Below are positions 1 to 64,000 of a DNA stretch of 64,000 nt, piece by piece. The notes beneath the pieces were generated by a model. The model searched no databases, had not been told where the DNA came from, and saw only the letters and a list, made by a program, of their open reading frames with translations. Both the position numbers and the translations under genes were made by a program. The DNA is taken from the IMG/VR virus record IMGVR_UViG_3300033153_013547, positions 1 through 64,000 of that record; one strand, given 5' to 3'. The stretch's first letter is position 1. Each line of letters begins with the position of its first letter.

Positions 1-579
1 TTTCATTTCGCTGTAGTTATACGTATGACGGCTTTTTTCGGATTTCGCCGCCCAGATTATCTCCTCGCTCGCGTGTGTGAAATAACGGCACGACAGATTC
101 GGTGGCGGATTGGGTTTTACCCAAGTGATGTGATTCAGTATCTTAAAACCGAGCTGTTGCATGGCAAAACCTACCGAGTAGATGACATGATTCGTTCCCG
201 ACACCCAAATCGTGCCGTTTTTCGTAAGGCAGCGCTGACATGCGGCAAGCCATTCCTTATTCCACTCATGCATTTGCTCCACGCCCGCCTTGCATGTGAT
301 GCCGCCGTTCGAGAGGAAGTAGGGCGGGTCGGCGAAGATAAGGTCGATGCTGTTTTCGGGTAGCAACACCATCCCGGCTACGCACTCGGTTTGGTAAATG
401 GCGACGCTCGTTTCACCCGACGAATCCGCAATCGAAATCATGGGCACAGCATCTATCAACTCAGGAAGATTCTTGCCTTTAACCTCGTTGCCCTCCATAT
501 CCTCTAGGAATTGTTTCTGCATTTTACTGTCCTTTTGGTCTAGCCTCAGCTCCGGTGACAATCCAGTTGGGATAGCCAT
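1..579 (-). CDS. DNA amino-methyltransferase, beta class, DpnA (M.DpnII A)-like; 3' end runs off the window
   Basis: Manual translation of the minus strand from ATG 579 is open to position 1: ...SIDLIFADPPYFLSNGGITCKAG...GTIWVSGTNHVIYSVGFAMQQLGFKILNHITWVKPNPPPNLSCRYFTHASEEIIWAAK. The DPPY motif and NLSCRYFTH segment are typical of DpnA. Not in the ORF track; 25..363(+) is its shadow. Confidence 0.92.
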   Translation of the reverse strand, partial: MAIPTGLSPELRLDQKDSKMQKQFLEDMEGNEVKGKNLPELIDAVPMISIADSSGETSVAIYQTECVAGMVLLPENSIDLIFADPPYFLSNGGITCKAGVEQMHEWNKEWLAACQRCLTKNGTIWVSGTNHVIYSVGFAMQQLGFKILNHITWVKPNPPPNLSCRYFTHASEEIIWAAKSEKSRHTYNYSEMK

Positions 580-612
580 CTGCTATTTACAACACATTTG
601 TCAACAATATTG

Positions 613-1011
613 TCACATTTCCTTACCAAATATTGTGATAAACAACTTAGCAAATGCTTCAGACAAACTATCAGCCACTGTCCATGCTATAAACTTGCCA
701 CTATTTTTAGAAGTAGCATTTACCACAATATGTGGCTTCGAACGACTGTTCCGTGGTGATTCATAAACATAATACAAACGGATTCCTCGTTGCTCAAGTG
801 CATCTTTGAGTTCATCAGAACTAGGACAAGGATACCACTCTATCTCGCCCTGACAATAATCAACATCTCCTTCAACGATCTTCTTATACTCTTGTTGATC
901 AAACAGTTCTATAAAGGGACCACTACCTTGAAAAAGATAATAACCTAACTTAGCATCACAAAATCCTGTCTTAGCCAACTGCTTACAAACATCAATTGGT
1001 AAATAACTCAT
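613..1011 (-). CDS. hypothetical phage protein
   Basis: 132-aa ORF on the coding strand, abutting its neighbours. Confidence 0.65.
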   Translation of the reverse strand: MSYLPIDVCKQLAKTGFCDAKLGYYLFQGSGPFIELFDQQEYKKIVEGDVDYCQGEIEWYPCPSSDELKDALEQRGIRLYYVYESPRNSRSKPHIVVNATSKNSGKFIAWTVADSLSEAFAKLFITIFGKEM

Positions 1012-1296
1012 TTATATCACCATTATATCACAAAAAGGGTCATTGACTTTAAAATCAATGACCATTGATAATATTATCTCTCTGACTACATTGTAATCAC
1101 ATGTTTCTAACATCAATTTGGTTACACAATGAGTTGTTTTTTTCTTAGGATCACTTCCCCAAATAGACAACATTATCATATTATCATATATTTGCCAATC
1201 AAAATGATATTGTCCCCAAGATACAAAAACAGTGTGCCCCAAGATGTCTATACCTTCCAAAAGATTACTGTCTTGCATCCAGGAAATGTTGAGCAT
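1012..1296 (-). CDS. hypothetical protein
   Basis: 94-aa ORF abutting the next gene. Confidence 0.6.
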   Translation of the reverse strand: MLNISWMQDSNLLEGIDILGHTVFVSWGQYHFDWQIYDNMIMLSIWGSDPKKKTTHCVTKLMLETCDYNVVREIILSMVIDFKVNDPFCDIMVI

Positions 1297-1421
1297 ATTG
1301 TTTGCCTTGCCACAGCTTTAGGCTACTTACTTCTTTTTAGTTGCTCCAGGACAGCCTAGGATCCTACCTCTTCTTCTAATACAGGCAAAGATCTTTGCCT
1401 TTGATACAGGACTACCCCTAC

Positions 1422-1742
1422 TTAATCTCTTTCATTTTTGACTTTCGCCTTCATCCAATCCGCACCAGCGAGAACACGCTTCGCGGCCTCAACCATTTCA
1501 ACACGAATAGGTTTATCAGCCGGTATTGCATCATCGCGCTCGAAATCTGATGAGTTCATCCAGTCCACACCGTATAACTCAGCGCAAACAGCCTGCCCAA
1601 CATCCCATGTTTTGCCGCAACGGTGATCAAAAATACTACCGCCGTGTTTATAGACTATCTGATGAATTATCTCAATCAAATCATCCAGGCTTTTATGCCT
1701 AGTCGGAAAGCTTGTAATTGCTTTATCACATATTTCGTTCAT
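1422..1742 (-). CDS. hypothetical protein (CpG-rich island)
   Basis: 106-aa ORF with AAGG upstream; higher GC and CpG than its flanks. Confidence 0.65.
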   Translation of the reverse strand: MNEICDKAITSFPTRHKSLDDLIEIIHQIVYKHGGSIFDHRCGKTWDVGQAVCAELYGVDWMNSSDFERDDAIPADKPIRVEMVEAAKRVLAGADWMKAKVKNERD

Positions 1743-1784
1743 CCTTGCATCTCCGCTAATCTAAAACACAACCAGATGAGAAAA

Positions 1785-2183
1785 CTATTTCCCTTTCTTG
1801 CCACCTATTGGACACCCAAGAGCCTTGGCTTTCCTACGTATACAGGCAGCTATTTTGGCTTTTGTCGACGGCGATCCTTTGTATCTCCCAAGTAGCCTCA
1901 TCCCTGCGACTGCGTGGGAACAGTCATTTATAGGAAAAGACCGCCCAGGCCCACAGAACACGCTGTCTGGCAAACTCTTTCTCTTCTTGGTTGTTAGCTT
2001 AGCCTCTCCTAACTCCTTAAAAGTTAGTAATCCTTCTTTATACATCCTCTCAAACTCATTATCATAGAAACCATCAAGCATAGCAATTTCTTCATCTGGC
2101 TTCACTGGATCACCATTAGTAAATCCATCAATGATCTTCTGAACTTTCTCATACAATTCAGTAATCTTTTCTAATATAGTCAT
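1785..2183 (-). CDS. small basic protein with a DUF6582-like C-terminal domain
   Basis: LTTKKRKSLPDSVFCGPGRSFPINDCSHAVAG...IRRKAKALG fits the R..LPDS.F..P.R..P..D..H pattern as I recall it. Confidence 0.6.
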   Translation of the reverse strand: MTILEKITELYEKVQKIIDGFTNGDPVKPDEEIAMLDGFYDNEFERMYKEGLLTFKELGEAKLTTKKRKSLPDSVFCGPGRSFPINDCSHAVAGMRLLGRYKGSPSTKAKIAACIRRKAKALGCPIGGKKGK

Positions 2184-2189
2184 ATTCTT

Positions 2190-2495
2190 TTAACCTCCAC
2201 AAGATATACCATGTTCTTCTAAATATCTTTCAGCATCAATCTTAGCCTTATACAAGCAAAACGCAACAACAGGTTGTTTGATCATTTGCCATTTATCATT
2301 CATGATCTCTTTATAAATCTCTTTATAAATTTTCCATCTACATTTTTTTTCACCAGCATAACTTTCTATCACTACCAATCCTCTACAATTGTCAGGCCAA
2401 ACAAAATAAAGATGACAAAATGCTTCGTCTGATTTTTCTATCCATTTACAGGATGTACGTGGCATACTAGAGGATTCCATACTTACGTGTTCCAT
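2190..2495 (-). CDS. member of the small 'C-x-Y/H-K-A-K-L' paralog family
   Basis: C-terminal CLYKAKIDAERY; see findings. Confidence 0.65.
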   Translation of the reverse strand: MEHVSMESSSMPRTSCKWIEKSDEAFCHLYFVWPDNCRGLVVIESYAGEKKCRWKIYKEIYKEIMNDKWQMIKQPVVAFCLYKAKIDAERYLEEHGISCGG

Positions 2496-2534
2496 CTTCT
2501 TCTACCTACTATTTTCCTTTGTCACAGCACACTA

Positions 2535-3326
2535 TCAATCATTACCTTCAAAAAATGGTATAGAACCAATTTCAGGAGAATACCTATCTCTAAAATATTT
2601 ATCAATAGGCATAGTCCAAGACAAATTACCATCAGAAAGATCTGTTATTTCATCAACATAGGGCAACAATCTATTTCTCAACTGATCCATTATAACAATA
2701 CCTATACCCATATATGGTCTCATTGGGAACCTGATCTTGCCATCATAGCAAGCCCTTTGAGTGGAAGACAAGTCCTTTCTTACCTGACCCAAGGTTCTAT
2801 TTACTTCTAACTTATCAGGCTTGTAAGAATAACATTTACCCTCTTTGATCCCAAAATCAGTGCCACAGGTGTATATGGTTTTATATCCCATTATGTATGC
2901 TGCATACAAAGCAAAGGTTGCCACAGAAGAACTGCCATAAAGATGACCATCATACTTTATAGGAATAGTGCTTGGTCCATCTGCCATTCTATGATTTTTG
3001 TATTTCCACGTATAATGATCAAGCCTATCATGTTTAGAAATCTTTTCTTCTACTAACCTCACAGAAGAGTTATCAACATAGAACCAGTCTCTTTTAGGAC
3101 ACTCAAAATCTAAAAACATTGAAAAAGTAGGTAAATTGATAAGATTTACAGCACCATTCAATACAATGATGTTATCAAATCTTTCTATGTAATCAATGAC
3201 ACCCAATGCACTTGGTCCACTACCTAAGATCAGGATATTTTCTTTTGGTTTGGCTGATCCTACAAGAGAATCAAATGTGTTGTTGGTTATCATAATTAAT
3301 CCATGCAAGTGATTGCTTCTGCCCAC
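2535..3326 (-). CDS. MptE/DUF115 (Maf)-like or sialyltransferase-fold nucleotide-sugar transferase
   Basis: ILILGSGPS, IIVLNG, SSSVATFALYAAYIMGYKTIYTCGTDF motifs; true start probably ATG ~3293. Confidence 0.65.
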   Translation of the reverse strand: MGRSNHLHGLIMITNNTFDSLVGSAKPKENILILGSGPSALGVIDYIERFDNIIVLNGAVNLINLPTFSMFLDFECPKRDWFYVDNSSVRLVEEKISKHDRLDHYTWKYKNHRMADGPSTIPIKYDGHLYGSSSVATFALYAAYIMGYKTIYTCGTDFGIKEGKCYSYKPDKLEVNRTLGQVRKDLSSTQRACYDGKIRFPMRPYMGIGIVIMDQLRNRLLPYVDEITDLSDGNLSWTMPIDKYFRDRYSPEIGSIPFFEGND

Positions 3327-3431
3327 ACTAATTTACAATTTGGTACGTAGAACAATTTGGAGAAAAAGAACAACATGCTCACCATCAATAAAATATTCTA
3401 CAGGCCAATATCTTTTGCCCTGTCTAATCAC
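3300..3431 (-). pseudogene. frameshifted remnant of a paralog of 3424..3810
   Basis: GTG 3431 gives MIRQGKRYWPVEYFIDGEHVVLF, then shifted frames give PNCSTYQI and WAEAIT; compare KRYWLVTYY...HIIFLTNCPTYQV...NAEAIS in the upstream gene. Confidence 0.5.
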
Positions 3432-3810
3432 CTGCTGGTTCCCACTGCCATATTATTGTTACCTTTTTCACCAAATACTCTGGTAAATCTCTTTCTATAA
3501 CACTGAGATCTACACCACTATCCATTTTAGCCTGTTGCCATGCTTCCAAAGCAATAATATCCTGACGTGTCATGTGCATAATATAATCCAGATCGGTAAA
3601 ATTCCGTGCTACCGCACAGAGACAATCTATGGTTTCCTGACTTACCCCGATCTGTAAAACAGATATAGCTTCTGCATTGTGTCCCAGAATGCCTTCCAAT
3701 TTTACTTGGTACGTGGGACAGTTTGTGAGAAAGATAATGTGCGTGTCACTGTAATCTCCAGGATAATACGTAACAAGCCAATATCTTTTACTCTTCTTGT
3801 TCCCAATCAA
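3424..3810 (-). CDS. hypothetical protein
   Basis: 128-aa ORF overlapping the upstream gene end. Confidence 0.6.
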   Translation of the reverse strand: MIGNKKSKRYWLVTYYPGDYSDTHIIFLTNCPTYQVKLEGILGHNAEAISVLQIGVSQETIDCLCAVARNFTDLDYIMHMTRQDIIALEAWQQAKMDSGVDLSVIERDLPEYLVKKVTIIWQWEPAGD

Positions 3811-4339
3811 TTATGCTACCAACCATAAAATCAGGTTTGCTAGGAAAAGCCTTACCATTGATGATCATTTTGAGCATACGTCTGTTTACATCTCTTTCAT
3901 GACCTGCAGACATTTTGTGAAATTCTGGTCTGACAAGCACTCTCATTCTACCAGAAGGATATGCCCAAACAAGACCTACACCACTTGGCAGATCCCCTAT
4001 TCTGACAACCCCTCTGGGACAAGCAAAAAAGAATAAATTGCAATAAGGCACATATTCTTGCCATTTCTTGTCAGAAAGGAAATCTTGCCTTGATACCTTG
4101 ATTTCTGCAGCAATTACTGGCCTTGAATCAGCCAACGGCAATGCCAAGAAATCCAACCTCCTACCAGAAGGTATAGTAAACTCATGTGCACATAAATAAC
4201 GATATTTTGCAATATCAGAAATATGTGCACACATCAGTGAAACATCAGCAACAGTCATCTTCTGAGCAGGTGCTATCAGTTTTACTTTCTTGATTCTCTT
4301 AGAGAATCCTGTCCTAAAGATCTTTGTTCTGTGTCCCAA
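3788..4339 (-). CDS. mmcB: MmcB-family (PD-(D/E)XK) DNA repair nuclease
   Basis: EFTIPSGRRLDFLAL...EIKVSRQDFLSDKKWQEYVPYCNLFFFACP. Confidence 0.85.
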   Translation of the reverse strand: MGHRTKIFRTGFSKRIKKVKLIAPAQKMTVADVSLMCAHISDIAKYRYLCAHEFTIPSGRRLDFLALPLADSRPVIAAEIKVSRQDFLSDKKWQEYVPYCNLFFFACPRGVVRIGDLPSGVGLVWAYPSGRMRVLVRPEFHKMSAGHERDVNRRMLKMIINGKAFPSKPDFMVGSIIDWEQEE

Positions 4340-4341
4340 CT

Positions 4342-4542
4342 CTATTCATCATCACAACTGTATAAGATCACAATACGTAGAACAGACACGGGTGATGAGC
4401 CTTCTGTTGATATATCTATGTGAGAACAAATAATATTCATAGGATCACCAATAACTTCTGACATTTCTTTCTCTACTGCCTCTATTTCGTCAGAAGTATT
4501 GGATGCTCCTAACACTACCGTGTTTGCAAATATCTTTATCAA
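4342..4542 (-). CDS. hypothetical protein
   Basis: 66-aa ORF overlapping the upstream stop codon. Confidence 0.5.
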   Translation of the reverse strand: MIKIFANTVVLGASNTSDEIEAVEKEMSEVIGDPMNIICSHIDISTEGSSPVSVLRIVILYSCDDE

Positions 4543-5306
4543 TTTTCTGCCTCCAAAAGATCAAACTTTATACCAGCCTGATCAAATAACATTCTACTCA
4601 TAGCAAAGTTGTAATCATTACGTATGTAATCCCCATCTACCTTTTGTGCCACAACTCTACATACTCCTGCTTGCACTATTGCAGTAGCACACTCTTTGCA
4701 GGGAGTGCCACAGCTTATGTACATAGTAGTACCAACAGTAGATACCCCAGTTCTTGCAGCATTATAGATAGCATTTCTTTCAGCATGAGCATCTACTATG
4801 TATTTGACACATTCACCACTTGCACAACCAAGCAAACGTCTAGGTTCTTCTGGTCTTTCTGCTAAGGACAAAGTTGCCACAGACTTCATGATTGCATCTT
4901 TTGTTGTTTCTGATATATCCAAATCACGTAGTAAGGAACTGGTATAGTTGGCAAATATGCTTGCTGGATGTAATCCTTTATCTCTAAAACTTTTAAGTAT
5001 TCCCAAAAGCTCTGCATTGTCCAAATGAAGATAGGGCAATAGCCTATCTATATTATGCTGTATACAAAACTGTTTGAGAATTTTCCAATATGTTTCTATA
5101 TCATAGTGACATAGATTATCAACCTCATTGACACCCCTTGGAATACCATTCCATCCTATACTCACAATGGTATCTGATAACTTGTTATCTTGTGTCTGAT
5201 ATCTTACCAACACAGCCCCAATGTGTCTGTTGCTAACTTTTGAATTTGCTGCTACATTAACAGCAAGCTTCATATACATCTTGTCTTTTTTTGTTGGCAC
5301 ATACAT
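4539..5306 (-). CDS. dCMP deaminase with a large helical insertion
   Basis: IGAVLV, SIGWNG.PRG, HAERNAI and PCKECA zinc motifs. Confidence 0.9.
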   Translation of the reverse strand: MYVPTKKDKMYMKLAVNVAANSKVSNRHIGAVLVRYQTQDNKLSDTIVSIGWNGIPRGVNEVDNLCHYDIETYWKILKQFCIQHNIDRLLPYLHLDNAELLGILKSFRDKGLHPASIFANYTSSLLRDLDISETTKDAIMKSVATLSLAERPEEPRRLLGCASGECVKYIVDAHAERNAIYNAARTGVSTVGTTMYISCGTPCKECATAIVQAGVCRVVAQKVDGDYIRNDYNFAMSRMLFDQAGIKFDLLEAEN

Positions 5307-5309
5307 TGA

Positions 5310-5648
5310 CTACTTACCACCAAGATTCTTCTTGATTTTATCTATATCTAGATTGACGTTTTTCCTAACGTTATCTGGATTTTTATAAGCATTAGTTGCT
5401 GAAGTACCACCATAAAAACGGAGACTACATTCTTTGATTACCGATCCATCATCTGTCAACACAACCCTTACAAGATTACCACTCTTGAGTCGTTGCAAAC
5501 GTCCAGCCACAATATTGTTAACTGTTACTCTATTATTTTCAATTAACATAGCAGCTTCTTTCTCTTCCAACCCCATTTGGATCAGAATATCAACCATTTT
5601 GTACTGCTTGTTAGGATCACCCTTAATCTGCAATATATCTGTTGCCAT
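5310..5648 (-). CDS. S4-like RNA-binding domain protein
   Basis: MVDILIQMGLEEKEAAMLIENNRVTVNN...LKSGNLVRV fits the S4 consensus. Confidence 0.6.
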   Translation of the reverse strand: MATDILQIKGDPNKQYKMVDILIQMGLEEKEAAMLIENNRVTVNNIVAGRLQRLKSGNLVRVVLTDDGSVIKECSLRFYGGTSATNAYKNPDNVRKNVNLDIDKIKKNLGGK

Positions 5649-5657
5649 AATACTCTC

Positions 5658-6725
5658 CTATAATTTATTTGAAACATAAAATAAAAAGTCTTCTGACTCT
5701 GAACAATCATCACATGGAGTAGGTAAAGAAAATGCTGGGAGAAATCTACAGACAACCATCAATACTGTTTTCATGCATGCAGGAATAGACAAACCAAGAA
5801 GTCCCCTCTCTAACATATATGAATATACAAGATGATTCTGAAATATCCTGTCTTTCATCTCAAAATGACTATCAAGTAAGGCTAATAATTGCCCTATTGT
5901 TGCAATTATCTTTTGATCAGTAATCCCAAACATATTTAGATATTTACCTAGATCAAGACTATGCAACACATAAGGACATCTATAGACAGGGGAAATCTGG
6001 ATACTGTTTGGCATGGCTGCAGCTATATGCAATAACAGATTAGACATATCAGTAGGAGCATCTGAAACAATTACAGACATATGTTGTAATATTTGATCAG
6101 CAACTCCTGTAATTTCACTCATAGGGAGCATGCATGACATAAATGCATGATCCGTATATGGTGCAACAGTAGCAGTAAACATAAAACGAGAACGTAATGG
6201 TGGCTCTATCATCAGATCTAAGGAACCATCTGCTCTTTCTCTCAACAACAAGTTATAGCAAGCATGCAATAAATGTGTATCACAATCTGATGATGAACAA
6301 GAATACACATTTCTTCCTTCTTTGTCTAATGATGTGGCAACCAATCTTGCACCACAAACACAATGATCAAGATCTAGAGGGGCTGATTTCTTAGTTTTCT
6401 TGAAGTCATACCTAACAGTATGCATTCTTGATCCAATCAAGTCTGGGAAAATATCTACACTTTTCAGTGCATCTATAGAAAAACCTATTTCGTTAGTCTT
6501 ACGACCGAATACTATTGTCTTACTTTTCAAAAAACACCTAACAGCAATAGAACCTATACTATAATAATAAACAAGTTCCCACGTGGTTCCAGTAAAACAG
6601 CCCCTTTTTTTATCTATCTCTTCAAGACTATCAATGATATCTGAGCTCATAATCCATGACACTTTTTCACCAAATATGTCAGTAAGATTAGGAGTTGTTG
6701 TGGTAGCAGGTAGTTCTTGTGTCAT
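5658..6725 (-). CDS. hypothetical Cys-rich (putative zinc-binding) protein at the end of the ubiquitin-like operon
   Basis: HCVCG...YSCSSSDC...HAC and C-terminal CM..C..PCDDC. Confidence 0.65.
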   Translation of the reverse strand: MTQELPATTTTPNLTDIFGEKVSWIMSSDIIDSLEEIDKKRGCFTGTTWELVYYYSIGSIAVRCFLKSKTIVFGRKTNEIGFSIDALKSVDIFPDLIGSRMHTVRYDFKKTKKSAPLDLDHCVCGARLVATSLDKEGRNVYSCSSSDCDTHLLHACYNLLLRERADGSLDLMIEPPLRSRFMFTATVAPYTDHAFMSCMLPMSEITGVADQILQHMSVIVSDAPTDMSNLLLHIAAAMPNSIQISPVYRCPYVLHSLDLGKYLNMFGITDQKIIATIGQLLALLDSHFEMKDRIFQNHLVYSYMLERGLLGLSIPACMKTVLMVVCRFLPAFSLPTPCDDCSESEDFLFYVSNKL

Positions 6726-6730
6726 TACTT

Positions 6731-7783
6731 CTATTTCTCAACCCCATTTTTACTGAATTTGCTAAAATTACCACGTTTCTTCAGATAATCAATACTTGCA
6801 ACTTCCTTAGAATAATTGTTTGCTACATCAAACCTCACCATCATAGTACTAAGTCCTGATGCCTTAAGATCTGCTTTGATCACAGACATTAGAAAATTCA
6901 TAATAGGTGGCACAGCAGTACTATTTACAAACAAAGACTGAGCTTCCTGGGCAGCCATGTTAGCACATGTTAAATCCTCAGTATCCTCATCTGTCATATC
7001 ACCAAATAAATCAAAAAATGTTGGTGTTCCTATGGAACAGGGAATAATAGTACCCTTTACATCAGTTAGATCAACTTCAGCTATAGGTTTATTTGGTGCA
7101 GTACATTTACCTATTACTTTCTTCAATTCACCATTCTTGGACAAAATAGTCTTGACTTCATCAAGACCATATCCTCCACCACCAACTGTTAGTATAACCT
7201 GTCCGTCAAACCTATTATTGCCAGAATCAATCCATACAGCAAATGGATTGACTTCATCAAGGTAGGATTGAATGATCTTCCTTGCACTGATCTTATCAAC
7301 ACAGCCTATTATAATAGTAGCATACTTGGGAGAGTTATTACACAATGCTTTTATATCATTAGCACTTTCTATGTATCTATCATAACTAGAAATAGAAATC
7401 CCAAGTGCTCTAGAGTATCTTGCAGCCAAAACTTGAGCCTTGTTTTTATCAACATCTGGCATGATGAAATTTTGCCGTCCAACATTCTTGGGTTCTACCA
7501 CATCTCCATCAACTAAAACCAAGTTGATTGATGCTTGATGAACACTGGAAAGAAACCCCCCTCCCTGTATCATAGAAATTAGCCTTGCAATTTCAGGTAC
7601 AAGTTTGCTACCAGTACCACCACAACCAACCACAATGATATTGGCAAAATAAAGATCATTTGTCCTGCATGAAACAGGAACAAATGGCTTTATTTTCATA
7701 GCCAACATTCCGTTATTAATATTGGTGCATAATGCATCTATAACATCATGGTTATTTTTTGGTGCTTCTTTCTTAGCAGACAA
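6731..7783 (-). CDS. PRTRC-type ThiF/E1 ubiquitin-activating-like enzyme
   Basis: VVGCGGTGS, VDGDVVEPKNVGRQNF, NKAQVLA.RY, IIGCVD..SAR, WIDSGN..FDGQV, LTCA...QSLFVN (catalytic Cys region). Confidence 0.92.
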   Translation of the reverse strand: MSAKKEAPKNNHDVIDALCTNINNGMLAMKIKPFVPVSCRTNDLYFANIIVVGCGGTGSKLVPEIARLISMIQGGGFLSSVHQASINLVLVDGDVVEPKNVGRQNFIMPDVDKNKAQVLAARYSRALGISISSYDRYIESANDIKALCNNSPKYATIIIGCVDKISARKIIQSYLDEVNPFAVWIDSGNNRFDGQVILTVGGGGYGLDEVKTILSKNGELKKVIGKCTAPNKPIAEVDLTDVKGTIIPCSIGTPTFFDLFGDMTDEDTEDLTCANMAAQEAQSLFVNSTAVPPIMNFLMSVIKADLKASGLSTMMVRFDVANNYSKEVASIDYLKKRGNFSKFSKNGVEK

Positions 7784-7801
7784 TTATGGCCTCCTTAGAC
7801 A

Positions 7802-8941
7802 CTATACCCCAGTATCTGTTACATGTAATATTTTAGACAATGCTTCTCTATCCTTTGGACTCATTTTATGCTCTAAAAGGGCAAAAGCCAATTCCATTGC
7901 TTCAGACCTTTCCATAAATTCATTAAGACTATAAGCAAACACCTTGATCTTGTCTAGATCAAGAGAAGCAACATCATGAGCCAGCAAAACAGGAGTACCT
8001 CTATTCTTGTATTTCTCAAAACTATTTTGTTGCTTCCAATATCTATCTAACAAACCAATTGCTTTATTATCTTTTGATAAACTTGTTGCTTGATCATTTG
8101 CCTTACTGTCCATCTGACGATCAAAATATCCATGGTGACCACTGACTACTGTGGCTTCGCCCTTGGTAACCCAAGCCTGAGGATAAGTGTCATCCATAGG
8201 TGGTCTATCGTCAAATATGTCCAAAAGATCCACAGATATTGCCTTACCACCTACCATAACGCGCAATCTTAGTTCGGGTTCTGGCAACATCACTCGACCT
8301 ATGACTCCATAAATTATATCATTTTTCTCGTCACTATCATCTATTCCACTCCAAAAAGCTCCCATTGAAGCAGTATGGCTATGAATTTCCATAACCTTTG
8401 GATACTTTCTGTTTAGCTCAGCCAAAGGTGGATCATCATAAACAATTGATCCACCAGATGCACTATGCTCTGGAACATGCATCATATATGATTCATTATC
8501 CTTATCATAATACACAAAAACAATAGCTTCAATGTGAGGAACAGATCTGAAATATGCTAGAGTTTTAGCTAATATTGTCTGAGGCAACTTGGGTATACAG
8601 AGCTGGAAAAACTTATCTGGCATTTCCACATCAGCAATACGAAGTGACTCACTAGGGACACCAAATATACCAATCAAATTCTTCCTAATCGTGAATATAC
8701 CATTAGCAGCAACAATGTAGCTTATTTGTTTAGTAATTTGGTCCATAGTAGGAACACCAAATATGAGATCAGTCATACCAATCTTGAATTTGGTGTTTTT
8801 GCTAATCTTTCCAAATAAGATATTGGCAAACCCACTATTATTCTGTTTCATGGGCACCTGCTTCTTTACTTTATCAGACATTAAAAATTCCTCCAACAGT
8901 ATTTTTTGCAACATAGAGATCATTATAGGGAAATGGCTCAT
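7802..8941 (-). CDS. prokaryotic JAB/MPN metallopeptidase (PRTRC protein A-like); real start probably ATG 8881
   Basis: YIVAANGIF, upstream Glu (IEA), EIHSH...AFWSGIDDSDE...IYGVIGR. Confidence 0.88.
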   Translation of the reverse strand: MSHFPIMISMLQKILLEEFLMSDKVKKQVPMKQNNSGFANILFGKISKNTKFKIGMTDLIFGVPTMDQITKQISYIVAANGIFTIRKNLIGIFGVPSESLRIADVEMPDKFFQLCIPKLPQTILAKTLAYFRSVPHIEAIVFVYYDKDNESYMMHVPEHSASGGSIVYDDPPLAELNRKYPKVMEIHSHTASMGAFWSGIDDSDEKNDIIYGVIGRVMLPEPELRLRVMVGGKAISVDLLDIFDDRPPMDDTYPQAWVTKGEATVVSGHHGYFDRQMDSKANDQATSLSKDNKAIGLLDRYWKQQNSFEKYKNRGTPVLLAHDVASLDLDKIKVFAYSLNEFMERSEAMELAFALLEHKMSPKDREALSKILHVTDTGV

Positions 8942-9659
8942 CTGTCACTTTAGCCATATCTTTAAACACATGCTGAATATTAGATGGATCAGTATATGAA
9001 GTAGTGATATCTTTATAATGAAGCGTAAGCCTATTATAGACCAAGTCACAGTTAAAAGCACTTGTTATAAACGATATCAACCTATCACCCACTTCGTATA
9101 GTTCGTAAGTAGTTTTAGGTATCTTAACACTACCCCAACATATACCACCATGATTAAATACATTGCCAAAAGGAAACATATACATCTTAGATTCTGGAGT
9201 AATTGGTTGTTTAGTTACATAGATTGACTCTTTTATGATCGTCTTTGTAGCAATATTATACTCTACTATGTAAAGCAAACTTGGCCACCTAATAACATAA
9301 GATTGAATATTATTGTAGTTCTGAAAAGTAATAGGCATCACTGTCTCTGGTCGGACTATACCAATCTTAGTACTTGATGCCCCTACAGCCACAAACTTGC
9401 AACCAGAGGGCAACAAAGGAAGGCTATAAGTATGAAACTTACCAAAAAATTCTAACAGAGCAGAAGTATAAACTACCTTGGTTGTTGACTTACCTGCCCT
9501 ATCCTTGAGGAGCAAACTGGCAATCCCTGGGTTTTTAGAATTCATTCCAATAATTATATCATAATCAGGGCTAAGTGTTCCTAAATGATCATGGACAGTC
9601 AACTTTCCCATCAAGGACTCTATTTCTTTATCCATTGCTTCATTTGTTTTTCTTGTCAT
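8874..9659 (-). CDS. prokaryotic E2 family D (PRTRC protein B-like)
   Basis: LPLLP..C, WPSLLY, PFGNVFNHGGICWGS (catalytic Cys), S.FN.DL. Confidence 0.85.
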   Translation of the reverse strand: MTRKTNEAMDKEIESLMGKLTVHDHLGTLSPDYDIIIGMNSKNPGIASLLLKDRAGKSTTKVVYTSALLEFFGKFHTYSLPLLPSGCKFVAVGASSTKIGIVRPETVMPITFQNYNNIQSYVIRWPSLLYIVEYNIATKTIIKESIYVTKQPITPESKMYMFPFGNVFNHGGICWGSVKIPKTTYELYEVGDRLISFITSAFNCDLVYNRLTLHYKDITTSYTDPSNIQHVFKDMAKVTDEPFPYNDLYVAKNTVGGIFNV

Positions 9660-10245
9660 GTTTCCTGTTACCTTTTAACATACGTAATAACGTAGATAAG
9701 ATTGTTACAAACATCATAAACATAGGCCAAATATTATCAGATTTAGACACAGTCAATGTTATAATAACCTTAGGATATGCTGAGCCAATGAAATAATGAC
9801 ATATTTCTCCTCCCTCTCTCCACAACTTTATGGTGGTGCCACTATACACTCTTGTATCTTTACTCAACTTAGAATACCACCATCTTTTTACCAGTTCAGC
9901 ATCCTCAGTAGCATGAAATGCAAAAGACACCACCAATCTCTGTGATCTATTACCAAACACATTTGCTGTAATAGAATCCTCAGGCAAAATACTATCATAT
10001 TTGGAAGATGATACAACACTCTTGACAGACCCAATGAGAATATTTATAACTGAGATTATATTATTTGCAAAATCAGATCCCTCAAAGATTGCATTGCCTC
10101 CACGTACTAATTCATCAGCAATGACAGAATCATCAATATCAAGATCATTTTTCATATAATACAAACAAGTTGATAACAATAATAACGAACGAATTGCATA
10201 AGACCGCTGATCCCTTGAAGTTTCCATGATATTACTAAACGACAT
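9640..10245 (-). CDS. hypothetical protein within the ubiquitin-like operon
   Basis: 201-aa ORF with GGAGG RBS. Confidence 0.7.
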   Translation of the reverse strand: MSFSNIMETSRDQRSYAIRSLLLLSTCLYYMKNDLDIDDSVIADELVRGGNAIFEGSDFANNIISVINILIGSVKSVVSSSKYDSILPEDSITANVFGNRSQRLVVSFAFHATEDAELVKRWWYSKLSKDTRVYSGTTIKLWREGGEICHYFIGSAYPKVIITLTVSKSDNIWPMFMMFVTILSTLLRMLKGNRKHDKKNK

Positions 10246-10263
10246 AGATAAACTTCCTCCTAA

Positions 10264-10587
10264 CTAAAAATAATCTGGACATAATATAGGATCAGATGCA
10301 AGAGTAGTAGATAGTCTTTTAAACAAAGACGGATTGTCTAGGGGCTCAGTATCTAAGAACTGATCTATTACTGAATAGTCTGAAGAGGAAGCAACAAATT
10401 TCCACAACCATTCATTATTATCTCTTCCCAACCTTGTTGCAAGATTAATCAAACGATTGATAATATTAGGATTTGCTGGGAAATGCTCAATATAAGGAAT
10501 TAGGGTAATTAGCATTACAATCTCAGGGGCTATTGATGGCATAGCCTCAAGCATAGACAACTTATCTGAGATATCATTGTTATTCAT
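10264..10587 (-). CDS. hypothetical helical protein within the ubiquitin-like operon
   Basis: 107-aa ORF. Confidence 0.65.
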   Translation of the reverse strand: MNNNDISDKLSMLEAMPSIAPEIVMLITLIPYIEHFPANPNIINRLINLATRLGRDNNEWLWKFVASSSDYSVIDQFLDTEPLDNPSLFKRLSTTLASDPILCPDYF

Positions 10588-10592
10588 GACAA

Positions 10593-10895
10593 TTACCCTT
10601 TTGTCCCTGCAGTTTGATCAGCAGCCCATATATTGGCTCCTTCCTCTGTCTTTGTAAGCCTACTGTTACTAACACCAGGGAAATCTTCCTTAAAATAATC
10701 ACGTATTTCCTGCTCTGTTTTCAAATCTGCTGGAAAATAATGTTTCTCTGCATTGATATAGCAAACACCAACATCCATTTTTGGTGCACCTGCCTGAACA
10801 AAGGTATCATCAGCATCAGTACTTGCATCAGTACTTACATTATTACCCAAACTGATGCTGGGTATGTCAGAATCTCTTTCTCTTTTCTCATTCAT
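10593..10895 (-). CDS. prokaryotic ubiquitin-like protein (PRTRC protein C / Prok_Ub-like)
   Basis: EQEIRDYFKEDFPGVSN...AGTKG-COOH; the terminal GTKG is the PRTRC-C signature; GGAGG RBS; first gene of the E2/JAB/E1 cluster. Confidence 0.8.
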   Translation of the reverse strand: MNEKRERDSDIPSISLGNNVSTDASTDADDTFVQAGAPKMDVGVCYINAEKHYFPADLKTEQEIRDYFKEDFPGVSNSRLTKTEEGANIWAADQTAGTKG

Positions 10896-10920
10896 TTTTA
10901 ACCTCCAAGTGAATTATACA

Positions 10921-11616
10921 CTATACAGGCCACTGTCCTGTTTCACTATCACTTAGGCACTTAATACGCAATGCATCTTCTGTACCTGTACCATAAGCAC
11001 AAGGTACAAGCTCATCAAAAGGGTTAGTCTTTTCTGCCACCACTTTTTGCCCTGTCTCTTCATCAAATGATGGATCAGAATGCTGAGATGATTCTTCAGA
11101 TATAGATATTGTATAAAAATCCTCTACATTAGAATAACATATTGTATTACCTGAATTCCAATCATGCAGCACAAGATTATCACCTGGGCATAATTCTTGA
11201 TTATTACACAAGGAAACAAATAAACTAAGTCGTGGGTTACTACTGGTTGTATGATGACGTCTACTATATTCATGACACATATCAAACAAGTGATGAGAGA
11301 ACATGTGCTTAGTCTTCTCATAGAAAACAACTTCCATTACTGATTCTTCTATTTTAGGAACAAGAACATCAAGATCCTTACGAATATCTCGTAATCTAAC
11401 AGTCCTTACTGACTTGGGTTTATAAAAACACCCAGTGTCTATGCTTTCATCTTTTGCAGCAATAGCACAAAATAACATAGTATTTTTGTCTACAAGCTTG
11501 AGTTGATTACCAGGATGCACTTCTACTTCAATTGTAGTATTCATATGCAAAGAAGCATTACCAAAGAAACTGGCAGGAAATGGAACAGAAAAAACTATAT
11601 TCTCCATGACTAACAC
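10921..11616 (-). CDS. hypothetical protein
   Basis: 231-aa ORF. Confidence 0.65.
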   Translation of the reverse strand: MLVMENIVFSVPFPASFFGNASLHMNTTIEVEVHPGNQLKLVDKNTMLFCAIAAKDESIDTGCFYKPKSVRTVRLRDIRKDLDVLVPKIEESVMEVVFYEKTKHMFSHHLFDMCHEYSRRHHTTSSNPRLSLFVSLCNNQELCPGDNLVLHDWNSGNTICYSNVEDFYTISISEESSQHSDPSFDEETGQKVVAEKTNPFDELVPCAYGTGTEDALRIKCLSDSETGQWPV

Positions 11617-13367
11617 CTTTCAAATCTGATAGTGCTAACAGCACCACCATCTTGCCTCAGTTTTATAACACCATCAGCCAAAGCCAAATCTCTCATAGTA
11701 TGAGAAATAAAGATTACTTGATCAAACCCATCTTCTTCTGATATATGCTTAATTAGCTTCATCATCATATCAGACTTTTGATCATCAAGTTTGTCAAATG
11801 TCTCGTCTAAAACTAACATTCCAGCATCAATGCCTAGACTCATCATATATTTACAAAGTCCATATCTTATAGCCAATTGAAATGCACGAGATTCTCCACC
11901 AGAAAGATTTCTATACTCTATGACTTTACCCATATGAGAAGCCATAATAGCAATAGTTTCTTTCTTGCCACCAGTAGACAAAGGTTTTAGTGTCTCTATG
12001 GATACAGACATAGGCATATCTAACATAGACAACACATTGTTGGCATAGCCAGCAACAATAGAAATCATTTCATGTATAATATGAGCCTGGGCTCCATGCT
12101 TGCCCCAAGCCTCAACAAGCATAGTAAATAGTCTTTTAGACTCATTCAATTCTATCAGCTTAGGCTCAATAGCATGTAATTCAGCAGTAGATTTAGAAAC
12201 CTCTTTTATTGTAGCCTCAATGGATGCAATTCTCTTTATGATATCATCTCGTTTAACTGACCTGAACCCTGACAGATCATCAAGTTCTTTCTCAATTAGG
12301 CTGATCTTGTCTTCATAATTCTTGCATTCATTCACCTTACCAAGCCTTTGAGACATGCTAGTAAGAGACTTGAATTCTGCAATAGTTTTCTTATCTACAA
12401 ATTTCTCAAGTCTTTTGATTTCTTTGCTAATTCTCTCTTGCTTTAAATAATCAACAGCCAAGGGACATTGTTTAATTAAATCTTTTGACACTGCCAGACA
12501 AGGAATGGCATCATTATACTTAGTAGATTCTAAAAGATTATACAAATCAGCCAACTGCTTAGCCATTACCATTGGCTTGCTAGATAGTGATTTTTCTATT
12601 TCACTAAACTTAACAAATCTTTCATACTGCTCCTGCAGTTTGGTAAATTTAGACAAATCTGATCTCAACTTCTTCTGTTTGCTCTCTCTAAGTGAATCTA
12701 CTGCATTAGCATCAGACAAGTCTGACTGCAAAAGCAACAATTCTTCATTCAATTGACTGACATTAGCACTGATTATTTTTCTGCTGAGATATTCCTTTAG
12801 TTTTTCTTGTTCTTTAATCTCTTCATCTAACTTGGCTACTCTCACAGCAGCCAAATCAGATGCCATCTGTTGTTTGTCAAGATCTGCTATAGATGCTAGA
12901 AGATCTCTACGAGATTCTGGTCTTTCTTCACAAAGATCAAATTCTGTTCTCTGTGAGCTAAAAACACTGGCAATAAATGTCTTGTATGGCATTAGAATGG
13001 TAGATATTAGATTAGTTGCTTCGGAGGACTTGCTGCTTGTTAGTATTTCACCTGTGTCTATATCAGAGATGGAAACTTCTGATTCTTTGGTCTTTTTTAC
13101 TTTGCTAACTCTACGAGTAATCAATAAATTTCTTCCAGAGATGGTAAAACTTCCCTGGATAACAGATTGATCAGCACTCATAAAGTCATATAAAGAACCA
13201 AATCTTGAGGGAAACTTTCCATACAAGCAAGCTGCTATGCTTTCTGCTAAAAATGTCTTGCCAGAACCATTAGGTCCCAAGATGCAAAGACAATTACTAT
13301 CTGATAAATCAAGGTTTGCTTCCTTGAGCTTACCAAACTCTTTAAGAACAAGTTTATTGATTCTCAA
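11610..13367 (-). CDS. sbcC: SbcC/Rad50/gp46-like ABC-ATPase
   Basis: Walker A GPNGSGKT, Q-loop, coiled coil with a C..C hook-like centre, LSGGE signature, LVLDE, ISH. Confidence 0.92.
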   Translation of the reverse strand: MRINKLVLKEFGKLKEANLDLSDSNCLCILGPNGSGKTFLAESIAACLYGKFPSRFGSLYDFMSADQSVIQGSFTISGRNLLITRRVSKVKKTKESEVSISDIDTGEILTSSKSSEATNLISTILMPYKTFIASVFSSQRTEFDLCEERPESRRDLLASIADLDKQQMASDLAAVRVAKLDEEIKEQEKLKEYLSRKIISANVSQLNEELLLLQSDLSDANAVDSLRESKQKKLRSDLSKFTKLQEQYERFVKFSEIEKSLSSKPMVMAKQLADLYNLLESTKYNDAIPCLAVSKDLIKQCPLAVDYLKQERISKEIKRLEKFVDKKTIAEFKSLTSMSQRLGKVNECKNYEDKISLIEKELDDLSGFRSVKRDDIIKRIASIEATIKEVSKSTAELHAIEPKLIELNESKRLFTMLVEAWGKHGAQAHIIHEMISIVAGYANNVLSMLDMPMSVSIETLKPLSTGGKKETIAIMASHMGKVIEYRNLSGGESRAFQLAIRYGLCKYMMSLGIDAGMLVLDETFDKLDDQKSDMMMKLIKHISEEDGFDQVIFISHTMRDLALADGVIKLRQDGGAVSTIRFERC

Positions 13368-13559
13368 TTATCTACCCTCATAGAACTCATCCAGCTCAAG
13401 ATAATCTTCTAACTCTTTCATAGCCTTGAGATAGGCTTTACGTAACTTGTGAAACCTTGGATCGTCTATGTCATCAAACTCACTCCAACTTACAAAACAT
13501 CCTTCAAGACCTTTGCGTTCTATAATTTCACACACAGCTTGTCTATCTTCTTTTGTCAT
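13368..13559 (-). CDS. small hypothetical protein inserted between sbcD and sbcC
   Basis: 63 aa with GAGG RBS. Confidence 0.6.
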   Translation of the reverse strand: MTKEDRQAVCEIIERKGLEGCFVSWSEFDDIDDPRFHKLRKAYLKAMKELEDYLELDEFYEGR

Positions 13560-13601
13560 GCTAATTACCTCTTCTTTCTATCTGTGCCCAGAACTTTTAC
13601 T

Positions 13602-14729
13602 CTATTGCTCCATCTCAGCCACAATTTCAGCAGCCATATTACTTAGCTTCTTCTTCTCAGACTTAGATATTTCATATTTGTCTTCCAAGACAGACAATGC
13701 TTGTTGTTCAAGTGACATAGATGTGAGACTCAATCTCTTCGATACTATAATCGTATCTTTGTTCAGCCTGATCTCAACAGCATCACCATATCTATCAGCC
13801 ACTTTCTTCCACTGCTCATTAGAATCTACATATACAATAAACCTATTATACCCTTCAGGAGGTATGTCAATCTTCTCATCAGATGACAATATTTTGACTT
13901 TACTTGTCTCTACTTCAACAAATCTTCTAACAATATTTTTCTTACTACTCACTCTAATCAGAACAAATCCAGTAGGCTTTCCTGAATCTGCTACAGAGTG
14001 ATGATACATTGCTCCAGAATAATAATCATCAGGAGTATGAATATGATTCATCATAATAATATGAGGATCAAAGGCAGCATTGATTTCATCAACAGACAAA
14101 ACCATTTTGTCTCTACTAACAATTTTACTGCCAACACTTGATCCTTCAAGTGTAAAATGTCCTATAAACATTTTGATGATATTAGATGAAGCATTGATAT
14201 GAACATCATTAGCAGCCAGCCCCATCCATTCTACCAGACTTTGCCTGGATCTTTTGTTCAGTTCTTCTTGTGTAATATCAGGCTCTATCTGGGCTATCCT
14301 ATCTCTAGCCAGGGTATTCCAGGGCATTGCCATAATAGCAATCTTTCTCTTGAAACCAAAATCTACATCATAAATAACAGAAGGTAAAGAAATCTTGAGT
14401 ATTCGAGGATGATTTGGTATAATATCTAACACTGAAAGATTGAAATCAGGATCAACATCATGGTTACCTGGCATCATAACACACCAGGCATCAGGATGAC
14501 TATCTAAGTAAGAAAACAAAGGACCATAAACACCATGGATCACCCTAAACGTAGATGTTTGCTTATCCCCAATATTAGTTGAATCAACAATATCTCCACC
14601 AATAACAATCAGATTACAATCAAACTCAGCAGCCTTCATCAATAGAAGTTCCCATGAATTTCTGCACATGTCTAGTCTCCTAGCAGTAAAATGAAGATCA
14701 GGCATGTGTGCTATTCTTAGAAACTCCAT
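13602..14729 (-). CDS. sbcD: SbcD/Mre11/gp47-like nuclease
   Basis: DLH, GGDIVD, PGNHD, GHF and NHIH metallophosphoesterase motifs; upstream of sbcC. Confidence 0.9.
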   Translation of the reverse strand: MEFLRIAHMPDLHFTARRLDMCRNSWELLLMKAAEFDCNLIVIGGDIVDSTNIGDKQTSTFRVIHGVYGPLFSYLDSHPDAWCVMMPGNHDVDPDFNLSVLDIIPNHPRILKISLPSVIYDVDFGFKRKIAIMAMPWNTLARDRIAQIEPDITQEELNKRSRQSLVEWMGLAANDVHINASSNIIKMFIGHFTLEGSSVGSKIVSRDKMVLSVDEINAAFDPHIIMMNHIHTPDDYYSGAMYHHSVADSGKPTGFVLIRVSSKKNIVRRFVEVETSKVKILSSDEKIDIPPEGYNRFIVYVDSNEQWKKVADRYGDAVEIRLNKDTIIVSKRLSLTSMSLEQQALSVLEDKYEISKSEKKKLSNMAAEIVAEMEQ

Positions 14730-14763
14730 AAGCCAAGATTACTCCTTGAGCATTTTAGAAATA

Positions 14764-14964
14764 TCATCTAGACAACTTTGTGACATGAGGGTATCGAACT
14801 AAACACTCACTACAATAACCACTTTTACCTATGAGAGTACTCCAACCAACAGGACTACCACAAAGTCTACAACATATTTTAGCACAATCAAGCACATCTT
14901 CTAACTCATCAATGCGTTGCTGCAGTTCCACTAAACGTTGCTCCAGTTCAATACTCATGACCAT
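14764..14964 (-). CDS. small zinc-finger protein
   Basis: CRLCG...YCSEC. Confidence 0.55.
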   Translation of the reverse strand: MVMSIELEQRLVELQQRIDELEDVLDCAKICCRLCGSPVGWSTLIGKSGYCSECLVRYPHVTKLSR

Positions 14965-15009
14965 ACCTCCGATACGTAGATAAAAGACATTACAATATCC
15001 CTAACCCAC

Positions 15010-15339
15010 TCACGCATTACTACTCTCTTTTGTTATATCACGCTTAAATGCCTCAATTTCGCGCACCGCAGTCCGCTTACCGTGTTCCGCATCACGACAG
15101 TATTTCCAATGCGCGTGGCATAGTTTATTGTCATATATCAGAGTGGGCCAAGTAAAATACATCATTACCCCTGGCTCGTCAGCAGAATCAAAATGCCAAG
15201 CGAGCGTCATTCGTAGTTCCCAATTACAAACATCACCTTTTCGTTCATAAACCGTCGCTTCAATGATCGCCCCGCCAACGTGCGTACAATAAGTATAAGT
15301 ACCGCGATCTTCTGTCCACTCATCAAAGACTGTCACCAC
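15010..15339 (-). CDS. hypothetical protein, tandem paralog of 15323..15682
   Basis: Shares VGGAIIEATVY.RKGD, LRMTLAW and EIEAFKRDITKE with the next ORF. Confidence 0.75.
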   Translation of the reverse strand: MVTVFDEWTEDRGTYTYCTHVGGAIIEATVYERKGDVCNWELRMTLAWHFDSADEPGVMMYFTWPTLIYDNKLCHAHWKYCRDAEHGKRTAVREIEAFKRDITKESSNA

Positions 15340-15682
15340 CGTTCTCCTTTGTTATATCACGTTTGAATGCCTCAATTTCATGCATTGCAATCAGCTTGCC
15401 GTGTTTTACATCACGACAACATTTCCAGTGCGCGTAGTACATTTCATTGTCATGTACCGGAGTAGGCCAAATAAAGCTTGTCATTGCTCTTGGTTCACCG
15501 GTAAGATCAAAATACCAGGCAAGCGTCATTCGTAGTTTCCAACCATGGGAATCACCTTTTCGCTTGTAGACTGTTGCTTCAATGATCGCACCACCAACAC
15601 GCGTACGATAGGTGTGGGTGCCACGATTTTCTGCCCACTCATTGAAAACCGTCATCGCTTCCTCCTCTCCAGTCTCACCCAA
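15323..15682 (-). CDS. hypothetical protein, tandem paralog of 15010..15339 (start probably ~15655)
   Basis: High similarity to the preceding ORF; GGAGG RBS. Confidence 0.75.
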   Translation of the reverse strand: MGETGEEEAMTVFNEWAENRGTHTYRTRVGGAIIEATVYKRKGDSHGWKLRMTLAWYFDLTGEPRAMTSFIWPTPVHDNEMYYAHWKCCRDVKHGKLIAMHEIEAFKRDITKENGGDSL

Positions 15683-15842
15683 AAACTAAAAATGTTTTTT
15701 ACTTTCTAAATCGCCTAAAATATTTTTTGAAATTTTGCTCTATAAAGGGATTTATTGAAAACTATTAGTTCGTCAAGCTGTCTGTCTAATCTGGTAATAA
15801 TCCAACATCGTGATACCTCTTTGTCCCTTGCTTTATTCTCAT

Positions 15843-16277
15843 TCATCCTCGCACCTCCAGCAATTCGGGATTATCGTGGATGTTGCCGATGATTTTCCAC
15901 CAGTTCTGACGCTTTATCATGTCGGTCTCGTCCCAATCGGCAAAAGCCATAGTGTCAAAGTATTTATGGTCATCAACACACTCAAGGGCAAATTGGGCAT
16001 TGCGATACACGACCACCAAGCATGGACGCTTTAGGTCTGTTTCGAGCATATCCCCCTCCCATATTTCGCTGCCGTCTCGGTCGCAGAGTCCGGTGTATTG
16101 GCCGACGGTTTCGGAGTCTACGGGAGTAAAATACCCCTTCATTATGTGCCAGACAACAGGCGGGGATTGAGATGGCCGAGTGCGACATATCAAATGTTCT
16201 CCGCCAAGTTCAACATAAAACCCATAAATCCACTCGCCATTATCAACGCGCTTACCTCTAAACTCACGCCTATCCAT
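15843..16277 (-). CDS. YopX-family protein
   Basis: REFRGKRVDNGEWIYG, TVGQYTGL.D..G.EIWEGD, IIGNIHDNPELLE. Confidence 0.92.
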   Translation of the reverse strand: MDRREFRGKRVDNGEWIYGFYVELGGEHLICRTRPSQSPPVVWHIMKGYFTPVDSETVGQYTGLCDRDGSEIWEGDMLETDLKRPCLVVVYRNAQFALECVDDHKYFDTMAFADWDETDMIKRQNWWKIIGNIHDNPELLEVRG

Positions 16278-18607
16278 TACATACCTCTCTTGCCTAGTGG
16301 CACAGTAGTAAACTTGTTTCCATCCATATAACCACGAGATATAGAGAATTTGTTTCCATTTTTGCTTCTACCCCTGAAATCTACTGTTACTATGTCTCCT
16401 TCCACAATATCGTTAGAAACTATTGCTCCGGCGACAACGTTAGTTATATCTTTCTGGATCGTTCTCCGCAAAGGACGAGCACCGAATGCTGCATCGTATC
16501 CCCTTTCTGCTAACTCCCTGCAAGCATTGTCAGTAACAACAAGCTTAATTTCTTGTTCAGCCAATCTCTCTACAAGTTTATCAACTTGCAAACAAGTAAT
16601 ATCAATAGCATGTTCCCTTGTCAATGGGTGAAAAACAATGACCTCATCAATCCTATTCAGGAACTCAGGTCTTAGTATTGTTTTCAACCTATTTTTGACT
16701 TTGTTCACCATGATAGGATAACCATCAGCCAATTGCCTATCATTTTTGCCCATTGAAAACTCAGCAATTTCACTAGAAGCAATGTTACTGGTCATAACCA
16801 TTACTACATTTCTAAAATTAACTGTTACACCATGAGAATCAGTAAGCCTACCATCATCTAATACCTGTAATAATACATTCCAGACATCAGGGTGTGCTTT
16901 TTCTATTTCATCAAATAACACAATGCTGTATGGCTTCCTTCTAACTGCTTCTGTTAGTTGCCCACCATTATCATATCCAACATAACCTGGGGGTGATCCA
17001 ACAAGCCTTGTTGCAGAAAACCTTTCTCCATACTCACTCATATCTATTCTAACAACAGCGTCCCTGTTGTTGAATAGAAAGCCTGCTAAAACCTTTACAA
17101 GTTCAGTTTTCCCTACACCTGTTGGTCCACAGAACAGAAAACTACCAAGAGGTCTATCAGGATCTGACAATTTTGCTTTTGCCCTACGAATAGTCTCTGA
17201 CACAGCAGAAACTGCTTGAACCTGTCCAATCAGTTCTTTGTGTAACTCATCTTCCATGTGGATATATTTGTCACTTTCCTCAACAGAAAGGTTGGTCAAA
17301 GGAATTCCAGTCCACATGGAAACAACTTCTGCTATATCTTCTATACCAACAATGCTATCTTCTCTTATGTTTTCAGAATGATCAATCTTGACTCTCGAAC
17401 AAGCCTCATCAAGCAGATCAATAGCCTTATCTGGCAAAAATCTGCCCGTTACATAACGAGCTGATAGCTCTGCTGCTGCCTTTATTGCCTGAGAATCTAC
17501 TACTACTCCATGGTGATTTTCATACTTAGACACTATTCCATTTAATATTTCTTCTGTCTGTTCAATGCTTGGTTCATCTACAGAAATAGGTTGAAACCTT
17601 CTCTCCAGAGCAGCATCCTTTTCTATATGCTTTCTATACTCGTCAGCAGTAGTAGCACCAATACATTGTAACTCACCACGAGCAAGCACTGGTTTCAACA
17701 TGCTTGCAGCATCAACACCACCATCGCCAGCACCCATGGAAGCCAGGCTGTGTATTTCATCTATAAATAAAATAATTTGACGATTTTTGGATCTAATTTC
17801 ACTGATAATAACCTTGAGTCTCCTCTCAAGTTCTCCTCTCATAGAACTTCCAGCCATCAATCCCCCAAGATCAAGAGATAGAATCTTCTTGTTAGCCAAC
17901 ATGGGTGCTGTACCTTCAGCTATTCTTATAGCAAGTCCTTCAACTATTGCTGTTTTGCCTGTACCAGGCTTGCCAATCAAAACAGGGTTATTTTTGAATC
18001 TTCTAACCAATATTTGTATAGCCCTGTCCATTTCTTGTGTTCTACCAATGATAGGATCTATCTCTCCTCTTAGAGCCTTATCAGTAAGATCTGTTGTAAA
18101 TATTTCAAGCAGATTATCCTGATCATCATCCTTATTCACATCTTTTGTAACAGCAAACCTGTTTTGCATTTTAGCAAAAGATTTTTCTACCTGTGCTTTG
18201 CTAATTCCCAAGGTATTTCTGAATGATGCTCCATGAGTACGATCCATAAGTAGAGCCAAAAATACGTGATCAACTCGAATATTGTTGCTGTGGTTATTGT
18301 TCATGTATTTTTCTGCACGCTTGAAAATACTTACCACTTTTGGAGAAAAGAACACATCACTTGGGGCAAAAGATTCATCAGTACCCTCATTATCAATAAG
18401 TGTAGATGCAACTTCTATTACATCTTTAGCATTTACACCCATTTCACGAAGCATTGCCATAGCTTCTGAATCTTCCACAGATATGAGTCCATACAATAAG
18501 TCTTTTGGGAACATCTGATTCAAGCCTAACTCAGCAAGTTGAGTCTTGCTGATTCCTATGGCTTTGACAAGTTTGTCAGCAAACAATTGCCAATCAAGTT
18601 TGTACAT
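16277..18607 (-). CDS. Clp/Hsp100 AAA+ ATPase (ClpB/ClpC-like, no middle domain)
   Basis: Clp-N repeats; NBD1 GKPGTGKT and LFIDEIH; RFLPDKAIDLLDEA; NBD2 GPTGVGKT; GYVGY pore loop; GARPLRR. Confidence 0.96.
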   Translation of the reverse strand: MYKLDWQLFADKLVKAIGISKTQLAELGLNQMFPKDLLYGLISVEDSEAMAMLREMGVNAKDVIEVASTLIDNEGTDESFAPSDVFFSPKVVSIFKRAEKYMNNNHSNNIRVDHVFLALLMDRTHGASFRNTLGISKAQVEKSFAKMQNRFAVTKDVNKDDDQDNLLEIFTTDLTDKALRGEIDPIIGRTQEMDRAIQILVRRFKNNPVLIGKPGTGKTAIVEGLAIRIAEGTAPMLANKKILSLDLGGLMAGSSMRGELERRLKVIISEIRSKNRQIILFIDEIHSLASMGAGDGGVDAASMLKPVLARGELQCIGATTADEYRKHIEKDAALERRFQPISVDEPSIEQTEEILNGIVSKYENHHGVVVDSQAIKAAAELSARYVTGRFLPDKAIDLLDEACSRVKIDHSENIREDSIVGIEDIAEVVSMWTGIPLTNLSVEESDKYIHMEDELHKELIGQVQAVSAVSETIRRAKAKLSDPDRPLGSFLFCGPTGVGKTELVKVLAGFLFNNRDAVVRIDMSEYGERFSATRLVGSPPGYVGYDNGGQLTEAVRRKPYSIVLFDEIEKAHPDVWNVLLQVLDDGRLTDSHGVTVNFRNVVMVMTSNIASSEIAEFSMGKNDRQLADGYPIMVNKVKNRLKTILRPEFLNRIDEVIVFHPLTREHAIDITCLQVDKLVERLAEQEIKLVVTDNACRELAERGYDAAFGARPLRRTIQKDITNVVAGAIVSNDIVEGDIVTVDFRGRSKNGNKFSISRGYMDGNKFTTVPLGKRGM

Positions 18608-18665
18608 TTCTTACTCCTGTACTTAGTCATTCAACAATAACATTTATCTCGTTACTCATGTCTTA

Positions 18666-19238
18666 CTACTTCTTCCTGCTGTCAATTGCCTTGACATCTT
18701 TTTGAGAATACAAGCTTCTAAAGATTTGTCCATCAATATAGAGAGATATAGTGTATAGACCCTCAGCATCTTGTGTAAGAGTTGCAATAAACTCTGCTTT
18801 TCCTTTTGGCAAAGGAGCATGAACATTTGTCCAGCCCAGGGTAAGATCATAATAGCCTTTTTGTGCCTCACATTCAGCCTCACTGATGCTGAATCTTCTG
18901 TCTGTCATATCAGCTATTTTTCTTTGCCCAGTTTTAGGGTCTTTTACTGCAATCCAAGCCTCCAGCCCTACTATTTTTGCTTTACCAGTATTTGCATCAT
19001 ACTGGTAACATAGCACAGGTTTTGTGTCTTGAGAAAACTCACTCAGAAGACCTATTGCAACTCTACAAACTCTATCACCTCTCTGAGAAAGAGTATATTG
19101 ATCTACAATCTTTAGCAAAACTTCTAGCTCAGGAAATATCTCTAGCCACATTACCATGTATCTATTGTGCTGTCTAAACTCAGTCCCAAACTTAACCCTA
19201 AAGTCAGTAAAATCAGACTTCTTCGTTATTTTCATCAT
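18666..19238 (-). CDS. hypothetical protein
   Basis: 190-aa ORF. Confidence 0.65.
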   Translation of the reverse strand: MMKITKKSDFTDFRVKFGTEFRQHNRYMVMWLEIFPELEVLLKIVDQYTLSQRGDRVCRVAIGLLSEFSQDTKPVLCYQYDANTGKAKIVGLEAWIAVKDPKTGQRKIADMTDRRFSISEAECEAQKGYYDLTLGWTNVHAPLPKGKAEFIATLTQDAEGLYTISLYIDGQIFRSLYSQKDVKAIDSRKK

Positions 19239-19509
19239 CTAGATCCACCTGGCTTTCTAAAACTATTTCTGGATCGGCAAACATCCTGGCTAACTCATCG
19301 CCAAAGAATCCATTTTCTATACATTTTTGCTTTTCTTTTGCCTCACAGGACTCACAATCAATACCTTTACACTTAGCAGCCAATATGCTATGAAACTTAG
19401 CATTTTTCCTAAAAATTCTGATTTCTTCTTCTGTTGGTTCTGGTATTTCTACATCTTCATCTATTGAAGCATCAGTCATAACAGCAACCCACTGTTGATC
19501 ATCAGTCAT
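19213..19509 (-). CDS. acidic Cys-containing hypothetical protein
   Basis: CKGIDCESC...KC; AGGAG RBS. Confidence 0.65.
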   Translation of the reverse strand: MTDDQQWVAVMTDASIDEDVEIPEPTEEEIRIFRKNAKFHSILAAKCKGIDCESCEAKEKQKCIENGFFGDELARMFADPEIVLESQVDLDDENNEEV

Positions 19510-19622
19510 GAGGCTTCTCCTTATTTATTTGTGGATTTGTCTATGATCATAGACTAAGGTGTAAAAAGATGTGCTTCACTTACAAAACGAAGTTCTATTT
19601 GTCCGCTACTATTATCGTTTTG

Positions 19623-20384
19623 TTATATGAGCCTACATAGAGGAGCATATTTGCAAGATTGGCAGTGATGACTATGTCTGCAATAAATGATATTTTGAGA
19701 CATACCACGTATAATATTGACAAGCCTTGATCTGGCTCGTTCTAGACAAGCCTTGAATTCCTCAGCTCTTGGCATTGTCATTGTCATTGGTCTAACATTG
19801 CCTGTTTTACTTATAGGAAAATAAGTATAATCTCTTTCAGGTGGTTCACCCTTTGCCATAGACCATATTCTCCTAAACTCTGCCACATCAAATATGGCTT
19901 TCATTTCCATAAAAGGATCATAGAGATTGTTATAGAATCCTACTATATGAAAGTGTTTAGCAGTAGCACCAACACCACCATCTACAAACACAAGGTTTGT
20001 AGCAGAACCAACAGAGATGGTATTACCATCAACTGCTATAGAGATCTTGTAAGGATTATTTACATGTTTAATTTGATTACTATTTAGACGACCAAACTTA
20101 TTGTAAAACCTTTCAAGATCACCTATGGCTCTTTTAGCAAGTTTATCTACCTGATCAGCAGATAAACTTACTTCAGAAATATATCTACTAAAAGCAGCAT
20201 TAAACAAATCTCTCAGATCATTGTGGTTAGGAGACTTATCATGACCTACAAGTAAAAGATATTGAGTATATGAGTTTGACAAACATGTGTTGTAACTCAT
20301 ATGTGATCTTTCTCCTGTGCTGTAATAATAATACATAGGACAGGAGACATACTTTTCAATCTCAAAAAGACTTAGATCTGCCAT
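19623..20384 (-). CDS. Cas4/AddB-like PD-(D/E)XK fold protein with Fe-S cysteines, probably catalytically degenerate
   Basis: N-terminal YVSCPMYYYY and C-terminal C....HCQSCKY..LC; no clear D...D/E-x-K. Confidence 0.65.
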   Translation of the reverse strand: MADLSLFEIEKYVSCPMYYYYSTGERSHMSYNTCLSNSYTQYLLLVGHDKSPNHNDLRDLFNAAFSRYISEVSLSADQVDKLAKRAIGDLERFYNKFGRLNSNQIKHVNNPYKISIAVDGNTISVGSATNLVFVDGGVGATAKHFHIVGFYNNLYDPFMEMKAIFDVAEFRRIWSMAKGEPPERDYTYFPISKTGNVRPMTMTMPRAEEFKACLERARSRLVNIIRGMSQNIIYCRHSHHCQSCKYAPLCRLI

Positions 20385-20429
20385 CTACGCAAATATTAGT
20401 CGACTTAGAAGCAGTTGAAGGAAATTTAC

Positions 20430-20726
20430 CTAATTAGTAACTAGGTAACCCCTTTTCCTAGCATAACTGGGATTTCTTTCAATTATGTCTAAGTAGTGCT
20501 TCAGATGATCAGGATGCATATTTTCATCAGCTTCCCACTTCCTCATGGCATACAACTTATACCTAGATGTTGCAACATTGGTCTTACGTCTGTAAGAAAC
20601 AGTGATCCTGCAACCATCAGGTAACTCATAAGTTGAATGATTCCATTCCCACTTAGACCTAGGGCTTCTCTTAGTGTCAATCAGATTTAACTGGTTCAAT
20701 GGAGTTGAAAATACTCTCTTACTCAT
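20430..20726 (-). CDS. hypothetical basic protein
   Basis: 98 aa, GGAGG RBS. Confidence 0.65.
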   Translation of the reverse strand: MSKRVFSTPLNQLNLIDTKRSPRSKWEWNHSTYELPDGCRITVSYRRKTNVATSRYKLYAMRKWEADENMHPDHLKHYLDIIERNPSYARKRGYLVTN

Positions 20727-20749
20727 TTTAGACCTCCAAAATACAAATA

Positions 20750-21061
20750 CTACTCATTCTCAACACATGTAGGATCCAAACAATCAAACAGATCATTTGC
20801 ATCCATCATAAACAATGATTTTTCACCCATAACAACACAGAATATAGAGTCATTATGCAATGTAGTTATAACTTTTTCTATTCTGAATCTAAATCCAGGG
20901 GGTAGATACACCTTGTTATGCACTTCAAAGGATTCGTCATATGAACTGATCATATAACCACGATCTTGATTGACCATGAGATCACGATCCAATCGAACTC
21001 TTTGCCCACTTCCATTAGTGCCCAGCACTAAATAACCTTCAATTCTATACTTGTTAGTCAT
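20750..21061 (-). CDS. hypothetical protein
   Basis: 103 aa, GAGG RBS. Confidence 0.6.
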   Translation of the reverse strand: MTNKYRIEGYLVLGTNGSGQRVRLDRDLMVNQDRGYMISSYDESFEVHNKVYLPPGFRFRIEKVITTLHNDSIFCVVMGEKSLFMMDANDLFDCLDPTCVENE

Positions 21062-21079
21062 GATAATTCCTCAAAATAA

Positions 21080-21403
21080 CTAAGTATCACTTGATATTGA
21101 CAAATAGCTAACACCAAAAATCAATATCAAACTCATGCCAAGAGTTACAAGATAGGTTAGCAAAAACATTGCTATAGTATCACATGAAAACACAGGAAAA
21201 CAAGACACAAACAACATAACAAAGATGCAAATATAGTGTGAAAGACAATATGGACAATTAATAAGCTTATTTGATGTCACATATTGACTGAACATTGGTA
21301 GATCCCTCAACCATTGAAATGCTGTTGATTGTGAAATTAACCATGATAGCTCTGTTGTTATTAAAGCACAAACAAAGCTAAACAATAACATCTGAGACAG
21401 CAT
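21080..21403 (-). CDS. DUF1360-like membrane protein
   Basis: Three hydrophobic segments; FQWLR and LINCPYCLS motifs. Confidence 0.7.
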   Translation of the reverse strand: MLSQMLLFSFVCALITTELSWLISQSTAFQWLRDLPMFSQYVTSNKLINCPYCLSHYICIFVMLFVSCFPVFSCDTIAMFLLTYLVTLGMSLILIFGVSYLSISSDT

Positions 21404-21984
21404 TATAACCCCTCCATTGGTTTATTCCATAGTATTGCTTGTTCCTTAATCTTCTCATCTAAATAACGAACATTGGACAATTTAGATGAACAATTGTTAG
21501 AAAAGGCATAAAATATTACTTCTTTCCCTAATTGTTTTAGTTTTTTACCTACATAGGCAAAATCACTATCTCCACTAGCTATCATGATTACATCTACATC
21601 ACTGGACATGATCATGGCATCCACAGCTATCTCAACATCAAAATTGCATTTACGTCCTTCTCTTGCTGGTTTAGTTACCGTTTTTACGCCATTATCTCTC
21701 AAAACCTTCAAGAACTTGACATTATCTTTGTGTTTGCCACCATAAGCAATAACATGATTACTGGACACCCACAAACCTTTGATCATAGACTGAATCATAA
21801 GAATGTGATCTATGGCTTTGTATCCCATAGCATTATAGCCACAGTAGAGATTAGAAAGATCAAGTAATAACAAACCTCTCTTTTGTAAGCAATCACCTTT
21901 GTTGTTACAATGATTAACAGATGCTAATTGATGTAAAATCATGCAAACCTCTTTTTCATTGTGGCAACCTTTTACCATGATCAC
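21403..21984 (-). CDS. NYN (LabA/DUF88) PIN-like nuclease
   Basis: LLDLSNL, KCNFDVEIAVDAM, IASGDSDFAY...GKEV. Confidence 0.88.
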   Translation of the reverse strand: MIMVKGCHNEKEVCMILHQLASVNHCNNKGDCLQKRGLLLLDLSNLYCGYNAMGYKAIDHILMIQSMIKGLWVSSNHVIAYGGKHKDNVKFLKVLRDNGVKTVTKPAREGRKCNFDVEIAVDAMIMSSDVDVIMIASGDSDFAYVGKKLKQLGKEVIFYAFSNNCSSKLSNVRYLDEKIKEQAILWNKPMEGL

Positions 21985-22423
21985 TAATCATTATGCCACG
22001 AAGATGATCCATTTCATGCTGAACCACAAAGGCATCACCATCATAAAACCATGTATTTATTTCCTGACCCTCAGAGTTATATCCCTTGATCTTAACTTTA
22101 GTATGTCTATTAACTACATAATACCTGTGTGGTAAAGACAAACAACCTTCAGTATTTTCAATCTCTTTGCCACCAAACTCAATGATTTCAGGATTCAAAA
22201 TACCTAAATATTCTCCATCTTCATCACAAACCATAACAAAAAACATTTCTTCTATCCCAACTTGATTGGCTGCTAACCCCTTACCACCTACTCTATACAT
22301 AGTTTGGATCATAGAAGAAATCAGACTGGCATAGTGTCCTTGCTTAATTTCATCAACAACAATTTCCTTGCACTTGTTTTTCAAACAAGATTTAGGATAT
22401 CTAACGATGTCTAATATTGCCAT
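21956..22423 (-). CDS. def: peptide deformylase
   Basis: GKGLAANQVG, EGCLSLP, QHEMDHLRG. Confidence 0.96.
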   Translation of the reverse strand: MAILDIVRYPKSCLKNKCKEIVVDEIKQGHYASLISSMIQTMYRVGGKGLAANQVGIEEMFFVMVCDEDGEYLGILNPEIIEFGGKEIENTEGCLSLPHRYYVVNRHTKVKIKGYNSEGQEINTWFYDGDAFVVQHEMDHLRGIMISDHGKRLPQ

Positions 22424-22432
22424 ATTGCTCCT

Positions 22433-24094
22433 CTAATAATCAAGATCAACTACTATATCATCCTTCTCTGACTCTAACATTTTCTTTACATGTCGATCAA
22501 TAAGATCTTCACTAAATTTTTCTTTTTCTTCCAGAACATTATACACATGATGTTCTATGCTTTCCTGACCATCTTGGAGAACTGTTTTCAACATATAATA
22601 ACTAACTCTGTTGAGCTGTCCTGGTCTATGAAATCTTGCCAAAAATTGGGACCAACTTCCCATTCTAAAATTAGCACCATAGATCACAACAGTATTACAA
22701 CAAACAAGATTGATACTCTCACCAGCATCTATTTGCATTACCAGAAACTGATTGCCATTAGGATCTTGAAAATCAGATATAACATTTGTTGCTTCTTGTG
22801 CTGTAAGACCACCATATAATTTGTTGCAGTTTAGTTTATCAGCCAATTCTTCCACTGTTTTTCTAAAGTGAGCTGCCACAACAACTTTGTTGCCAGATTC
22901 TTTAGCAGAATCCACAATATCCAGCAGAAATTCTAACTTGGCAGAATCCTCTATGCTTTGTCCAGCAGCAATACCATCACATATTTGCATAAGATCCATA
23001 TTATTTGATGGTTTGTGTTCAGCAGCAAGCACAGCACACTTAGTTACATAAAGATCATTAAGCCTTTTGCTTGCCATACAATCAATAGGAATAAATAATT
23101 GTTCAGGTAAATCCAAGCACTGATCTTTTGTAAATCTGATACCATAATCAAATAATATAGATCTTAGCTCTGGTATGTTTTTGAACCCTACCAGAACTTT
23201 ATGCCTATGAGGTCTATACCTTTGGACCATAACACAATATTTTTGGGTAAATTGCCAATAACTTTTACCTAATATATTTTTGTCAAGAAATGACAACTGA
23301 CCATACAGATCCATATACTTACTTACAACAGGAGTGCCTGTCATAAGCATTTTATATGGAGCCTTTAGTCTTCTGATAGTTTCAGCATAACTTAGCTTCT
23401 TACCTTTGGTTCTAATTTTGTAATTCTTGATATGATGAGCTTCATCTATTATAATCATATCAAAAGTGTCAAATGCACCAAAACCTATACCATCAGCAGG
23501 AACATAACCTGCTGATTCATAGTTAGTAATATAAAACAATGCATCTTTTTTGAAGGCTGCTTGTTTTTGCTGTGGAGAACCAGATGCTATAGAATAACTA
23601 TGAAACCTTTCAGGCAACCACTTCTCAATTTCTTTTACCCAGGTCTCAATCATTGCTTTTTTGGGTGAGAAGATCAATACTTTATGGACAGCACCTTGCT
23701 CTACCCTATATTTTACAATTTCAAGAACAACCCTTGTTTTTGCAGTGCCTTGTTCAGCAAAAATAGCACTCTTGCTTTTTAGCAAGCAAAACTGATACAT
23801 AATATTCTGATGATCAAAAGCAGGAGGATCACCTTCAATCACTGGCTTATTGTGATCTAAGTGATATGTGATTTCAAAAAGATCTTCATCAAGGTAATTT
23901 GCTAATTTTTCTTTTGCCCATTCACATTTAGCAATAGGAAGATACCAATATTTACCAACAGGCTCATATCTGGCTTTTATGGACTTCATAACTGAAATAT
24001 ACTCATCAGCCCAGGGAAAATACATGACACATCTATCTTCATCTGGAACAATTGTAAGTCCAAACCTGTCCTTAGGCAGGGGAATGCTAATCAT
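22433..24094 (-). CDS. SNF2-family helicase with an N-terminal HARP-like domain
   Basis: AEQGTAKT, NYE, IIIDEAH.IKN, MTGTP, ESINL, QFLARFHRPGQ. Confidence 0.9.
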   Translation of the reverse strand: MISIPLPKDRFGLTIVPDEDRCVMYFPWADEYISVMKSIKARYEPVGKYWYLPIAKCEWAKEKLANYLDEDLFEITYHLDHNKPVIEGDPPAFDHQNIMYQFCLLKSKSAIFAEQGTAKTRVVLEIVKYRVEQGAVHKVLIFSPKKAMIETWVKEIEKWLPERFHSYSIASGSPQQKQAAFKKDALFYITNYESAGYVPADGIGFGAFDTFDMIIIDEAHHIKNYKIRTKGKKLSYAETIRRLKAPYKMLMTGTPVVSKYMDLYGQLSFLDKNILGKSYWQFTQKYCVMVQRYRPHRHKVLVGFKNIPELRSILFDYGIRFTKDQCLDLPEQLFIPIDCMASKRLNDLYVTKCAVLAAEHKPSNNMDLMQICDGIAAGQSIEDSAKLEFLLDIVDSAKESGNKVVVAAHFRKTVEELADKLNCNKLYGGLTAQEATNVISDFQDPNGNQFLVMQIDAGESINLVCCNTVVIYGANFRMGSWSQFLARFHRPGQLNRVSYYMLKTVLQDGQESIEHHVYNVLEEKEKFSEDLIDRHVKKMLESEKDDIVVDLDY

Positions 24095-25763
24095 TGATCT
24101 GATTCCTTGCTATAGCAGCCTCTTTATACTTAGGAGGCAATATTTTTGCATATTCTGATAGTGCTTCTAATCCTGTTACATATTTAGACATATACATCAA
24201 GACATCTGGCACATCATATAACGTTGATAGAATCATTATATCTGCTAATCCTAATCTTACACCACTCATCTCTCTAAGATCAGGAGACATAACTCTAGCA
24301 GGACCTGTGGCTGACAAACTATCAACAGCATGATTGTTTTGCCTAGTCATGAACACAAGACCATTGATACAATCAATTTCTTGCCCTTTATGAAATACCT
24401 TAGGACAATCTATTTCAGCAATCTTGCTTATACTATACTCACCAGTAAATTGCCTCACAAATAACCTTTTACCTGGGGCAATTCTATGAGATAGGACAGC
24501 TTCTATGAGCTGTCCATAATTTCTTCTGCCCTTATCTGGACCCTTGTAGATGGAAAATGGGTTGATGATCATGTCAATTCTCCTGCCCAGATCATCCACA
24601 GGCATCCAGTCATCAGGCATGATCTTCACAGTGCCTTTTTGACCACTTCTGTTAGACAATTTATCTCCATCTTCTAACTTGTAAGCAATAAATAGTTCAA
24701 TAGAAACAACCTTATGAATAGAATTCATATATGGTTTTTCTATTTCACTCACTTTATCAACAAATGCAAATGTATTAGCATCATAAAAATGTGCTTTGCA
24801 TTCGTTTTCACTATATGCACCTGCATAGGTGCATAATTGCTGACCATGTTCTACTATTTCTCCAGGTTTTACTAAGGAACTTGTGTTATGCCACATAAGA
24901 GACTTTCTCTTGAAACAACAAAATTTACCAGCAACTGATCTTGATACAACAATAGTGTCTTCAAATGTTTCTGCTATTGAAAAGAATGCTACTCTAACAT
25001 TCAGTCCAGGTGGATCAGGTATATGTCCTGTATCTGCTGTGGTAATTAAGGGTAACTCACTATGAACCAAATCAGTAGCATGTAACATGTTAGAAACAAT
25101 TATTGGTATTCTTCCTAAATTTGTATGTTCTATAAAGGGAATTTTCCTACTAACCTTAGAAAGCCTTCTACTATTAGATGGATCATTATTGTTATCCACC
25201 AAGAAATTAACTAGTCCTATCTTGTCTCCCATACTTGTAGCCAGAGTGTCTAAAATCTTTATAGATTGTATCCCTACTCTAAAATCATAATCTTGTGAAG
25301 GAGCAAGATTCTTTTCAGAATGAACCAAGACTCTATCCTTCATAACTGCTCTGTACAAAGCATTACCATAACCAAGAGGCTCAGTATTGATAGACATGTC
25401 TAGCATTGATTGAAACATGGATGGCCTTATGTCATATCCAAATTTGAGCCTATTCATGTTAAAATCTCCTACAGCTCTTGCCAATCTCATTTCTGCATAT
25501 TGTACTGGATCTACTAATATTCCTCCTATAAAATGAAACATAGGAATTCTAGACACACCATTATGTACTATATGTCCATCATCATACAATCTTGGTATGA
25601 TCAAAGTAACATTTAGTTCTGCATAATTAAATGATGCTAACGCTTTATCTTCTTCTTCCAGAATCTTGATATCAGATGAGCCAACAAAAATTTTGGGCAG
25701 AGAATATGGATTTACCAGGTATCTATGTTTTATACTCATATGCCCCTCCCCTGGTTTTGCCAT
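24087..25763 (-). CDS. RNA polymerase beta-like subunit (highly reduced)
   Basis: IPRLYDDGHIVHNG, IPFIEH, FEDTIVVS, GDKLSNRSGQKGTV, MP...GRRIDMIINP, GVRLG. Confidence 0.9.
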   Translation of the reverse strand: MAKPGEGHMSIKHRYLVNPYSLPKIFVGSSDIKILEEEDKALASFNYAELNVTLIIPRLYDDGHIVHNGVSRIPMFHFIGGILVDPVQYAEMRLARAVGDFNMNRLKFGYDIRPSMFQSMLDMSINTEPLGYGNALYRAVMKDRVLVHSEKNLAPSQDYDFRVGIQSIKILDTLATSMGDKIGLVNFLVDNNNDPSNSRRLSKVSRKIPFIEHTNLGRIPIIVSNMLHATDLVHSELPLITTADTGHIPDPPGLNVRVAFFSIAETFEDTIVVSRSVAGKFCCFKRKSLMWHNTSSLVKPGEIVEHGQQLCTYAGAYSENECKAHFYDANTFAFVDKVSEIEKPYMNSIHKVVSIELFIAYKLEDGDKLSNRSGQKGTVKIMPDDWMPVDDLGRRIDMIINPFSIYKGPDKGRRNYGQLIEAVLSHRIAPGKRLFVRQFTGEYSISKIAEIDCPKVFHKGQEIDCINGLVFMTRQNNHAVDSLSATGPARVMSPDLREMSGVRLGLADIMILSTLYDVPDVLMYMSKYVTGLEALSEYAKILPPKYKEAAIARNQIND

Positions 25764-27390
25764 TTTCTGCCAAAAATTCTTCTGTTAGGCATCTGCAGAA
25801 AACATTTTTTCCATTGATTGATACAGGCCATGCATTATAATCACATCCTACACATAGATCAGGCATCCATGCTTTTCCAAAGCATGGTGGGACATCTTCA
25901 GACAATTCAGGGAAAAATGCAAACTCAGGATCAATTACTCTGGCAAATTCAAGTGTTTCTGGACAACATCCTGAGTTATTGATCATAACGAGTGTGAAAA
26001 AGAGACCAAGTGCTGATGCAGGATTAGTTGAAGCATACAAATCATAGATTTCCTCAGGATTTCCTCCTGCCATGCAGAAAGGACGTATAGTTCCCACACC
26101 ATCCTTTACATCTTTCTGTCTAGCTGTTAATATTAAATCACAGAATGTACTAACTTCTTTTCTTGTAAGACTATCAGAAAATGCTTGCATTAGCAAATTT
26201 ATTGTCTCATCTTTGGTGTCTGCACACAATTTACGTACAGCAGAACAAATATTGAATATGTTTATTAATCTGCCATGCTTGCTGTGTAAATTAGTCTGTG
26301 AAATAGTTTCACAGACTTTTGCAACTTGACTTGCTCTTGTATCATTTATTTCAAGCAAATTCATGGTGTCTAGCCACAATTGTCCTGCTGATCCCATACC
26401 TATCTTCAATTGTATATTGGCAGACTGAACTGATGTTCTTTCTGCATAGAATTTTTCAATATTCAAAACCCCATCTTTATACAAAGAATCCTGTATATCT
26501 GATAGTTTTAGTGATCTACCATGAAAACTATCTGCCATTTCTATAAACTGATCCTTCATAGACTTATCTACGGGAGGATTTACCTCAGAAAACTCATTGA
26601 TATACAATACATGGGTATCCAAATAGTTTTCGTATAGCAATTCTTCTTTTGTACGTTTATGAAGGTTCTGTGGTAGACGAATTATACATAATCCATCACC
26701 ATCAAAATCACAAGCCAAGCCATTATTAATTGCAGGATGGATCTTAATACATCTTCCTTCCACTGGAATCATCCTGCAACCTATGATGCTGTCCCTATGC
26801 AAGACTGGATTCCTCAATAGGAGACCTATATCCCCCTCTTTAGCATCAATCTTTTTCATCAGTCCTATAGGAACACCAACTTCAGATTTCTCAGGATCAA
26901 GATCTAATGAAGTGGCAGCTATAGCTCTTCCACTAAATGGCATTCTTAGCCCCATAATATATCTGGCAAATATACCAGATTTTCCTACAATTGCTTCTGT
27001 TAATTTCTTTTGTAATCTAGTAACTGCTCTTTGCATAGAGTCACTGGTAAAATTCTTGTAAACAATAAGTTTTACAATCCCATCATAAGCTGCTGTCACA
27101 CCATTTATTATGTAATACAATCCTGTAATATCCACTGTACTTGGTCTAAGGTGTATAGGTATGACATATATTCTATCTACCACTGATCCAAAAAATCTGC
27201 AGAATATTTGATGATCATCACTATCCTTAGGCAACATAATATAACGACCCTTAGTAAATAAATCCGGGTCCATTACTGTACCAGTCGGATCGTACTCATG
27301 AAATGGAACAATAGATGAATAACCGCCAACTAATTCACGCATTATTACCTTCTTTACCAAAAATAACATGAAGATATTCACATGGCACAA
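25723..27390 (-). CDS. RNA polymerase beta'-like subunit (highly reduced); start probably ATG 27342
   Basis: VIPIHLRP, GKSGIFA..IMGLRMPFSGRAI, LLRNPVLHR.SI, catalytic ACDFDGD, trigger-loop-like ETISQTNLHSKHG. Confidence 0.92.
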   Translation of the reverse strand: MCHVNIFMLFLVKKVIMRELVGGYSSIVPFHEYDPTGTVMDPDLFTKGRYIMLPKDSDDHQIFCRFFGSVVDRIYVIPIHLRPSTVDITGLYYIINGVTAAYDGIVKLIVYKNFTSDSMQRAVTRLQKKLTEAIVGKSGIFARYIMGLRMPFSGRAIAATSLDLDPEKSEVGVPIGLMKKIDAKEGDIGLLLRNPVLHRDSIIGCRMIPVEGRCIKIHPAINNGLACDFDGDGLCIIRLPQNLHKRTKEELLYENYLDTHVLYINEFSEVNPPVDKSMKDQFIEMADSFHGRSLKLSDIQDSLYKDGVLNIEKFYAERTSVQSANIQLKIGMGSAGQLWLDTMNLLEINDTRASQVAKVCETISQTNLHSKHGRLINIFNICSAVRKLCADTKDETINLLMQAFSDSLTRKEVSTFCDLILTARQKDVKDGVGTIRPFCMAGGNPEEIYDLYASTNPASALGLFFTLVMINNSGCCPETLEFARVIDPEFAFFPELSEDVPPCFGKAWMPDLCVGCDYNAWPVSINGKNVFCRCLTEEFLAENGKTRGGAYEYKT

Positions 27391-28072
27391 TAATGTTTGT
27401 ATCTTTCATGTTTCGTCTAGTAATATGTTCACCAGCACCAGACAAATCAATTTGATTATGTGTCTTCACAATATAGGCACTCTTATCACCAAGGTGTGCT
27501 GTAGCCTTGATTTCGGGCGTAACCCCCTCATGAACGATCAATCTCTTCATTTCTTTTCTGATAGACTCGTATATCCTCGTCCAGGAGACAAAGCCCGAAT
27601 ACTCAAATTTATTGTTCACCTCAAATACATAAAACCTCTCCTGTCCTGTGTCTAGCCAATAAGCATCCCTATGTAGCCATGTTAGCCTTTCTCCTGTTAA
27701 ATGCCCCCTAGCATTTATAATAGAACCAGTTGGCCATAATTTGCCACTGTTACTAATTACTTGTTGCACAGACAGACCACGAAAACATCCTTGCTCTACA
27801 CGCACAATGAATGATTCTAACTTGTGATCTTGTAATACTACGGGTTGTGGAATAAATGAGAATTTAGGCTTTAATCCTTCAAAATCTCTGTCTAATATAG
27901 CATACTTAAGATATGATGGTAAATAAGCATGCCTAATATGGTTGGCTAATCCACCAGGACTTACAAAAAAAGATATGAGAATATCTGTTAAATCATCCCT
28001 AACATCTGCTATACATGCTGCCTTACCATAACCTTGGTATGCTTTTACTAAAACTTCCATACTTGTCTCCAA
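27335..28072 (-). CDS. hypothetical protein co-transcribed with the RNAP genes (start probably ~28060)
   Basis: ORF whose stop overlaps the beta' start; GGAG RBS. Confidence 0.7.
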   Translation of the reverse strand: METSMEVLVKAYQGYGKAACIADVRDDLTDILISFFVSPGGLANHIRHAYLPSYLKYAILDRDFEGLKPKFSFIPQPVVLQDHKLESFIVRVEQGCFRGLSVQQVISNSGKLWPTGSIINARGHLTGERLTWLHRDAYWLDTGQERFYVFEVNNKFEYSGFVSWTRIYESIRKEMKRLIVHEGVTPEIKATAHLGDKSAYIVKTHNQIDLSGAGEHITRRNMKDTNIIVPCEYLHVIFGKEGNNA

Positions 28073-28086
28073 TGGTTATGCAATAA

Positions 28087-28133
28087 AATAGCTCTGATCA
28101 TACCATTTACACAATGGTACAATCAGAGCTATT
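28087..28133 (-). terminator. strong hairpin / intrinsic terminator
   Basis: aatagctctgat...atcagagctatt (12 bp) enclosing taccatt/aatggta, between two genes; U-rich 3' side on the minus strand. Confidence 0.65.
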
Positions 28134-28149
28134 ATTCAATTTGTGAATT

Positions 28150-28695
28150 CTATTTGATAAAGCTGGACAAGTCAATCTCTTTATCCACAGCAGCAGACCG
28201 ACCAAGCTGTTTTGTAGCAAGCCTAATGGCCTGGAAAAGATTTTCAGTCATTTCAGGATCAACTGACTTATCTTTACTACGATGAACTCGAAGAGAAGGC
28301 AGATGTAACTTGGCACCACTAAGATCAATCACTAATGGCTTTCTCCTTAACGAACCGTCCCTGTGCATTCTTGTATGCACACGGATACCCGCAGATGGCG
28401 TGATATAATAATCATCACCAAGCTTGATCTCAAAAACTGTTACTTCTGGCACAATAGTGCAGTCAAAATTTGATGCGCCAATCTCAGTAACAAATTTACC
28501 TGCTTCAAACTGTGCACGGATCCTATCAAGCTGAGAATCCTCAAGACTAGTTAGTGCCGTAACCATTGTTTGGACAATTCGGTTTGTAAGCTCGCTAACA
28601 GGCCTCATTCCAGTAGATTTCACTGCTTCAGCAGATATCACAGTGGAACCTGGTTTATCGACAAGATCAACATTTTCATCAATTCTTTCACTCAT
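28150..28695 (-). CDS. hypothetical protein (start MSERIDE)
   Basis: GAGGAGG RBS before ATG 28695; the ORF-track extension to 28830 runs through low-complexity DNA. Confidence 0.7.
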   Translation of the reverse strand: MSERIDENVDLVDKPGSTVISAEAVKSTGMRPVSELTNRIVQTMVTALTSLEDSQLDRIRAQFEAGKFVTEIGASNFDCTIVPEVTVFEIKLGDDYYITPSAGIRVHTRMHRDGSLRRKPLVIDLSGAKLHLPSLRVHRSKDKSVDPEMTENLFQAIRLATKQLGRSAAVDKEIDLSSFIK

Positions 28696-28882
28696 AATGT
28701 CCTCCTCTAAACAACAAAGTATGTAATCGTCGAGCACTACGATACATCGGTGTAAACGATACTCTAAGCGTTTACATATCATACAATACAATATTACACA
28801 ACACAACACAGCATAAACCCCCCCCCACACTCCCTAACCCCCCTTTGGGGTTTTCGTCTTACGAAAATAGTGAAATTGTTGC

Positions 28883-29395
28883 TTACACAGGTTTCTCAAA
28901 CACCGTGTGAGTTACGATTTCACCTGTTGCTTCATCAATATAGGAAAAGGAAGAACTAAGAAATTTTAATCCTTTTACTGGGGGTGCTTTTATGCAATAA
29001 GGCATGCACTTAGTTTCCCAAGATTCTAATCCAGATGAATCTAGGAATTTTGGAAGTCGCTTAAGATAGCCATTTTTCTCCATAATAGTATGCTTATAAG
29101 CAGCCTTTTCTGCATACCACCAGTGATCTGCAGGCCCAACCGTGTAAAATGCTTTTTGGCTCTCACCATCATAACCAAGAAACATAGTTTCATTCTCAAA
29201 TTCTAATATCCACACAGGCATTCCTACTGACCAGGGAAATGCTGTTACACTTATGCTTTCTAGTGTTTTAGAACTAATCATGTTAGATTCATAATCATAT
29301 GAATATCGTGGCCCCCTAAGTCGTTGCCTTCTTGTTGTCTTACGAATAGTAGATTTCTTTTTCCTCATAATAATAGCCCCTTGATTCTTAACCAT
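28883..29395 (-). CDS. hypothetical protein with a basic N-terminus
   Basis: 170-aa ORF. Confidence 0.6.
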   Translation of the reverse strand: MVKNQGAIIMRKKKSTIRKTTRRQRLRGPRYSYDYESNMISSKTLESISVTAFPWSVGMPVWILEFENETMFLGYDGESQKAFYTVGPADHWWYAEKAAYKHTIMEKNGYLKRLPKFLDSSGLESWETKCMPYCIKAPPVKGLKFLSSSFSYIDEATGEIVTHTVFEKPV

Positions 29396-29409
29396 GAATG
29401 ATAGATGTT

Positions 29410-29712
29410 TTAGTCTACATAGTGATTTTTGTCCTTTTTACGTTTTGCAATCATTTTGTTCAATCTAACTAACTTTAGTGTATCTTCATCTCTAGTTATT
29501 ATGCCATAGAAGGTTCTAAGTCTGTTCCTAACTATGTAAAACCACCTGATCATGGTGCATAATATTCTGTCATACAGATTATTATACATAACAACTGGTG
29601 ACTCTTTAGTTGTCTCTCGTTCTACAAAAAAAGTATCAGAATTTACTGGCAGGATTCTTATTACTTCATCATCATCTATGTTCACATCAATTTGATTTTT
29701 TTCCTCATTCAT
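29410..29712 (-). CDS. hypothetical protein
   Basis: 100 aa, GAGGTG RBS. Confidence 0.6.
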   Translation of the reverse strand: MNEEKNQIDVNIDDDEVIRILPVNSDTFFVERETTKESPVVMYNNLYDRILCTMIRWFYIVRNRLRTFYGIITRDEDTLKLVRLNKMIAKRKKDKNHYVD

Positions 29713-29839
29713 GTTACCACCTCAGAGGTAATCTATTTCATCTATTATATCTTCAAAATTATCTTTTAACTCTACTTCCTGATCATCAGAAGAATTGTTA
29801 AAGATCAATATTTGGGACATAACAGAAAAACTTGTGATA

Positions 29840-30547
29840 CTAATCATTAGTATCAATATCAGTAATATTGTGTTCAACATTATTTATTGACCTCCTAGTC
29901 ATGTTATGCATAAGTCTATCTAAACCAATGGATACTTCAAATAATATACCATGTTTCCAATCATGTCTAATACTACAACTTGCTATTTCTATTCCATCAA
30001 TTTCCCAGTCTATAGTTTTACTACTATAATGAGGAATATTATCCAAAATTACTGAAGAACCACCAAATCTACTACATAGTTGATCAAGAGCAAGGTTGAG
30101 ATAATCTGTCATAGTACCATCAGCAGTAAATAATTGATATTCTTGCTGCCAAAACTCAAGCAAACGTAATTTACTTGCTTTCATGCCTCCATGTGTTTCT
30201 TGTCTAAATGATTTTCCTACTTGCCACACACAGAAAGGTAATACTTTTTTCAACTGAGCTTCCTGAGGAAACATATCATGCAGGACATCTATAGATCCAC
30301 TTGTAGTTTCTGGCCTTAGAGCAAAATCTTTGGTTTTGTGTGGAAACAATCCTGAAGCCATATGACCTGCCCACATGTCTTGAGGAGTAAGAATAGGAGT
30401 TTCTACTCGTAAATATCTGATAGCAGGATTTAGTGACCATGCCTTGATAATTTGTTGATGACAAATTTGAATAAGTGTTTCCCTTTCAACTATCTCATTT
30501 TCTGTCCAATACACTAATGCTTTGTTGTAAATACTTTTCAAGATCAT
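29840..30547 (-). CDS. glycyl-tRNA synthetase (homodimeric class II type) catalytic core only
   Basis: ETPILTP..W.GH, LRPETT, LPF...QVGKSFRQE (motif 2), RLLEFWQ.EYQ.F, HYS..T.D, EIAS..R.D, EVSIGLDRL (motif 3); only 235 aa. Confidence 0.88.
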   Translation of the reverse strand: MILKSIYNKALVYWTENEIVERETLIQICHQQIIKAWSLNPAIRYLRVETPILTPQDMWAGHMASGLFPHKTKDFALRPETTSGSIDVLHDMFPQEAQLKKVLPFCVWQVGKSFRQETHGGMKASKLRLLEFWQQEYQLFTADGTMTDYLNLALDQLCSRFGGSSVILDNIPHYSSKTIDWEIDGIEIASCSIRHDWKHGILFEVSIGLDRLMHNMTRRSINNVEHNITDIDTND

Positions 30548-30571
30548 CCTCCAGAAAGATTGCTAAATCAC

Positions 30572-30901
30572 TCAGTCCTTTCTTGCATTTATGAATTGAC
30601 AAAGTGTACGACCTTCTTCCATCCTTTTATGTGCCATATCCCTAATCATATCCAAAATGATTGGTTCAAGATCAGCAAGAGGTAGGTACTGGTCTTCGTA
30701 ACATTTGTTCAAACTCGTGAGATTTACCCAATAGGGATTTTGTTTATTATGACGTTCTAACTTTTGAAGAAGAATATCTATTTCTGTATCATTGCTCTCG
30801 TTGACATCATATCCAACGGAAATAACAAGCCTCATTGCTTCTGCCACACCAACGATACTCTCCCAAAAATATTCATCGCCATCCCAGTCAAAACTCACCA
30901 T
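30572..30901 (-). CDS. hypothetical protein, paralog of 30911..31285
   Basis: Shares the S..AE.M.L.V.V.Y...I..Q...YW...LPL..L pattern. Confidence 0.65.
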   Translation of the reverse strand: MVSFDWDGDEYFWESIVGVAEAMRLVISVGYDVNESNDTEIDILLQKLERHNKQNPYWVNLTSLNKCYEDQYLPLADLEPIILDMIRDMAHKRMEEGRTLCQFINARKD

Positions 30902-30910
30902 ATTTATGCC

Positions 30911-31285
30911 TCAATTTTCGTGCGAATTCAAAACTTGGCAGGCATGTCGCCCAAAGTCCTTTATAATGTTTACTATTTCTCTAGCTTCACTCAAGCAATA
31001 AGAAGTAAGGCTATCTAAGGGTAGGTGTCCTCCATAGAATTTGCCTCTTGTTGCAATATCTTTCCAATAACCTGAATAAGACAGGCATTGGAAAATAATT
31101 TGCACCAAGGTCTCAGGTCCATCATAATCTTGATAGGTAACAACAACAATCAGTGCCATCCTTTCAGCAGCAAAAATTGTAGACTGATATTCATTGTCAC
31201 CTGTTTTTTCCCACTCCAATTGATTAGACTTCTTCACCATAAAAGACTTTCCTTCTGTCTTTCTCTTCTTGAAACTCAAGAACAA
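30911..31285 (-). CDS. hypothetical protein, paralog of 30572..30901
   Basis: As above; start probably ~31240. Confidence 0.65.
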   Translation of the reverse strand: MFLSFKKRKTEGKSFMVKKSNQLEWEKTGDNEYQSTIFAAERMALIVVVTYQDYDGPETLVQIIFQCLSYSGYWKDIATRGKFYGGHLPLDSLTSYCLSEAREIVNIIKDFGRHACQVLNSHEN

Positions 31286-32372
31286 TATCTATAAGATCAT
31301 TGGTCTCAATTAGACCTATGACATGTTTAATTTTACATGCTCTTATCCATTCATAAGCAGATGATATTTGTTCCTTACGCAAACAAAACAAAGCACCAGA
31401 ATAGGGGTAATTCATTGCCTCAAAAGCAAATTCCTTATCTTCTTTTATCATTTCAATAGAATGATAAGTTTCTTCTATATCTGCTACTAAATCTGCTATT
31501 CTTTGTCTTACAAGATCAAAGGCTACTGCCAATCCAGGAAAAAACAAGGCAAGATCATCACTATTTCCCTTGATCACTAAATCTATGATATCTTTTAAGG
31601 ACAAATTGTTCTTAATCCTTGTACCTCTTATGTAGCTTAGTGTTTTGAATTTCAGCCTGTTGAAGTTTTTATCTACAGCAACAAATCCTTCTGCCTGAGT
31701 TCCCATGATATTTTCACAGGCTGTTATTACACCTTCAGTAGTTCTAATATTCTTGTGTAATTTGACACATTCCCAACCAAATGTATTGGCAGCAGTATCA
31801 GGTAATTGTTCTAAATAAGGGTAGCCATGAGACATTTTTCTCACCCCATGAAGAACTATACGTGATCCTTTGTGCCTTACAAGCACTATATTAGCTGGAG
31901 TCATCAATTCAAACATGTAAGTAAATCCAGGCACAGGTAGTTTGTAACCAAGAGTTTTCCATGTTTCCCAGAACAATTCTTCAAAAGTTATTTCCCAACC
32001 TAAAACTCTTCCTCGTGCATCAGCCATACCTAAAGTGCTAACATTCCATTGATCATTGTAATACCACAAGCAAACCATTGATCCATCTACTTTTTCATAG
32101 ATGGAAACATTATTCCAGTCTAGTGCAACAGCATTAGGTTCCCCATAATTGAAGAATTTTCTGTAAGGAAAACAAACAGGCAACCAATCATTGTCTGCAT
32201 CTAACACTATACCTCTGGCATCTTGAACTACAGGATTTTCCATTGGGGAGTGAAGCGTATGATATTTAAACAAATACAGATTAGGAAATATAGAGTGTAT
32301 ATTATGCATTATTCCTAACTCATCAAGTTTATCTAAACCATGATGTCTAATAAAATTGACTATTTCTATCAT
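31224..32372 (-). CDS. T4 Rnl1-like RNA ligase
   Basis: ARGIVLD, PYRKFFNYGE, EKVDGS, TYMFEL, EGFV, RLKFK. Confidence 0.92.
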   Translation of the reverse strand: MIEIVNFIRHHGLDKLDELGIMHNIHSIFPNLYLFKYHTLHSPMENPVVQDARGIVLDADNDWLPVCFPYRKFFNYGEPNAVALDWNNVSIYEKVDGSMVCLWYYNDQWNVSTLGMADARGRVLGWEITFEELFWETWKTLGYKLPVPGFTYMFELMTPANIVLVRHKGSRIVLHGVRKMSHGYPYLEQLPDTAANTFGWECVKLHKNIRTTEGVITACENIMGTQAEGFVAVDKNFNRLKFKTLSYIRGTRIKNNLSLKDIIDLVIKGNSDDLALFFPGLAVAFDLVRQRIADLVADIEETYHSIEMIKEDKEFAFEAMNYPYSGALFCLRKEQISSAYEWIRACKIKHVIGLIETNDLIDIVLEFQEEKDRRKVFYGEEV

Positions 32373-32905
32373 TTCTTTGTCTTTTTCTCATCATCATTCT
32401 TCTTCTTCTTAGTCCTTTTAGTCTTTTTAGTCTTTTTCTTAGACTTAGGTTTCTCTTCAGATTCTGGTTCGTTAGGCTTAGAAGGAATGATGCCCTTTTT
32501 CGTAAGTTTAGACTTGAAATTCAGCATATCTTCTTCTGCTTGTTTCATACTATATTCAGAATAATCCATTAGATTATTATCAGAATTAGCATTTCTAGAA
32601 ACACCAAATTTTCCTTTGGATCTATCTTGCAAACTTGATTTTTCAAGTGGAACACAAATTAGTGCTAGAAATCCTATGGACAGAGAAAACAAATGATCAC
32701 TAAGTTCTTCAATTACCATATAATAATCTGTCCCATCATGCTGGTCCAGTAATTGCTGTGCTAATTCTCCTGCTAGTTTAAGTCTAACAAGTATATCTTC
32801 TGCTACTTCCATTTTTTTGTGTTTATCAAGCTGCGTGATTTTTGCATACATATCTCGTATGTATTGTTCGACAATGTCTAATAGTCTGTTTTGATTTTCG
32901 TTCAT
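32369..32905 (-). CDS. hypothetical protein with a Lys-rich tail
   Basis: 178-aa ORF. Confidence 0.65.
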   Translation of the reverse strand: MNENQNRLLDIVEQYIRDMYAKITQLDKHKKMEVAEDILVRLKLAGELAQQLLDQHDGTDYYMVIEELSDHLFSLSIGFLALICVPLEKSSLQDRSKGKFGVSRNANSDNNLMDYSEYSMKQAEEDMLNFKSKLTKKGIIPSKPNEPESEEKPKSKKKTKKTKRTKKKKNDDEKKTKK

Positions 32906-32915
32906 AGTATCCCTC

Positions 32916-33626
32916 TCAAACTACTAATTCTAATATTTTAGACACAGCAAGACTGCCAATATCAAACTGAGCATTAAATATTTGTATTGCATCTATGTCT
33001 ATTGTGTCATTTGTTTTAGTTGTATTGTCAAGTGATACATAGAGATCTGTAACATGTATCTTAGCCAATCTGGCTATCAATAACTTTATGATATGTGGAG
33101 TAATTCTTTCACCTGTCAATTGGCTTACATAGTTAGATATTATCAATAGTTTTGTTTCCTCTAAAACTATTGGCAACACTGCATCAAACAATACCAATGC
33201 CATATCATGTATTTGTCCTGCTAACATCTTGAAGATTGATCTTATCTTCATATGATCAGGCAGCTGTTTCCATGTATGTGAGTCATATTCTATAACAGCT
33301 TTTAGTAGAAGTGTACGTAAAGGCACTCCATTATGTCCAAATATCACTTTGGCTGGCATCCATTCATCCCATTTATCACATGTAGAGATGATAACATTTG
33401 CATCAATCTTTCCACTTTTTGTGCCAAAATCCATTCCAAAAATGTTTGTGGGCACATTTAGATGCATCATATGTGCTTCTATATTATCTTTTGAAAACAA
33501 ATTCTTTTCACTCATCAGTGAAAGCAAATAATATATGTAACTTATTATTTGTTTTGCTGTGAGACTAACTATCATAGTTATGCCAAATGATACTAAGATC
33601 ATTGCTATCCAAATTGTCTCTGTCAT
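32916..33626 (-). CDS. hypothetical membrane-anchored protein
   Basis: N-terminal TM segment. Confidence 0.65.
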   Translation of the reverse strand: MTETIWIAMILVSFGITMIVSLTAKQIISYIYYLLSLMSEKNLFSKDNIEAHMMHLNVPTNIFGMDFGTKSGKIDANVIISTCDKWDEWMPAKVIFGHNGVPLRTLLLKAVIEYDSHTWKQLPDHMKIRSIFKMLAGQIHDMALVLFDAVLPIVLEETKLLIISNYVSQLTGERITPHIIKLLIARLAKIHVTDLYVSLDNTTKTNDTIDIDAIQIFNAQFDIGSLAVSKILELVV

Positions 33627-33725
33627 TTTACATCCTTGTTTTTAGGTTTGGCAACCAAAATATCAGACAATATGTCTTTTTCTATAGTAGCAGTTATAGA
33701 TTGTGTAACTACAGAATTGTCTAAC

Positions 33726-34295
33726 TCATTGATCAATATTTCTTTCATTATGTTTTTTACTAACTTTTGTAGCCAAAATCTTGAATGGTGGTTTTACAGA
33801 ACCAGAAAAATGAGTAGCAGCTTTTAGTGCTGTTTTGATTCGAGTTTTAGGTGACTGAGAGAATGTACTATAAAGTGATCCAAGAGCAAAATTCTCCCCA
33901 GAACCACAAGCTGCATAATCTTCACGAAAATGGGCATATTGATAATCATTATCTATACTATAAAGATGATGTGTCCAGGCAATCAAGAATGTTCCACATT
34001 CTTTTATACCATAGCTAGTTTTCCCAAAGTTATACTCTACAAATAGATCTCTAATTTGCTTGATCAATTGAAAAATATGTTCATCAGGAGAACTTTCTTC
34101 CGGTGGTTTTAGCTTGTTGTGCCGGAGGATTTGGATCATACGATAACTACTTGTGCAACCGATCACATAGATTCCATTACGGAATACTTTGGGATCAGTC
34201 CGTGCAATAACCTGATTTCGATTATCATCACAGGCAGCACTATCAGCACCAATATACACTTGGTTTCTATCACGTAATCCCACAATACATGTCAT
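33726..34295 (-). CDS. HslV/proteasome-beta-like Ntn threonine peptidase
   Basis: (M)TCIVG...IGADS, PKVF, ACGSG..FALGSL...A. Confidence 0.82.
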   Translation of the reverse strand: MTCIVGLRDRNQVYIGADSAACDDNRNQVIARTDPKVFRNGIYVIGCTSSYRMIQILRHNKLKPPEESSPDEHIFQLIKQIRDLFVEYNFGKTSYGIKECGTFLIAWTHHLYSIDNDYQYAHFREDYAACGSGENFALGSLYSTFSQSPKTRIKTALKAATHFSGSVKPPFKILATKVSKKHNERNIDQ

Positions 34296-34747
34296 AATAA
34301 ATCTCCATCATATCCGGTATTTGTTTCATCCAAAAAGTTTATGTCTTGCCAGAAATTGGTTATGCTGAAGGCATCATAAATACTGCCTATGACTTTGAAC
34401 CCATAGAAGTCTGCCAATGAATAAATGGGATATCTATCATAATGGTTAGTTCTTACTCCCCATTGTCCTCGTCTCTCACTCCAAAACACTTCGTTAGGAC
34501 ATGAAAAAATATTTGTAATATCACCTTCATAAATTTTTTGTCCATTAATATCCAAGAATCCAGTAAATTGTCTAATAGTTATAGGAACGATAGGTAGCCA
34601 CCGATAATATGGCTGATTGGTAGCATCATGGATAAAAGTATCTAGTGCGAATATGAAGTGTCCAAGACTCGTAATTGCTAAACTACCCTCAACTAAGTAA
34701 CCATTATCTTTACGATTACCACGGAAGATGACTTCCCTATTGATCAT
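34292..34747 (-). CDS. YopX-family protein
   Basis: REVIFRG, QFTGFLDINGQKIYEGDI, VIGSIYD. Confidence 0.85.
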   Translation of the reverse strand: MINREVIFRGNRKDNGYLVEGSLAITSLGHFIFALDTFIHDATNQPYYRWLPIVPITIRQFTGFLDINGQKIYEGDITNIFSCPNEVFWSERRGQWGVRTNHYDRYPIYSLADFYGFKVIGSIYDAFSITNFWQDINFLDETNTGYDGDLL

Positions 34748-34766
34748 TACAAATGTTTCTCCTTAC

Positions 34767-35411
34767 CTAATTTCCTACATCCAAATTTATACGTGTGAAA
34801 TCACAAACCTGTGAGGACACATTATACACCTTTGTGTTCTCATATGCCCTGTTTTGTCCTTTTTGTTCATGAACATGACCACATATGATCAGTTTATAGT
34901 CTTGAACATTCACCCCAGGAATGCCTATGGCAGTTTGCCAATTAACATAATCTACAGTATGTTTAGGTGGGCTATGAGAGAGCAAAATATCAGTAGGCAA
35001 TAATTTATTTGTCATAGACTTTATAGCAGCATCAGTATCCATAAATGCCCATTGATCAATCATAGCAGGAATATCTTCTGCTGATGACCACCAAAATCCC
35101 TGAATGCTTAAATTTCCAATATGAACTACTTCTAAATGTCCAAGCAAATATTTATTTACATATTCATATTTACTTGTAATTTCTTTATGCTTGAAAACAA
35201 GATCATGATTGCCAGGTATGAACAAAAGATGATCAACTTTCTTGGCAACATGCTTAAGAAAATCATTGAACAATGCTAAATCATTTTCTGTATGTAATTC
35301 ATAGTCACCTGCTAACAAAAGCAAATTACAGGCTGGTACAATAATAGGCAAGGGAAGCACCCCATGCCAATCTGATGAAGCAGCAATTGATATAGTCATA
35401 GATCTGTCCAT
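34767..35411 (-). CDS. calcineurin-like metallophosphoesterase
   Basis: SDWHG, LAGD, PGNHD, SHSPP, CGHVHE. Confidence 0.9.
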   Translation of the reverse strand: MDRSMTISIAASSDWHGVLPLPIIVPACNLLLLAGDYELHTENDLALFNDFLKHVAKKVDHLLFIPGNHDLVFKHKEITSKYEYVNKYLLGHLEVVHIGNLSIQGFWWSSAEDIPAMIDQWAFMDTDAAIKSMTNKLLPTDILLSHSPPKHTVDYVNWQTAIGIPGVNVQDYKLIICGHVHEQKGQNRAYENTKVYNVSSQVCDFTRINLDVGN

Positions 35412-35722
35412 GTTATTACATACTTATTACGTTCTGCATAATCTTTTACTTTCTGTTCAGCAATGAGTTTGGCTCTGTATATGCATGGTTGTGTACCACT
35501 GCCTTGGTACATGTCTTGATATGTACCAGAACCAATAAACACAGACCAGCATACTGAATTCATGTAGGTAGAAGCGTGAATATAACAAGTTCCATTTTCT
35601 TCTCCAACTGCTATAAATGGTGCTGAACATGAGAGTAGGAAGATTGCACGCATTGATTTACCATCTTCAACCCATTTACCTTCAAGTTTATTGCTTGCTA
35701 GCAAAGTTGGCATATCAATCAA
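35396..35722 (-). CDS. 'C-x-Y/H-K-A-K-L' paralog family member
   Basis: NKLEGKW ... CWSVFIG ... GTQPCIYRAKLIAE. Confidence 0.7.
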   Translation of the reverse strand: MIDMPTLLASNKLEGKWVEDGKSMRAIFLLSCSAPFIAVGEENGTCYIHASTYMNSVCWSVFIGSGTYQDMYQGSGTQPCIYRAKLIAEQKVKDYAERNKYVITWTDL

Positions 35723-36024
35723 AGTCCTTTACTACCTATTGCTATAGTACACTGATGAGACTTCGTATAATTTTTCAAATGCTCTTCTACAACTAATTTA
35801 GCTTTATGTACACACGGTTGTGTACCATTTCTTGAATATGCAGATGGACCTATAAATATAAGCCAACATATCTGATCTGAGTAGAGAGATGGAAAAACAT
35901 GACCATATCCTTTACGTCCATTAGATAATTCGAAATACCAAAATATAGAGCCTGATTCATTAGTGGTTTCCCTCCATTCGCCCATGAGCTCGTTATTTAT
36001 CAATTTGTTTGTTGTATTAGTCAT
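35719..36024 (-). CDS. 'C-x-Y/H-K-A-K-L' paralog family member
   Basis: NELMGEW ... CWLIFIG ... GTQPCVHKAKLVVE. Confidence 0.7.
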   Translation of the reverse strand: MTNTTNKLINNELMGEWRETTNESGSIFWYFELSNGRKGYGHVFPSLYSDQICWLIFIGPSAYSRNGTQPCVHKAKLVVEEHLKNYTKSHQCTIAIGSKGL

Positions 36025-36346
36025 AGCTTTTTACTGCCCTAAATGCTTTGATCCATACTTCAGCAGCCAACTTTGCTTTATGAAGACATAACTCAGAATC
36101 ATTATGTACAAATGCCCATCTATGATAATGTAAGCCAGGTGGTGACTTGCCAAAAAGGTCATAATAATATTCTCGTGATATGTATACTCTCCATACATAT
36201 GATGATAAAATAACCATAGGTCGAATTACAATCTTTCCTTTTATATTAGGAACCCAAGTAAAACTCATAACACTATCAAAAAAGGAACCCTCGGTCCACT
36301 TACCCATAAATTTGTTATTTGTTAGTTTGCTTGCCATATCAATCAT
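36017..36346 (-). CDS. 'C-x-Y/H-K-A-K-L' paralog family member
   Basis: NKFMGKW ... WRVYI ... ELCLHKAKLAAE. Confidence 0.7.
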   Translation of the reverse strand: MIDMASKLTNNKFMGKWTEGSFFDSVMSFTWVPNIKGKIVIRPMVILSSYVWRVYISREYYYDLFGKSPPGLHYHRWAFVHNDSELCLHKAKLAAEVWIKAFRAVKSYD

Positions 36347-36773
36347 TCCTCATTTTCTCACCTATTCTTTTGCCTATCTCAAGAGCTTCATCTGCCGTGG
36401 GAAATACTCTGCCGAAAATTGGATGGATAGCACCAAATAACTTCTGCATCTTTATTCTTGTATCATTATCATAATACCCAGCATAATAACCAATATTTAA
36501 CAATTCATTTTTCGTGGCTTCTTCTACGGAAATTGAATGTATTGTCACAGCATAATTGACCAAGAGATCAAAATACTTTTTTGCTTGTTCTTCTGTCTCA
36601 ACAAAAGAACAAGCAGGATCATATACCTGTCCTATAGTCAAAGTGGCTTTTTGTTCTGTTGCAAGTTCAACAAGTTGGCAAGCTTCACTAAAGTTTTTTG
36701 CTTTTTCAGATAATGTCATAGCAACTTCCTTATCATCCAAGTAAAAAATAGGTAAGCCTCTAGTCAGAATCAA
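36339..36773 (-). CDS. hypothetical phage protein (start probably ~36719)
   Basis: NIGYYAGYY...HPIFG. Confidence 0.65.
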   Translation of the reverse strand: MILTRGLPIFYLDDKEVAMTLSEKAKNFSEACQLVELATEQKATLTIGQVYDPACSFVETEEQAKKYFDLLVNYAVTIHSISVEEATKNELLNIGYYAGYYDNDTRIKMQKLFGAIHPIFGRVFPTADEALEIGKRIGEKMRND

Positions 36774-37016
36774 ACTGACGACGGTAGTTTACAAGACTAC
36801 TGCTTTATCAACTAAGCTATAGAGGCATAAAAGCAAAGTTATTATATTCCTATTGGCAAAAAGACATGATCAACTTCTATTTCGGACACCTCATGTCCGA
36901 ATTATTCAATTCATCTTTTATAGTCCAAGTTGCTTTCTTAGCAAGTTCTGCAGTTCTCTTATACCTTAGCAGCCAGCATGGCTTTATATTTACAAGACAT
37001 AAGATCATGTACAAGA

Positions 37017-37253
37017 CTATATTTCTTTATTCTCATTTGGCTTCACACCATATTTAGCCAGACACTCCTCTGCTGCTAATTTTGCTCTGTATAAACAGGG
37101 TTCTTCACCAGACCCCTTCTTTTTGCCATCAAAATATATGTTCCAATATGCTGGACTTATTTGGCTAGAACAAGTTTTTTCATTGTAACTATCCCAACAA
37201 GCATAGAAGTTTATGAATATGTATCCACATAATGATAATTCCACTAACAACAA
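37017..37253 (-). CDS. 'C-x-Y/H-K-A-K-L' paralog, possibly frameshifted at its 5' end
   Basis: YWNIYFDG...GEEPCLYRAKLAAE; a family-like N-terminus (MLRNKPHLTEGIW) lies in another frame. Confidence 0.55.
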   Translation of the reverse strand: MLLVELSLCGYIFINFYACWDSYNEKTCSSQISPAYWNIYFDGKKKGSGEEPCLYRAKLAAEECLAKYGVKPNENKEI

Positions 37254-37467
37254 GCCATATTCCTTCTGTCAAGTGTGGCTTATTTCTCAACATTTTTGGT
37301 TCATTTAGATCTAAAATATAATTGATCAAAAATGACGAGCCACATATTACAATGAAAAGACCAAAGACAATAGGCACCCATACTAAAACAAGGGAGCAAA
37401 TATACCATACAATTTGTAAATTGATTACCATGTAAATACTTCCAGATATGTTTATTTAGTTTTTAGC

Positions 37468-37749
37468 TCAAGAAATATTCTTAGACTTTTTTCTCAAGAT
37501 ACAAACCATTTCTTCATCAATTTTATCCTGATACTTCAAAATGGTTTTAGCACCATGGGAAGAAATACAGAACTTGTCATTCCCCATGTCTGTCAATATG
37601 TTTTTATAGCATAACTTTCTCAAAGGAGATGAATCTGCCATTGTCATTCCAGAAGCATCAAGAATAATTTCATTGTTCTTGATCAATGCTGTCCTTCTAT
37701 CATTCAGTAGTAAGATCATAAGTTTAGTTTGTGATTTAGTAAGAGTCAT
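37468..37749 (-). CDS. hypothetical protein (possible winged helix)
   Basis: 93 aa; LRKL..KNIL...FCIS..G. Confidence 0.55.
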   Translation of the reverse strand: MTLTKSQTKLMILLLNDRRTALIKNNEIILDASGMTMADSSPLRKLCYKNILTDMGNDKFCISSHGAKTILKYQDKIDEEMVCILRKKSKNIS

Positions 37750-37758
37750 TTATACCCT

Positions 37759-38307
37759 CTACGATAATTGTCCTGATTTTATGAAAGCAGAAATGGCTTT
37801 CATACTAACTTCTGTCTTTACAACAGGATCAAGAGTGTGCAAAAGCCTGCCAAGAGAATTTCTAACACTATTAGTTTGATCTTTTGAAATACTAAGAGCA
37901 TTGATTGCAGTAATTCTACCAGCAGCATCTAGCATTCTACAATATACTGTTGGTAAAGCATAAGGAGTATTTTCATGTTTTCCAGCATACATTGTATTAG
38001 TTCTGTTGTCATAGATAAAATCTACAAAGTAATCTTCTACTTTTTTAGTGTCCCTATTCCACAAAACTATAATTGCTACCATGGTGCTAAGGCTTACTGG
38101 TAACCCAGAAATATTCCAGTTACCATCAGAACGAAATATATTGACAAATGCCCTGGCTTCTTTTATGACAAGAGGACCATTAGCCATTTTGCTCATTCTT
38201 TTTCTGGCATTTCTAATAGAGGTACCATCAACAATGGTAGTTAGCTTACTAATCCTGGTTGGATCAGTAAGTTTGGAGATGGAAAACTTTATATTGCTAA
38301 AATCCAT
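37759..38307 (-). CDS. hypothetical protein
   Basis: 182 aa, GGAGG RBS. Confidence 0.65.
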   Translation of the reverse strand: MDFSNIKFSISKLTDPTRISKLTTIVDGTSIRNARKRMSKMANGPLVIKEARAFVNIFRSDGNWNISGLPVSLSTMVAIIVLWNRDTKKVEDYFVDFIYDNRTNTMYAGKHENTPYALPTVYCRMLDAAGRITAINALSISKDQTNSVRNSLGRLLHTLDPVVKTEVSMKAISAFIKSGQLS

Positions 38308-38316
38308 GGAAGCCTC

Positions 38317-38676
38317 CTAATAAAAACCAAAATCAGCATCTAGCTTTTCATCTATAAATTGTGCATAATTTCTAAGAAGAGAAACATATCTTATATCAGA
38401 CAAGAATCCTGCCATCATATATTTTATATTATCTATGTTAGTTTCAGACAAGACAGATGTGCGTAATAACATTGTGGCAATTCTCAAGTCTTCCAGTTCT
38501 CGTATTATGTTTACCCAGAAATCTACTTTTTCTTGATCTGAAGGGAGTGTTTCTGCAGCAGCACAAAGGTCTCTTGTCATAGAAATCATTTCTTCTGAGG
38601 GTCGTTCAGCTTCTTTAATACTAGTCATCATTTCAATGAATGTCATAACTAAAGCATCACTTGGCAACTGAACCAT
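38317..38676 (-). CDS. hypothetical helical protein
   Basis: 119 aa, AGGAG RBS. Confidence 0.65.
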   Translation of the reverse strand: MVQLPSDALVMTFIEMMTSIKEAERPSEEMISMTRDLCAAAETLPSDQEKVDFWVNIIRELEDLRIATMLLRTSVLSETNIDNIKYMMAGFLSDIRYVSLLRNYAQFIDEKLDADFGFY

Positions 38677-38687
38677 TTATTTACTCC

Positions 38688-39191
38688 TTAGGCATCAAAC
38701 TTTTTCTTTTTCCATACATTTTTTACGTGACGATCATACATAATAGTTGATCCTGCTATTGCTACATTCATACAATATTGGGTATTTATTCTTAACACAT
38801 AATGACACCGATCTAAAACAGAAGGTGGTAATGTCTGATCTTCACCACCTAATATGTATATTGCTCGTTGAGGATGTTGAAATGTTTCAAGGGGCAAAGC
38901 TTGGTCAACTATTTCTACAGCAATAAAGGGACAATTGTATGGACAAAGACTCCAGAATGAATCATCACTTGGTTGCAACAAAGGAATATGTCTGTACATT
39001 TTGCAAGTATCAGTAGGTTGTTGCGTATAACGCCCACCGATCAATGCTATAAATGCGGCATCAAAGTTATATGCAGCTCGCATTAGCATTCCAACATTAG
39101 TAGTAATTTTGCCATGCCAAATAGCAATACCAAGCCAGCCTCTATCATTATAAACATTTCTATTTAACTTACGCACTTTACGACTAGACAT
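38688..39191 (-). CDS. SpoU/TrmH-family SPOUT RNA methyltransferase
   Basis: NVGMLMRAA..F, YILGGED..L, CMNVAIAG...MYD. Confidence 0.9.
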   Translation of the reverse strand: MSSRKVRKLNRNVYNDRGWLGIAIWHGKITTNVGMLMRAAYNFDAAFIALIGGRYTQQPTDTCKMYRHIPLLQPSDDSFWSLCPYNCPFIAVEIVDQALPLETFQHPQRAIYILGGEDQTLPPSVLDRCHYVLRINTQYCMNVAIAGSTIMYDRHVKNVWKKKKFDA

Positions 39192-39203
39192 GATATCCCT
39201 TTA

Positions 39204-39800
39204 CTATCTGTTTTTCTCACACAAGGATTCACGATATTTTGCTTCTCTATCAAGCCAAAAATAAGCAGGAACATTTAGTGCTTGTTCTAATGCCACAGCA
39301 ATATGTGTAGTGATTTCTAGTTTTCCATCAAGAAGACTGGTAATACGTTCCATAGACATGTTGGTAAGTTTAGATAGTCTAGTAATAGACATACCCTTTT
39401 CCCTAAGTGTATCTCTAATTGTTTCTCCAGGTGAGGAGACATAGTCTGGTTTATATTCACCTACTTTTTTGCCTGTTTTGTCATCTTCTATAGGCCAAAA
39501 AGCTTCAAGCAGATCAAGTGTTTGCTGTGGATTGTTTATGTCTAAATCCTGACTTTTACTCACATCAGGATTAGATACATCATCCATCATCCAAAGATAG
39601 GAATAACCATCTGGCTTGAGAGCAACATGTGCTTTTACTTCTTTATTATCATCTTCCCAATAGATATCAAGGTAAAAGTCACCAGCCACTAACCTTGGAT
39701 GTGGATGTGGGCATAAAGTATCCCAACGAAAACTAAATATCTGGCATAGCCAATTACACAAATTGTCTGGCATAATATCCTCCCGTATATTCTTGATCAT
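39204..39800 (-). CDS. fusion of an unknown N-terminal domain to a HigA-like HTH
   Basis: SPGETIRDTL...GMS...IT..IA..LE..L.VPA.FWL.REA.Y. Confidence 0.8.
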   Translation of the reverse strand: MIKNIREDIMPDNLCNWLCQIFSFRWDTLCPHPHPRLVAGDFYLDIYWEDDNKEVKAHVALKPDGYSYLWMMDDVSNPDVSKSQDLDINNPQQTLDLLEAFWPIEDDKTGKKVGEYKPDYVSSPGETIRDTLREKGMSITRLSKLTNMSMERITSLLDGKLEITTHIAVALEQALNVPAYFWLDREAKYRESLCEKNR

Positions 39801-39867
39801 TTTGCTATCAGCATAAAAAACAGGTCATAGCGAATAGGCAAGAGAAAGACATAATACTCTGGCTATT

Positions 39868-40695
39868 CTAAACAAGTTTTTTCATCACTTTTTTTGCTGA
39901 TTTATCTAATGGCACCAGAACATTCTTATACTTCCAGCCTTTTAAAGGCATATCATTGAAAGCCTTGAAGTGGAAGTCAAAAGAAGTGCCATCAGACAAA
40001 ACCCTAACAACAATTAATTTGTCATATTCTGACAAATCAAAAACAAGAATTCTGTAACCATTTTCTCCATATAATTCTGCCAGCACTGATTTTACTGATG
40101 ATTCTGTAGAATATGAGAATGATAGGAAATTTGCAGTAACCTTGAGTTTCATCCATTTATCTACTCTCATTCTCATTTCTTCAACAGAAATCAGGTCAAT
40201 CATAGTATCTTGCTGAACATAGAGAACAACCTCAGTGCCATATGGAATTGTAATTTTCTCGCCTTTTACTCCACCAGCAAGAAATAAGCCACACAAAGCA
40301 TAAGTCGTAATTACTTTCCCAGTTTTGGGCGATGCTGATTCTCCGTATACACCCGTAACGGGAACTGGTCTAGAATATGGTAAGTTCACAGCAACAATTT
40401 CTATTTCTATCTTACCACTTCTTCCCCATCCTTTGGCAGCCTTCTGTCTGGAAACTCGTCCAAGCACTGGAGTCCCTTGAACAAGAACAATTTGATTACC
40501 AACATATACATCATTGGCTAAAACAAACAGGACTTCGTCACCAGGCTTGTTTCTCTGGGAATACAATTCTTCTTGCAAGACAGCAGTCAATTGTAACCCA
40601 GCAGGCAAAACATAGTCTTCAGCAAACACTTCACTAGTTATTGCCAACAAAACGACAACTACAAATACAAACAAAAATTTCCTCAATTTCCTCAA
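39868..40695 (-). CDS. exported protein with a VirB10/TrbI-like beta-barrel domain
   Basis: Signal peptide; LPAG..L...L...LYS.....GD.V.F.L..DV......V...GT...G.V......KGWGRSGKI. Confidence 0.55.
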   Translation of the reverse strand: MRKLRKFLFVFVVVVLLAITSEVFAEDYVLPAGLQLTAVLQEELYSQRNKPGDEVLFVLANDVYVGNQIVLVQGTPVLGRVSRQKAAKGWGRSGKIEIEIVAVNLPYSRPVPVTGVYGESASPKTGKVITTYALCGLFLAGGVKGEKITIPYGTEVVLYVQQDTMIDLISVEEMRMRVDKWMKLKVTANFLSFSYSTESSVKSVLAELYGENGYRILVFDLSEYDKLIVVRVLSDGTSFDFHFKAFNDMPLKGWKYKNVLVPLDKSAKKVMKKLV

Positions 40696-40749
40696 CTTAT
40701 TTTCTCCTTATTGATATATTTTATGTCCTTACTAAATCCTACTTTTTCC

Positions 40750-42576
40750 TCACAGAACAATATTATATTTATCCTCAAATTCATCATATGTCATGATTGG
40801 AATTCCTGTTTCCATTGCTATAGCCATTTTAGATGATGTAGAATTTTTATCAGCACATATCAATATTTCAACTGGTTTTTTCCAAGTGTCAGAAACTATA
40901 AAGCCACGACTGACTAAAATATCCCTATATTCATATCTATACAGAGTGGGATGTTTGCCAGTACAGCAGACAACAATTGGAGATGCTTCAGTGCTAAGTA
41001 TTTCTGCATCCAGATCAACAAAAAGATCAAGACAATCCCTGACTTTGTCAATACCTTCAGAGATCAGGGCTTTGTGAGTATCATCAAACCCTTTGATATC
41101 ATCAAGACCATTTGCCTGCACTTCTGATATGAAATTCTCAATATTACCATAGTGTTCTATGAGTTTCTTGCCCTGTTTTCTGTCAATATTTGGCAAATCA
41201 GCACATTCAATAATTGCTTCTTCACTAAGTTCCAGATTTCTTAATTGTCTGTGCAGGTATTCTGCTGCCTCATCACTAAAACCATCAATTGCTGATAACT
41301 CATCAACAGAGAGATCATAAATGTCTCTTAGATTTTGATATCCAGCATTGAACAGCATTTCAACTGTTGCATCTGATATGTTATCTATTTCAAGGACAGA
41401 AAAAAGATGTTGAAGCTTAGAGAGCCTTTCTTTTGCACAATCTGTATTATTGCAACAAGCATGATATTTTCTCAATACGCTTGTGGTATTGCACAACGAA
41501 CAAACAGGTAGTTTTAGTCCCGTAGTAGATGATTCGTAAATATCCGAAATATATGGTGGAGAATCATAGACATGGGACTTAGCAACACCTACACGCGCAC
41601 CTATACCAAGCTTCAAGTTCTTAAGAATAGAGTAATTACTTACATTAACACGTTGTATATTAATACCATTAATAATTACTGGATTCTCAAGAACCAGAAC
41701 TGGGGCTAAATGTCCCTGGAACCCCATATTCCATTCAATTGATCCAATAATAGCTTCAGCAGAGTCATCAAACTTGACAGCTACAGTATTACCTGTAGTA
41801 ACTGCTTCTAATACCAACCCATTTGTACGATATGATTTAAGAGAATGATGAACAAATCGTCGTCTTAAATATTCATACAAAGACAAAGGGGTATTTATAT
41901 TATCTGATGCTGGAATATATTGCTCTGCAGGCCCAAGATAGAAATAAGAAAGAATTTGTTTCTTTGTTTCATAACTATCAATACATTCTCCTAAAACATC
42001 AAAGCTAACAATATTGATACTGTTATTCAACTTGGCTAATGAGGAAGGTTCAGCACTTAACAATTTAGAAGTAATACTCTGTGATTTTTCCAGTAATTCC
42101 CAAATAAAAGTAACAACTTCTGCCCTAACAACAATAAGATCATAAGGAAGATTTACATTAGTGTATATGTTCAAATATCTAGCCTTGTCTGTTATATCAT
42201 AACCAACAAGTCCATTGCCTCTTGTAGAAATAGATCTAAGATTCCCTTTATAATAAACAATTTCTAATGAAATACCATCAAGTTTTGGAGAATAAACTAT
42301 AGGACTATTCTGTACTCTTATCCACTCAGCCAGTTCTATTGGATCTTTTATTTTTCTTAGTCCCTTTATAGGAAAAACATGAGTCACTTTCTTTCTAAAC
42401 TTACTGACATCAACATCAAGACTTGCATCTGGATCCATATCTGTTAGCAGATCATATTCAGCATCTGTCAAAATAGGCTTATTTCCATTGTAATAAGCCT
42501 CATTAGCGTTTTTGACCAATGCTTTTTTGTCTGATTTTGTCATGAAACAACCCCTTAAAAACATTTTCCATACCAA
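40750..42576 (-). CDS. ligA: NAD+-dependent DNA ligase-like protein (atypical motifs); start probably ~42543
   Basis: AYYN..P.LTDAEYD (Ia), PKLDG, STRGNG..G.DIT, AVKF, OB fold, C4 zinc finger, HhH, BRCT. Confidence 0.88.
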   Translation of the reverse strand: MVWKMFLRGCFMTKSDKKALVKNANEAYYNGNKPILTDAEYDLLTDMDPDASLDVDVSKFRKKVTHVFPIKGLRKIKDPIELAEWIRVQNSPIVYSPKLDGISLEIVYYKGNLRSISTRGNGLVGYDITDKARYLNIYTNVNLPYDLIVVRAEVVTFIWELLEKSQSITSKLLSAEPSSLAKLNNSINIVSFDVLGECIDSYETKKQILSYFYLGPAEQYIPASDNINTPLSLYEYLRRRFVHHSLKSYRTNGLVLEAVTTGNTVAVKFDDSAEAIIGSIEWNMGFQGHLAPVLVLENPVIINGINIQRVNVSNYSILKNLKLGIGARVGVAKSHVYDSPPYISDIYESSTTGLKLPVCSLCNTTSVLRKYHACCNNTDCAKERLSKLQHLFSVLEIDNISDATVEMLFNAGYQNLRDIYDLSVDELSAIDGFSDEAAEYLHRQLRNLELSEEAIIECADLPNIDRKQGKKLIEHYGNIENFISEVQANGLDDIKGFDDTHKALISEGIDKVRDCLDLFVDLDAEILSTEASPIVVCCTGKHPTLYRYEYRDILVSRGFIVSDTWKKPVEILICADKNSTSSKMAIAMETGIPIMTYDEFEDKYNIVL

Positions 42577-43435
42577 ATAAAATGTTATCTAACAGTATTC
42601 TACAAAACTCCAAGATCCTGCTAAATTTTGTTATGCTAAGATTTTGTTGGAACTTATTGTGTATAAATGGCTTTTTATAGACATAAAACTTGCCATTTAT
42701 ATCACCATAAAGTCCATATCCTTTTTGCCAAACTTTCCAACGTCTTCTAGCATATCTCAGAATTTTCCTATCTAATTTATCTGATACACAGAAACACTGC
42801 AACAAAAGAAGCAGGTCTTTTGTCATATCCTTACGTATATAGTCAAGCTTTGATTGATGTAATACATCTGGGAACAATTCGTGAACAAATTTAAATACAC
42901 CGTATGTCGTATATGATACTGCCTTGCGCAATGCAACGCTAATTGTCTTCTGCGATATGTCATAGGCAAAGTTATAAGAAAAATCCCTAGAGATTGTTGC
43001 ATTTTTTGCGTCGTCTCGTGTTTCAAACAATAACCATTTTCTATTAGGCAAATTGTCATTTTGCAAGCACAAAGTATTACCAACAGATGCCATTAGCTCA
43101 CGTGTTTTTCGGAACCATTTAGGTACACACAGCGGACGTAATAAACGTGCTTTACGCACGAAAACACGATTACGTTCTTTAGCAATAACTTCTTTATATT
43201 CAGCAACATATATTTGAAAATTTGTGAGAGAACTTGCTACCCAATGAGGCCATGATTGATATGGCTCAGTAATCAGACAAATTCCTTTATAATGTTTATA
43301 AAGGGATTGACTGATTTCATACCATTCACCAGGAATCCATTGACCATATACAAATTTAGGCAATGACCATTTTCCAAAACGATCTTCATAAGATTTGTTA
43401 TTAATCAAGACCTTGTATAATTTATTGTTCATCAC
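42503..43435 (-). CDS. hypothetical protein
   Basis: 310-aa ORF, partly CpG-rich. Confidence 0.65.
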   Translation of the reverse strand: MMNNKLYKVLINNKSYEDRFGKWSLPKFVYGQWIPGEWYEISQSLYKHYKGICLITEPYQSWPHWVASSLTNFQIYVAEYKEVIAKERNRVFVRKARLLRPLCVPKWFRKTRELMASVGNTLCLQNDNLPNRKWLLFETRDDAKNATISRDFSYNFAYDISQKTISVALRKAVSYTTYGVFKFVHELFPDVLHQSKLDYIRKDMTKDLLLLLQCFCVSDKLDRKILRYARRRWKVWQKGYGLYGDINGKFYVYKKPFIHNKFQQNLSITKFSRILEFCRILLDNILFGMENVFKGLFHDKIRQKSIGQKR

Positions 43436-43998
43436 AAAATAATTCCTTCATGATTATTACCAATGACTTCCAAATTTGAACCATCTATTCCTATAGAAGG
43501 ATGTCCTAAACTAATCAATTGCTCATTAGGCTGAAATCGTTTTTCTGTCTTGTCTAATTCAAAATATTCAAAGATAGCCTCCAAATAAAATCCTATTCCA
43601 GACACATGATCATTATTAAATTTACCTAATTTGACTTGATAATATGTATATCCTACAGGAGTTTTACTTGTTTCCACAAAAGGAAGAGAGATTTTATCTG
43701 CATGAGTAACAATTTTGTGATGAGCAAATTCAACAATATCTCCTTCAAATATCTTAATGTTGTTCATATCATGTAAGTTAGTATATTGCTGCAATTTGAA
43801 TCGACAACTACATTGATCTAAGTGCATTGAATATATAGACTCCTGTCCTCGAATAGAACCTTTACGCGTCATGAATAACAGATTATGAGAATTTGGATCT
43901 AACAATAGATCAGAAGGATTACCTTCATAAACTTCTGAATTCCACCATTGCTCCAAATATTTATCCCAAACACGAAAGTCAGTTATCCAGTTACTCAT
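43432..43998 (-). CDS. YopX-family protein
   Basis: FRVWDK, QQYTNLHDMNNIKIFEGDIV, LEVIGN. Confidence 0.85.
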   Translation of the reverse strand: MSNWITDFRVWDKYLEQWWNSEVYEGNPSDLLLDPNSHNLLFMTRKGSIRGQESIYSMHLDQCSCRFKLQQYTNLHDMNNIKIFEGDIVEFAHHKIVTHADKISLPFVETSKTPVGYTYYQVKLGKFNNDHVSGIGFYLEAIFEYFELDKTEKRFQPNEQLISLGHPSIGIDGSNLEVIGNNHEGIIL

Positions 43999-44029
43999 AA
44001 ATCTATCTCCTCAAAAATAAACAAGAAAA

Positions 44030-44383
44030 TTACCACCAGGACTCATAATAAACATCAAAACCTTCATCAATTGCTTGTCTGGCTTTTTCTATTGCTTCAA
44101 GATCATGAGCATAATAATGAGCACAAAAATCATCACCAAAGAGAAATCCACTTGTAGGAGAAAGAGTGCCAGATTTCACCACTCTTTCTAATTCATCCAG
44201 ATCTTCTTTACTAAGAAATACTTTTGTAAGGTTAAATTCACCTATGTGATCCTTACTCCATAATTCTTTCATCCAACCCTGCAGGTTTGGATGTTTATGC
44301 CAATAAGCAATTTCTTCTTCAACATCACCCTTTCGTTTCTTCATCCATTGATCAAGTCCCATAATATTCACCCCACCTAACAA
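44030..44383 (-). CDS. conserved phage protein (start MGLD ~44362)
   Basis: MGLDQ...EIAYWHKHPNLQGWM...L....GFLFG...YYESWW. Confidence 0.7.
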   Translation of the reverse strand: MLGGVNIMGLDQWMKKRKGDVEEEIAYWHKHPNLQGWMKELWSKDHIGEFNLTKVFLSKEDLDELERVVKSGTLSPTSGFLFGDDFCAHYYAHDLEAIEKARQAIDEGFDVYYESWW

Positions 44384-44530
44384 AAAAATTACACTTTTTC
44401 TGGTTCATCTCGTTTTCTATACCAATCAGCCAAAGAATAAACATTTACATGATAACATGGTTGTGAATAAATATGTAGAATTGGGAAATTAGTCATGGTT
44501 ATCTCCTAAATTATATTACAAAGTAAAATA

Positions 44531-44570
44531 GATCCAGGTAGAAATCAAACCCACATCAGCGGTTTTGGAC
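44531..44570 (-). pseudogene. 3'-half remnant of a tRNA (Trp-like)
   Basis: Minus strand TCCAAAACCGCTGATGTGGGTTTGATTTCTACC: CCA anticodon loop remnant, variable loop and degenerate T arm; no 5' half. Confidence 0.35.
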
Positions 44571-44757
44571 ATTTTTTAGCCTGACGTTGTTGCTCACAAT
44601 GATAGATGAATCTAAGAGCCATGTGCTCAGCACAATATTCGGGTGTCTTACAAATTTCTTCAGCATCCATGACTAATTTTCATTATCAATTTATTTTTAC
44701 CTTTCTCTATTTTACATGTCTTGAGTAGATGATTAACTCTCATGATATTTTCCTTTA

Positions 44758-45045
44758 TCATCCCAACACCTCAACCAGTCGATCAACAAACATATCGCAA
44801 TTCTCTTGTGCTTTCCCTTCTGACGTGAAAGTAAGGGGACTGCTATCATGGTTTATAGCCAAAGTGTCTTCTCCAATGCCGAACATTATCGTTACATAAT
44901 AATACCAAATTGGATTGCCGTCACTATCCGAAGCACGAACGATCTGAGCACTTATGTGATTAATTTTTCCTAACGGAATTGTTTCAGAGTCGTAATATAT
45001 TATGTCACACTTTGTCCATTCTTTACTCAAAGTCTTGTTATCCAT
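44758..45045 (-). CDS. hypothetical protein (CpG-rich island)
   Basis: 95 aa, AGGAG RBS. Confidence 0.65.
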   Translation of the reverse strand: MDNKTLSKEWTKCDIIYYDSETIPLGKINHISAQIVRASDSDGNPIWYYYVTIMFGIGEDTLAINHDSSPLTFTSEGKAQENCDMFVDRLVEVLG

Positions 45046-45070
45046 GGCATTCTCCTTTTATGCTTATGTT

Positions 45071-45865
45071 CTAACTACACAACCCAACAATATATTCTTC
45101 CATTTCCTGATGTGTAACCTCACCAGCAACAATAGCATCATAGCCAAACCTGTCTAACAAAACAAGATTTACCCAAGTTTGCCAATCATATACTGCTTCA
45201 ATTTTCTTTATATGGTTGGCATATCTATTATACGTATAAAAATTGTATTTAGGTCTGCCACTATTGTAAGCAGTCACTCCAAGGAGATAGGTATAAAACA
45301 TGTCCCCTTGTTTAGAGTGGTTATCTCTCTTTAGCCTTTTCACAGCAGCAAGCATTGATCCTCTAAATTCCCATGCTCCAACAGCATAGGCATACCTTGG
45401 ATCACTAACTAAATGCCATTTATCTATTCTATCAATTTCAATAGGATTATATGTTCCAAAGGTAATAGAAGGATCAAGCCTTTTGCCCCACCAACAACGA
45501 TTGATCTGAAGTGGTCCCCAATCATTGCCTGTTTTGTCATACCAATTATGATGAGATTCCACTTGACCCATAACATCAAGCATTATAGGGTAAATCAAAA
45601 ATTGCCCCGTGGTTCCATTTATAAACGCTTGACCTTCATGAGTCAAATAAGCCACATAAATGGCATCTTCAATAGTCAAGTTTTTATTGACAGAAACACA
45701 TCTAATAGACCAATCTCCATCCTTTGGAACACAATATTCATTACTTGGGATCAATCTTACAGCAACTGCTCTTGTAGCTTCTGGATAGTTGTCTCTCCAC
45801 TGAGCATAGGCTGTGTTAGCCAACAAAATAAAGCACACTAATACTAACATAGAAATCTTTTTCAT
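45071..45865 (-). CDS. exported lytic transglycosylase (SLT-like)
   Basis: Signal peptide; VES catalytic motif, GPLQIN, AYNSG. Confidence 0.75.
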   Translation of the reverse strand: MKKISMLVLVCFILLANTAYAQWRDNYPEATRAVAVRLIPSNEYCVPKDGDWSIRCVSVNKNLTIEDAIYVAYLTHEGQAFINGTTGQFLIYPIMLDVMGQVESHHNWYDKTGNDWGPLQINRCWWGKRLDPSITFGTYNPIEIDRIDKWHLVSDPRYAYAVGAWEFRGSMLAAVKRLKRDNHSKQGDMFYTYLLGVTAYNSGRPKYNFYTYNRYANHIKKIEAVYDWQTWVNLVLLDRFGYDAIVAGEVTHQEMEEYIVGLCS

Positions 45866-46123
45866 GTTACCTCACTTTTTACTAACAATATTTATTCCAA
45901 AGAAATATACAAATATATTGATCTTTTACTTAGACAATATCCTTCTCAGCCTAAATTGCTTACATATAACACATACATCTGTGTATGAATCCCATTTGAT
46001 CCATATATGCCAGCCAAAGAAGCACAAAATTTTCCACCACATTATCTTCCACTTCATTGATTTTCTTCTTTACTCCATTTTCTTGCCAAATCAAGCCAGT
46101 CCATGTATTATCCTTTTCCTTCA

Positions 46124-48070
46124 TTACTCCCTAGAAAGTAGTAGCTTGACAAAAGTGTCTCTTTCTATGTTCTCAAGTGATAGATCTATATCTGCATCAT
46201 CTGGGCTATCCAGCAAAATTGCACCTGCCTTGACAAACAAATCATTAAATGTTATAGCATTCATGCGAGAATACATCAAATACTGCCTGACATGTTCAAT
46301 TATTGCAGTATGGCGCATAGAAATTCCATTACCAACATGTATTCCACCAAGGTAAATGGCTAGATCATTGCTTCTAGTTGTCAGCAATCCAACCACCTGT
46401 TGTTTTTCTACAACTAGTGGAATGCTTGCTACTACTAAATTTGGATCCACTATGTGATCTAGCAAACATGCTTTGTTTTCTTCATTATTATTTCCAGCAG
46501 TCATTGAATTACTTCTAGCAATAATCAAGTTGAAGGGAACATTAGATATTCTTCTGGTATAATCATTGACATTTACTAGGTAGTCTTTCATAACTCCCAA
46601 ACTTATTCTAATTACTTCTGTTGCACCATCAGGTGGTGGTGCATCTATCACATCTCCTGAAAATAGAATGTCTGAACCTGAGCTTCTGTAATCACCATCC
46701 CATCCTATTTTCTGACCCAATGATGTTATAGATAGATCAAGATCTATTCTTGTATCTGATGAATTCTTCCAATGAATACCAATCAGCATATCCATTGGCA
46801 CAGCAATAGAAGTGCCAAATGGAAATCCATGTAAAAATTGTTTCTCAGATGCTGGAACACCATAACAAACAAAATCAGGTATGTAAATTTTCTTGTTTGC
46901 AACAGCAGGTGCAATACTGGAAGCTATTTCATTTACTACCATATCTAAAACGGATTGTGCTTTTTGCCGTTGTTCGTAACTAAACGGCTTGATCTCTGTA
47001 GCAAATCCTTTTCCATTACGAATACGATATAATATTGAATAACTATTTGACATTCTATATTGCAGTGCATGCATCAATCGTATTTGACGGAAGACATTTA
47101 CTCTCTTCAACTCTGCACGTATCTTATCTTCCTGTAAATCAATGCCCATTGTAATATACTTAGTTATAGAATTGAGATAATCTTCTTGCATAGGCTTGTG
47201 ATGTTTCTTAGCCATTCTCCTGATGTAATTGACCATAGAACGACAATCATCATGAAGTTTTCTTATTGCCAGAAAGATTGGCTTAAATCTATAGAAAATT
47301 TCTCCCAGCCTATGCAAACCATAGGTTTCATCATATTTTTTCAAAAGCCTAGCAATAGACTTTCCTTTTTGTGAGCAACGAATCTCTGTGATCATATCTT
47401 TGCTCTTAATAAGCAAGGTTTTACCTGTAAGTTTATACACAAGAAGTCTAAGAAATTCCACTGGATCATGAGGCAACAACCCAATTTTATCACAGAAAAT
47501 AGCCATAGCCTCTTTATTTCTTATAGACTCTATATCTTCTGAGGTTACATTCACCACATCAGCTATAGTGATTATGTCTTCTAATGTGTTTTCCTTAAGT
47601 GCAATACCTGAAGAAAGAAGAGTAAGAATTTTAGACTTGAGTTCATCAATAGTATATCCATGAATAATTGTTATGCTCAATTTATCAGTTATTTCAGGAA
47701 TATCTAGTGCTTCACTTGGAATGTATATGCAATCTGAGTTGTATGCTTCAGAATGTTCTGATTCATATACAGAAATATAATGAAGGATTTGTTCAACCAC
47801 AAGTCGTTCAGCAGAAGCAGTAACCACTTTGTTCCATGATTTATGAAAAGTGGAGTTTAGTTGCTGTGGAGATACTGCAAGTTCAGTAGCTATGCTTGTT
47901 ATGATTTCTTCTATAGCAGAATCTGTATAATGATCTATAACCTCAGAGGACAAAATAAATCCAAGAGGGATTGTTTTAGACAGAAATTTATCTGAACATT
48001 TACGTTTAGGTTTGTCACCTATAGGTAATCCATGAAATAGGCGCAATGTAGCATTTATTATAGCAATCAT
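46124..48070 (-). CDS. 648-aa protein: long helical N-terminal region plus C-terminal TerD-like domain
   Basis: GGAGG RBS at 48076-48080; GIHW...RIDLDLS, IGWDG.YR, FSGDVIDAP...GATE are TerD-like. The ORF-track start at 48202 lies inside the RNA repeats. Confidence 0.75.
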   Translation of the reverse strand: MIAIINATLRLFHGLPIGDKPKRKCSDKFLSKTIPLGFILSSEVIDHYTDSAIEEIITSIATELAVSPQQLNSTFHKSWNKVVTASAERLVVEQILHYISVYESEHSEAYNSDCIYIPSEALDIPEITDKLSITIIHGYTIDELKSKILTLLSSGIALKENTLEDIITIADVVNVTSEDIESIRNKEAMAIFCDKIGLLPHDPVEFLRLLVYKLTGKTLLIKSKDMITEIRCSQKGKSIARLLKKYDETYGLHRLGEIFYRFKPIFLAIRKLHDDCRSMVNYIRRMAKKHHKPMQEDYLNSITKYITMGIDLQEDKIRAELKRVNVFRQIRLMHALQYRMSNSYSILYRIRNGKGFATEIKPFSYEQRQKAQSVLDMVVNEIASSIAPAVANKKIYIPDFVCYGVPASEKQFLHGFPFGTSIAVPMDMLIGIHWKNSSDTRIDLDLSITSLGQKIGWDGDYRSSGSDILFSGDVIDAPPPDGATEVIRISLGVMKDYLVNVNDYTRRISNVPFNLIIARSNSMTAGNNNEENKACLLDHIVDPNLVVASIPLVVEKQQVVGLLTTRSNDLAIYLGGIHVGNGISMRHTAIIEHVRQYLMYSRMNAITFNDLFVKAGAILLDSPDDADIDLSLENIERDTFVKLLLSRE

Positions 48071-48090
48071 TTGTACCTCCATACAAGAAT

Positions 48091-48308
48091 GTTCTGGTGG
48101 CGAGAAGTAAGACTTAATACTACGATTAAATAGGAACTTCTTATGCCACCAGAACTGGTTGCATAAGTAAAAATACCTAGCGGCGGAGAGTAAGTTATCC
48201 ATTTTATAGGAACTATCTATGCCGCTAGGATCAATACATGATAGCGAGAAGTAAAGCTAAGCGCCATGTTGCCATGGCAGTATAAATAGGAACTTCTTAT
48301 GCTATCAT
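48091..48308 (-). ncRNA. three tandem structured RNA-like elements (48091-48155, 48176-48229, 48238-48308)
   Basis: Each has a different perfect closing stem, a conserved GC-AUA-(AGAAGU/GAUAGU)-UCCUAU ... UUACU(U)CUC(C)-GC core and a variable interior. Confidence 0.75.
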
Positions 48309-48501
48309 TACAATTCACTAATTTACCTTTTTTACACGGCATCAGCCATTTTTCCAGTCTCCAAGTGGTGGTACATATGGTGGCTCGACGGGATATTTCT
48401 CCAACAACTTTTTGACACGTTTGTAATTTGCTAAGGCATCCTTGACCCTATCATAATCTACACTTGCCATTATCAGATCATTAGCAATTCTGCCTAATTT
48501 A

Positions 48502-49113
48502 TCAGTCATCAAAATAATTAGGTCTGTTCAAGAACTTCTCTGTGCTATCAGCTAGTTGATCTATTGTATTGGCAATAATATCAGCCTTATACATTTGATG
48601 TTTACGCTTGAATCTACGCCAGAATATTAGTAAGATAATACCAACGGGCAATAGTAAAAACCAAAGCACCCAAAGTTTTGGTAGAGTTGGTTGATCAGTA
48701 ATTTCTGTTGTTACAGACTTAGATATTATAGACTCAGTAATCATAGGTTCTGGACCAGGTTCTTTTACTGGATTTGCAACAAGTCTAGTTATTATAGCAC
48801 GTTCTTCACCATTAGAATAATAGACAATCCATTGGTTATCTGATTTTTGCTGCAAAAACATTCCCTTACCTCTCCAACCAGCTCCCATTTGGTGGAGAAT
48901 AGCAGAAAAAGCATCATTCACTGACATTGCACTCACACGATGATCTGAGGCACCTAAATAAAGTCCAGAAGACTTCCAAAGATAATAATCATAACCCATC
49001 GCGAGTTTTGGCAATTTACTTACATCAGTTTCTAGACTAAAACTACAACTCATGTAAGCAACCAAACCTATACAAATACAAATGATGGTAAACAATCTTA
49101 TGCAAACATGCAT
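48502..49113 (-). CDS. exported protein with a C-terminal TM anchor
   Basis: N-terminal hydrophobic segment, C-terminal TM followed by RRFKRK. Confidence 0.65.
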   Translation of the reverse strand: MHVCIRLFTIICICIGLVAYMSCSFSLETDVSKLPKLAMGYDYYLWKSSGLYLGASDHRVSAMSVNDAFSAILHQMGAGWRGKGMFLQQKSDNQWIVYYSNGEERAIITRLVANPVKEPGPEPMITESIISKSVTTEITDQPTLPKLWVLWFLLLPVGIILLIFWRRFKRKHQMYKADIIANTIDQLADSTEKFLNRPNYFDD

Positions 49114-49139
49114 TGTTACTATCCTTTAGAAAACAAAAA

Positions 49140-49221
49140 TGCCCGAGGTAGGATTCAAACCTACACGCCCGAAAGCCTAGCATTTTAAGTGCTATATGTC
49201 TATCTATTCCATCACTCGGGC
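49140..49221 (-). tRNA. tRNA-Leu(TAA), with non-canonical D and T loops, no encoded CCA
   Basis: GCCCGAG acceptor stem, TAGCA-CTTAAAA-TGCTA anticodon arm, long variable arm, GTAGG-TTTGAAT-CCTAC T arm, discriminator A. Confidence 0.88.
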
Positions 49222-49258
49222 ATGTTATTATGTCTTTACTAACAGAAGAATATCTCTT

Positions 49259-49621
49259 TTATCTTACTACTTTATTCTTCCTATTATTCCAGAACTCAAT
49301 TAGTTGCTCAACATTATTTACTTCTGTATCAGGATTTCTGTCTTCCAATGTAGCAAGATCAAGCATAAGCCCACATTGTGTGCATGCTATCTCAATATCT
49401 CCATATTTTTCATACACACGTATCTCAGGCAAACCCTTACAAATAGGGCAGGGTTTTATGACTATTCCTTCATATACAATATCAACAGGATGAGCTCTAA
49501 GATCTTCTGGATCACCCAAAGATTCTAGATTTGTCTTCTTCAAGACAGACGACTTATGTTCTAGGTCCAAATTATTTTCACACATCATTATTGCCATCCT
49601 TTTACTAAATTTTTGGCACAT
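49259..49621 (-). CDS. Lar (restriction alleviation)-like zinc-ribbon protein
   Basis: IKPCPICKG...IACTQCG...IEFWNNR. Confidence 0.7.
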   Translation of the reverse strand: MCQKFSKRMAIMMCENNLDLEHKSSVLKKTNLESLGDPEDLRAHPVDIVYEGIVIKPCPICKGLPEIRVYEKYGDIEIACTQCGLMLDLATLEDRNPDTEVNNVEQLIEFWNNRKNKVVR

Positions 49622-49739
49622 TTTTCAGCCCTATACTTGGCTTGTAACGGACGATTTGCATTGTAAAATTCTCCAGAAAGGACTGGTAGTGTTATGATAA
49701 AATGTCCAACCAACAAAATATTCACCAAGTTGTGAAAAA

Positions 49740-50249
49740 CTAAGATGACTGGTCATATTCTTCTTGATCACCACTATTACTCTGAATCTCCCTGTTTTTG
49801 CTAACCATGTTGTCAAAAGTTGTCAAGACATTGATTACTTCCTGAATAGCATCTGCTGGAATAACAAATGTTCTGGAATCAGTTACTTCATGTAGTTCTA
49901 AGCCATCTATAACAATAGGCATGACCACAACATATTGCTCAACATTTTCATCAGTCCCTAAATTGACCAGAGAGAATTGTATTCTATCTTCTAAACTGGA
50001 AATGAACTGGTTGTCTTCACTAATACGTGCTGGGTATTTAAGTTCAAATATAGGACTAATAAAACCTGCATTGACCAGAACTTCTGCATTACCATAAGGT
50101 TCTTGAACAGCTTCAGTAGGTTTTGTTGCACTATGTGTTCCCCACCACATACCAACAAAAAATATAGCAACAAAAACAAACACAAGAAAGAGTAAAAAGA
50201 ACTGAATTCTTTGTTGTTCCTCATCCATGTTATCTCCTCTACCTGACAA
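49740..50249 (-). CDS. membrane-anchored hypothetical protein
   Basis: Single N-terminal TM. Confidence 0.65.
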   Translation of the reverse strand: MSGRGDNMDEEQQRIQFFLLFLVFVFVAIFFVGMWWGTHSATKPTEAVQEPYGNAEVLVNAGFISPIFELKYPARISEDNQFISSLEDRIQFSLVNLGTDENVEQYVVVMPIVIDGLELHEVTDSRTFVIPADAIQEVINVLTTFDNMVSKNREIQSNSGDQEEYDQSS

Positions 50250-50763
50250 ATATTTTGATCTTAGTATAGCCTTGATAGGCTAACTTGATCCTTACCTCAT
50301 TGATCCCAATAGATTTGACTATTACTGCAACACCAGATGGTGTTATATGCATATCTCCAGGAGAAAGGTTAGTTGTTGTGTTGTCTATAGTTGCTATCAT
50401 GTAATAGTTATTTCCTACTGCCCACACTTCGTAAATAATAATCACAACAGAGTTGATCTTTATACGTGCTTTATCAGCAAATGTCAATTCTTTAGTGTGA
50501 GGCTCAACAATAGAATTAGATGATACAAATGGATCACGACTACTATTGTCTCCAACAAGATTAGAAACAATACGATATTTTGTATCAACAATACGATCTA
50601 TGTTGAGATCAATATCTATGACATCAGGAACCTGCTGATCTTCTTCAAATGAAGAAGGCAAAGTAGGAACAGGACTTGTGTAATAATTAGAGTAAAGACT
50701 TAGTGAAGCAAATATTGCTATAACTAATATTGCACCTGCAAAAATTTTAGCATCATATTTCAT
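50239..50763 (-). CDS. membrane-anchored PilP/GspC-like protein
   Basis: N-terminal TM, Pro-rich linker, RDPF motif, then a beta-rich domain (A.I......L.PGD......VKSI..NEV.I). Confidence 0.5.
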   Translation of the reverse strand: MKYDAKIFAGAILVIAIFASLSLYSNYYTSPVPTLPSSFEEDQQVPDVIDIDLNIDRIVDTKYRIVSNLVGDNSSRDPFVSSNSIVEPHTKELTFADKARIKINSVVIIIYEVWAVGNNYYMIATIDNTTTNLSPGDMHITPSGVAVIVKSIGINEVRIKLAYQGYTKIKIFVR

Positions 50764-50775
50764 TACAAAATCTCC

Positions 50776-51195
50776 CTATCCTGCTGGTTCCCAAGTATGA
50801 CAAACAAATATGTCTATTCTTTGATGAGGAACAACAAAGAATCCATTTCTTTTTACTCTTTTGCCTTCATCATCAAGAAACAAGTATTCTATGTCAATAG
50901 GAGGTCCTTCATTCTCTAAATAGACATAAGAGAACTTCTTGAAGTTAGCCAATGAAATAACATTGTTATTTCTTGGACCAACAACAAGAAGTCTATAAGA
51001 ACTACCAGCATAATCTTTGCCAACAAGATATATGGTTTGTAGGCTATCATTTTCTATGATAAGTAAGGGTGAAGTATAACTAAACCCATTACTATTTGCT
51101 GGTGACTGGAAATTCCTACTAGCACAACTTGCTAACAAAACAACTACAATGATCATTGTAACAATAATAATTCTTCTCATAGTAAATACCTCCAA
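50776..51195 (-). CDS. putative lipoprotein
   Basis: MRR, hydrophobic stretch, LASC lipobox. Confidence 0.7.
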   Translation of the reverse strand: MEVFTMRRIIIVTMIIVVVLLASCASRNFQSPANSNGFSYTSPLLIIENDSLQTIYLVGKDYAGSSYRLLVVGPRNNNVISLANFKKFSYVYLENEGPPIDIEYLFLDDEGKRVKRNGFFVVPHQRIDIFVCHTWEPAG

Positions 51196-51341
51196 CTACC
51201 AATATTCATGTTTGTCAGTTTTGTCAGTATTTTTCCAAAATAGAAACATGAATATGCCTGATAAACAGAAACCACACCAAAACAGGAATTTCATAACTTC
51301 TCCATTAAGTAACTAAGAATATATCTTGATCATGATGAATC

Positions 51342-51854
51342 CTAAGCAAGAATAGTTATTTGTGATGAAATATGATAATCGCTAGCGTCCCAACCCTCAA
51401 GTCTTACAACCTTGGTTCCCGTTTCTTCATATTGTCTAGCATACCAATAATTTGTCTTTGATATAGATCCAATAGCTGATAACTGCATTTGTCCTATTAC
51501 TACACGATCATATTTCATAAGGCTAAGTTTCCCAAGTCTTATAGAAAACTTTGTAATAGCATCTTTAGCAGCATAATGATCAAGCACATATTTATATGGA
51601 ACAACCATACCTTTACTATCTAATTCCTGTCCTTGTAAAACTACCGAATGTAATGGTTCCTGTGTCTTATTGCACACAAATAGGGATAAGTATAGGTAGT
51701 AACCCCAGCCTTTTTTAGCAGATACTGATTCTACATAAGAACAAAAGTTATGTATTTTCACTGGATACTCAGTACCAGTTGATAGATCATCAATGGAAAT
51801 TAAGGGTACAGTGTCAATCATAGTTCTATCCTCAACAGTTGTTGCAAATGTCAA
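51342..51854 (-). CDS. hypothetical protein
   Basis: 170-aa ORF. Confidence 0.6.
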   Translation of the reverse strand: MTFATTVEDRTMIDTVPLISIDDLSTGTEYPVKIHNFCSYVESVSAKKGWGYYLYLSLFVCNKTQEPLHSVVLQGQELDSKGMVVPYKYVLDHYAAKDAITKFSIRLGKLSLMKYDRVVIGQMQLSAIGSISKTNYWYARQYEETGTKVVRLEGWDASDYHISSQITILA

Positions 51855-52094
51855 TTGATTTCACATCAATTGAAGGAACAAAGTCCTCCAAAATATTAGT
51901 CTCACACTAAAACAGGAATTTTTTCATCATTTCTCCAGATGCTTGAGAATTGTATCACTCCAAAGAATACTTTTCTTCACCTTCTCTAAGGCTTCCTCAA
52001 GAACATCTCTGGGAAGTGTTGCTTCTTGTTGCTTTTGAAGATCAAAAATATCATCTTCTGGTCTTTCAATTCCTCTAGATAAAACAAATAAATT

Positions 52095-52361
52095 TTACTC
52101 TCCTTCAAATTCTGAGTCTATATCAGAGTTTTCATCTAAGTGCTCAATACCCATAGCATCATACATATCTTTACCAACAACTTTCCAGTCCTTTTCTAAG
52201 GCTTGTTGATCAATCACATGTCCAGGAAGGTTTCTATATTTCCAGAGAGTATTAGACAAACCAAAGGGATTGAATGCATCACCCATACCTAACAAAAAGG
52301 GCTTGATCCACTTACCAAATTGTTTGAGCCATTTTTTGATCATGATGAATCCTAATAACAT
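52095..52361 (-). CDS. hypothetical protein
   Basis: FLLGMG...D..AL..DW..VG.D. Confidence 0.6.
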   Translation of the reverse strand: MLLGFIMIKKWLKQFGKWIKPFLLGMGDAFNPFGLSNTLWKYRNLPGHVIDQQALEKDWKVVGKDMYDAMGIEHLDENSDIDSEFEGE

Positions 52362-52363
52362 TG

Positions 52364-52798
52364 TTAATTAATTTCTACACCAACACGTATAGTATTCATT
52401 TTTCGTAATGTTCTACGTGACGTTGAATGTGGCCAAAGAACATAACGTTCTGAGTGACACATCTTACGCAAGTCAGCTCGTATTGATTCTAATACCTTCA
52501 GTCTTGCTCGTAATGCGTCAAGTTCTCGTCGTTTGTTATTAGCCTTGGCTTCAACAATTGCAGCCAATGTTGCTTTAACATCTAATTTCATCAATGATTT
52601 ATAGGCAATTAGATCACGTCGCACCTTGAGCCACTTATTGATTCCACGTGCCAACAAAATATTACGCAGTATATCAATTTGTTGGTCATCAAGACCCAAA
52701 TACTTACGTGCATCAGCAATAACTAATTCTGGATTATTTTGCCGAAAATTCCAGATATTTGCTTTGGTTACTTCTAAACACGTGACTAATTCGTCCAT
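52364..52798 (-). CDS. hypothetical basic helical protein (CpG-rich)
   Basis: 144-aa ORF. Confidence 0.65.
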   Translation of the reverse strand: MDELVTCLEVTKANIWNFRQNNPELVIADARKYLGLDDQQIDILRNILLARGINKWLKVRRDLIAYKSLMKLDVKATLAAIVEAKANNKRRELDALRARLKVLESIRADLRKMCHSERYVLWPHSTSRRTLRKMNTIRVGVEIN

Positions 52799-52803
52799 CT
52801 CAA

Positions 52804-53148
52804 TTAATCTCCCTCTAGTGTCTCACTGATCTCAAGATCTGCCCAAGGAATTAGCATTGTGTCAGGTAAATTAGACCATCGTGGATGATCAAACAATAGA
52901 ATTCCACCCTTACGGGTATAATATCTAAGCCTACCTATTTTACCCTTGAATACACCAGAAGTAACAACAACATTGCTACCTACATCAATTGGAGGAACAA
53001 AGTCCTCCAAATTGTTTTCAAAATAGTCTTTTACAATTTTGTTTTCTACCATTTTTTTTCCAACCTTTTTTAATTGCCCAAGATTATTTTTGCCTAAAAC
53101 TTCACAATTGTGCCTTTTTAGGCAAAGGACAACCCTGGGCAATTGCAT
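52804..53148 (-). CDS. KOW-motif protein
   Basis: IDVGSNVVVTSGVFKGKIG. Confidence 0.6.
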   Translation of the reverse strand: MQLPRVVLCLKRHNCEVLGKNNLGQLKKVGKKMVENKIVKDYFENNLEDFVPPIDVGSNVVVTSGVFKGKIGRLRYYTRKGGILLFDHPRWSNLPDTMLIPWADLEISETLEGD

Positions 53149-53308
53149 CAGGATTAGTAATCAACGGATTTGTTTTACGATCAGCGTGTGGATTTTGGCA
53201 ACTATAAATCTCCCCATGTTTGCCATCGAGCTGAAAATACTTACAATCTCGGCATCTACTAATTTCACAATACGTTTTTTGGATGAATATTCTTACATCT
53301 TCACTCAT
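53102..53308 (-). CDS. small Cys-rich protein
   Basis: CRDCKYF...C...CPLP; GAGGAGG RBS. Confidence 0.6.
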   Translation of the reverse strand: MSEDVRIFIQKTYCEISRCRDCKYFQLDGKHGEIYSCQNPHADRKTNPLITNPDAIAQGCPLPKKAQL

Positions 53309-53641
53309 TTCTTCCTCCTCAAACTATACATCATAGTTTCAGAATCTACTAGATCCAAATAAGAAAACGATTCTTCTCTTCTATCTTCTCAGAACTAAGA
53401 TAGCTTGTCATCATGTTTTCCATATTCTTTGATCAATTTTGCAAGATGATTACGCACAATATTGTGATCACGCGCTAACATTGATATACCAAATATCAAA
53501 ACAATTAGAACTATAATATCAATCATTCTCTTTCTCCTTTTGTTTATCATCGTTCTTTTCTTCGTAAGCAATAACTTTTGGGACACTTTCTTCTTAGTCT
53601 CAAGAGTGACAACGAAGGAAATGCCTCAAACTCATTTTTTA

Positions 53642-55312
53642 TCACTTCTTCCTCCAACCAACAGCAGATTTCAACCTATACATCATAGTCTCAGGTTCTG
53701 TTGAATCCAAACCAGTAGCATAATCTAACAGATCTGACTCATCTTTGCCAAGATTTTTGTCAAGATGTTTAGAAATAATTCTAGGCTTCATAACTGATTT
53801 CTCAGTTTCCTCTTCAAATCCTATTTCTATAATTTTACCTATGTAATGATCAGGATGTAAATAAGCATCTCTTCTTACTTCATCTGTCAATCCAGTTCCT
53901 GCTTTGAATTGTTTTGTGCCATTTTGATTCTGAACAATAAACCCACCAATCATTTTACCTTTTAGTTTGTTTTGTCCAGGGAAGGTGTCTATAATTTCAC
54001 AATCTTCTGTGCTGAGAGCTTTCCATTTGACCATCTGAGAATTGAAATCACCTGTGGTATCCTTTCCCACTACTCCTTCACCATTAGCACTAACCACTTT
54101 TTCAAATAAGGTTTTGCCATCATCTGAGGAAATAGGGACACTAACAAAATTTGACTTCTGAGATCTAACCCAGTTCTCATATATTGCCCTTCTGTCAATA
54201 TATGGCAACTTATCTACTTTTTTACCATCAAATTGATAGACATCAAATATAACAAGTTTAGCCTTACCAGGCAGAATAGCCTGATTTTCTCTACTTTTGA
54301 CAGGCAAAGCATTAGACAATCCTGCAATTATTTGTTCTCTTTCTTGTCCTGATTCAACATAAACCAACTCTGCCTTGAAAATAGTCTTACCATCAGGAAA
54401 TTTCAGTGTTTGCAACTCAGGATAATAATTATAAGTTCTATCAATTGTTTTACCATCCACTGAAATTCTATGGCTGGTAAGGGTAACAGATTTACCTTTA
54501 CTGCCAGAGATATTTACATGTGCTCCCTTGTGTTTTTGTTCCCAAATAATCTTTGGATCACTAAGAGCAGCTGTTACCAAATGTTTTGCAGAAGAATAGA
54601 TTCCTTTGTCTAATCTAACAGCCTTGGAATCTTTCAAGTCACTTTTTGTATAAAGCCATTTACCATTTTTGTTAGTAAGTGTAACCTTTTCATTAGACTC
54701 AGTAATAAACTGAATCTGATCTTCATTACATTTAGTGACTAGAATTTTACCATCATAGACATTTCTAACTTTGCCTTTGCCATAACCTTCTGGTATCTCA
54801 AACCATTTCTTGCTTATTTGATCAGACCAGTTGATTGTATGATCATTAGTCCTAATCATTTGTAATTTCTTGTCAGGTAAAACACCCTTCCTGGTTACAA
54901 ATGACATAGCAAACTTATTACCATACCTATTGACCAAGTGAATTCTATAATCATAGTGCAATCCTGCTTTGTCTGCTACATGTTCTTGAATAACAAGTCT
55001 GGTAAGTTTGCCTTCGTTAGTTTTGCTAGGAACATCAAGTAAGACAGAAGGAAAAATTCTCTTTACAAGGAAATTTGATTTCTCAACACCATATGAATTC
55101 TTGTGTTGAGAAATAGTTTGTTTGATCAATGGATTCACAAGATGATTGAGAAAAGAAATGATGTCTCTTTTGAATTCACAAACAAGATCAGTTAGAGCAT
55201 TAGCAAGACAATTCAAAGCCAAACTCCTTGTAAGATTATTATCTTCTGTCATAATCTCTAGATTGTTATGCATATTGCCAGTGACAACAAGTCTAATATT
55301 TTCATAAATCAA
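53642..55312 (-). CDS. LigD-type 3'-phosphoesterase fused to an ATP-dependent DNA ligase
   Basis: PE domain: VIQEH.A...LHYDYR, TNDH, IPEGYGKG.V..YD.G. Ligase: EQKHKG, AEL, IFDV, EGVVGK, VKWK, OB fold GTGLTD..R. Confidence 0.85.
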   Translation of the reverse strand: MIYENIRLVVTGNMHNNLEIMTEDNNLTRSLALNCLANALTDLVCEFKRDIISFLNHLVNPLIKQTISQHKNSYGVEKSNFLVKRIFPSVLLDVPSKTNEGKLTRLVIQEHVADKAGLHYDYRIHLVNRYGNKFAMSFVTRKGVLPDKKLQMIRTNDHTINWSDQISKKWFEIPEGYGKGKVRNVYDGKILVTKCNEDQIQFITESNEKVTLTNKNGKWLYTKSDLKDSKAVRLDKGIYSSAKHLVTAALSDPKIIWEQKHKGAHVNISGSKGKSVTLTSHRISVDGKTIDRTYNYYPELQTLKFPDGKTIFKAELVYVESGQEREQIIAGLSNALPVKSRENQAILPGKAKLVIFDVYQFDGKKVDKLPYIDRRAIYENWVRSQKSNFVSVPISSDDGKTLFEKVVSANGEGVVGKDTTGDFNSQMVKWKALSTEDCEIIDTFPGQNKLKGKMIGGFIVQNQNGTKQFKAGTGLTDEVRRDAYLHPDHYIGKIIEIGFEEETEKSVMKPRIISKHLDKNLGKDESDLLDYATGLDSTEPETMMYRLKSAVGWRKK

Positions 55313-55372
55313 TACTCATAGCATCATGCATATCTTTACAAATGAATCCTCGAAATCAGGATTTGAGACAAA

Positions 55373-55636
55373 TTATAGCAAGTCATGTTCTTCTACATAC
55401 TTTTGAACAGCCAACTTACATTTGTAAATGCATGGCTCAGAACCTTTTGCGAGCAAACCAAATCGAGAGCTAGATACTCTCCACTCTGGAGCCAATATAC
55501 TAATGGGATGACCCACAAATGTGATAATACGACCTATGGGTGACAGAAAATCAGCAAAGAAAAGAGGTGTGCCATTCAAGCCAAGCCTGCTTTCCCACAC
55601 AAGTGTTATCTCCATTTCACTATCTATCTTACTCAT
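55373..55636 (-). CDS. 'C-x-Y/H-K-A-K-L' paralog family member
   Basis: WRVS...GSEPCIYKCKLAVQ. Confidence 0.65.
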   Translation of the reverse strand: MSKIDSEMEITLVWESRLGLNGTPLFFADFLSPIGRIITFVGHPISILAPEWRVSSSRFGLLAKGSEPCIYKCKLAVQKYVEEHDLL

Positions 55637-55667
55637 ACTTTGCAGACAAGCAATTCTCCCATCATTA

Positions 55668-57318
55668 CTAACTAAGATTTTTGGCTGAACTATAAAATTT
55701 TAGTCTTCTCATAAAGAAGGTTACATATCTACATAATCTAACAACCACCATGATCAGCACTACTTCAATTGCTAATTCCCACAAGGCTGTTAGAATAGCA
55801 GAAACCAAGACTGCCCAAAGAATATGCCAAACAACATTTTTAGGCTTGATCCACTCAGATATTTCTCCAGAAGCCAGAGAAATGGCTGCTGCTGAAAATA
55901 TTCTGGATAGAGATAGTTTGGATATAACTTGTATAAAAATTCTAAGTATTGTTAGCACAATTTCTCCTTGTTATGCTGCTTTATGGGAATCAAAATAGTC
56001 TGTCTCATCTTCCTTGTTGTTTGACTCAACAAGAGTCAAGTATTCACGATTTAGTTTCACAGCAAAATCCACAGATGCCTGGAATGCTCCAGAAATGGTT
56101 AGCAAAAGACTAAATCCAAAAACTGCAGCACACACAATGCTCAGCCAAAGCAAATCAGTAAAAGCACAGAAAAACAGACTGGTAGAGCAAATAATTGCTG
56201 ACAAAATGGTAGATAAAGAATTCTGATTCATGTTATTCCTCCTGATCCTCCTCAAACTCATGATCAATTTCAGATTGCATGTCTGAAGCCAGATTATTGA
56301 TGTAAAACAACATTAGCATTACATAGCAAACACAACAAAAAATAGTAAGCCACACATGTATATTGACTACTGCTACAAACAATAAACCAGTGGCAAGTAT
56401 AACGATTATTATATTGATCATGGACATAATTTTACCTTTTTGACAGCCCTTTTGGCAAAACCTTTTGCAACAGGATCAGTAGAACAATTGTCAATTTCCC
56501 TAAGAACATCAGACAAGACCACTGGCAAATCATCTACAATACTAAAAACTAAATCTATAGCCTTAGATGATGCTTTTTTGGACAAAGCAATAATGATCAG
56601 AGCTATTTTGATCTTTATCACAGCAAGTTTGATATTGTTCTTGATCTTATGTGGAATCAGGGATAGTTTCTCCTTCATACGGAGCATTTTCAACTGGGTC
56701 ATAGTTATTCTCAGGTTCGAAACGAATTCCATGATACATTTCCTCATTGACTTCATCTATCAATTTTGCAGGATCTTTGAGAAAACCCCAGAATCCAGTG
56801 ATGAAATCAACTATTTCACCTATTTCTCCACATTTGTTTAGTGCCTGTTGTTCATACAGAAAATGGTCCAGGAAGAACCATATTCCTATTGTGGATATAG
56901 CAAGCATAATGATCAATCCTACAAGAGTAGGTGTCCATAGGATAAGTGCATGAAGTATTCCATATGTAACAGCAGAGGAAACCACAACACGCAATACCCA
57001 ATGATCAAGCTTTAGAGCCACAAGTGAATCTATAAATAGAAACAATGCATGACCACTAAACAAGAAAAAGGCATTGTTAATTGTTACAAGAGCAAAGAAA
57101 AGAATAAAGGCTAAAATAGGTGCTGATGAGGTAGCAAGCAATGCAGCAATCATACCATATATCATGGTGCAAATACCAAATAGTGTAGTTGCAATTACCA
57201 ACTTAGATACCTTGTGGTTTTTCATCTTACGAGCAAGATGAAACAAACCATAGAGAATTGCTGCACCTGTTGCTATTCCAGAAATTACAGCAGCAATACT
57301 AATAATAGCAGAAGTCAT
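55668..57318 (-). CDS. run of five small membrane/hypothetical genes (55668-55958, 55971-56267, 56233-56427, 56418-56756, 56647-57318)
   Basis: Tightly packed ORFs with predicted TM helices; 56647..57318 is polytopic with a GGAGG RBS. Confidence 0.6.
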
Positions 57319-57344
57319 GATTCCTCCAAGACTTGAAATATTAC

Positions 57345-57956
57345 CTATTTGTTACTCCGTGAGAGCTTTTTGAGAGCTCTGCTGAAACGACGAGGCATGA
57401 TATAACGAAATTCGTATAGAAAGTTCTGAACAATTATAGCAAACTTATTCCATTGCCACTTAGACTTATCAATAGATAGATAGAGCTTACAGCCATCTAT
57501 TTCTATGATCTTGGTAGCAATATCAGGTTTGTTAGAGTCAGAATATACAACAATCTTGCTAGCTAAAACCTCGTTGCATATATGATTTTTGTGTTCCAAG
57601 ATTGCCTGTTGAATTTCTAAGCATGTACTTATGTCAGGATCATTTGGGACAAAACCAATACCAAGCAATATTTTGTCTGCATATTTCAAATTGAGTTCTT
57701 TTCTGTAATGCTGAACATGGCTAACCAATTCACGAGCCTTACCTTCAACGACAAGATCAGATACAAGCGTTGTATCAAGGACAGCCATGAGATTATTGCT
57801 ACTACGAGAAGTATAACCTTCTTTCTCGGCAATGATGACTTCAATCTCATCTCTGAACATTTCAACCCACTTGTCATCAATCTTGACAAAAAACTGACCA
57901 TTGTCTTCAAAACGCCATCTGCCATTTTCAAGGTGTGTTGTCATAATACTTACCAA
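57345..57956 (-). CDS. stand-alone IleRS C-terminal (DUF5915-like) domain protein
   Basis: VLDTTL..DLV.EG.ARELV..VQ..RKE.NL...DKI...I..EVLA. Confidence 0.8.
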   Translation of the reverse strand: MVSIMTTHLENGRWRFEDNGQFFVKIDDKWVEMFRDEIEVIIAEKEGYTSRSSNNLMAVLDTTLVSDLVVEGKARELVSHVQHYRKELNLKYADKILLGIGFVPNDPDISTCLEIQQAILEHKNHICNEVLASKIVVYSDSNKPDIATKIIEIDGCKLYLSIDKSKWQWNKFAIIVQNFLYEFRYIMPRRFSRALKKLSRSNK

Positions 57957-58486
57957 GGAAGAACATATTCCAATATGTCTTCTACTTTTTCAGCAGGAAT
58001 AATGTTCAGATCATATTTTAGCAAGTCTTGGGAATAGTTTGAAGCAGGTAAAACCACTGCTTTCAAACCATTTTCTTTTGCTGCAAACAATTTAGCAGGA
58101 AGACTGCCAACAGAGGATATAAAACCATCAGATGATATTTCACCCATTATACCAATATCTGGATCAACAGATTTCATGGTTACCAGGCTTATTATAGCAA
58201 CAGCAATGGCTACTCCTGCACTGGATCCATCAAGAGGAATGGGAGAAGAAAACAAAAAATTGCGTAGAAAAAAAACCTCTGGATCAATATTTATGTCCAT
58301 ACTTTTGACTGCCATAAAGGCTGTCCTACAACTTTTACAAAATGAATTGCACAAACCATTGGCAAACAAAAGTTTTCCTTGACCAGCATCCAATTCAACC
58401 TTTATGGTTATCAATTTCCCTCGTATTGCCAAGCAACCATTCTTGGAACCAAGGGTTATTCCAAGACCAGTAGATACACCTATCAT
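57950..58486 (-). CDS. stand-alone Lon protease (S16) proteolytic domain
   Basis: PLDGSSAGVAIA, GEIS.DG.I..VG.L.AK..AA...G...V.LP..N (Ser-Lys dyad). Confidence 0.9.
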   Translation of the reverse strand: MIGVSTGLGITLGSKNGCLAIRGKLITIKVELDAGQGKLLFANGLCNSFCKSCRTAFMAVKSMDINIDPEVFFLRNFLFSSPIPLDGSSAGVAIAVAIISLVTMKSVDPDIGIMGEISSDGFISSVGSLPAKLFAAKENGLKAVVLPASNYSQDLLKYDLNIIPAEKVEDILEYVLPW

Positions 58487-58683
58487 CAGTTTTCTTCTTC
58501 TAATAGGTCTTCTTTGTGTCTTCTTTTTCTTGTATATTTTGTCTTGTCTCTATGTGGTCCTCTACCAGATCTCAAGAGAAATGGCAGAAGATCCTTTTTT
58601 TCTATTTTGGTTAGTAAATCCTTCTGTTTTTTCTTCTTGTTGCGCCGCCTCCGGCGGCGCCTGGCCTTTGTGTCAGTTTCCAT
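58486..58683 (-). CDS. small basic protein, ArfA-like C-terminal motif
   Basis: HRDKTKYTRKRRHK resembles the ArfA Y.RK.KH end. Confidence 0.45.
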   Translation of the reverse strand: METDTKARRRRRRRNKKKKQKDLLTKIEKKDLLPFLLRSGRGPHRDKTKYTRKRRHKEDLLEEEN

Positions 58684-58849
58684 CGTTATTTTTCAGTCCT
58701 TTTTCTGATGAAGCAAGAAATGGCATAATACAAAAAAGGAAGCAAAAGCCAAATTAGATTGAATTCTCCTCCAATCATGACACCCTCCTTTTCCCCTGAC
58801 GTGCCCATTACTTCGACGCGTGATGGGCACTGTATGGGTCGTGGTTAGG

Positions 58850-59164
58850 CTATTCCGCTCCAGAACAACAATATGCATATGTTCCTTTGGGCAACCGCGC
58901 AATAGCATCTGCGCCTTCCGGCCAGTGCCCCTGAACAACGTCGAGTTCGTATTGGCACGCGCAACTTGGGTCTTTAATAATAATTGCCTCTCCCTCTGGA
59001 AAGCGGCCTTGAATGACATGTTCAGCGTACCAGTAGCACCAATCCGGCGCGTCTTCGTGTTGAGTAAACTCCTTCCACGTGGCGGGTAATTGCTTTAGTG
59101 TGCCTTTACACGCGCCTGCCTTACGTGCCTTCTCGATACAATGCCTGTAATCTCTAGTTCTCAT
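58850..59164 (-). CDS. short helical-repeat protein (GC-rich island)
   Basis: Two repeats YA..VI.GRFPEGE..I / YE..VV.G.WPEG...I; AGGAGG RBS. Confidence 0.65.
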   Translation of the reverse strand: MRTRDYRHCIEKARKAGACKGTLKQLPATWKEFTQHEDAPDWCYWYAEHVIQGRFPEGEAIIIKDPSCACQYELDVVQGHWPEGADAIARLPKGTYAYCCSGAE

Positions 59165-59402
59165 TTACGTCCTCCTGTTTTATAGCTAATATCTGACCTA
59201 GCTCTTCATCAGACCACATAGACTTGTGAAGAGTTTCCAGAGCATTGGAAGGTTTGGTCTCTATTTTGAAGAAAGATGACAGATGTCTTGAAAAGATTGT
59301 TCCTATGGTAACTCCATAGATAAATACAACAATGAATGAGAGACTAAATGTAATAACTGCCATAGAAACTTCTAATCCCATAAAAAGGTATAGTAAGACC
59401 AA
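59154..59402 (-). CDS. small membrane protein
   Basis: One TM. Confidence 0.55.
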   Translation of the reverse strand: MVLLYLFMGLEVSMAVITFSLSFIVVFIYGVTIGTIFSRHLSSFFKIETKPSNALETLHKSMWSDEELGQILAIKQEDVNEN

Positions 59403-60094
59403 AAATCATCAAGATCAGCAATAGCCTGTTCCATTACTTGAGTATAGTCTTTGAGAGGACAATCTTCAATTGTAGCAATAGTAACAAGAGCTGCTTGCCA
59501 TTTTTTCAATTGATCAACAGAAAGTTCAGGAAAACAATCTTTCTCATCCTTGCCTTCTCTTTCTTTGTCAATCATTTCTTGAGTTGGTAAATGAGCATGA
59601 TCAATAAGTTTTTGGAGATTATGATATATGTTCCAACCAAGAAAATCACAATAATTCCAATGATCAGGATCAGCATATCCTCTGGTGGCTCTTTGCCAAG
59701 CCCACAAAAAGGGCATAAATGGATACCAGAGAAAGTCAAATATGTCTGTGGCAGACATCCAACTAAGAGGATGGTTGTCAGCAAATTTTGAACGCAAAAT
59801 TAGTCTAAACCATATAAAGGCAAATACCAGTTGCCAGTTAGCAGAATTGAACCAAGTTCTCCTAAAACTTGTTTCACCCATAGTAAAAACGTTAGCTAAA
59901 TGTGTTTTAGGCATGGCAACTTTCTTAGTATCATTTGATGTCTTCATTTGTTCTCCATATTTTAGGCCAATTGCTGTATATTCCATCATCAGATAACTTA
60001 GGCAGTGGGCAGTCAGGTAAAATGCCTTGTTCAAGTGCATCCTGATACCTCTGGAAGGAAGCCAAAGTATATGGCTTAGGATAAGCATCATCAA
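59372..60094 (-). CDS. hypothetical protein (start probably ~59947)
   Basis: WAWQRA.RGY.D.D.WN...LWD, a common phage pattern. Confidence 0.65.
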   Translation of the reverse strand: MMMLILSHILWLPSRGIRMHLNKAFYLTAHCLSYLMMEYTAIGLKYGEQMKTSNDTKKVAMPKTHLANVFTMGETSFRRTWFNSANWQLVFAFIWFRLILRSKFADNHPLSWMSATDIFDFLWYPFMPFLWAWQRATRGYADPDHWNYCDFLGWNIYHNLQKLIDHAHLPTQEMIDKEREGKDEKDCFPELSVDQLKKWQAALVTIATIEDCPLKDYTQVMEQAIADLDDFWSYYTFLWD

Positions 60095-60464
60095 CCACAG
60101 GACAAATATTTACTGGACAATCAGCACAGCAAAACACTAATTCTACTTGAACTGAGGGTGAAGGAATAGTTTTTACCCGGATTGCTACACGAATACCTTT
60201 TTTGTCAGTCATGTTGATCCTCAACAAACATATATGAGAAAATTTTTCTACAAGTTGTTCAATAAATAACTTGACTTTATAGGGACAGAGTAAAGAATCA
60301 CCAAGCTCAATGCATTTGCCATTCACATCTATATGCCAATATGTTTTTGTTGCATCAATAAGGATATAGGCATGTCCTGATGATTTATCAGGTAATGTAA
60401 AATCCCAGTAAAAATCTCCAGAACCAGATTGCTTCCAATTACCTTTTAGTTTGGTGTTCATCAA
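59931..60464 (-). CDS. 'C-x-Y/H-K-A-K-L' paralog fused to a Cys-rich C-terminal domain
   Basis: KLKGNW...YWHI...CPYKVKLFIE, then CADCP..C...PDCPLP. Confidence 0.65.
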   Translation of the reverse strand: MMNTKLKGNWKQSGSGDFYWDFTLPDKSSGHAYILIDATKTYWHIDVNGKCIELGDSLLCPYKVKLFIEQLVEKFSHICLLRINMTDKKGIRVAIRVKTIPSPSVQVELVFCCADCPVNICPVVDDAYPKPYTLASFQRYQDALEQGILPDCPLPKLSDDGIYSNWPKIWRTNEDIK

Positions 60465-60482
60465 TAATTCCTCTAAGCAGTT

Positions 60483-60800
60483 CTAATCAAATTCTTCATA
60501 CAACCACTCAGATTCTTTAGCCCTATCAACATGATTAATTATCATATTGTTGTTATTGTAAGATACTTTGAACAACTGCCAAGATTGATTGCTATCTCGT
60601 GGTATGTACCAATAAAGAGGGTTGTAGCCAAATTTTTCAATGAAACGACGAGAATATGCTGCATATCGTGAATTTTTAGATGTATTTTGCTCAAAGACAG
60701 CACCAAATTGATTATGAAATTGTTTGAGTGCTCCCCCAGACATAGGAGCACTCTGAATTGCTTTCCTAACCATATTGATCATCATAGATATAGAAATCAT
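60483..60800 (-). CDS. hypothetical protein
   Basis: 105 aa, GAGG RBS. Confidence 0.6.
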   Translation of the reverse strand: MISISMMINMVRKAIQSAPMSGGALKQFHNQFGAVFEQNTSKNSRYAAYSRRFIEKFGYNPLYWYIPRDSNQSWQLFKVSYNNNNMIINHVDRAKESEWLYEEFD

Positions 60801-61297
60801 GATTGTTCCTCCTGTTGCATTCCTCTCATTTCTATAGATCTATTGTTCCTTTCTTGTTCATTCCTATCAGCCAGGTAATCCCTGGCTTCATATGCTTCCT
60901 GAGCCAATTCTGGTATTTCCTGACTAAACTCTGACTGAACAGCACTACCACCTTTTGGTGGATTTGTTGGTTTCTTGTTATCATTTGGTTGATAACCTTG
61001 AAAATTGTTCTGTCGAGGAACAACAACACTACCTGACTCATTAAGTTCAGAAATATACAGATGACCCACCAGAGGTTGTAACGGAGAATTGTTGTTACCT
61101 ATAGACTTATCAGATTCAGGAACATATGAGTGATCTACCAGAGATTGTGATGAGGAATTGTTGTTACCTATAGACACATGAATCTCAAGTCCTGCAAGTT
61201 CTTTGACATCAGAAATCAAATTCCTGATTTCCCTAATGATGACAATAGCATCTTTAGGTTTATCCAACACTTCTTTTACCAATGTAATCCAGTCCAT
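60797..61297 (-). CDS. hypothetical low-complexity protein with an internal 21-aa tandem duplication
   Basis: SIGNNNS..Q.LV.H.Y..E occurs twice. Confidence 0.65.
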   Translation of the reverse strand: MDWITLVKEVLDKPKDAIVIIREIRNLISDVKELAGLEIHVSIGNNNSSSQSLVDHSYVPESDKSIGNNNSPLQPLVGHLYISELNESGSVVVPRQNNFQGYQPNDNKKPTNPPKGGSAVQSEFSQEIPELAQEAYEARDYLADRNEQERNNRSIEMRGMQQEEQS

Positions 61298-61306
61298 AAT
61301 AACTCC

Positions 61307-61534
61307 TTATCCATTTTTTCCCACATCAAGTGGAACAAATCCCAACTTTTTCCTAACCAGTTTCTCACTATCTTTCTCGTCATACAACACAAAATCTTTA
61401 TCCTTAGAACAAATGGAACAAATCCTACTAATTTGAAGAGTTTTGCTGTGAATAACCCAGACGAGATCTAAATACTTTCCACACAATTGACATTTACCCT
61501 GTCTAATCATGATCCTCCTGGGAAAGTAAATCAT
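61307..61534 (-). CDS. small zinc-finger protein
   Basis: CQLCG...ICSIC. Confidence 0.55.
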   Translation of the reverse strand: MIYFPRRIMIRQGKCQLCGKYLDLVWVIHSKTLQISRICSICSKDKDFVLYDEKDSEKLVRKKLGFVPLDVGKNG

Positions 61535-61772
61535 TCCATTCGTCTATAGTAGCACCTGACATAAGAAATTCCCTCTGATCATTGGTATATTCTGGGAAAA
61601 TCTGCTGAACAGATTTTTCTAAGTCATAGACAAGATCATGATACTGATCAGAAGTCATGATAAACTCTTGGGAGTGTAACTTTCCTGTAAGTAAAGACCT
61701 TACAACAATATTCATTTTCAAGAGTCCAGAGGGAAGTGTTGTCAAATTCTCAATTCTTCTTAGTGCTAACAA
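61503..61772 (-). CDS. conserved small phage protein
   Basis: S.LTG...VQ.IFP....DQREFLMSG.T..EW. Confidence 0.7.
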   Translation of the reverse strand: MLALRRIENLTTLPSGLLKMNIVVRSLLTGKLHSQEFIMTSDQYHDLVYDLEKSVQQIFPEYTNDQREFLMSGATIDEWNDLLSQEDHD

Positions 61773-61815
61773 TATTCTACTCCTTTCAACCTTTTTATAA
61801 AGTTCCTAATAGACC

Positions 61816-62064
61816 TTAGACAGAATGGCTGTTGAAATATCGAGTAACATTGTGCTTTGCTTCATGTGCTGTTGCAAATGGGAATACTATCTCGTAATCA
61901 CCATTCTTATGGTCAAATTCCCAGCTCCATACTGATGGTTTGCATATGGAGTCTTCTACAATCACAGCACGTCCTGCTGGGAAAAGACGCTCATACTTTT
62001 CGCGTACATTGGGTGTAAATGGATTACGACCGATGCGATCAATCTTTTTCCATCTTCTGTCCAT
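61816..62064 (-). CDS. hypothetical protein (start MDRRW)
   Basis: AGGAGG RBS before ATG 62064. Confidence 0.65.
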   Translation of the reverse strand: MDRRWKKIDRIGRNPFTPNVREKYERLFPAGRAVIVEDSICKPSVWSWEFDHKNGDYEIVFPFATAHEAKHNVTRYFNSHSV

Positions 62065-62125
62065 CCGCTTTCCTCCTAAACTTATGGTTTTTGTTTGTTT
62101 GACCAATACAAGAACAAAAACCATA

Positions 62126-62570
62126 ATCAGTCAAGAATGACTGATAGATGTAATTCCCATTTGACAAATATTAGAGTCAAATAGTGACTTACCCTTGTTC
62201 ACCCAGCCATCTTTTTATTCAAAAGGGAGCCCAATGCAAGCATTCAGGCAAAGATGGATCAGTCAAGGTGTCTTAATACTAAAAATAAGCAGCCAAGCAA
62301 ACAGGGCTGTAATCAAAAGCATTTCTATAAATGCTCCTTTTGCAACCCAGCATTTGTGGAATGCTTTGTTTGCTTGACCAATACCTATGGCAGAGCTAAA
62401 ACTTCAGTCAATAAACCAGCCTACCTTTTGACTGATCTTTGACATGATCAGTCAATGTCATAGTAAGCCAATTCCAGCATCTACAAGCTGCCAAAGATGC
62501 TTTATTGAGATAGAAGCAATCCTTGGGACCCAACTTACCACATATTGGGTAGAGGATTCTTCTACTCTTC
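62126..62570. ncRNA. candidate large structured non-coding element
   Basis: Longest gap in minus-strand coding, packed with inverted repeats; see findings. Confidence 0.5.
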
Positions 62571-62586
62571 AACCAACATATTCCCA

Positions 62587-62982
62587 TTAGTTGGTTGTTG
62601 AGGTCTTTTCCCTAATAGACAAAAACTGAATGTCTGGAAGATGTTCTGCTAAGCAACCCACTTCCAAATAAACCTTAGTGTCTTCTGCAGGAATGCCACT
62701 ATTTACTACAGAAATTTCAATAAATAGTGGCACTTGGGGATATTTCTTTATATCATCATGTAACAGAAATATCCCAGTATTCCTGCTATGTTTCCCCATA
62801 TCTATATGCAATTGGTAACCAATATACCTCATAGAAGCATCTGAGCAATGAAGACGCATAGTAAGTAGAAGATAACTGCTTGGAAGATTCATGTCTTCAG
62901 ACAAATTTTCCAACTGCACATGATTATAGATCCAATGAGGTAAGAATTCTAACAGAGTAGCAATCCTTTCTTCAGAAAGCAT
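62587..62982 (-). CDS. hypothetical protein
   Basis: 131 aa, AGGAGG RBS. Confidence 0.65.
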   Translation of the reverse strand: MLSEERIATLLEFLPHWIYNHVQLENLSEDMNLPSSYLLLTMRLHCSDASMRYIGYQLHIDMGKHSRNTGIFLLHDDIKKYPQVPLFIEISVVNSGIPAEDTKVYLEVGCLAEHLPDIQFLSIREKTSTTN

Positions 62983-63224
62983 TGTTATCCTCCTGTTTTT
63001 GTATTTTGTGAAGACAACACTTATATTATTCCTAATAATAGAAAATTATAGGAAAATGTGAAATATTTGCTGATCAGTCAGCATCACAAAAAAACAGAGT
63101 TGCAACTATGGTTTGTTGTGGTTTCTGTCTTTCCTACAATTTTTTAGGAATTTGATTGCAAGAAAATTACTGGTCCTTCCAACTCATGCAGTCTTCATGA
63201 AATTGCGTAAGATTATGATAAGCA

Positions 63225-63545
63225 TCAATAATCATGATTATCCTCTATTTGTTGTTTCCATCTGAGCATGGCTTTTTCTGCAGCCAACTTTGCCTTGTAA
63301 ATACAAGGTTCAAAACCATGGAATGCAGGATCATCTACAGTTCCTAAGGGTATAGACCAAAGAGTTGTCTTAGTTCTACAAAATGATCGTTTGCTGAATA
63401 GTCGCCATGCCCAATTACTATCATGAGATAGGCCTCTCCAAACAATAGCAGCAACTTTTGATCCATCAGGCAAAGAAGTTACCCATTGCCATTCAAGCAA
63501 TACTGGTTTCCAATTACCTACTAATGATTTTGCTTTCTCAATCAT
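63225..63545 (-). CDS. 'C-x-Y/H-K-A-K-L' paralog family member
   Basis: SLVGNW...WAWRLF...GFEPCIYKAKLAAE. Confidence 0.7.
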   Translation of the reverse strand: MIEKAKSLVGNWKPVLLEWQWVTSLPDGSKVAAIVWRGLSHDSNWAWRLFSKRSFCRTKTTLWSIPLGTVDDPAFHGFEPCIYKAKLAAEKAMLRWKQQIEDNHDY

Positions 63546-63549
63546 CTTG

Positions 63550-63807
63550 TCAGTCAGTGAGCAAACATCTTTGATCTTCTGGTCCTACTACAATGAATGT
63601 CTTCAGTGTTAGTGGTTTAGATTGTTCTTTTACCACAGGGGTTTCCACTTGTTCTAATTTCAGTTGTTGTTCAGATATACCAATAGTAAAGATCAAAGCA
63701 AGTATAATAATTCCAATTACTATATTGCTAACAACAACAATCATAGGAGAGCAGTTTGGATTGTTGATATAACATCCACTGCTACAAGCATCTCTCAATT
63801 CTTTCAT
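63550..63807 (-). CDS. small membrane protein
   Basis: One TM; AAGGA RBS. Confidence 0.55.
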   Translation of the reverse strand: MKELRDACSSGCYINNPNCSPMIVVVSNIVIGIIILALIFTIGISEQQLKLEQVETPVVKEQSKPLTLKTFIVVGPEDQRCLLTD

Positions 63808-64000
63808 GATTTCTTCCTTTTACACATTTTTCTACTGCAATGAAGACAAAACTATGTTCTATGGCATGAAGGAAAGGCTACCCATCACTGGCACAAAACA
63901 ACAAGAAATAGAGAGTAACAAGAGTAACAATAGTCCTGCTGAAATCAAGTAATTTATGAGTAAATCAGTTTGTGAATCAATGGATGAATTCTTGGATAAA

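What the first reader, a model, noticed from the sequence alone, without database searches (positions are those of the whole stretch)
62126..62570. ~450-nt non-coding region dense in helices, with a recurring TCAGTCA(A) motif in both orientations
Seen on the plus strand: hairpins atcagtca-agaa-tgactgat (62126-62145) and atttgac...gtcaaat (62159-62182); ccatcttt...aaagatgg (~62207-62257); a multibranch domain closed by caagcaaaca...tgtttgcttg (~62294-62376) containing agcattt..aaatgct and agcatt..aatgct; ttgactgatc...gatcagtcaa (62428-62455); agcatct...agatgct; and acccaa...ttgggt. TCAGTCAA occurs near 62127, 62259, 62404 and 62448, with its complement near 62138 and 62428, so the 62428 copy has several mutually exclusive partners. 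A further GATCAGTCA lies in the AT-rich intergenic stretch near 63072. Inference: a large ncRNA or conformational switch, or a multi-operator, origin or packaging site. Several copies include GATC, so binding could be methylation-sensitive.
Basis: partly seen in the sequence, partly recalled or inferred. Interest (0 to 1): 0.6.

Follow-up and report, generated by a model that had tools for sequence, protein, structure and literature searches.

The report
Hairpin-dense non-coding spacer in orphan jumbo phage
A 0.46-0.52 kb stretch between two small genes of a 261-kb phage with no known relatives is truly non-coding and folds into nine stem-loops built from a few repeated words, most likely as RNA on the genes' strand, but with no relatives and no transcript data its function cannot be shown.

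Summary
The gap 62125-62586 is one of the four longest gaps left by a crude ORF call of a 261,124-bp phage genome. All six frames score as non-coding. It folds far better than shuffles: minus strand -158 kcal/mol, z -6.4; plus strand z -4.6. TCAGTCAA is strongly clustered, with 5 of the genome's 20 copies in 500 nt.

The genes lie on the minus strand. The central 330 nt (62148-62476) is structured on that strand only (z -6.1 against -2.9; strand difference exceeded by 0 of 160 shuffles). I therefore read it as a structured intercistronic RNA: nine tandem stem-loops, ending in a weak terminator-like hairpin and a 13-bp hairpin just before the Shine-Dalgarno site of an 82-aa gene.

No Rfam family matches, even at E 10. 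The proposed switch pairings cost 9-10 kcal/mol. GATC is not enriched.

The phage and both flanking genes have no relatives in any collection searched, and no sequencing run was listed, so conservation and expression are untested. A DNA-level role as protein-binding sites near a putative origin remains a live rival. Interest is moderate to low.

The parts
62587..62982 (-). Upstream ORF of 131 aa, an orphan. Its AGGAGG Shine-Dalgarno site precedes the ATG at 62982. Its stop codon TAA (62589-62587) lies in the loop of hairpin D0.
   Evidence: Hexamer score +0.185. Only itself in the 5.8-billion-protein word search. No Pfam or PHROG match.
62570..62597 (-). D0: 8-bp Watson-Crick hairpin CAACCAAC/GUUGGUUG with a 12-nt loop that spans the upstream stop codon.
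   Evidence: z -4.25 on the minus strand, -4.20 on the plus strand; equal on both.
62507..62567 (-). D1: long hairpin of 22 pairs in four segments, including ACCCAAU/GUUGGGU at the tip.
   Evidence: -24.3 kcal/mol, z -4.70 on the minus strand and -4.67 on the plus strand. The structure is strand-symmetric.
62476..62501 (-). D2: hairpin AGCAUCU...AGAUGCU, 7 bp.
   Evidence: Not significant alone (z -1.2 on the minus strand, -1.9 on the plus strand).
62413..62474 (-). D3: inner 10-bp helix UUGACUGAUC/GAUCAGUCAA (62455-62446 with 62437-62428), extended by an outer 13-bp helix with 6 G-U pairs (62474-62462 with 62425-62413) that can form on the minus strand only.
   Evidence: minus strand -25.8 kcal/mol, z -5.71; plus strand -16.0 kcal/mol, z -4.12. 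Outer-helix pair probability 0.89.
62404..62411 (-). Unpaired single copy of UUGACUGA in the linker between D3 and D4.
   Evidence: Pairing it with the 3' arm of D3 instead costs +10.5 kcal/mol.
62270..62402 (-). D4: three-way-junction domain. A 29-pair basal stem with 7 G-U pairs carries hairpins AGCAUU-CCACA-AAUGCU (62365-62349) and AGGAGCAUUU-AUAG-AAAUGCUUUU (62338-62315).
   Evidence: minus strand -49.0 kcal/mol, z -4.88. The plus strand gives a different fold at -37.4 kcal/mol, z -2.92. Closing-pair probability 1.0.
62193..62268 (-). D5: irregular hairpin (CCAUCUUU/AAAGAUGG core) with a UUGACUGAUC copy (62266-62257) in its weak basal helix.
   Evidence: z -1.76 on the minus strand, -0.54 on the plus strand. 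This is the least secure domain (pair probability 0.73).
62150..62192 (-). D6: hairpin CUAUUUGAC/GUCAAAUGG with extensions.
   Evidence: minus strand -14.1 kcal/mol, z -4.24; plus strand -8.6 kcal/mol, z -2.98.
62113..62145 (-). D7: AUCAGUCA-UUCU-UGACUGAU (62145-62126) followed by UAUGGUUUUUGUU. A weak intrinsic-terminator-like site on the gene strand.
   Evidence: flags it as terminator-like on the minus strand. The U-run starts 5 nt after the stem. Terminator-like sites are not enriched over shuffles in 44-64 kb (14 against 9.5 +/- 3.8).
62083..62125 (-). D8: perfect 13-bp hairpin UAUGGUUUUUGUU/AACAAAAACCAUA. Its 5' arm is the U-tract of D7. It ends 5 nt before the Shine-Dalgarno site.
   Evidence: D7 plus D8 z -6.62 on the minus strand and -6.34 on the plus strand. 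Pair probability 1.0.
61816..62077 (-). Downstream gene: AGGAGG at 62077-62072, ATG at 62064, 82 aa, an orphan. A public gene call starts it at 62124 (102 aa), with no Shine-Dalgarno site and inside D8.
   Evidence: Hexamer score +0.233. Only itself in the word search. The exhaustive HMMER search found only spurious repeat-protein hits.
62090..62109 (.). Copy 1 of the 20-nt direct repeat TTTGTTTGYTTGACCAATAC. It lies in the loop and 3' arm of D8.
   Evidence: 19 of 20 identical to the copy at 62365-62384. No other copy in the genome.
62365..62384 (.). Copy 2 of the 20-nt direct repeat. It lies in the 5' side of the D4 basal stem, so the two copies are not structurally equivalent.
63035..63082 (-). 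Upstream control region of the 131-aa gene. Promoter-like TTCACA-16-TATTAT (63062-63035), a perfect TATAAT beside it, and just upstream the palindrome GCTGA-TCAG-TCAGC (63069-63082) holding GATCAGTCA.
   Evidence: Sigma-70-like matches are not enriched in 44-64 kb (69 against 79 +/- 10), so the promoter call is weak.

Best explanation
The stretch is a structured RNA segment on the minus strand, the strand of every neighbouring gene. It is probably co-transcribed with the 131-aa gene upstream.

It starts at that gene's stop codon and folds into nine consecutive stem-loops (D0-D8), with about 71% of bases paired. It ends in a weak terminator-like hairpin (D7 plus a U-run), then a perfect 13-bp hairpin (D8) that abuts the Shine-Dalgarno site of the 82-aa gene.

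Inferred mechanism: a long intercistronic leader or 3' UTR. It would uncouple the two genes by partial termination or pausing at D7, or by processing of the long duplexes. It would leave hairpin-capped ends that set the stability and translation of the downstream message.

The repeated words (UUGACUGA/UCAGUCAA and AGCAUU/AAUGCU) are the arms of the hairpins, probably the trace of local duplications. They may also be recognised by a phage or host factor.

Shown: non-coding status, excess structure, strand-specific structure in the central 330 nt, and the position relative to stop codon, Shine-Dalgarno site and start codon.
Inferred: transcription, termination or processing, and any regulatory effect.
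For: - All genes from 0.6 to 83 kb are on the minus strand.
- The gap is the fourth longest in the genome by a crude ORF call.
- All six frames have negative hexamer scores and the internal ORFs score like shadow ORFs. They have no significant Pfam match (best E 0.023, below cut-off). There is no suppressor tRNA and all three stop codons are in use.
- Whole-gap fold: minus strand -158 kcal/mol, z -6.37; plus strand z -4.59. This is beyond all 24 coding controls.
- Central part 62148-62476: minus z -6.09 against plus z -2.88. The strand difference has z -3.19 and is exceeded by 0 of 160 shuffles.
- D3, D4, D5 and D6 are each more stable on the minus strand, through G-U pairs (6 of 13 in the outer helix of D3, 7 of 29 in the D4 stem). 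No domain is better on the plus strand.
- D7 is flagged as terminator-like on the minus strand only.
- D8 ends 5 nt before AGGAGG, and the ATG follows.
- Several other gaps in the same gene block also show minus-strand-specific structure: 30902-31223, 65822-66132 and 68572-68924.
- Giant phages are known to make 5'-UTR-derived and intergenic small RNAs by premature termination (PMC11512511).
Against: - There is no transcript evidence; no sequencing run was listed.
- There are no relatives, so no covariation test is possible.
- Over the whole element (62083-62600) the strand asymmetry is weak: z -1.68, with 11 of 160 shuffles as extreme.
- The outer hairpins D0, D1, D7 and D8 are pure Watson-Crick palindromes that fit a DNA-level role equally well.
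- D7 is a poor terminator: 3 G-C pairs, and the U-run starts 5 nt after the stem. Terminator-like sites are not enriched locally.
- No promoter can be assigned with confidence.
- Sense-strand coding windows of this phage are themselves shifted to z -1.2.
- A copy of the motif sits upstream of a promoter-like site, where it would act as DNA.
Confidence: 0.45

Rival explanations
1. The stretch is a DNA-level element: an array of binding sites for a phage or host DNA-binding protein that recognises (A)TCAGTCAA, core TTGAC. It would act as an operator or enhancer cluster, or as an accessory part of a replication origin whose iterons lie 1.4 kb away at about 63.97-64.19 kb. The hairpins would then be palindromic sites, and the RNA fold a by-product.
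For: - TCAGTCAA is extremely clustered: 5 of 20 genome copies, P about 7e-10.
- All 7 intergenic copies in the genome lie at 62.1-62.5 kb or 68.9 kb.
- The TTGAC core reaches its genome-wide density maximum here.
- Copies occur in both orientations. One further copy sits in a palindrome (63069-63082) directly upstream of a promoter-like site, where it would act as DNA.
- D0, D1, D7, D8 and the inner helix of D3 are perfect Watson-Crick palindromes, equal on both strands.
- An iteron-like array, (A)ATCAATGGAT in 6 exact and further degenerate copies with a 12-nt period, lies at 63977-64146.
- GC skew weakens from about -0.19 to about 0 between 56 and 68 kb without a change of gene strand.
Against: - The two palindromes have opposite half-site arrangement and different spacing (ATCAGTCA-N4-TGACTGAT against TGACTGATC-N8-GATCAGTCA). 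One dimeric protein could not bind both in the same way.
- Site spacings of 11, 121, 145, 25 and 19 nt show no helical phasing.
- The central 330 nt is structured on one strand only, through G-U pairs, which a duplex-DNA site array does not predict.
- The region is not AT-rich (GC 39.2% against 36% for the genome).
- It contains no tandem iterons.
- No recognisable initiator or DNA-binding protein is encoded nearby.
Confidence: 0.2
2. The stretch encodes an independent, stable, trans-acting structured ncRNA of about 330-450 nt, from D1 or D3 to the D7 terminator. It would be made from its own phage-specific promoter or cut out of the polycistronic transcript, and would act as a scaffold or sponge. 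Its repeated hairpin stems and two exposed UUGACUGA copies would bind a protein or a complementary RNA.
For: - The size, the 71% pairing and the three-way junction D4 resemble large ncRNAs rather than simple terminators.
- There are two families of hairpins with identical stems (UUGACUGA:UCAGUCAA twice; AGCAU:AUGCU three or four times) plus unpaired extra copies.
- A terminator-like 3' end lies on the gene strand.
- The strand-specific structure is centred on D3-D6.
Against: - No promoter motif can be identified upstream or inside. No sequence is shared with any other intergenic spacer that could mark a phage promoter.
- No Rfam family matches even at E 10.
- There are no homologues, hence no evidence of selection on the structure.
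- The structure runs without a break from the upstream stop codon to the downstream Shine-Dalgarno site, as expected of a spacer within an operon.
Confidence: 0.15
3. The stretch is functionless spacer DNA shaped by local duplication. Replication template-switching or slippage would have created direct and inverted copies of a few short words in a dispensable gap, and the excess folding energy is a by-product.
For: - The region is built from few words in both orientations (X six times, AGCAT(T) six times) plus a 20-nt direct repeat 275 nt apart whose two copies sit in non-equivalent structural positions.
- Many helices are perfect, which suggests they are young.
- The element is unique in the genome and in all databases searched.
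- Neighbouring gaps at 65.2-66.1 kb hold even longer perfect palindromes. This region of the genome may simply be prone to forming them.
Against: - The genome is 92% coding by a crude call, so a 460-nt inert gap is unusual.
- Mismatches in the imperfect helices are almost all of the type that keeps pairing on the sense strand (G-U). Only one A-C mismatch was noted in D3 plus D4, and the strand-difference test gives 0 of 160.
- The element is framed precisely by a stop codon and a Shine-Dalgarno site.
Confidence: 0.15
4. The stretch encodes one or more small proteins: plus-strand ORFs 62195-62377 and 62254-62442, or the minus-strand ORF 62408-62587 whose ATG overlaps the upstream stop as TAATG. 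Alternatively it encodes a protein read under a code with TGA as sense, since plus frame 1 has only TGA stops.
For: - ORFs of 48-62 aa exist.
- The minus-strand ORF starts in a TAATG stop-start overlap.
- Plus frame 1 of 62065-62589 has 4 stops, all TGA.
Against: - Hexamer scores are -0.14 to -0.23, the same as shadow ORFs (mean -0.20). The flanking genes score +0.19 to +0.23 and small genes have a median of 0.29.
- All six whole-region frames are negative.
- No Pfam match passes its cut-off.
- There is no suppressor tRNA. TGA ends 73 of 282 called genes, so the genome shows no sign of recoding.
- The peptides are rich in Cys and Trp, as expected of out-of-frame translation.
Confidence: 0.03

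Closest known systems
5'-UTR-derived and intergenic small RNAs made by premature termination in giant phages (201phi2-1, phiKZ; PMC11512511)
   Same: Jumbo-phage context. A structured non-coding stretch lies directly upstream of a gene on the gene strand, with a hairpin plus U-run before the start codon.
   Different: Those RNAs are under 250 nt and were found by transcript-end mapping, and one is conserved across genera. This stretch is 460-520 nt, has no transcript data and no homologue, and its terminator-like site is weak.
RNase III-processed intercistronic hairpins of phage polycistronic mRNAs (T7 early region, lambda), from general knowledge
   Same: Long irregular duplexes (D1, D3 and D4, each 22-29 pairs with internal loops) lie between cistrons of one transcription unit. 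Hairpins are left at the message ends.
   Different: The known sites are single hairpins of about 60 nt per junction, not nine in a row. Cleavage was not and cannot be tested here, and the host is unknown.
Large phage-associated structured ncRNAs of Rfam (GOLLD, ROOL) and other large RNAs (OLE, HEARO, group I/II introns, RNase P, tmRNA)
   Same: The size class of about 0.5 kb, multi-domain architecture and occurrence in a phage genome.
   Different: No covariance model matches, even at E 10 with permissive filters. It is not near the tRNA genes, which lie at 36.8 and 49.1 kb. There is no family to align.
Iteron-type replication origins and the P1 pac site (TGATCA/G hexamers under Dam control), from general knowledge
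   Same: Short words are repeated in a non-coding stretch, some holding GATC. A true iteron-like array lies 1.4 kb away.
   Different: There are no tandem phased repeats inside the stretch. It has one TGATCA and GATC at background density. It is not AT-rich, and its structure is strand-specific.
PeSL (promoter-early stem-loop) cassettes of T4-type hyperplastic regions, from general knowledge
   Same: Stem-loops lie between small orphan genes in a plastic region of a large lytic phage.
   Different: PeSLs are a dispersed repeat family. This element shares no sequence with any other spacer of its genome. The dispersed hairpin-plus-RBS repeats at 74-83 kb of the same genome are the better analogue of PeSLs.

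Membership tests
Any Rfam 15 family (GOLLD, ROOL, group I/II introns, RNase P, tmRNA, riboswitches, ribozymes) | A covariance-model match at or near the family's gathering score | tested here: not met
   The gathering-threshold scan of the whole window found only two tRNAs. The E<=10 scan of 61900-63300 on both strands gave only noise (best 21 bits against a 140-bit cut-off), and nothing inside 62170-62670.
Transcription attenuator or leader with terminator and antiterminator | An intrinsic terminator (G+C-rich hairpin directly followed by a U-tract) between the leader and the regulated gene | tested here: inconclusive
   D7 is flagged on the minus strand. It has only 3 G-C pairs and the U-run begins 5 nt after the stem. 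Such sites are not enriched locally.
Transcription attenuator or leader with terminator and antiterminator | A mutually exclusive alternative pairing of comparable stability that sequesters one terminator arm | tested here: not met
   UGACUGAU at 62265-62258 can pair with the 5' arm of D7 over 8 bp. The constrained fold is 9.3 kcal/mol worse (-37.5 against -46.8 kcal/mol), and D7 has pair probability 0.97. A factor-driven switch is not excluded.
Transcription attenuator or leader with terminator and antiterminator | A regulated gene immediately downstream on the same strand | tested here: met
   AGGAGG at 62077-62072 and ATG at 62064 (82 aa), 49 nt after the D7 stem.
Iteron-type replication origin | Tandem, phased direct repeats (iterons) within the element | tested here: not met
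   Tandem Repeats Finder reports only an 11-nt, two-copy artefact of the D3 palindrome. Motif spacings are irregular. Iterons do exist 1.4 kb away, outside the finding.
Iteron-type replication origin | An AT-rich unwinding element and an adjacent initiator gene | tested here: inconclusive
   The region's GC is 39.2%, above the genome mean. The AT-richest 60-mers lie at 62990-63080. The neighbouring proteins are orphans with no recognisable domain.
P1-type pac site with Dam-sensitive hexamers | Clusters of TGATCA/G hexamers, GATC enrichment, and a position in or next to the terminase genes | tested here: not met
   There is one TGATCA in the region. GATC occurs 3 times against 2.8 expected. The locus lies in the minus-strand block of small genes, about 45 kb from the plus-strand block at 107-203 kb. 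The terminase gene itself was not located.
Type III toxin-antitoxin RNA, CRISPR array or RNA anti-CRISPR repeat units | Tandem direct repeats of a 28-45-nt unit | tested here: not met
   No such repeats are found. Only 5-10-nt words and one 20-nt pair 275 nt apart recur.
MITE or IS remnant | Terminal inverted repeats with a target duplication, and further copies in the genome | tested here: not met
   The element is unique in the 261-kb genome. The 20-nt direct repeat does not flank a segment with terminal inverted repeats.

The most novel reading that the evidence does not exclude
The stretch is the first seen member of a new class of large (about 0.5 kb) phage riboregulators. The RNA would be built from repeated self-complementary words, and its identical hairpin stems and exposed UUGACUGA copies would titrate a host or phage factor, or re-pair under that factor's control. 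It would be one element of a wider non-coding island at 62-74 kb, rich in structured RNA, in a jumbo phage lineage that is otherwise unsampled.
Probability: 0.12. Interest if true: 0.6.

Novelty: new member of a known kind. Interest (0 to 1): 0.35.

Why it matters
If the RNA reading is right, this is a large structured regulatory RNA from a jumbo phage lineage with no sequenced relatives. Its RNA polymerase beta-like subunit finds nothing but itself among 5.8 billion proteins.

Together with the even more structured gaps at 65-66 kb and 73-74 kb, it would show that such phages devote kilobases to non-coding RNA. Protein-centred annotation of giant phages ignores this.

In practice it is a candidate for terminator, processing or insulator parts, and a warning that the public 102-aa call of the downstream gene probably starts too early.

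If the DNA reading is right, it helps to locate the replication and control region of an uncultivated jumbo phage.

Either way, the claim rests on one sequence. It cannot be raised above "statistically structured, non-coding" until relatives or transcripts appear.

Tried and rejected
Relatives:
- The search for related loci in viral contigs with four proteins (the 131-aa, 82-aa and 89-aa proteins, and the RNAP beta-like protein) found none.
- The word search of 5.8 billion proteins with three proteins found only the queries themselves.
- The exhaustive HMMER search with the 82-aa protein gave only spurious hits to Ig-like, PKD and other repeat proteins.
- INPHARED DNA search found no match. 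tblastn found only a 28%-identity RNAP hit and scattered hits for the 89-aa PHROG-20898 protein.
- No sequencing run was listed, so read laying could not be used.

Pattern scans:
- TTGACTGATC-N(4-12)-GATCAGTCAA gave 1 viral, 15 metagenome and 12 genome hits. All are single, scattered and unrelated by blastn and tblastx, close to the number expected by chance.
- The 19-mer of the 20-nt repeat hit four viral contigs. All four lie in the codons of SNF2-helicase motif VI (IGQTNK), with no similarity beyond it and none to the phage's own SNF2 gene. This is coincidence, not a pseudogene.

Other readings rejected:
- Rfam at E 10 found nothing.
- Paralogues in the same genome: none.
- Alternative genetic code: no suppressor tRNA, all three stops used, no frame with positive coding score. 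I named no other code.
- Sigma-70 promoters at the four TTGACT copies: no acceptable -10 element by eye, and sigma-70-like sites are not enriched in 44-64 kb (69 against 79).
- A phage promoter motif from k-mer enrichment in spacers: only Shine-Dalgarno words and ACTAATA, which lies upstream of plus-strand genes.
- ESM Atlas look-ups of both flanking proteins were uninformative.

Technical note: a first genome-wide fold scan timed out and was repeated with smaller windows.
Full report
CONTEXT

The window is the first 64 kb of a 261,124-bp virus record with 114-bp terminal repeats. Mean GC is about 36%. By a crude ORF call the genome is 92% coding.

All genes from 0.6 to 83 kb are on the minus strand. 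The window encodes the following:
- split RNA-polymerase beta- and beta'-like proteins;
- a ClpB-like ATPase;
- NAD- and ATP-dependent DNA ligases;
- a T4-type RNA ligase;
- an SbcC-like protein;
- an SNF2 helicase.

This is therefore a jumbo phage. It is an orphan:
- There is no DNA match in 50,697 phage records.
- The RNA-polymerase beta-like protein finds only itself in the 5.8-billion-protein word search, and one 28%-identity hit in isolated phages.
- No sequencing run was listed.

THE OBSERVATION

The stretch 62125-62586 is the gap between two minus-strand ORFs:
- 62587-62982, 131 aa, with AGGAGG before its ATG;
- 61816-62064, 82 aa, with AGGAGG at 62077-62072.

It is the fourth longest gap of the genome.

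It is non-coding:
- The internal ORFs score -0.14 to -0.23 on a hexamer model trained on the phage's long genes. That equals shadow ORFs (mean -0.20). The flanking genes score +0.19 to +0.23.
- All six frames of the whole region are negative.
- No Pfam match passes its cut-off.
- There is no suppressor tRNA, and TAA, TAG and TGA all end called genes.

IS IT MORE THAN CHANCE?

Folding:
- The minus strand gives -158 kcal/mol and z -6.37. The plus strand gives -125.3 kcal/mol and z -4.59. No shuffle is as good on either strand, and my own shuffles reproduce this.
- As background, 24 sense-strand coding windows of the same length give z -1.23 +/- 1.53, with a minimum of -4.3. The region lies beyond all controls, though not by an enormous margin.
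- Among the 24 gaps of at least 280 nt, most have |z| below 2.7.

Motifs:
- TCAGTCAA has 5 of its 20 genome copies in these 500 nt (P about 7e-10).
- All seven intergenic copies in the genome lie here or at 68.9 kb.
- The core GTCAA/TTGAC reaches its genome-wide maximum density here, 10 in 400 nt.
- AGCATT is also locally enriched (5 copies, P 2e-4).
- GATC is not enriched: 3 copies against 2.8 expected. It is over-represented, not avoided, genome-wide (1478 against 1013).

WHICH STRAND?

The minus-strand minimum-energy fold of 62640-62040 is a string of nine stem-loops, D0 to D8, with only short linkers and 71% of bases paired.

Domain by domain:
- D0, D1, D7 and D8 are pure Watson-Crick palindromes, equally stable on both strands.
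- D3, D4, D5 and D6 are each more stable on the minus strand, because of G-U pairs.
- The outer helix of D3 has 13 consecutive pairs, 6 of them G-U. It adds about 10 kcal/mol on the minus strand only.
- The basal stem of D4 has 29 pairs with 7 G-U, and only one A-C mismatch.
- D4 folds into a three-way junction on the minus strand (z -4.9) and into a different, weaker fold on the plus strand (z -2.9).

A paired-shuffle test compares both strands on the same shuffles:
- For the central 62148-62476 it gives z -6.09 (minus) against -2.88 (plus). The strand-difference z is -3.19, exceeded by 0 of 160 shuffles.
- Over the whole 62083-62600 the asymmetry is weak: z -1.68, with 11 of 160 shuffles as extreme.

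The centre therefore carries structure specific to the sense strand, as expected of RNA. The flanks do not discriminate between the strands.

ANATOMY AND LIKELY MECHANISM

- D0 holds the upstream stop codon in its loop.
- D7 (AUCAGUCA-UUCU-UGACUGAU, followed by UAUGGUUUUUGUU) is flagged as terminator-like on the minus strand only. It is weak, and such sites are not enriched locally.
- The U-run of D7 is the 5' arm of D8, a perfect 13-bp hairpin that ends 5 nt before the Shine-Dalgarno site of the 82-aa gene.

The simplest reading is a long structured intercistronic leader or 3' UTR. It would be co-transcribed from the control region at 63035-63082 and would uncouple the two genes by partial termination, pausing or processing. 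It would also cap the message ends with hairpins.

This resembles two known things. One is the 5'-UTR-derived and intergenic small RNAs mapped in giant phages (PMC11512511). The other is RNase III-type intercistronic hairpins (general knowledge).

Transcription, termination and processing are all inferred. None could be tested.

THE SWITCH IDEA

The RNA carries four UUGACUGA copies and two UCAGUCA(A) copies, so mutually exclusive pairings exist on paper. Forcing them gives these results:
- The 62265-62258 copy paired with the 5' arm of D7 costs +9.3 kcal/mol.
- The 62411-62404 copy paired with the 3' arm of D3 costs +10.5 kcal/mol.
- The local hairpins have pair probabilities of 0.97-1.0.

A spontaneous switch is not supported. 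A factor-driven one is not excluded.

THE DNA-LEVEL RIVAL

This rival stays alive for four reasons:
- The motif cluster is extreme, and copies occur in both orientations.
- A further GATCAGTCA sits in the palindrome 63069-63082, directly upstream of promoter-like hexamers and a perfect TATAAT. There it would act as DNA.
- An iteron-like array, (A)ATCAATGGAT with a 12-nt period, has six exact copies at 63977-64146.
- GC skew weakens from about -0.19 to about 0 between 56 and 68 kb without any change of gene strand.

Against it:
- The two palindromes have opposite half-site arrangement and different spacing.
- The sites are not phased.
- The region is not AT-rich (39.2% GC).
- There are no tandem repeats in it.
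- The central structure is strand-specific.

A third rival is that the gap is inert and was shaped by local direct and inverted duplication. The 20-nt direct repeat at 62090 and 62365 shows that duplication did occur, and its two copies occupy non-equivalent structural positions. The sense-strand bias of the wobble pairs and the 92% coding density argue against pure junk.

KNOWN FAMILIES

- No Rfam model matches, at gathering thresholds or at E 10.
- The stretch is not a tandem-repeat RNA such as a type III antitoxin or a CRISPR-like unit.
- It is not a dispersed repeat or MITE.
- It is not a P1-type pac site.

Pattern scans of the viral, metagenome and genome collections gave only scattered, unrelated hits. 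One coincidence also turned up, with SNF2 motif VI codons.

VERDICT

The finding is a real, statistically supported, non-coding, hairpin-dense element. Confidence by reading:
- Structured sense-strand RNA acting in cis between two small orphan genes: about 0.45.
- The same RNA as a discrete trans-acting species: about 0.15.
- A DNA-binding-site array linked to a nearby putative origin: about 0.2.
- An inert product of local duplication: about 0.15.
- Small proteins: about 0.03.

It belongs to no described family. No relative exists in any collection I could search, so conservation, the usual proof, is out of reach. It is best filed as a new, single-sequence example of a known kind (phage intergenic structured RNA), of moderate to low interest.

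The wider pattern may deserve more attention than this one gap. Several far more structured gaps lie at 65-66 kb and 73-74 kb, an iteron array lies at 64 kb, and a GC-rich cassette region lies at 74-83 kb.

No spliced model or alternative code was used.

Noticed in passing
window 63970-64000, continuing in L009:1-190 (G000 64001-64190): An iteron-like array. (A/G)ATCAATGGAT is repeated at 12-, 20- and 32-nt periods, with 6 exact TCAATGGAT of the genome's 19 within 170 nt. An inverted copy (ATCCATT) lies about 40 nt further on. The array sits in a 468-nt non-coding gap (63808-64275) and coincides with a weakening of GC skew. It may be an origin, a centromere or a regulator-binding array.
   Followed up: partly
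L009:1196-2132 (G000 65196-66132): About 0.9 kb is almost free of credible ORFs and far more structured than the finding: z -11 and -14 for 65196-65575, and z -10 on the minus strand for 65822-66132. It holds a 2 x 30-nt palindrome (87% complementary, no spacer) at L009:1388-1447, 18-19-bp perfect hairpins, and three G+C-rich hairpins with CTTCG/CGAAG loops. There is no Rfam match at E 1.
   Followed up: partly
L009:9482-10175 (G000 73482-74175) and L009:10000-19000 (G000 74-83 kb): This region has 45-55% GC in a 36% GC genome. A dispersed repeat occurs 7-9 times: on the minus strand, the hairpin UUUGCCCCAAAGAGUUGUGCUUUGGGGCAAA directly followed by a GGAG-type ribosome-binding site, together with 70-119-nt conserved blocks between small ORFs. 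Genes in this region include a DUF1848 protein and a Cas_VVA1548-domain protein. It looks like an array of mobile or shuffled cassettes, PeSL- or integron-like. It accounts for the most extreme fold energies of the genome, -90 to -125 kcal/mol per 200 nt.
   Followed up: partly
G000 56-68 kb: GC skew changes from about -0.19 to about 0 while the genes stay on the minus strand. The strongly skewed domain runs from 204 kb through the record ends to about 56 kb. This may be a replication signal independent of transcription direction.
   Followed up: no
L009:4890-4925 (G000 68904-68922), minus strand: Two tandem copies of UCAGUCAAUUU lie directly before a hairpin plus a U-rich tail. These are the only other intergenic copies of the finding's motif in the genome.
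   Followed up: partly
window 61816-62124: The public protein collection holds the downstream gene as a 102-aa product starting at ATG 62124. That start has no Shine-Dalgarno site and lies inside hairpin D8. The ATG at 62064, preceded by AGGAGG, gives 82 aa and is the more credible start.
   Followed up: yes
window 61035-61172: A 69-nt tandem duplication at 75% identity lies inside ORF 60797-61297. It gives a 23-residue repeat in an Asn/Ser-rich orphan protein.
   Followed up: no
window 63085-63120, minus strand: The hairpin CACAACAAAC...GUUUUUUUGUG, with a U7 run, lies at the end of the 106-aa gene. It is a more canonical terminator than D7. It is immediately followed by the palindrome and promoter-like region of the next gene.
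   Followed up: partly
window 16277-18607, 24087-27390, 40750-42576, 53642-55312, 57345-58486: Gene content of the phage: a ClpB-like double-AAA ATPase, split RNA-polymerase beta- and beta'-like subunits, both NAD- and ATP-dependent DNA ligases, and a Lon-protease C-terminal domain protein. Only two tRNAs are present, Thr-UGU and Leu-UAA.
   Followed up: partly
L011:1210-1237 (IMGVR_UViG_2744054492_000001): An unrelated 47-kb phage contig carries the same 10-bp-arm palindrome, TTGACTGATC-N8-GATCAGTCAA, in a spacer between two genes on one strand. No other similarity was found, so it is probably an independent hairpin or operator.
   Followed up: yes
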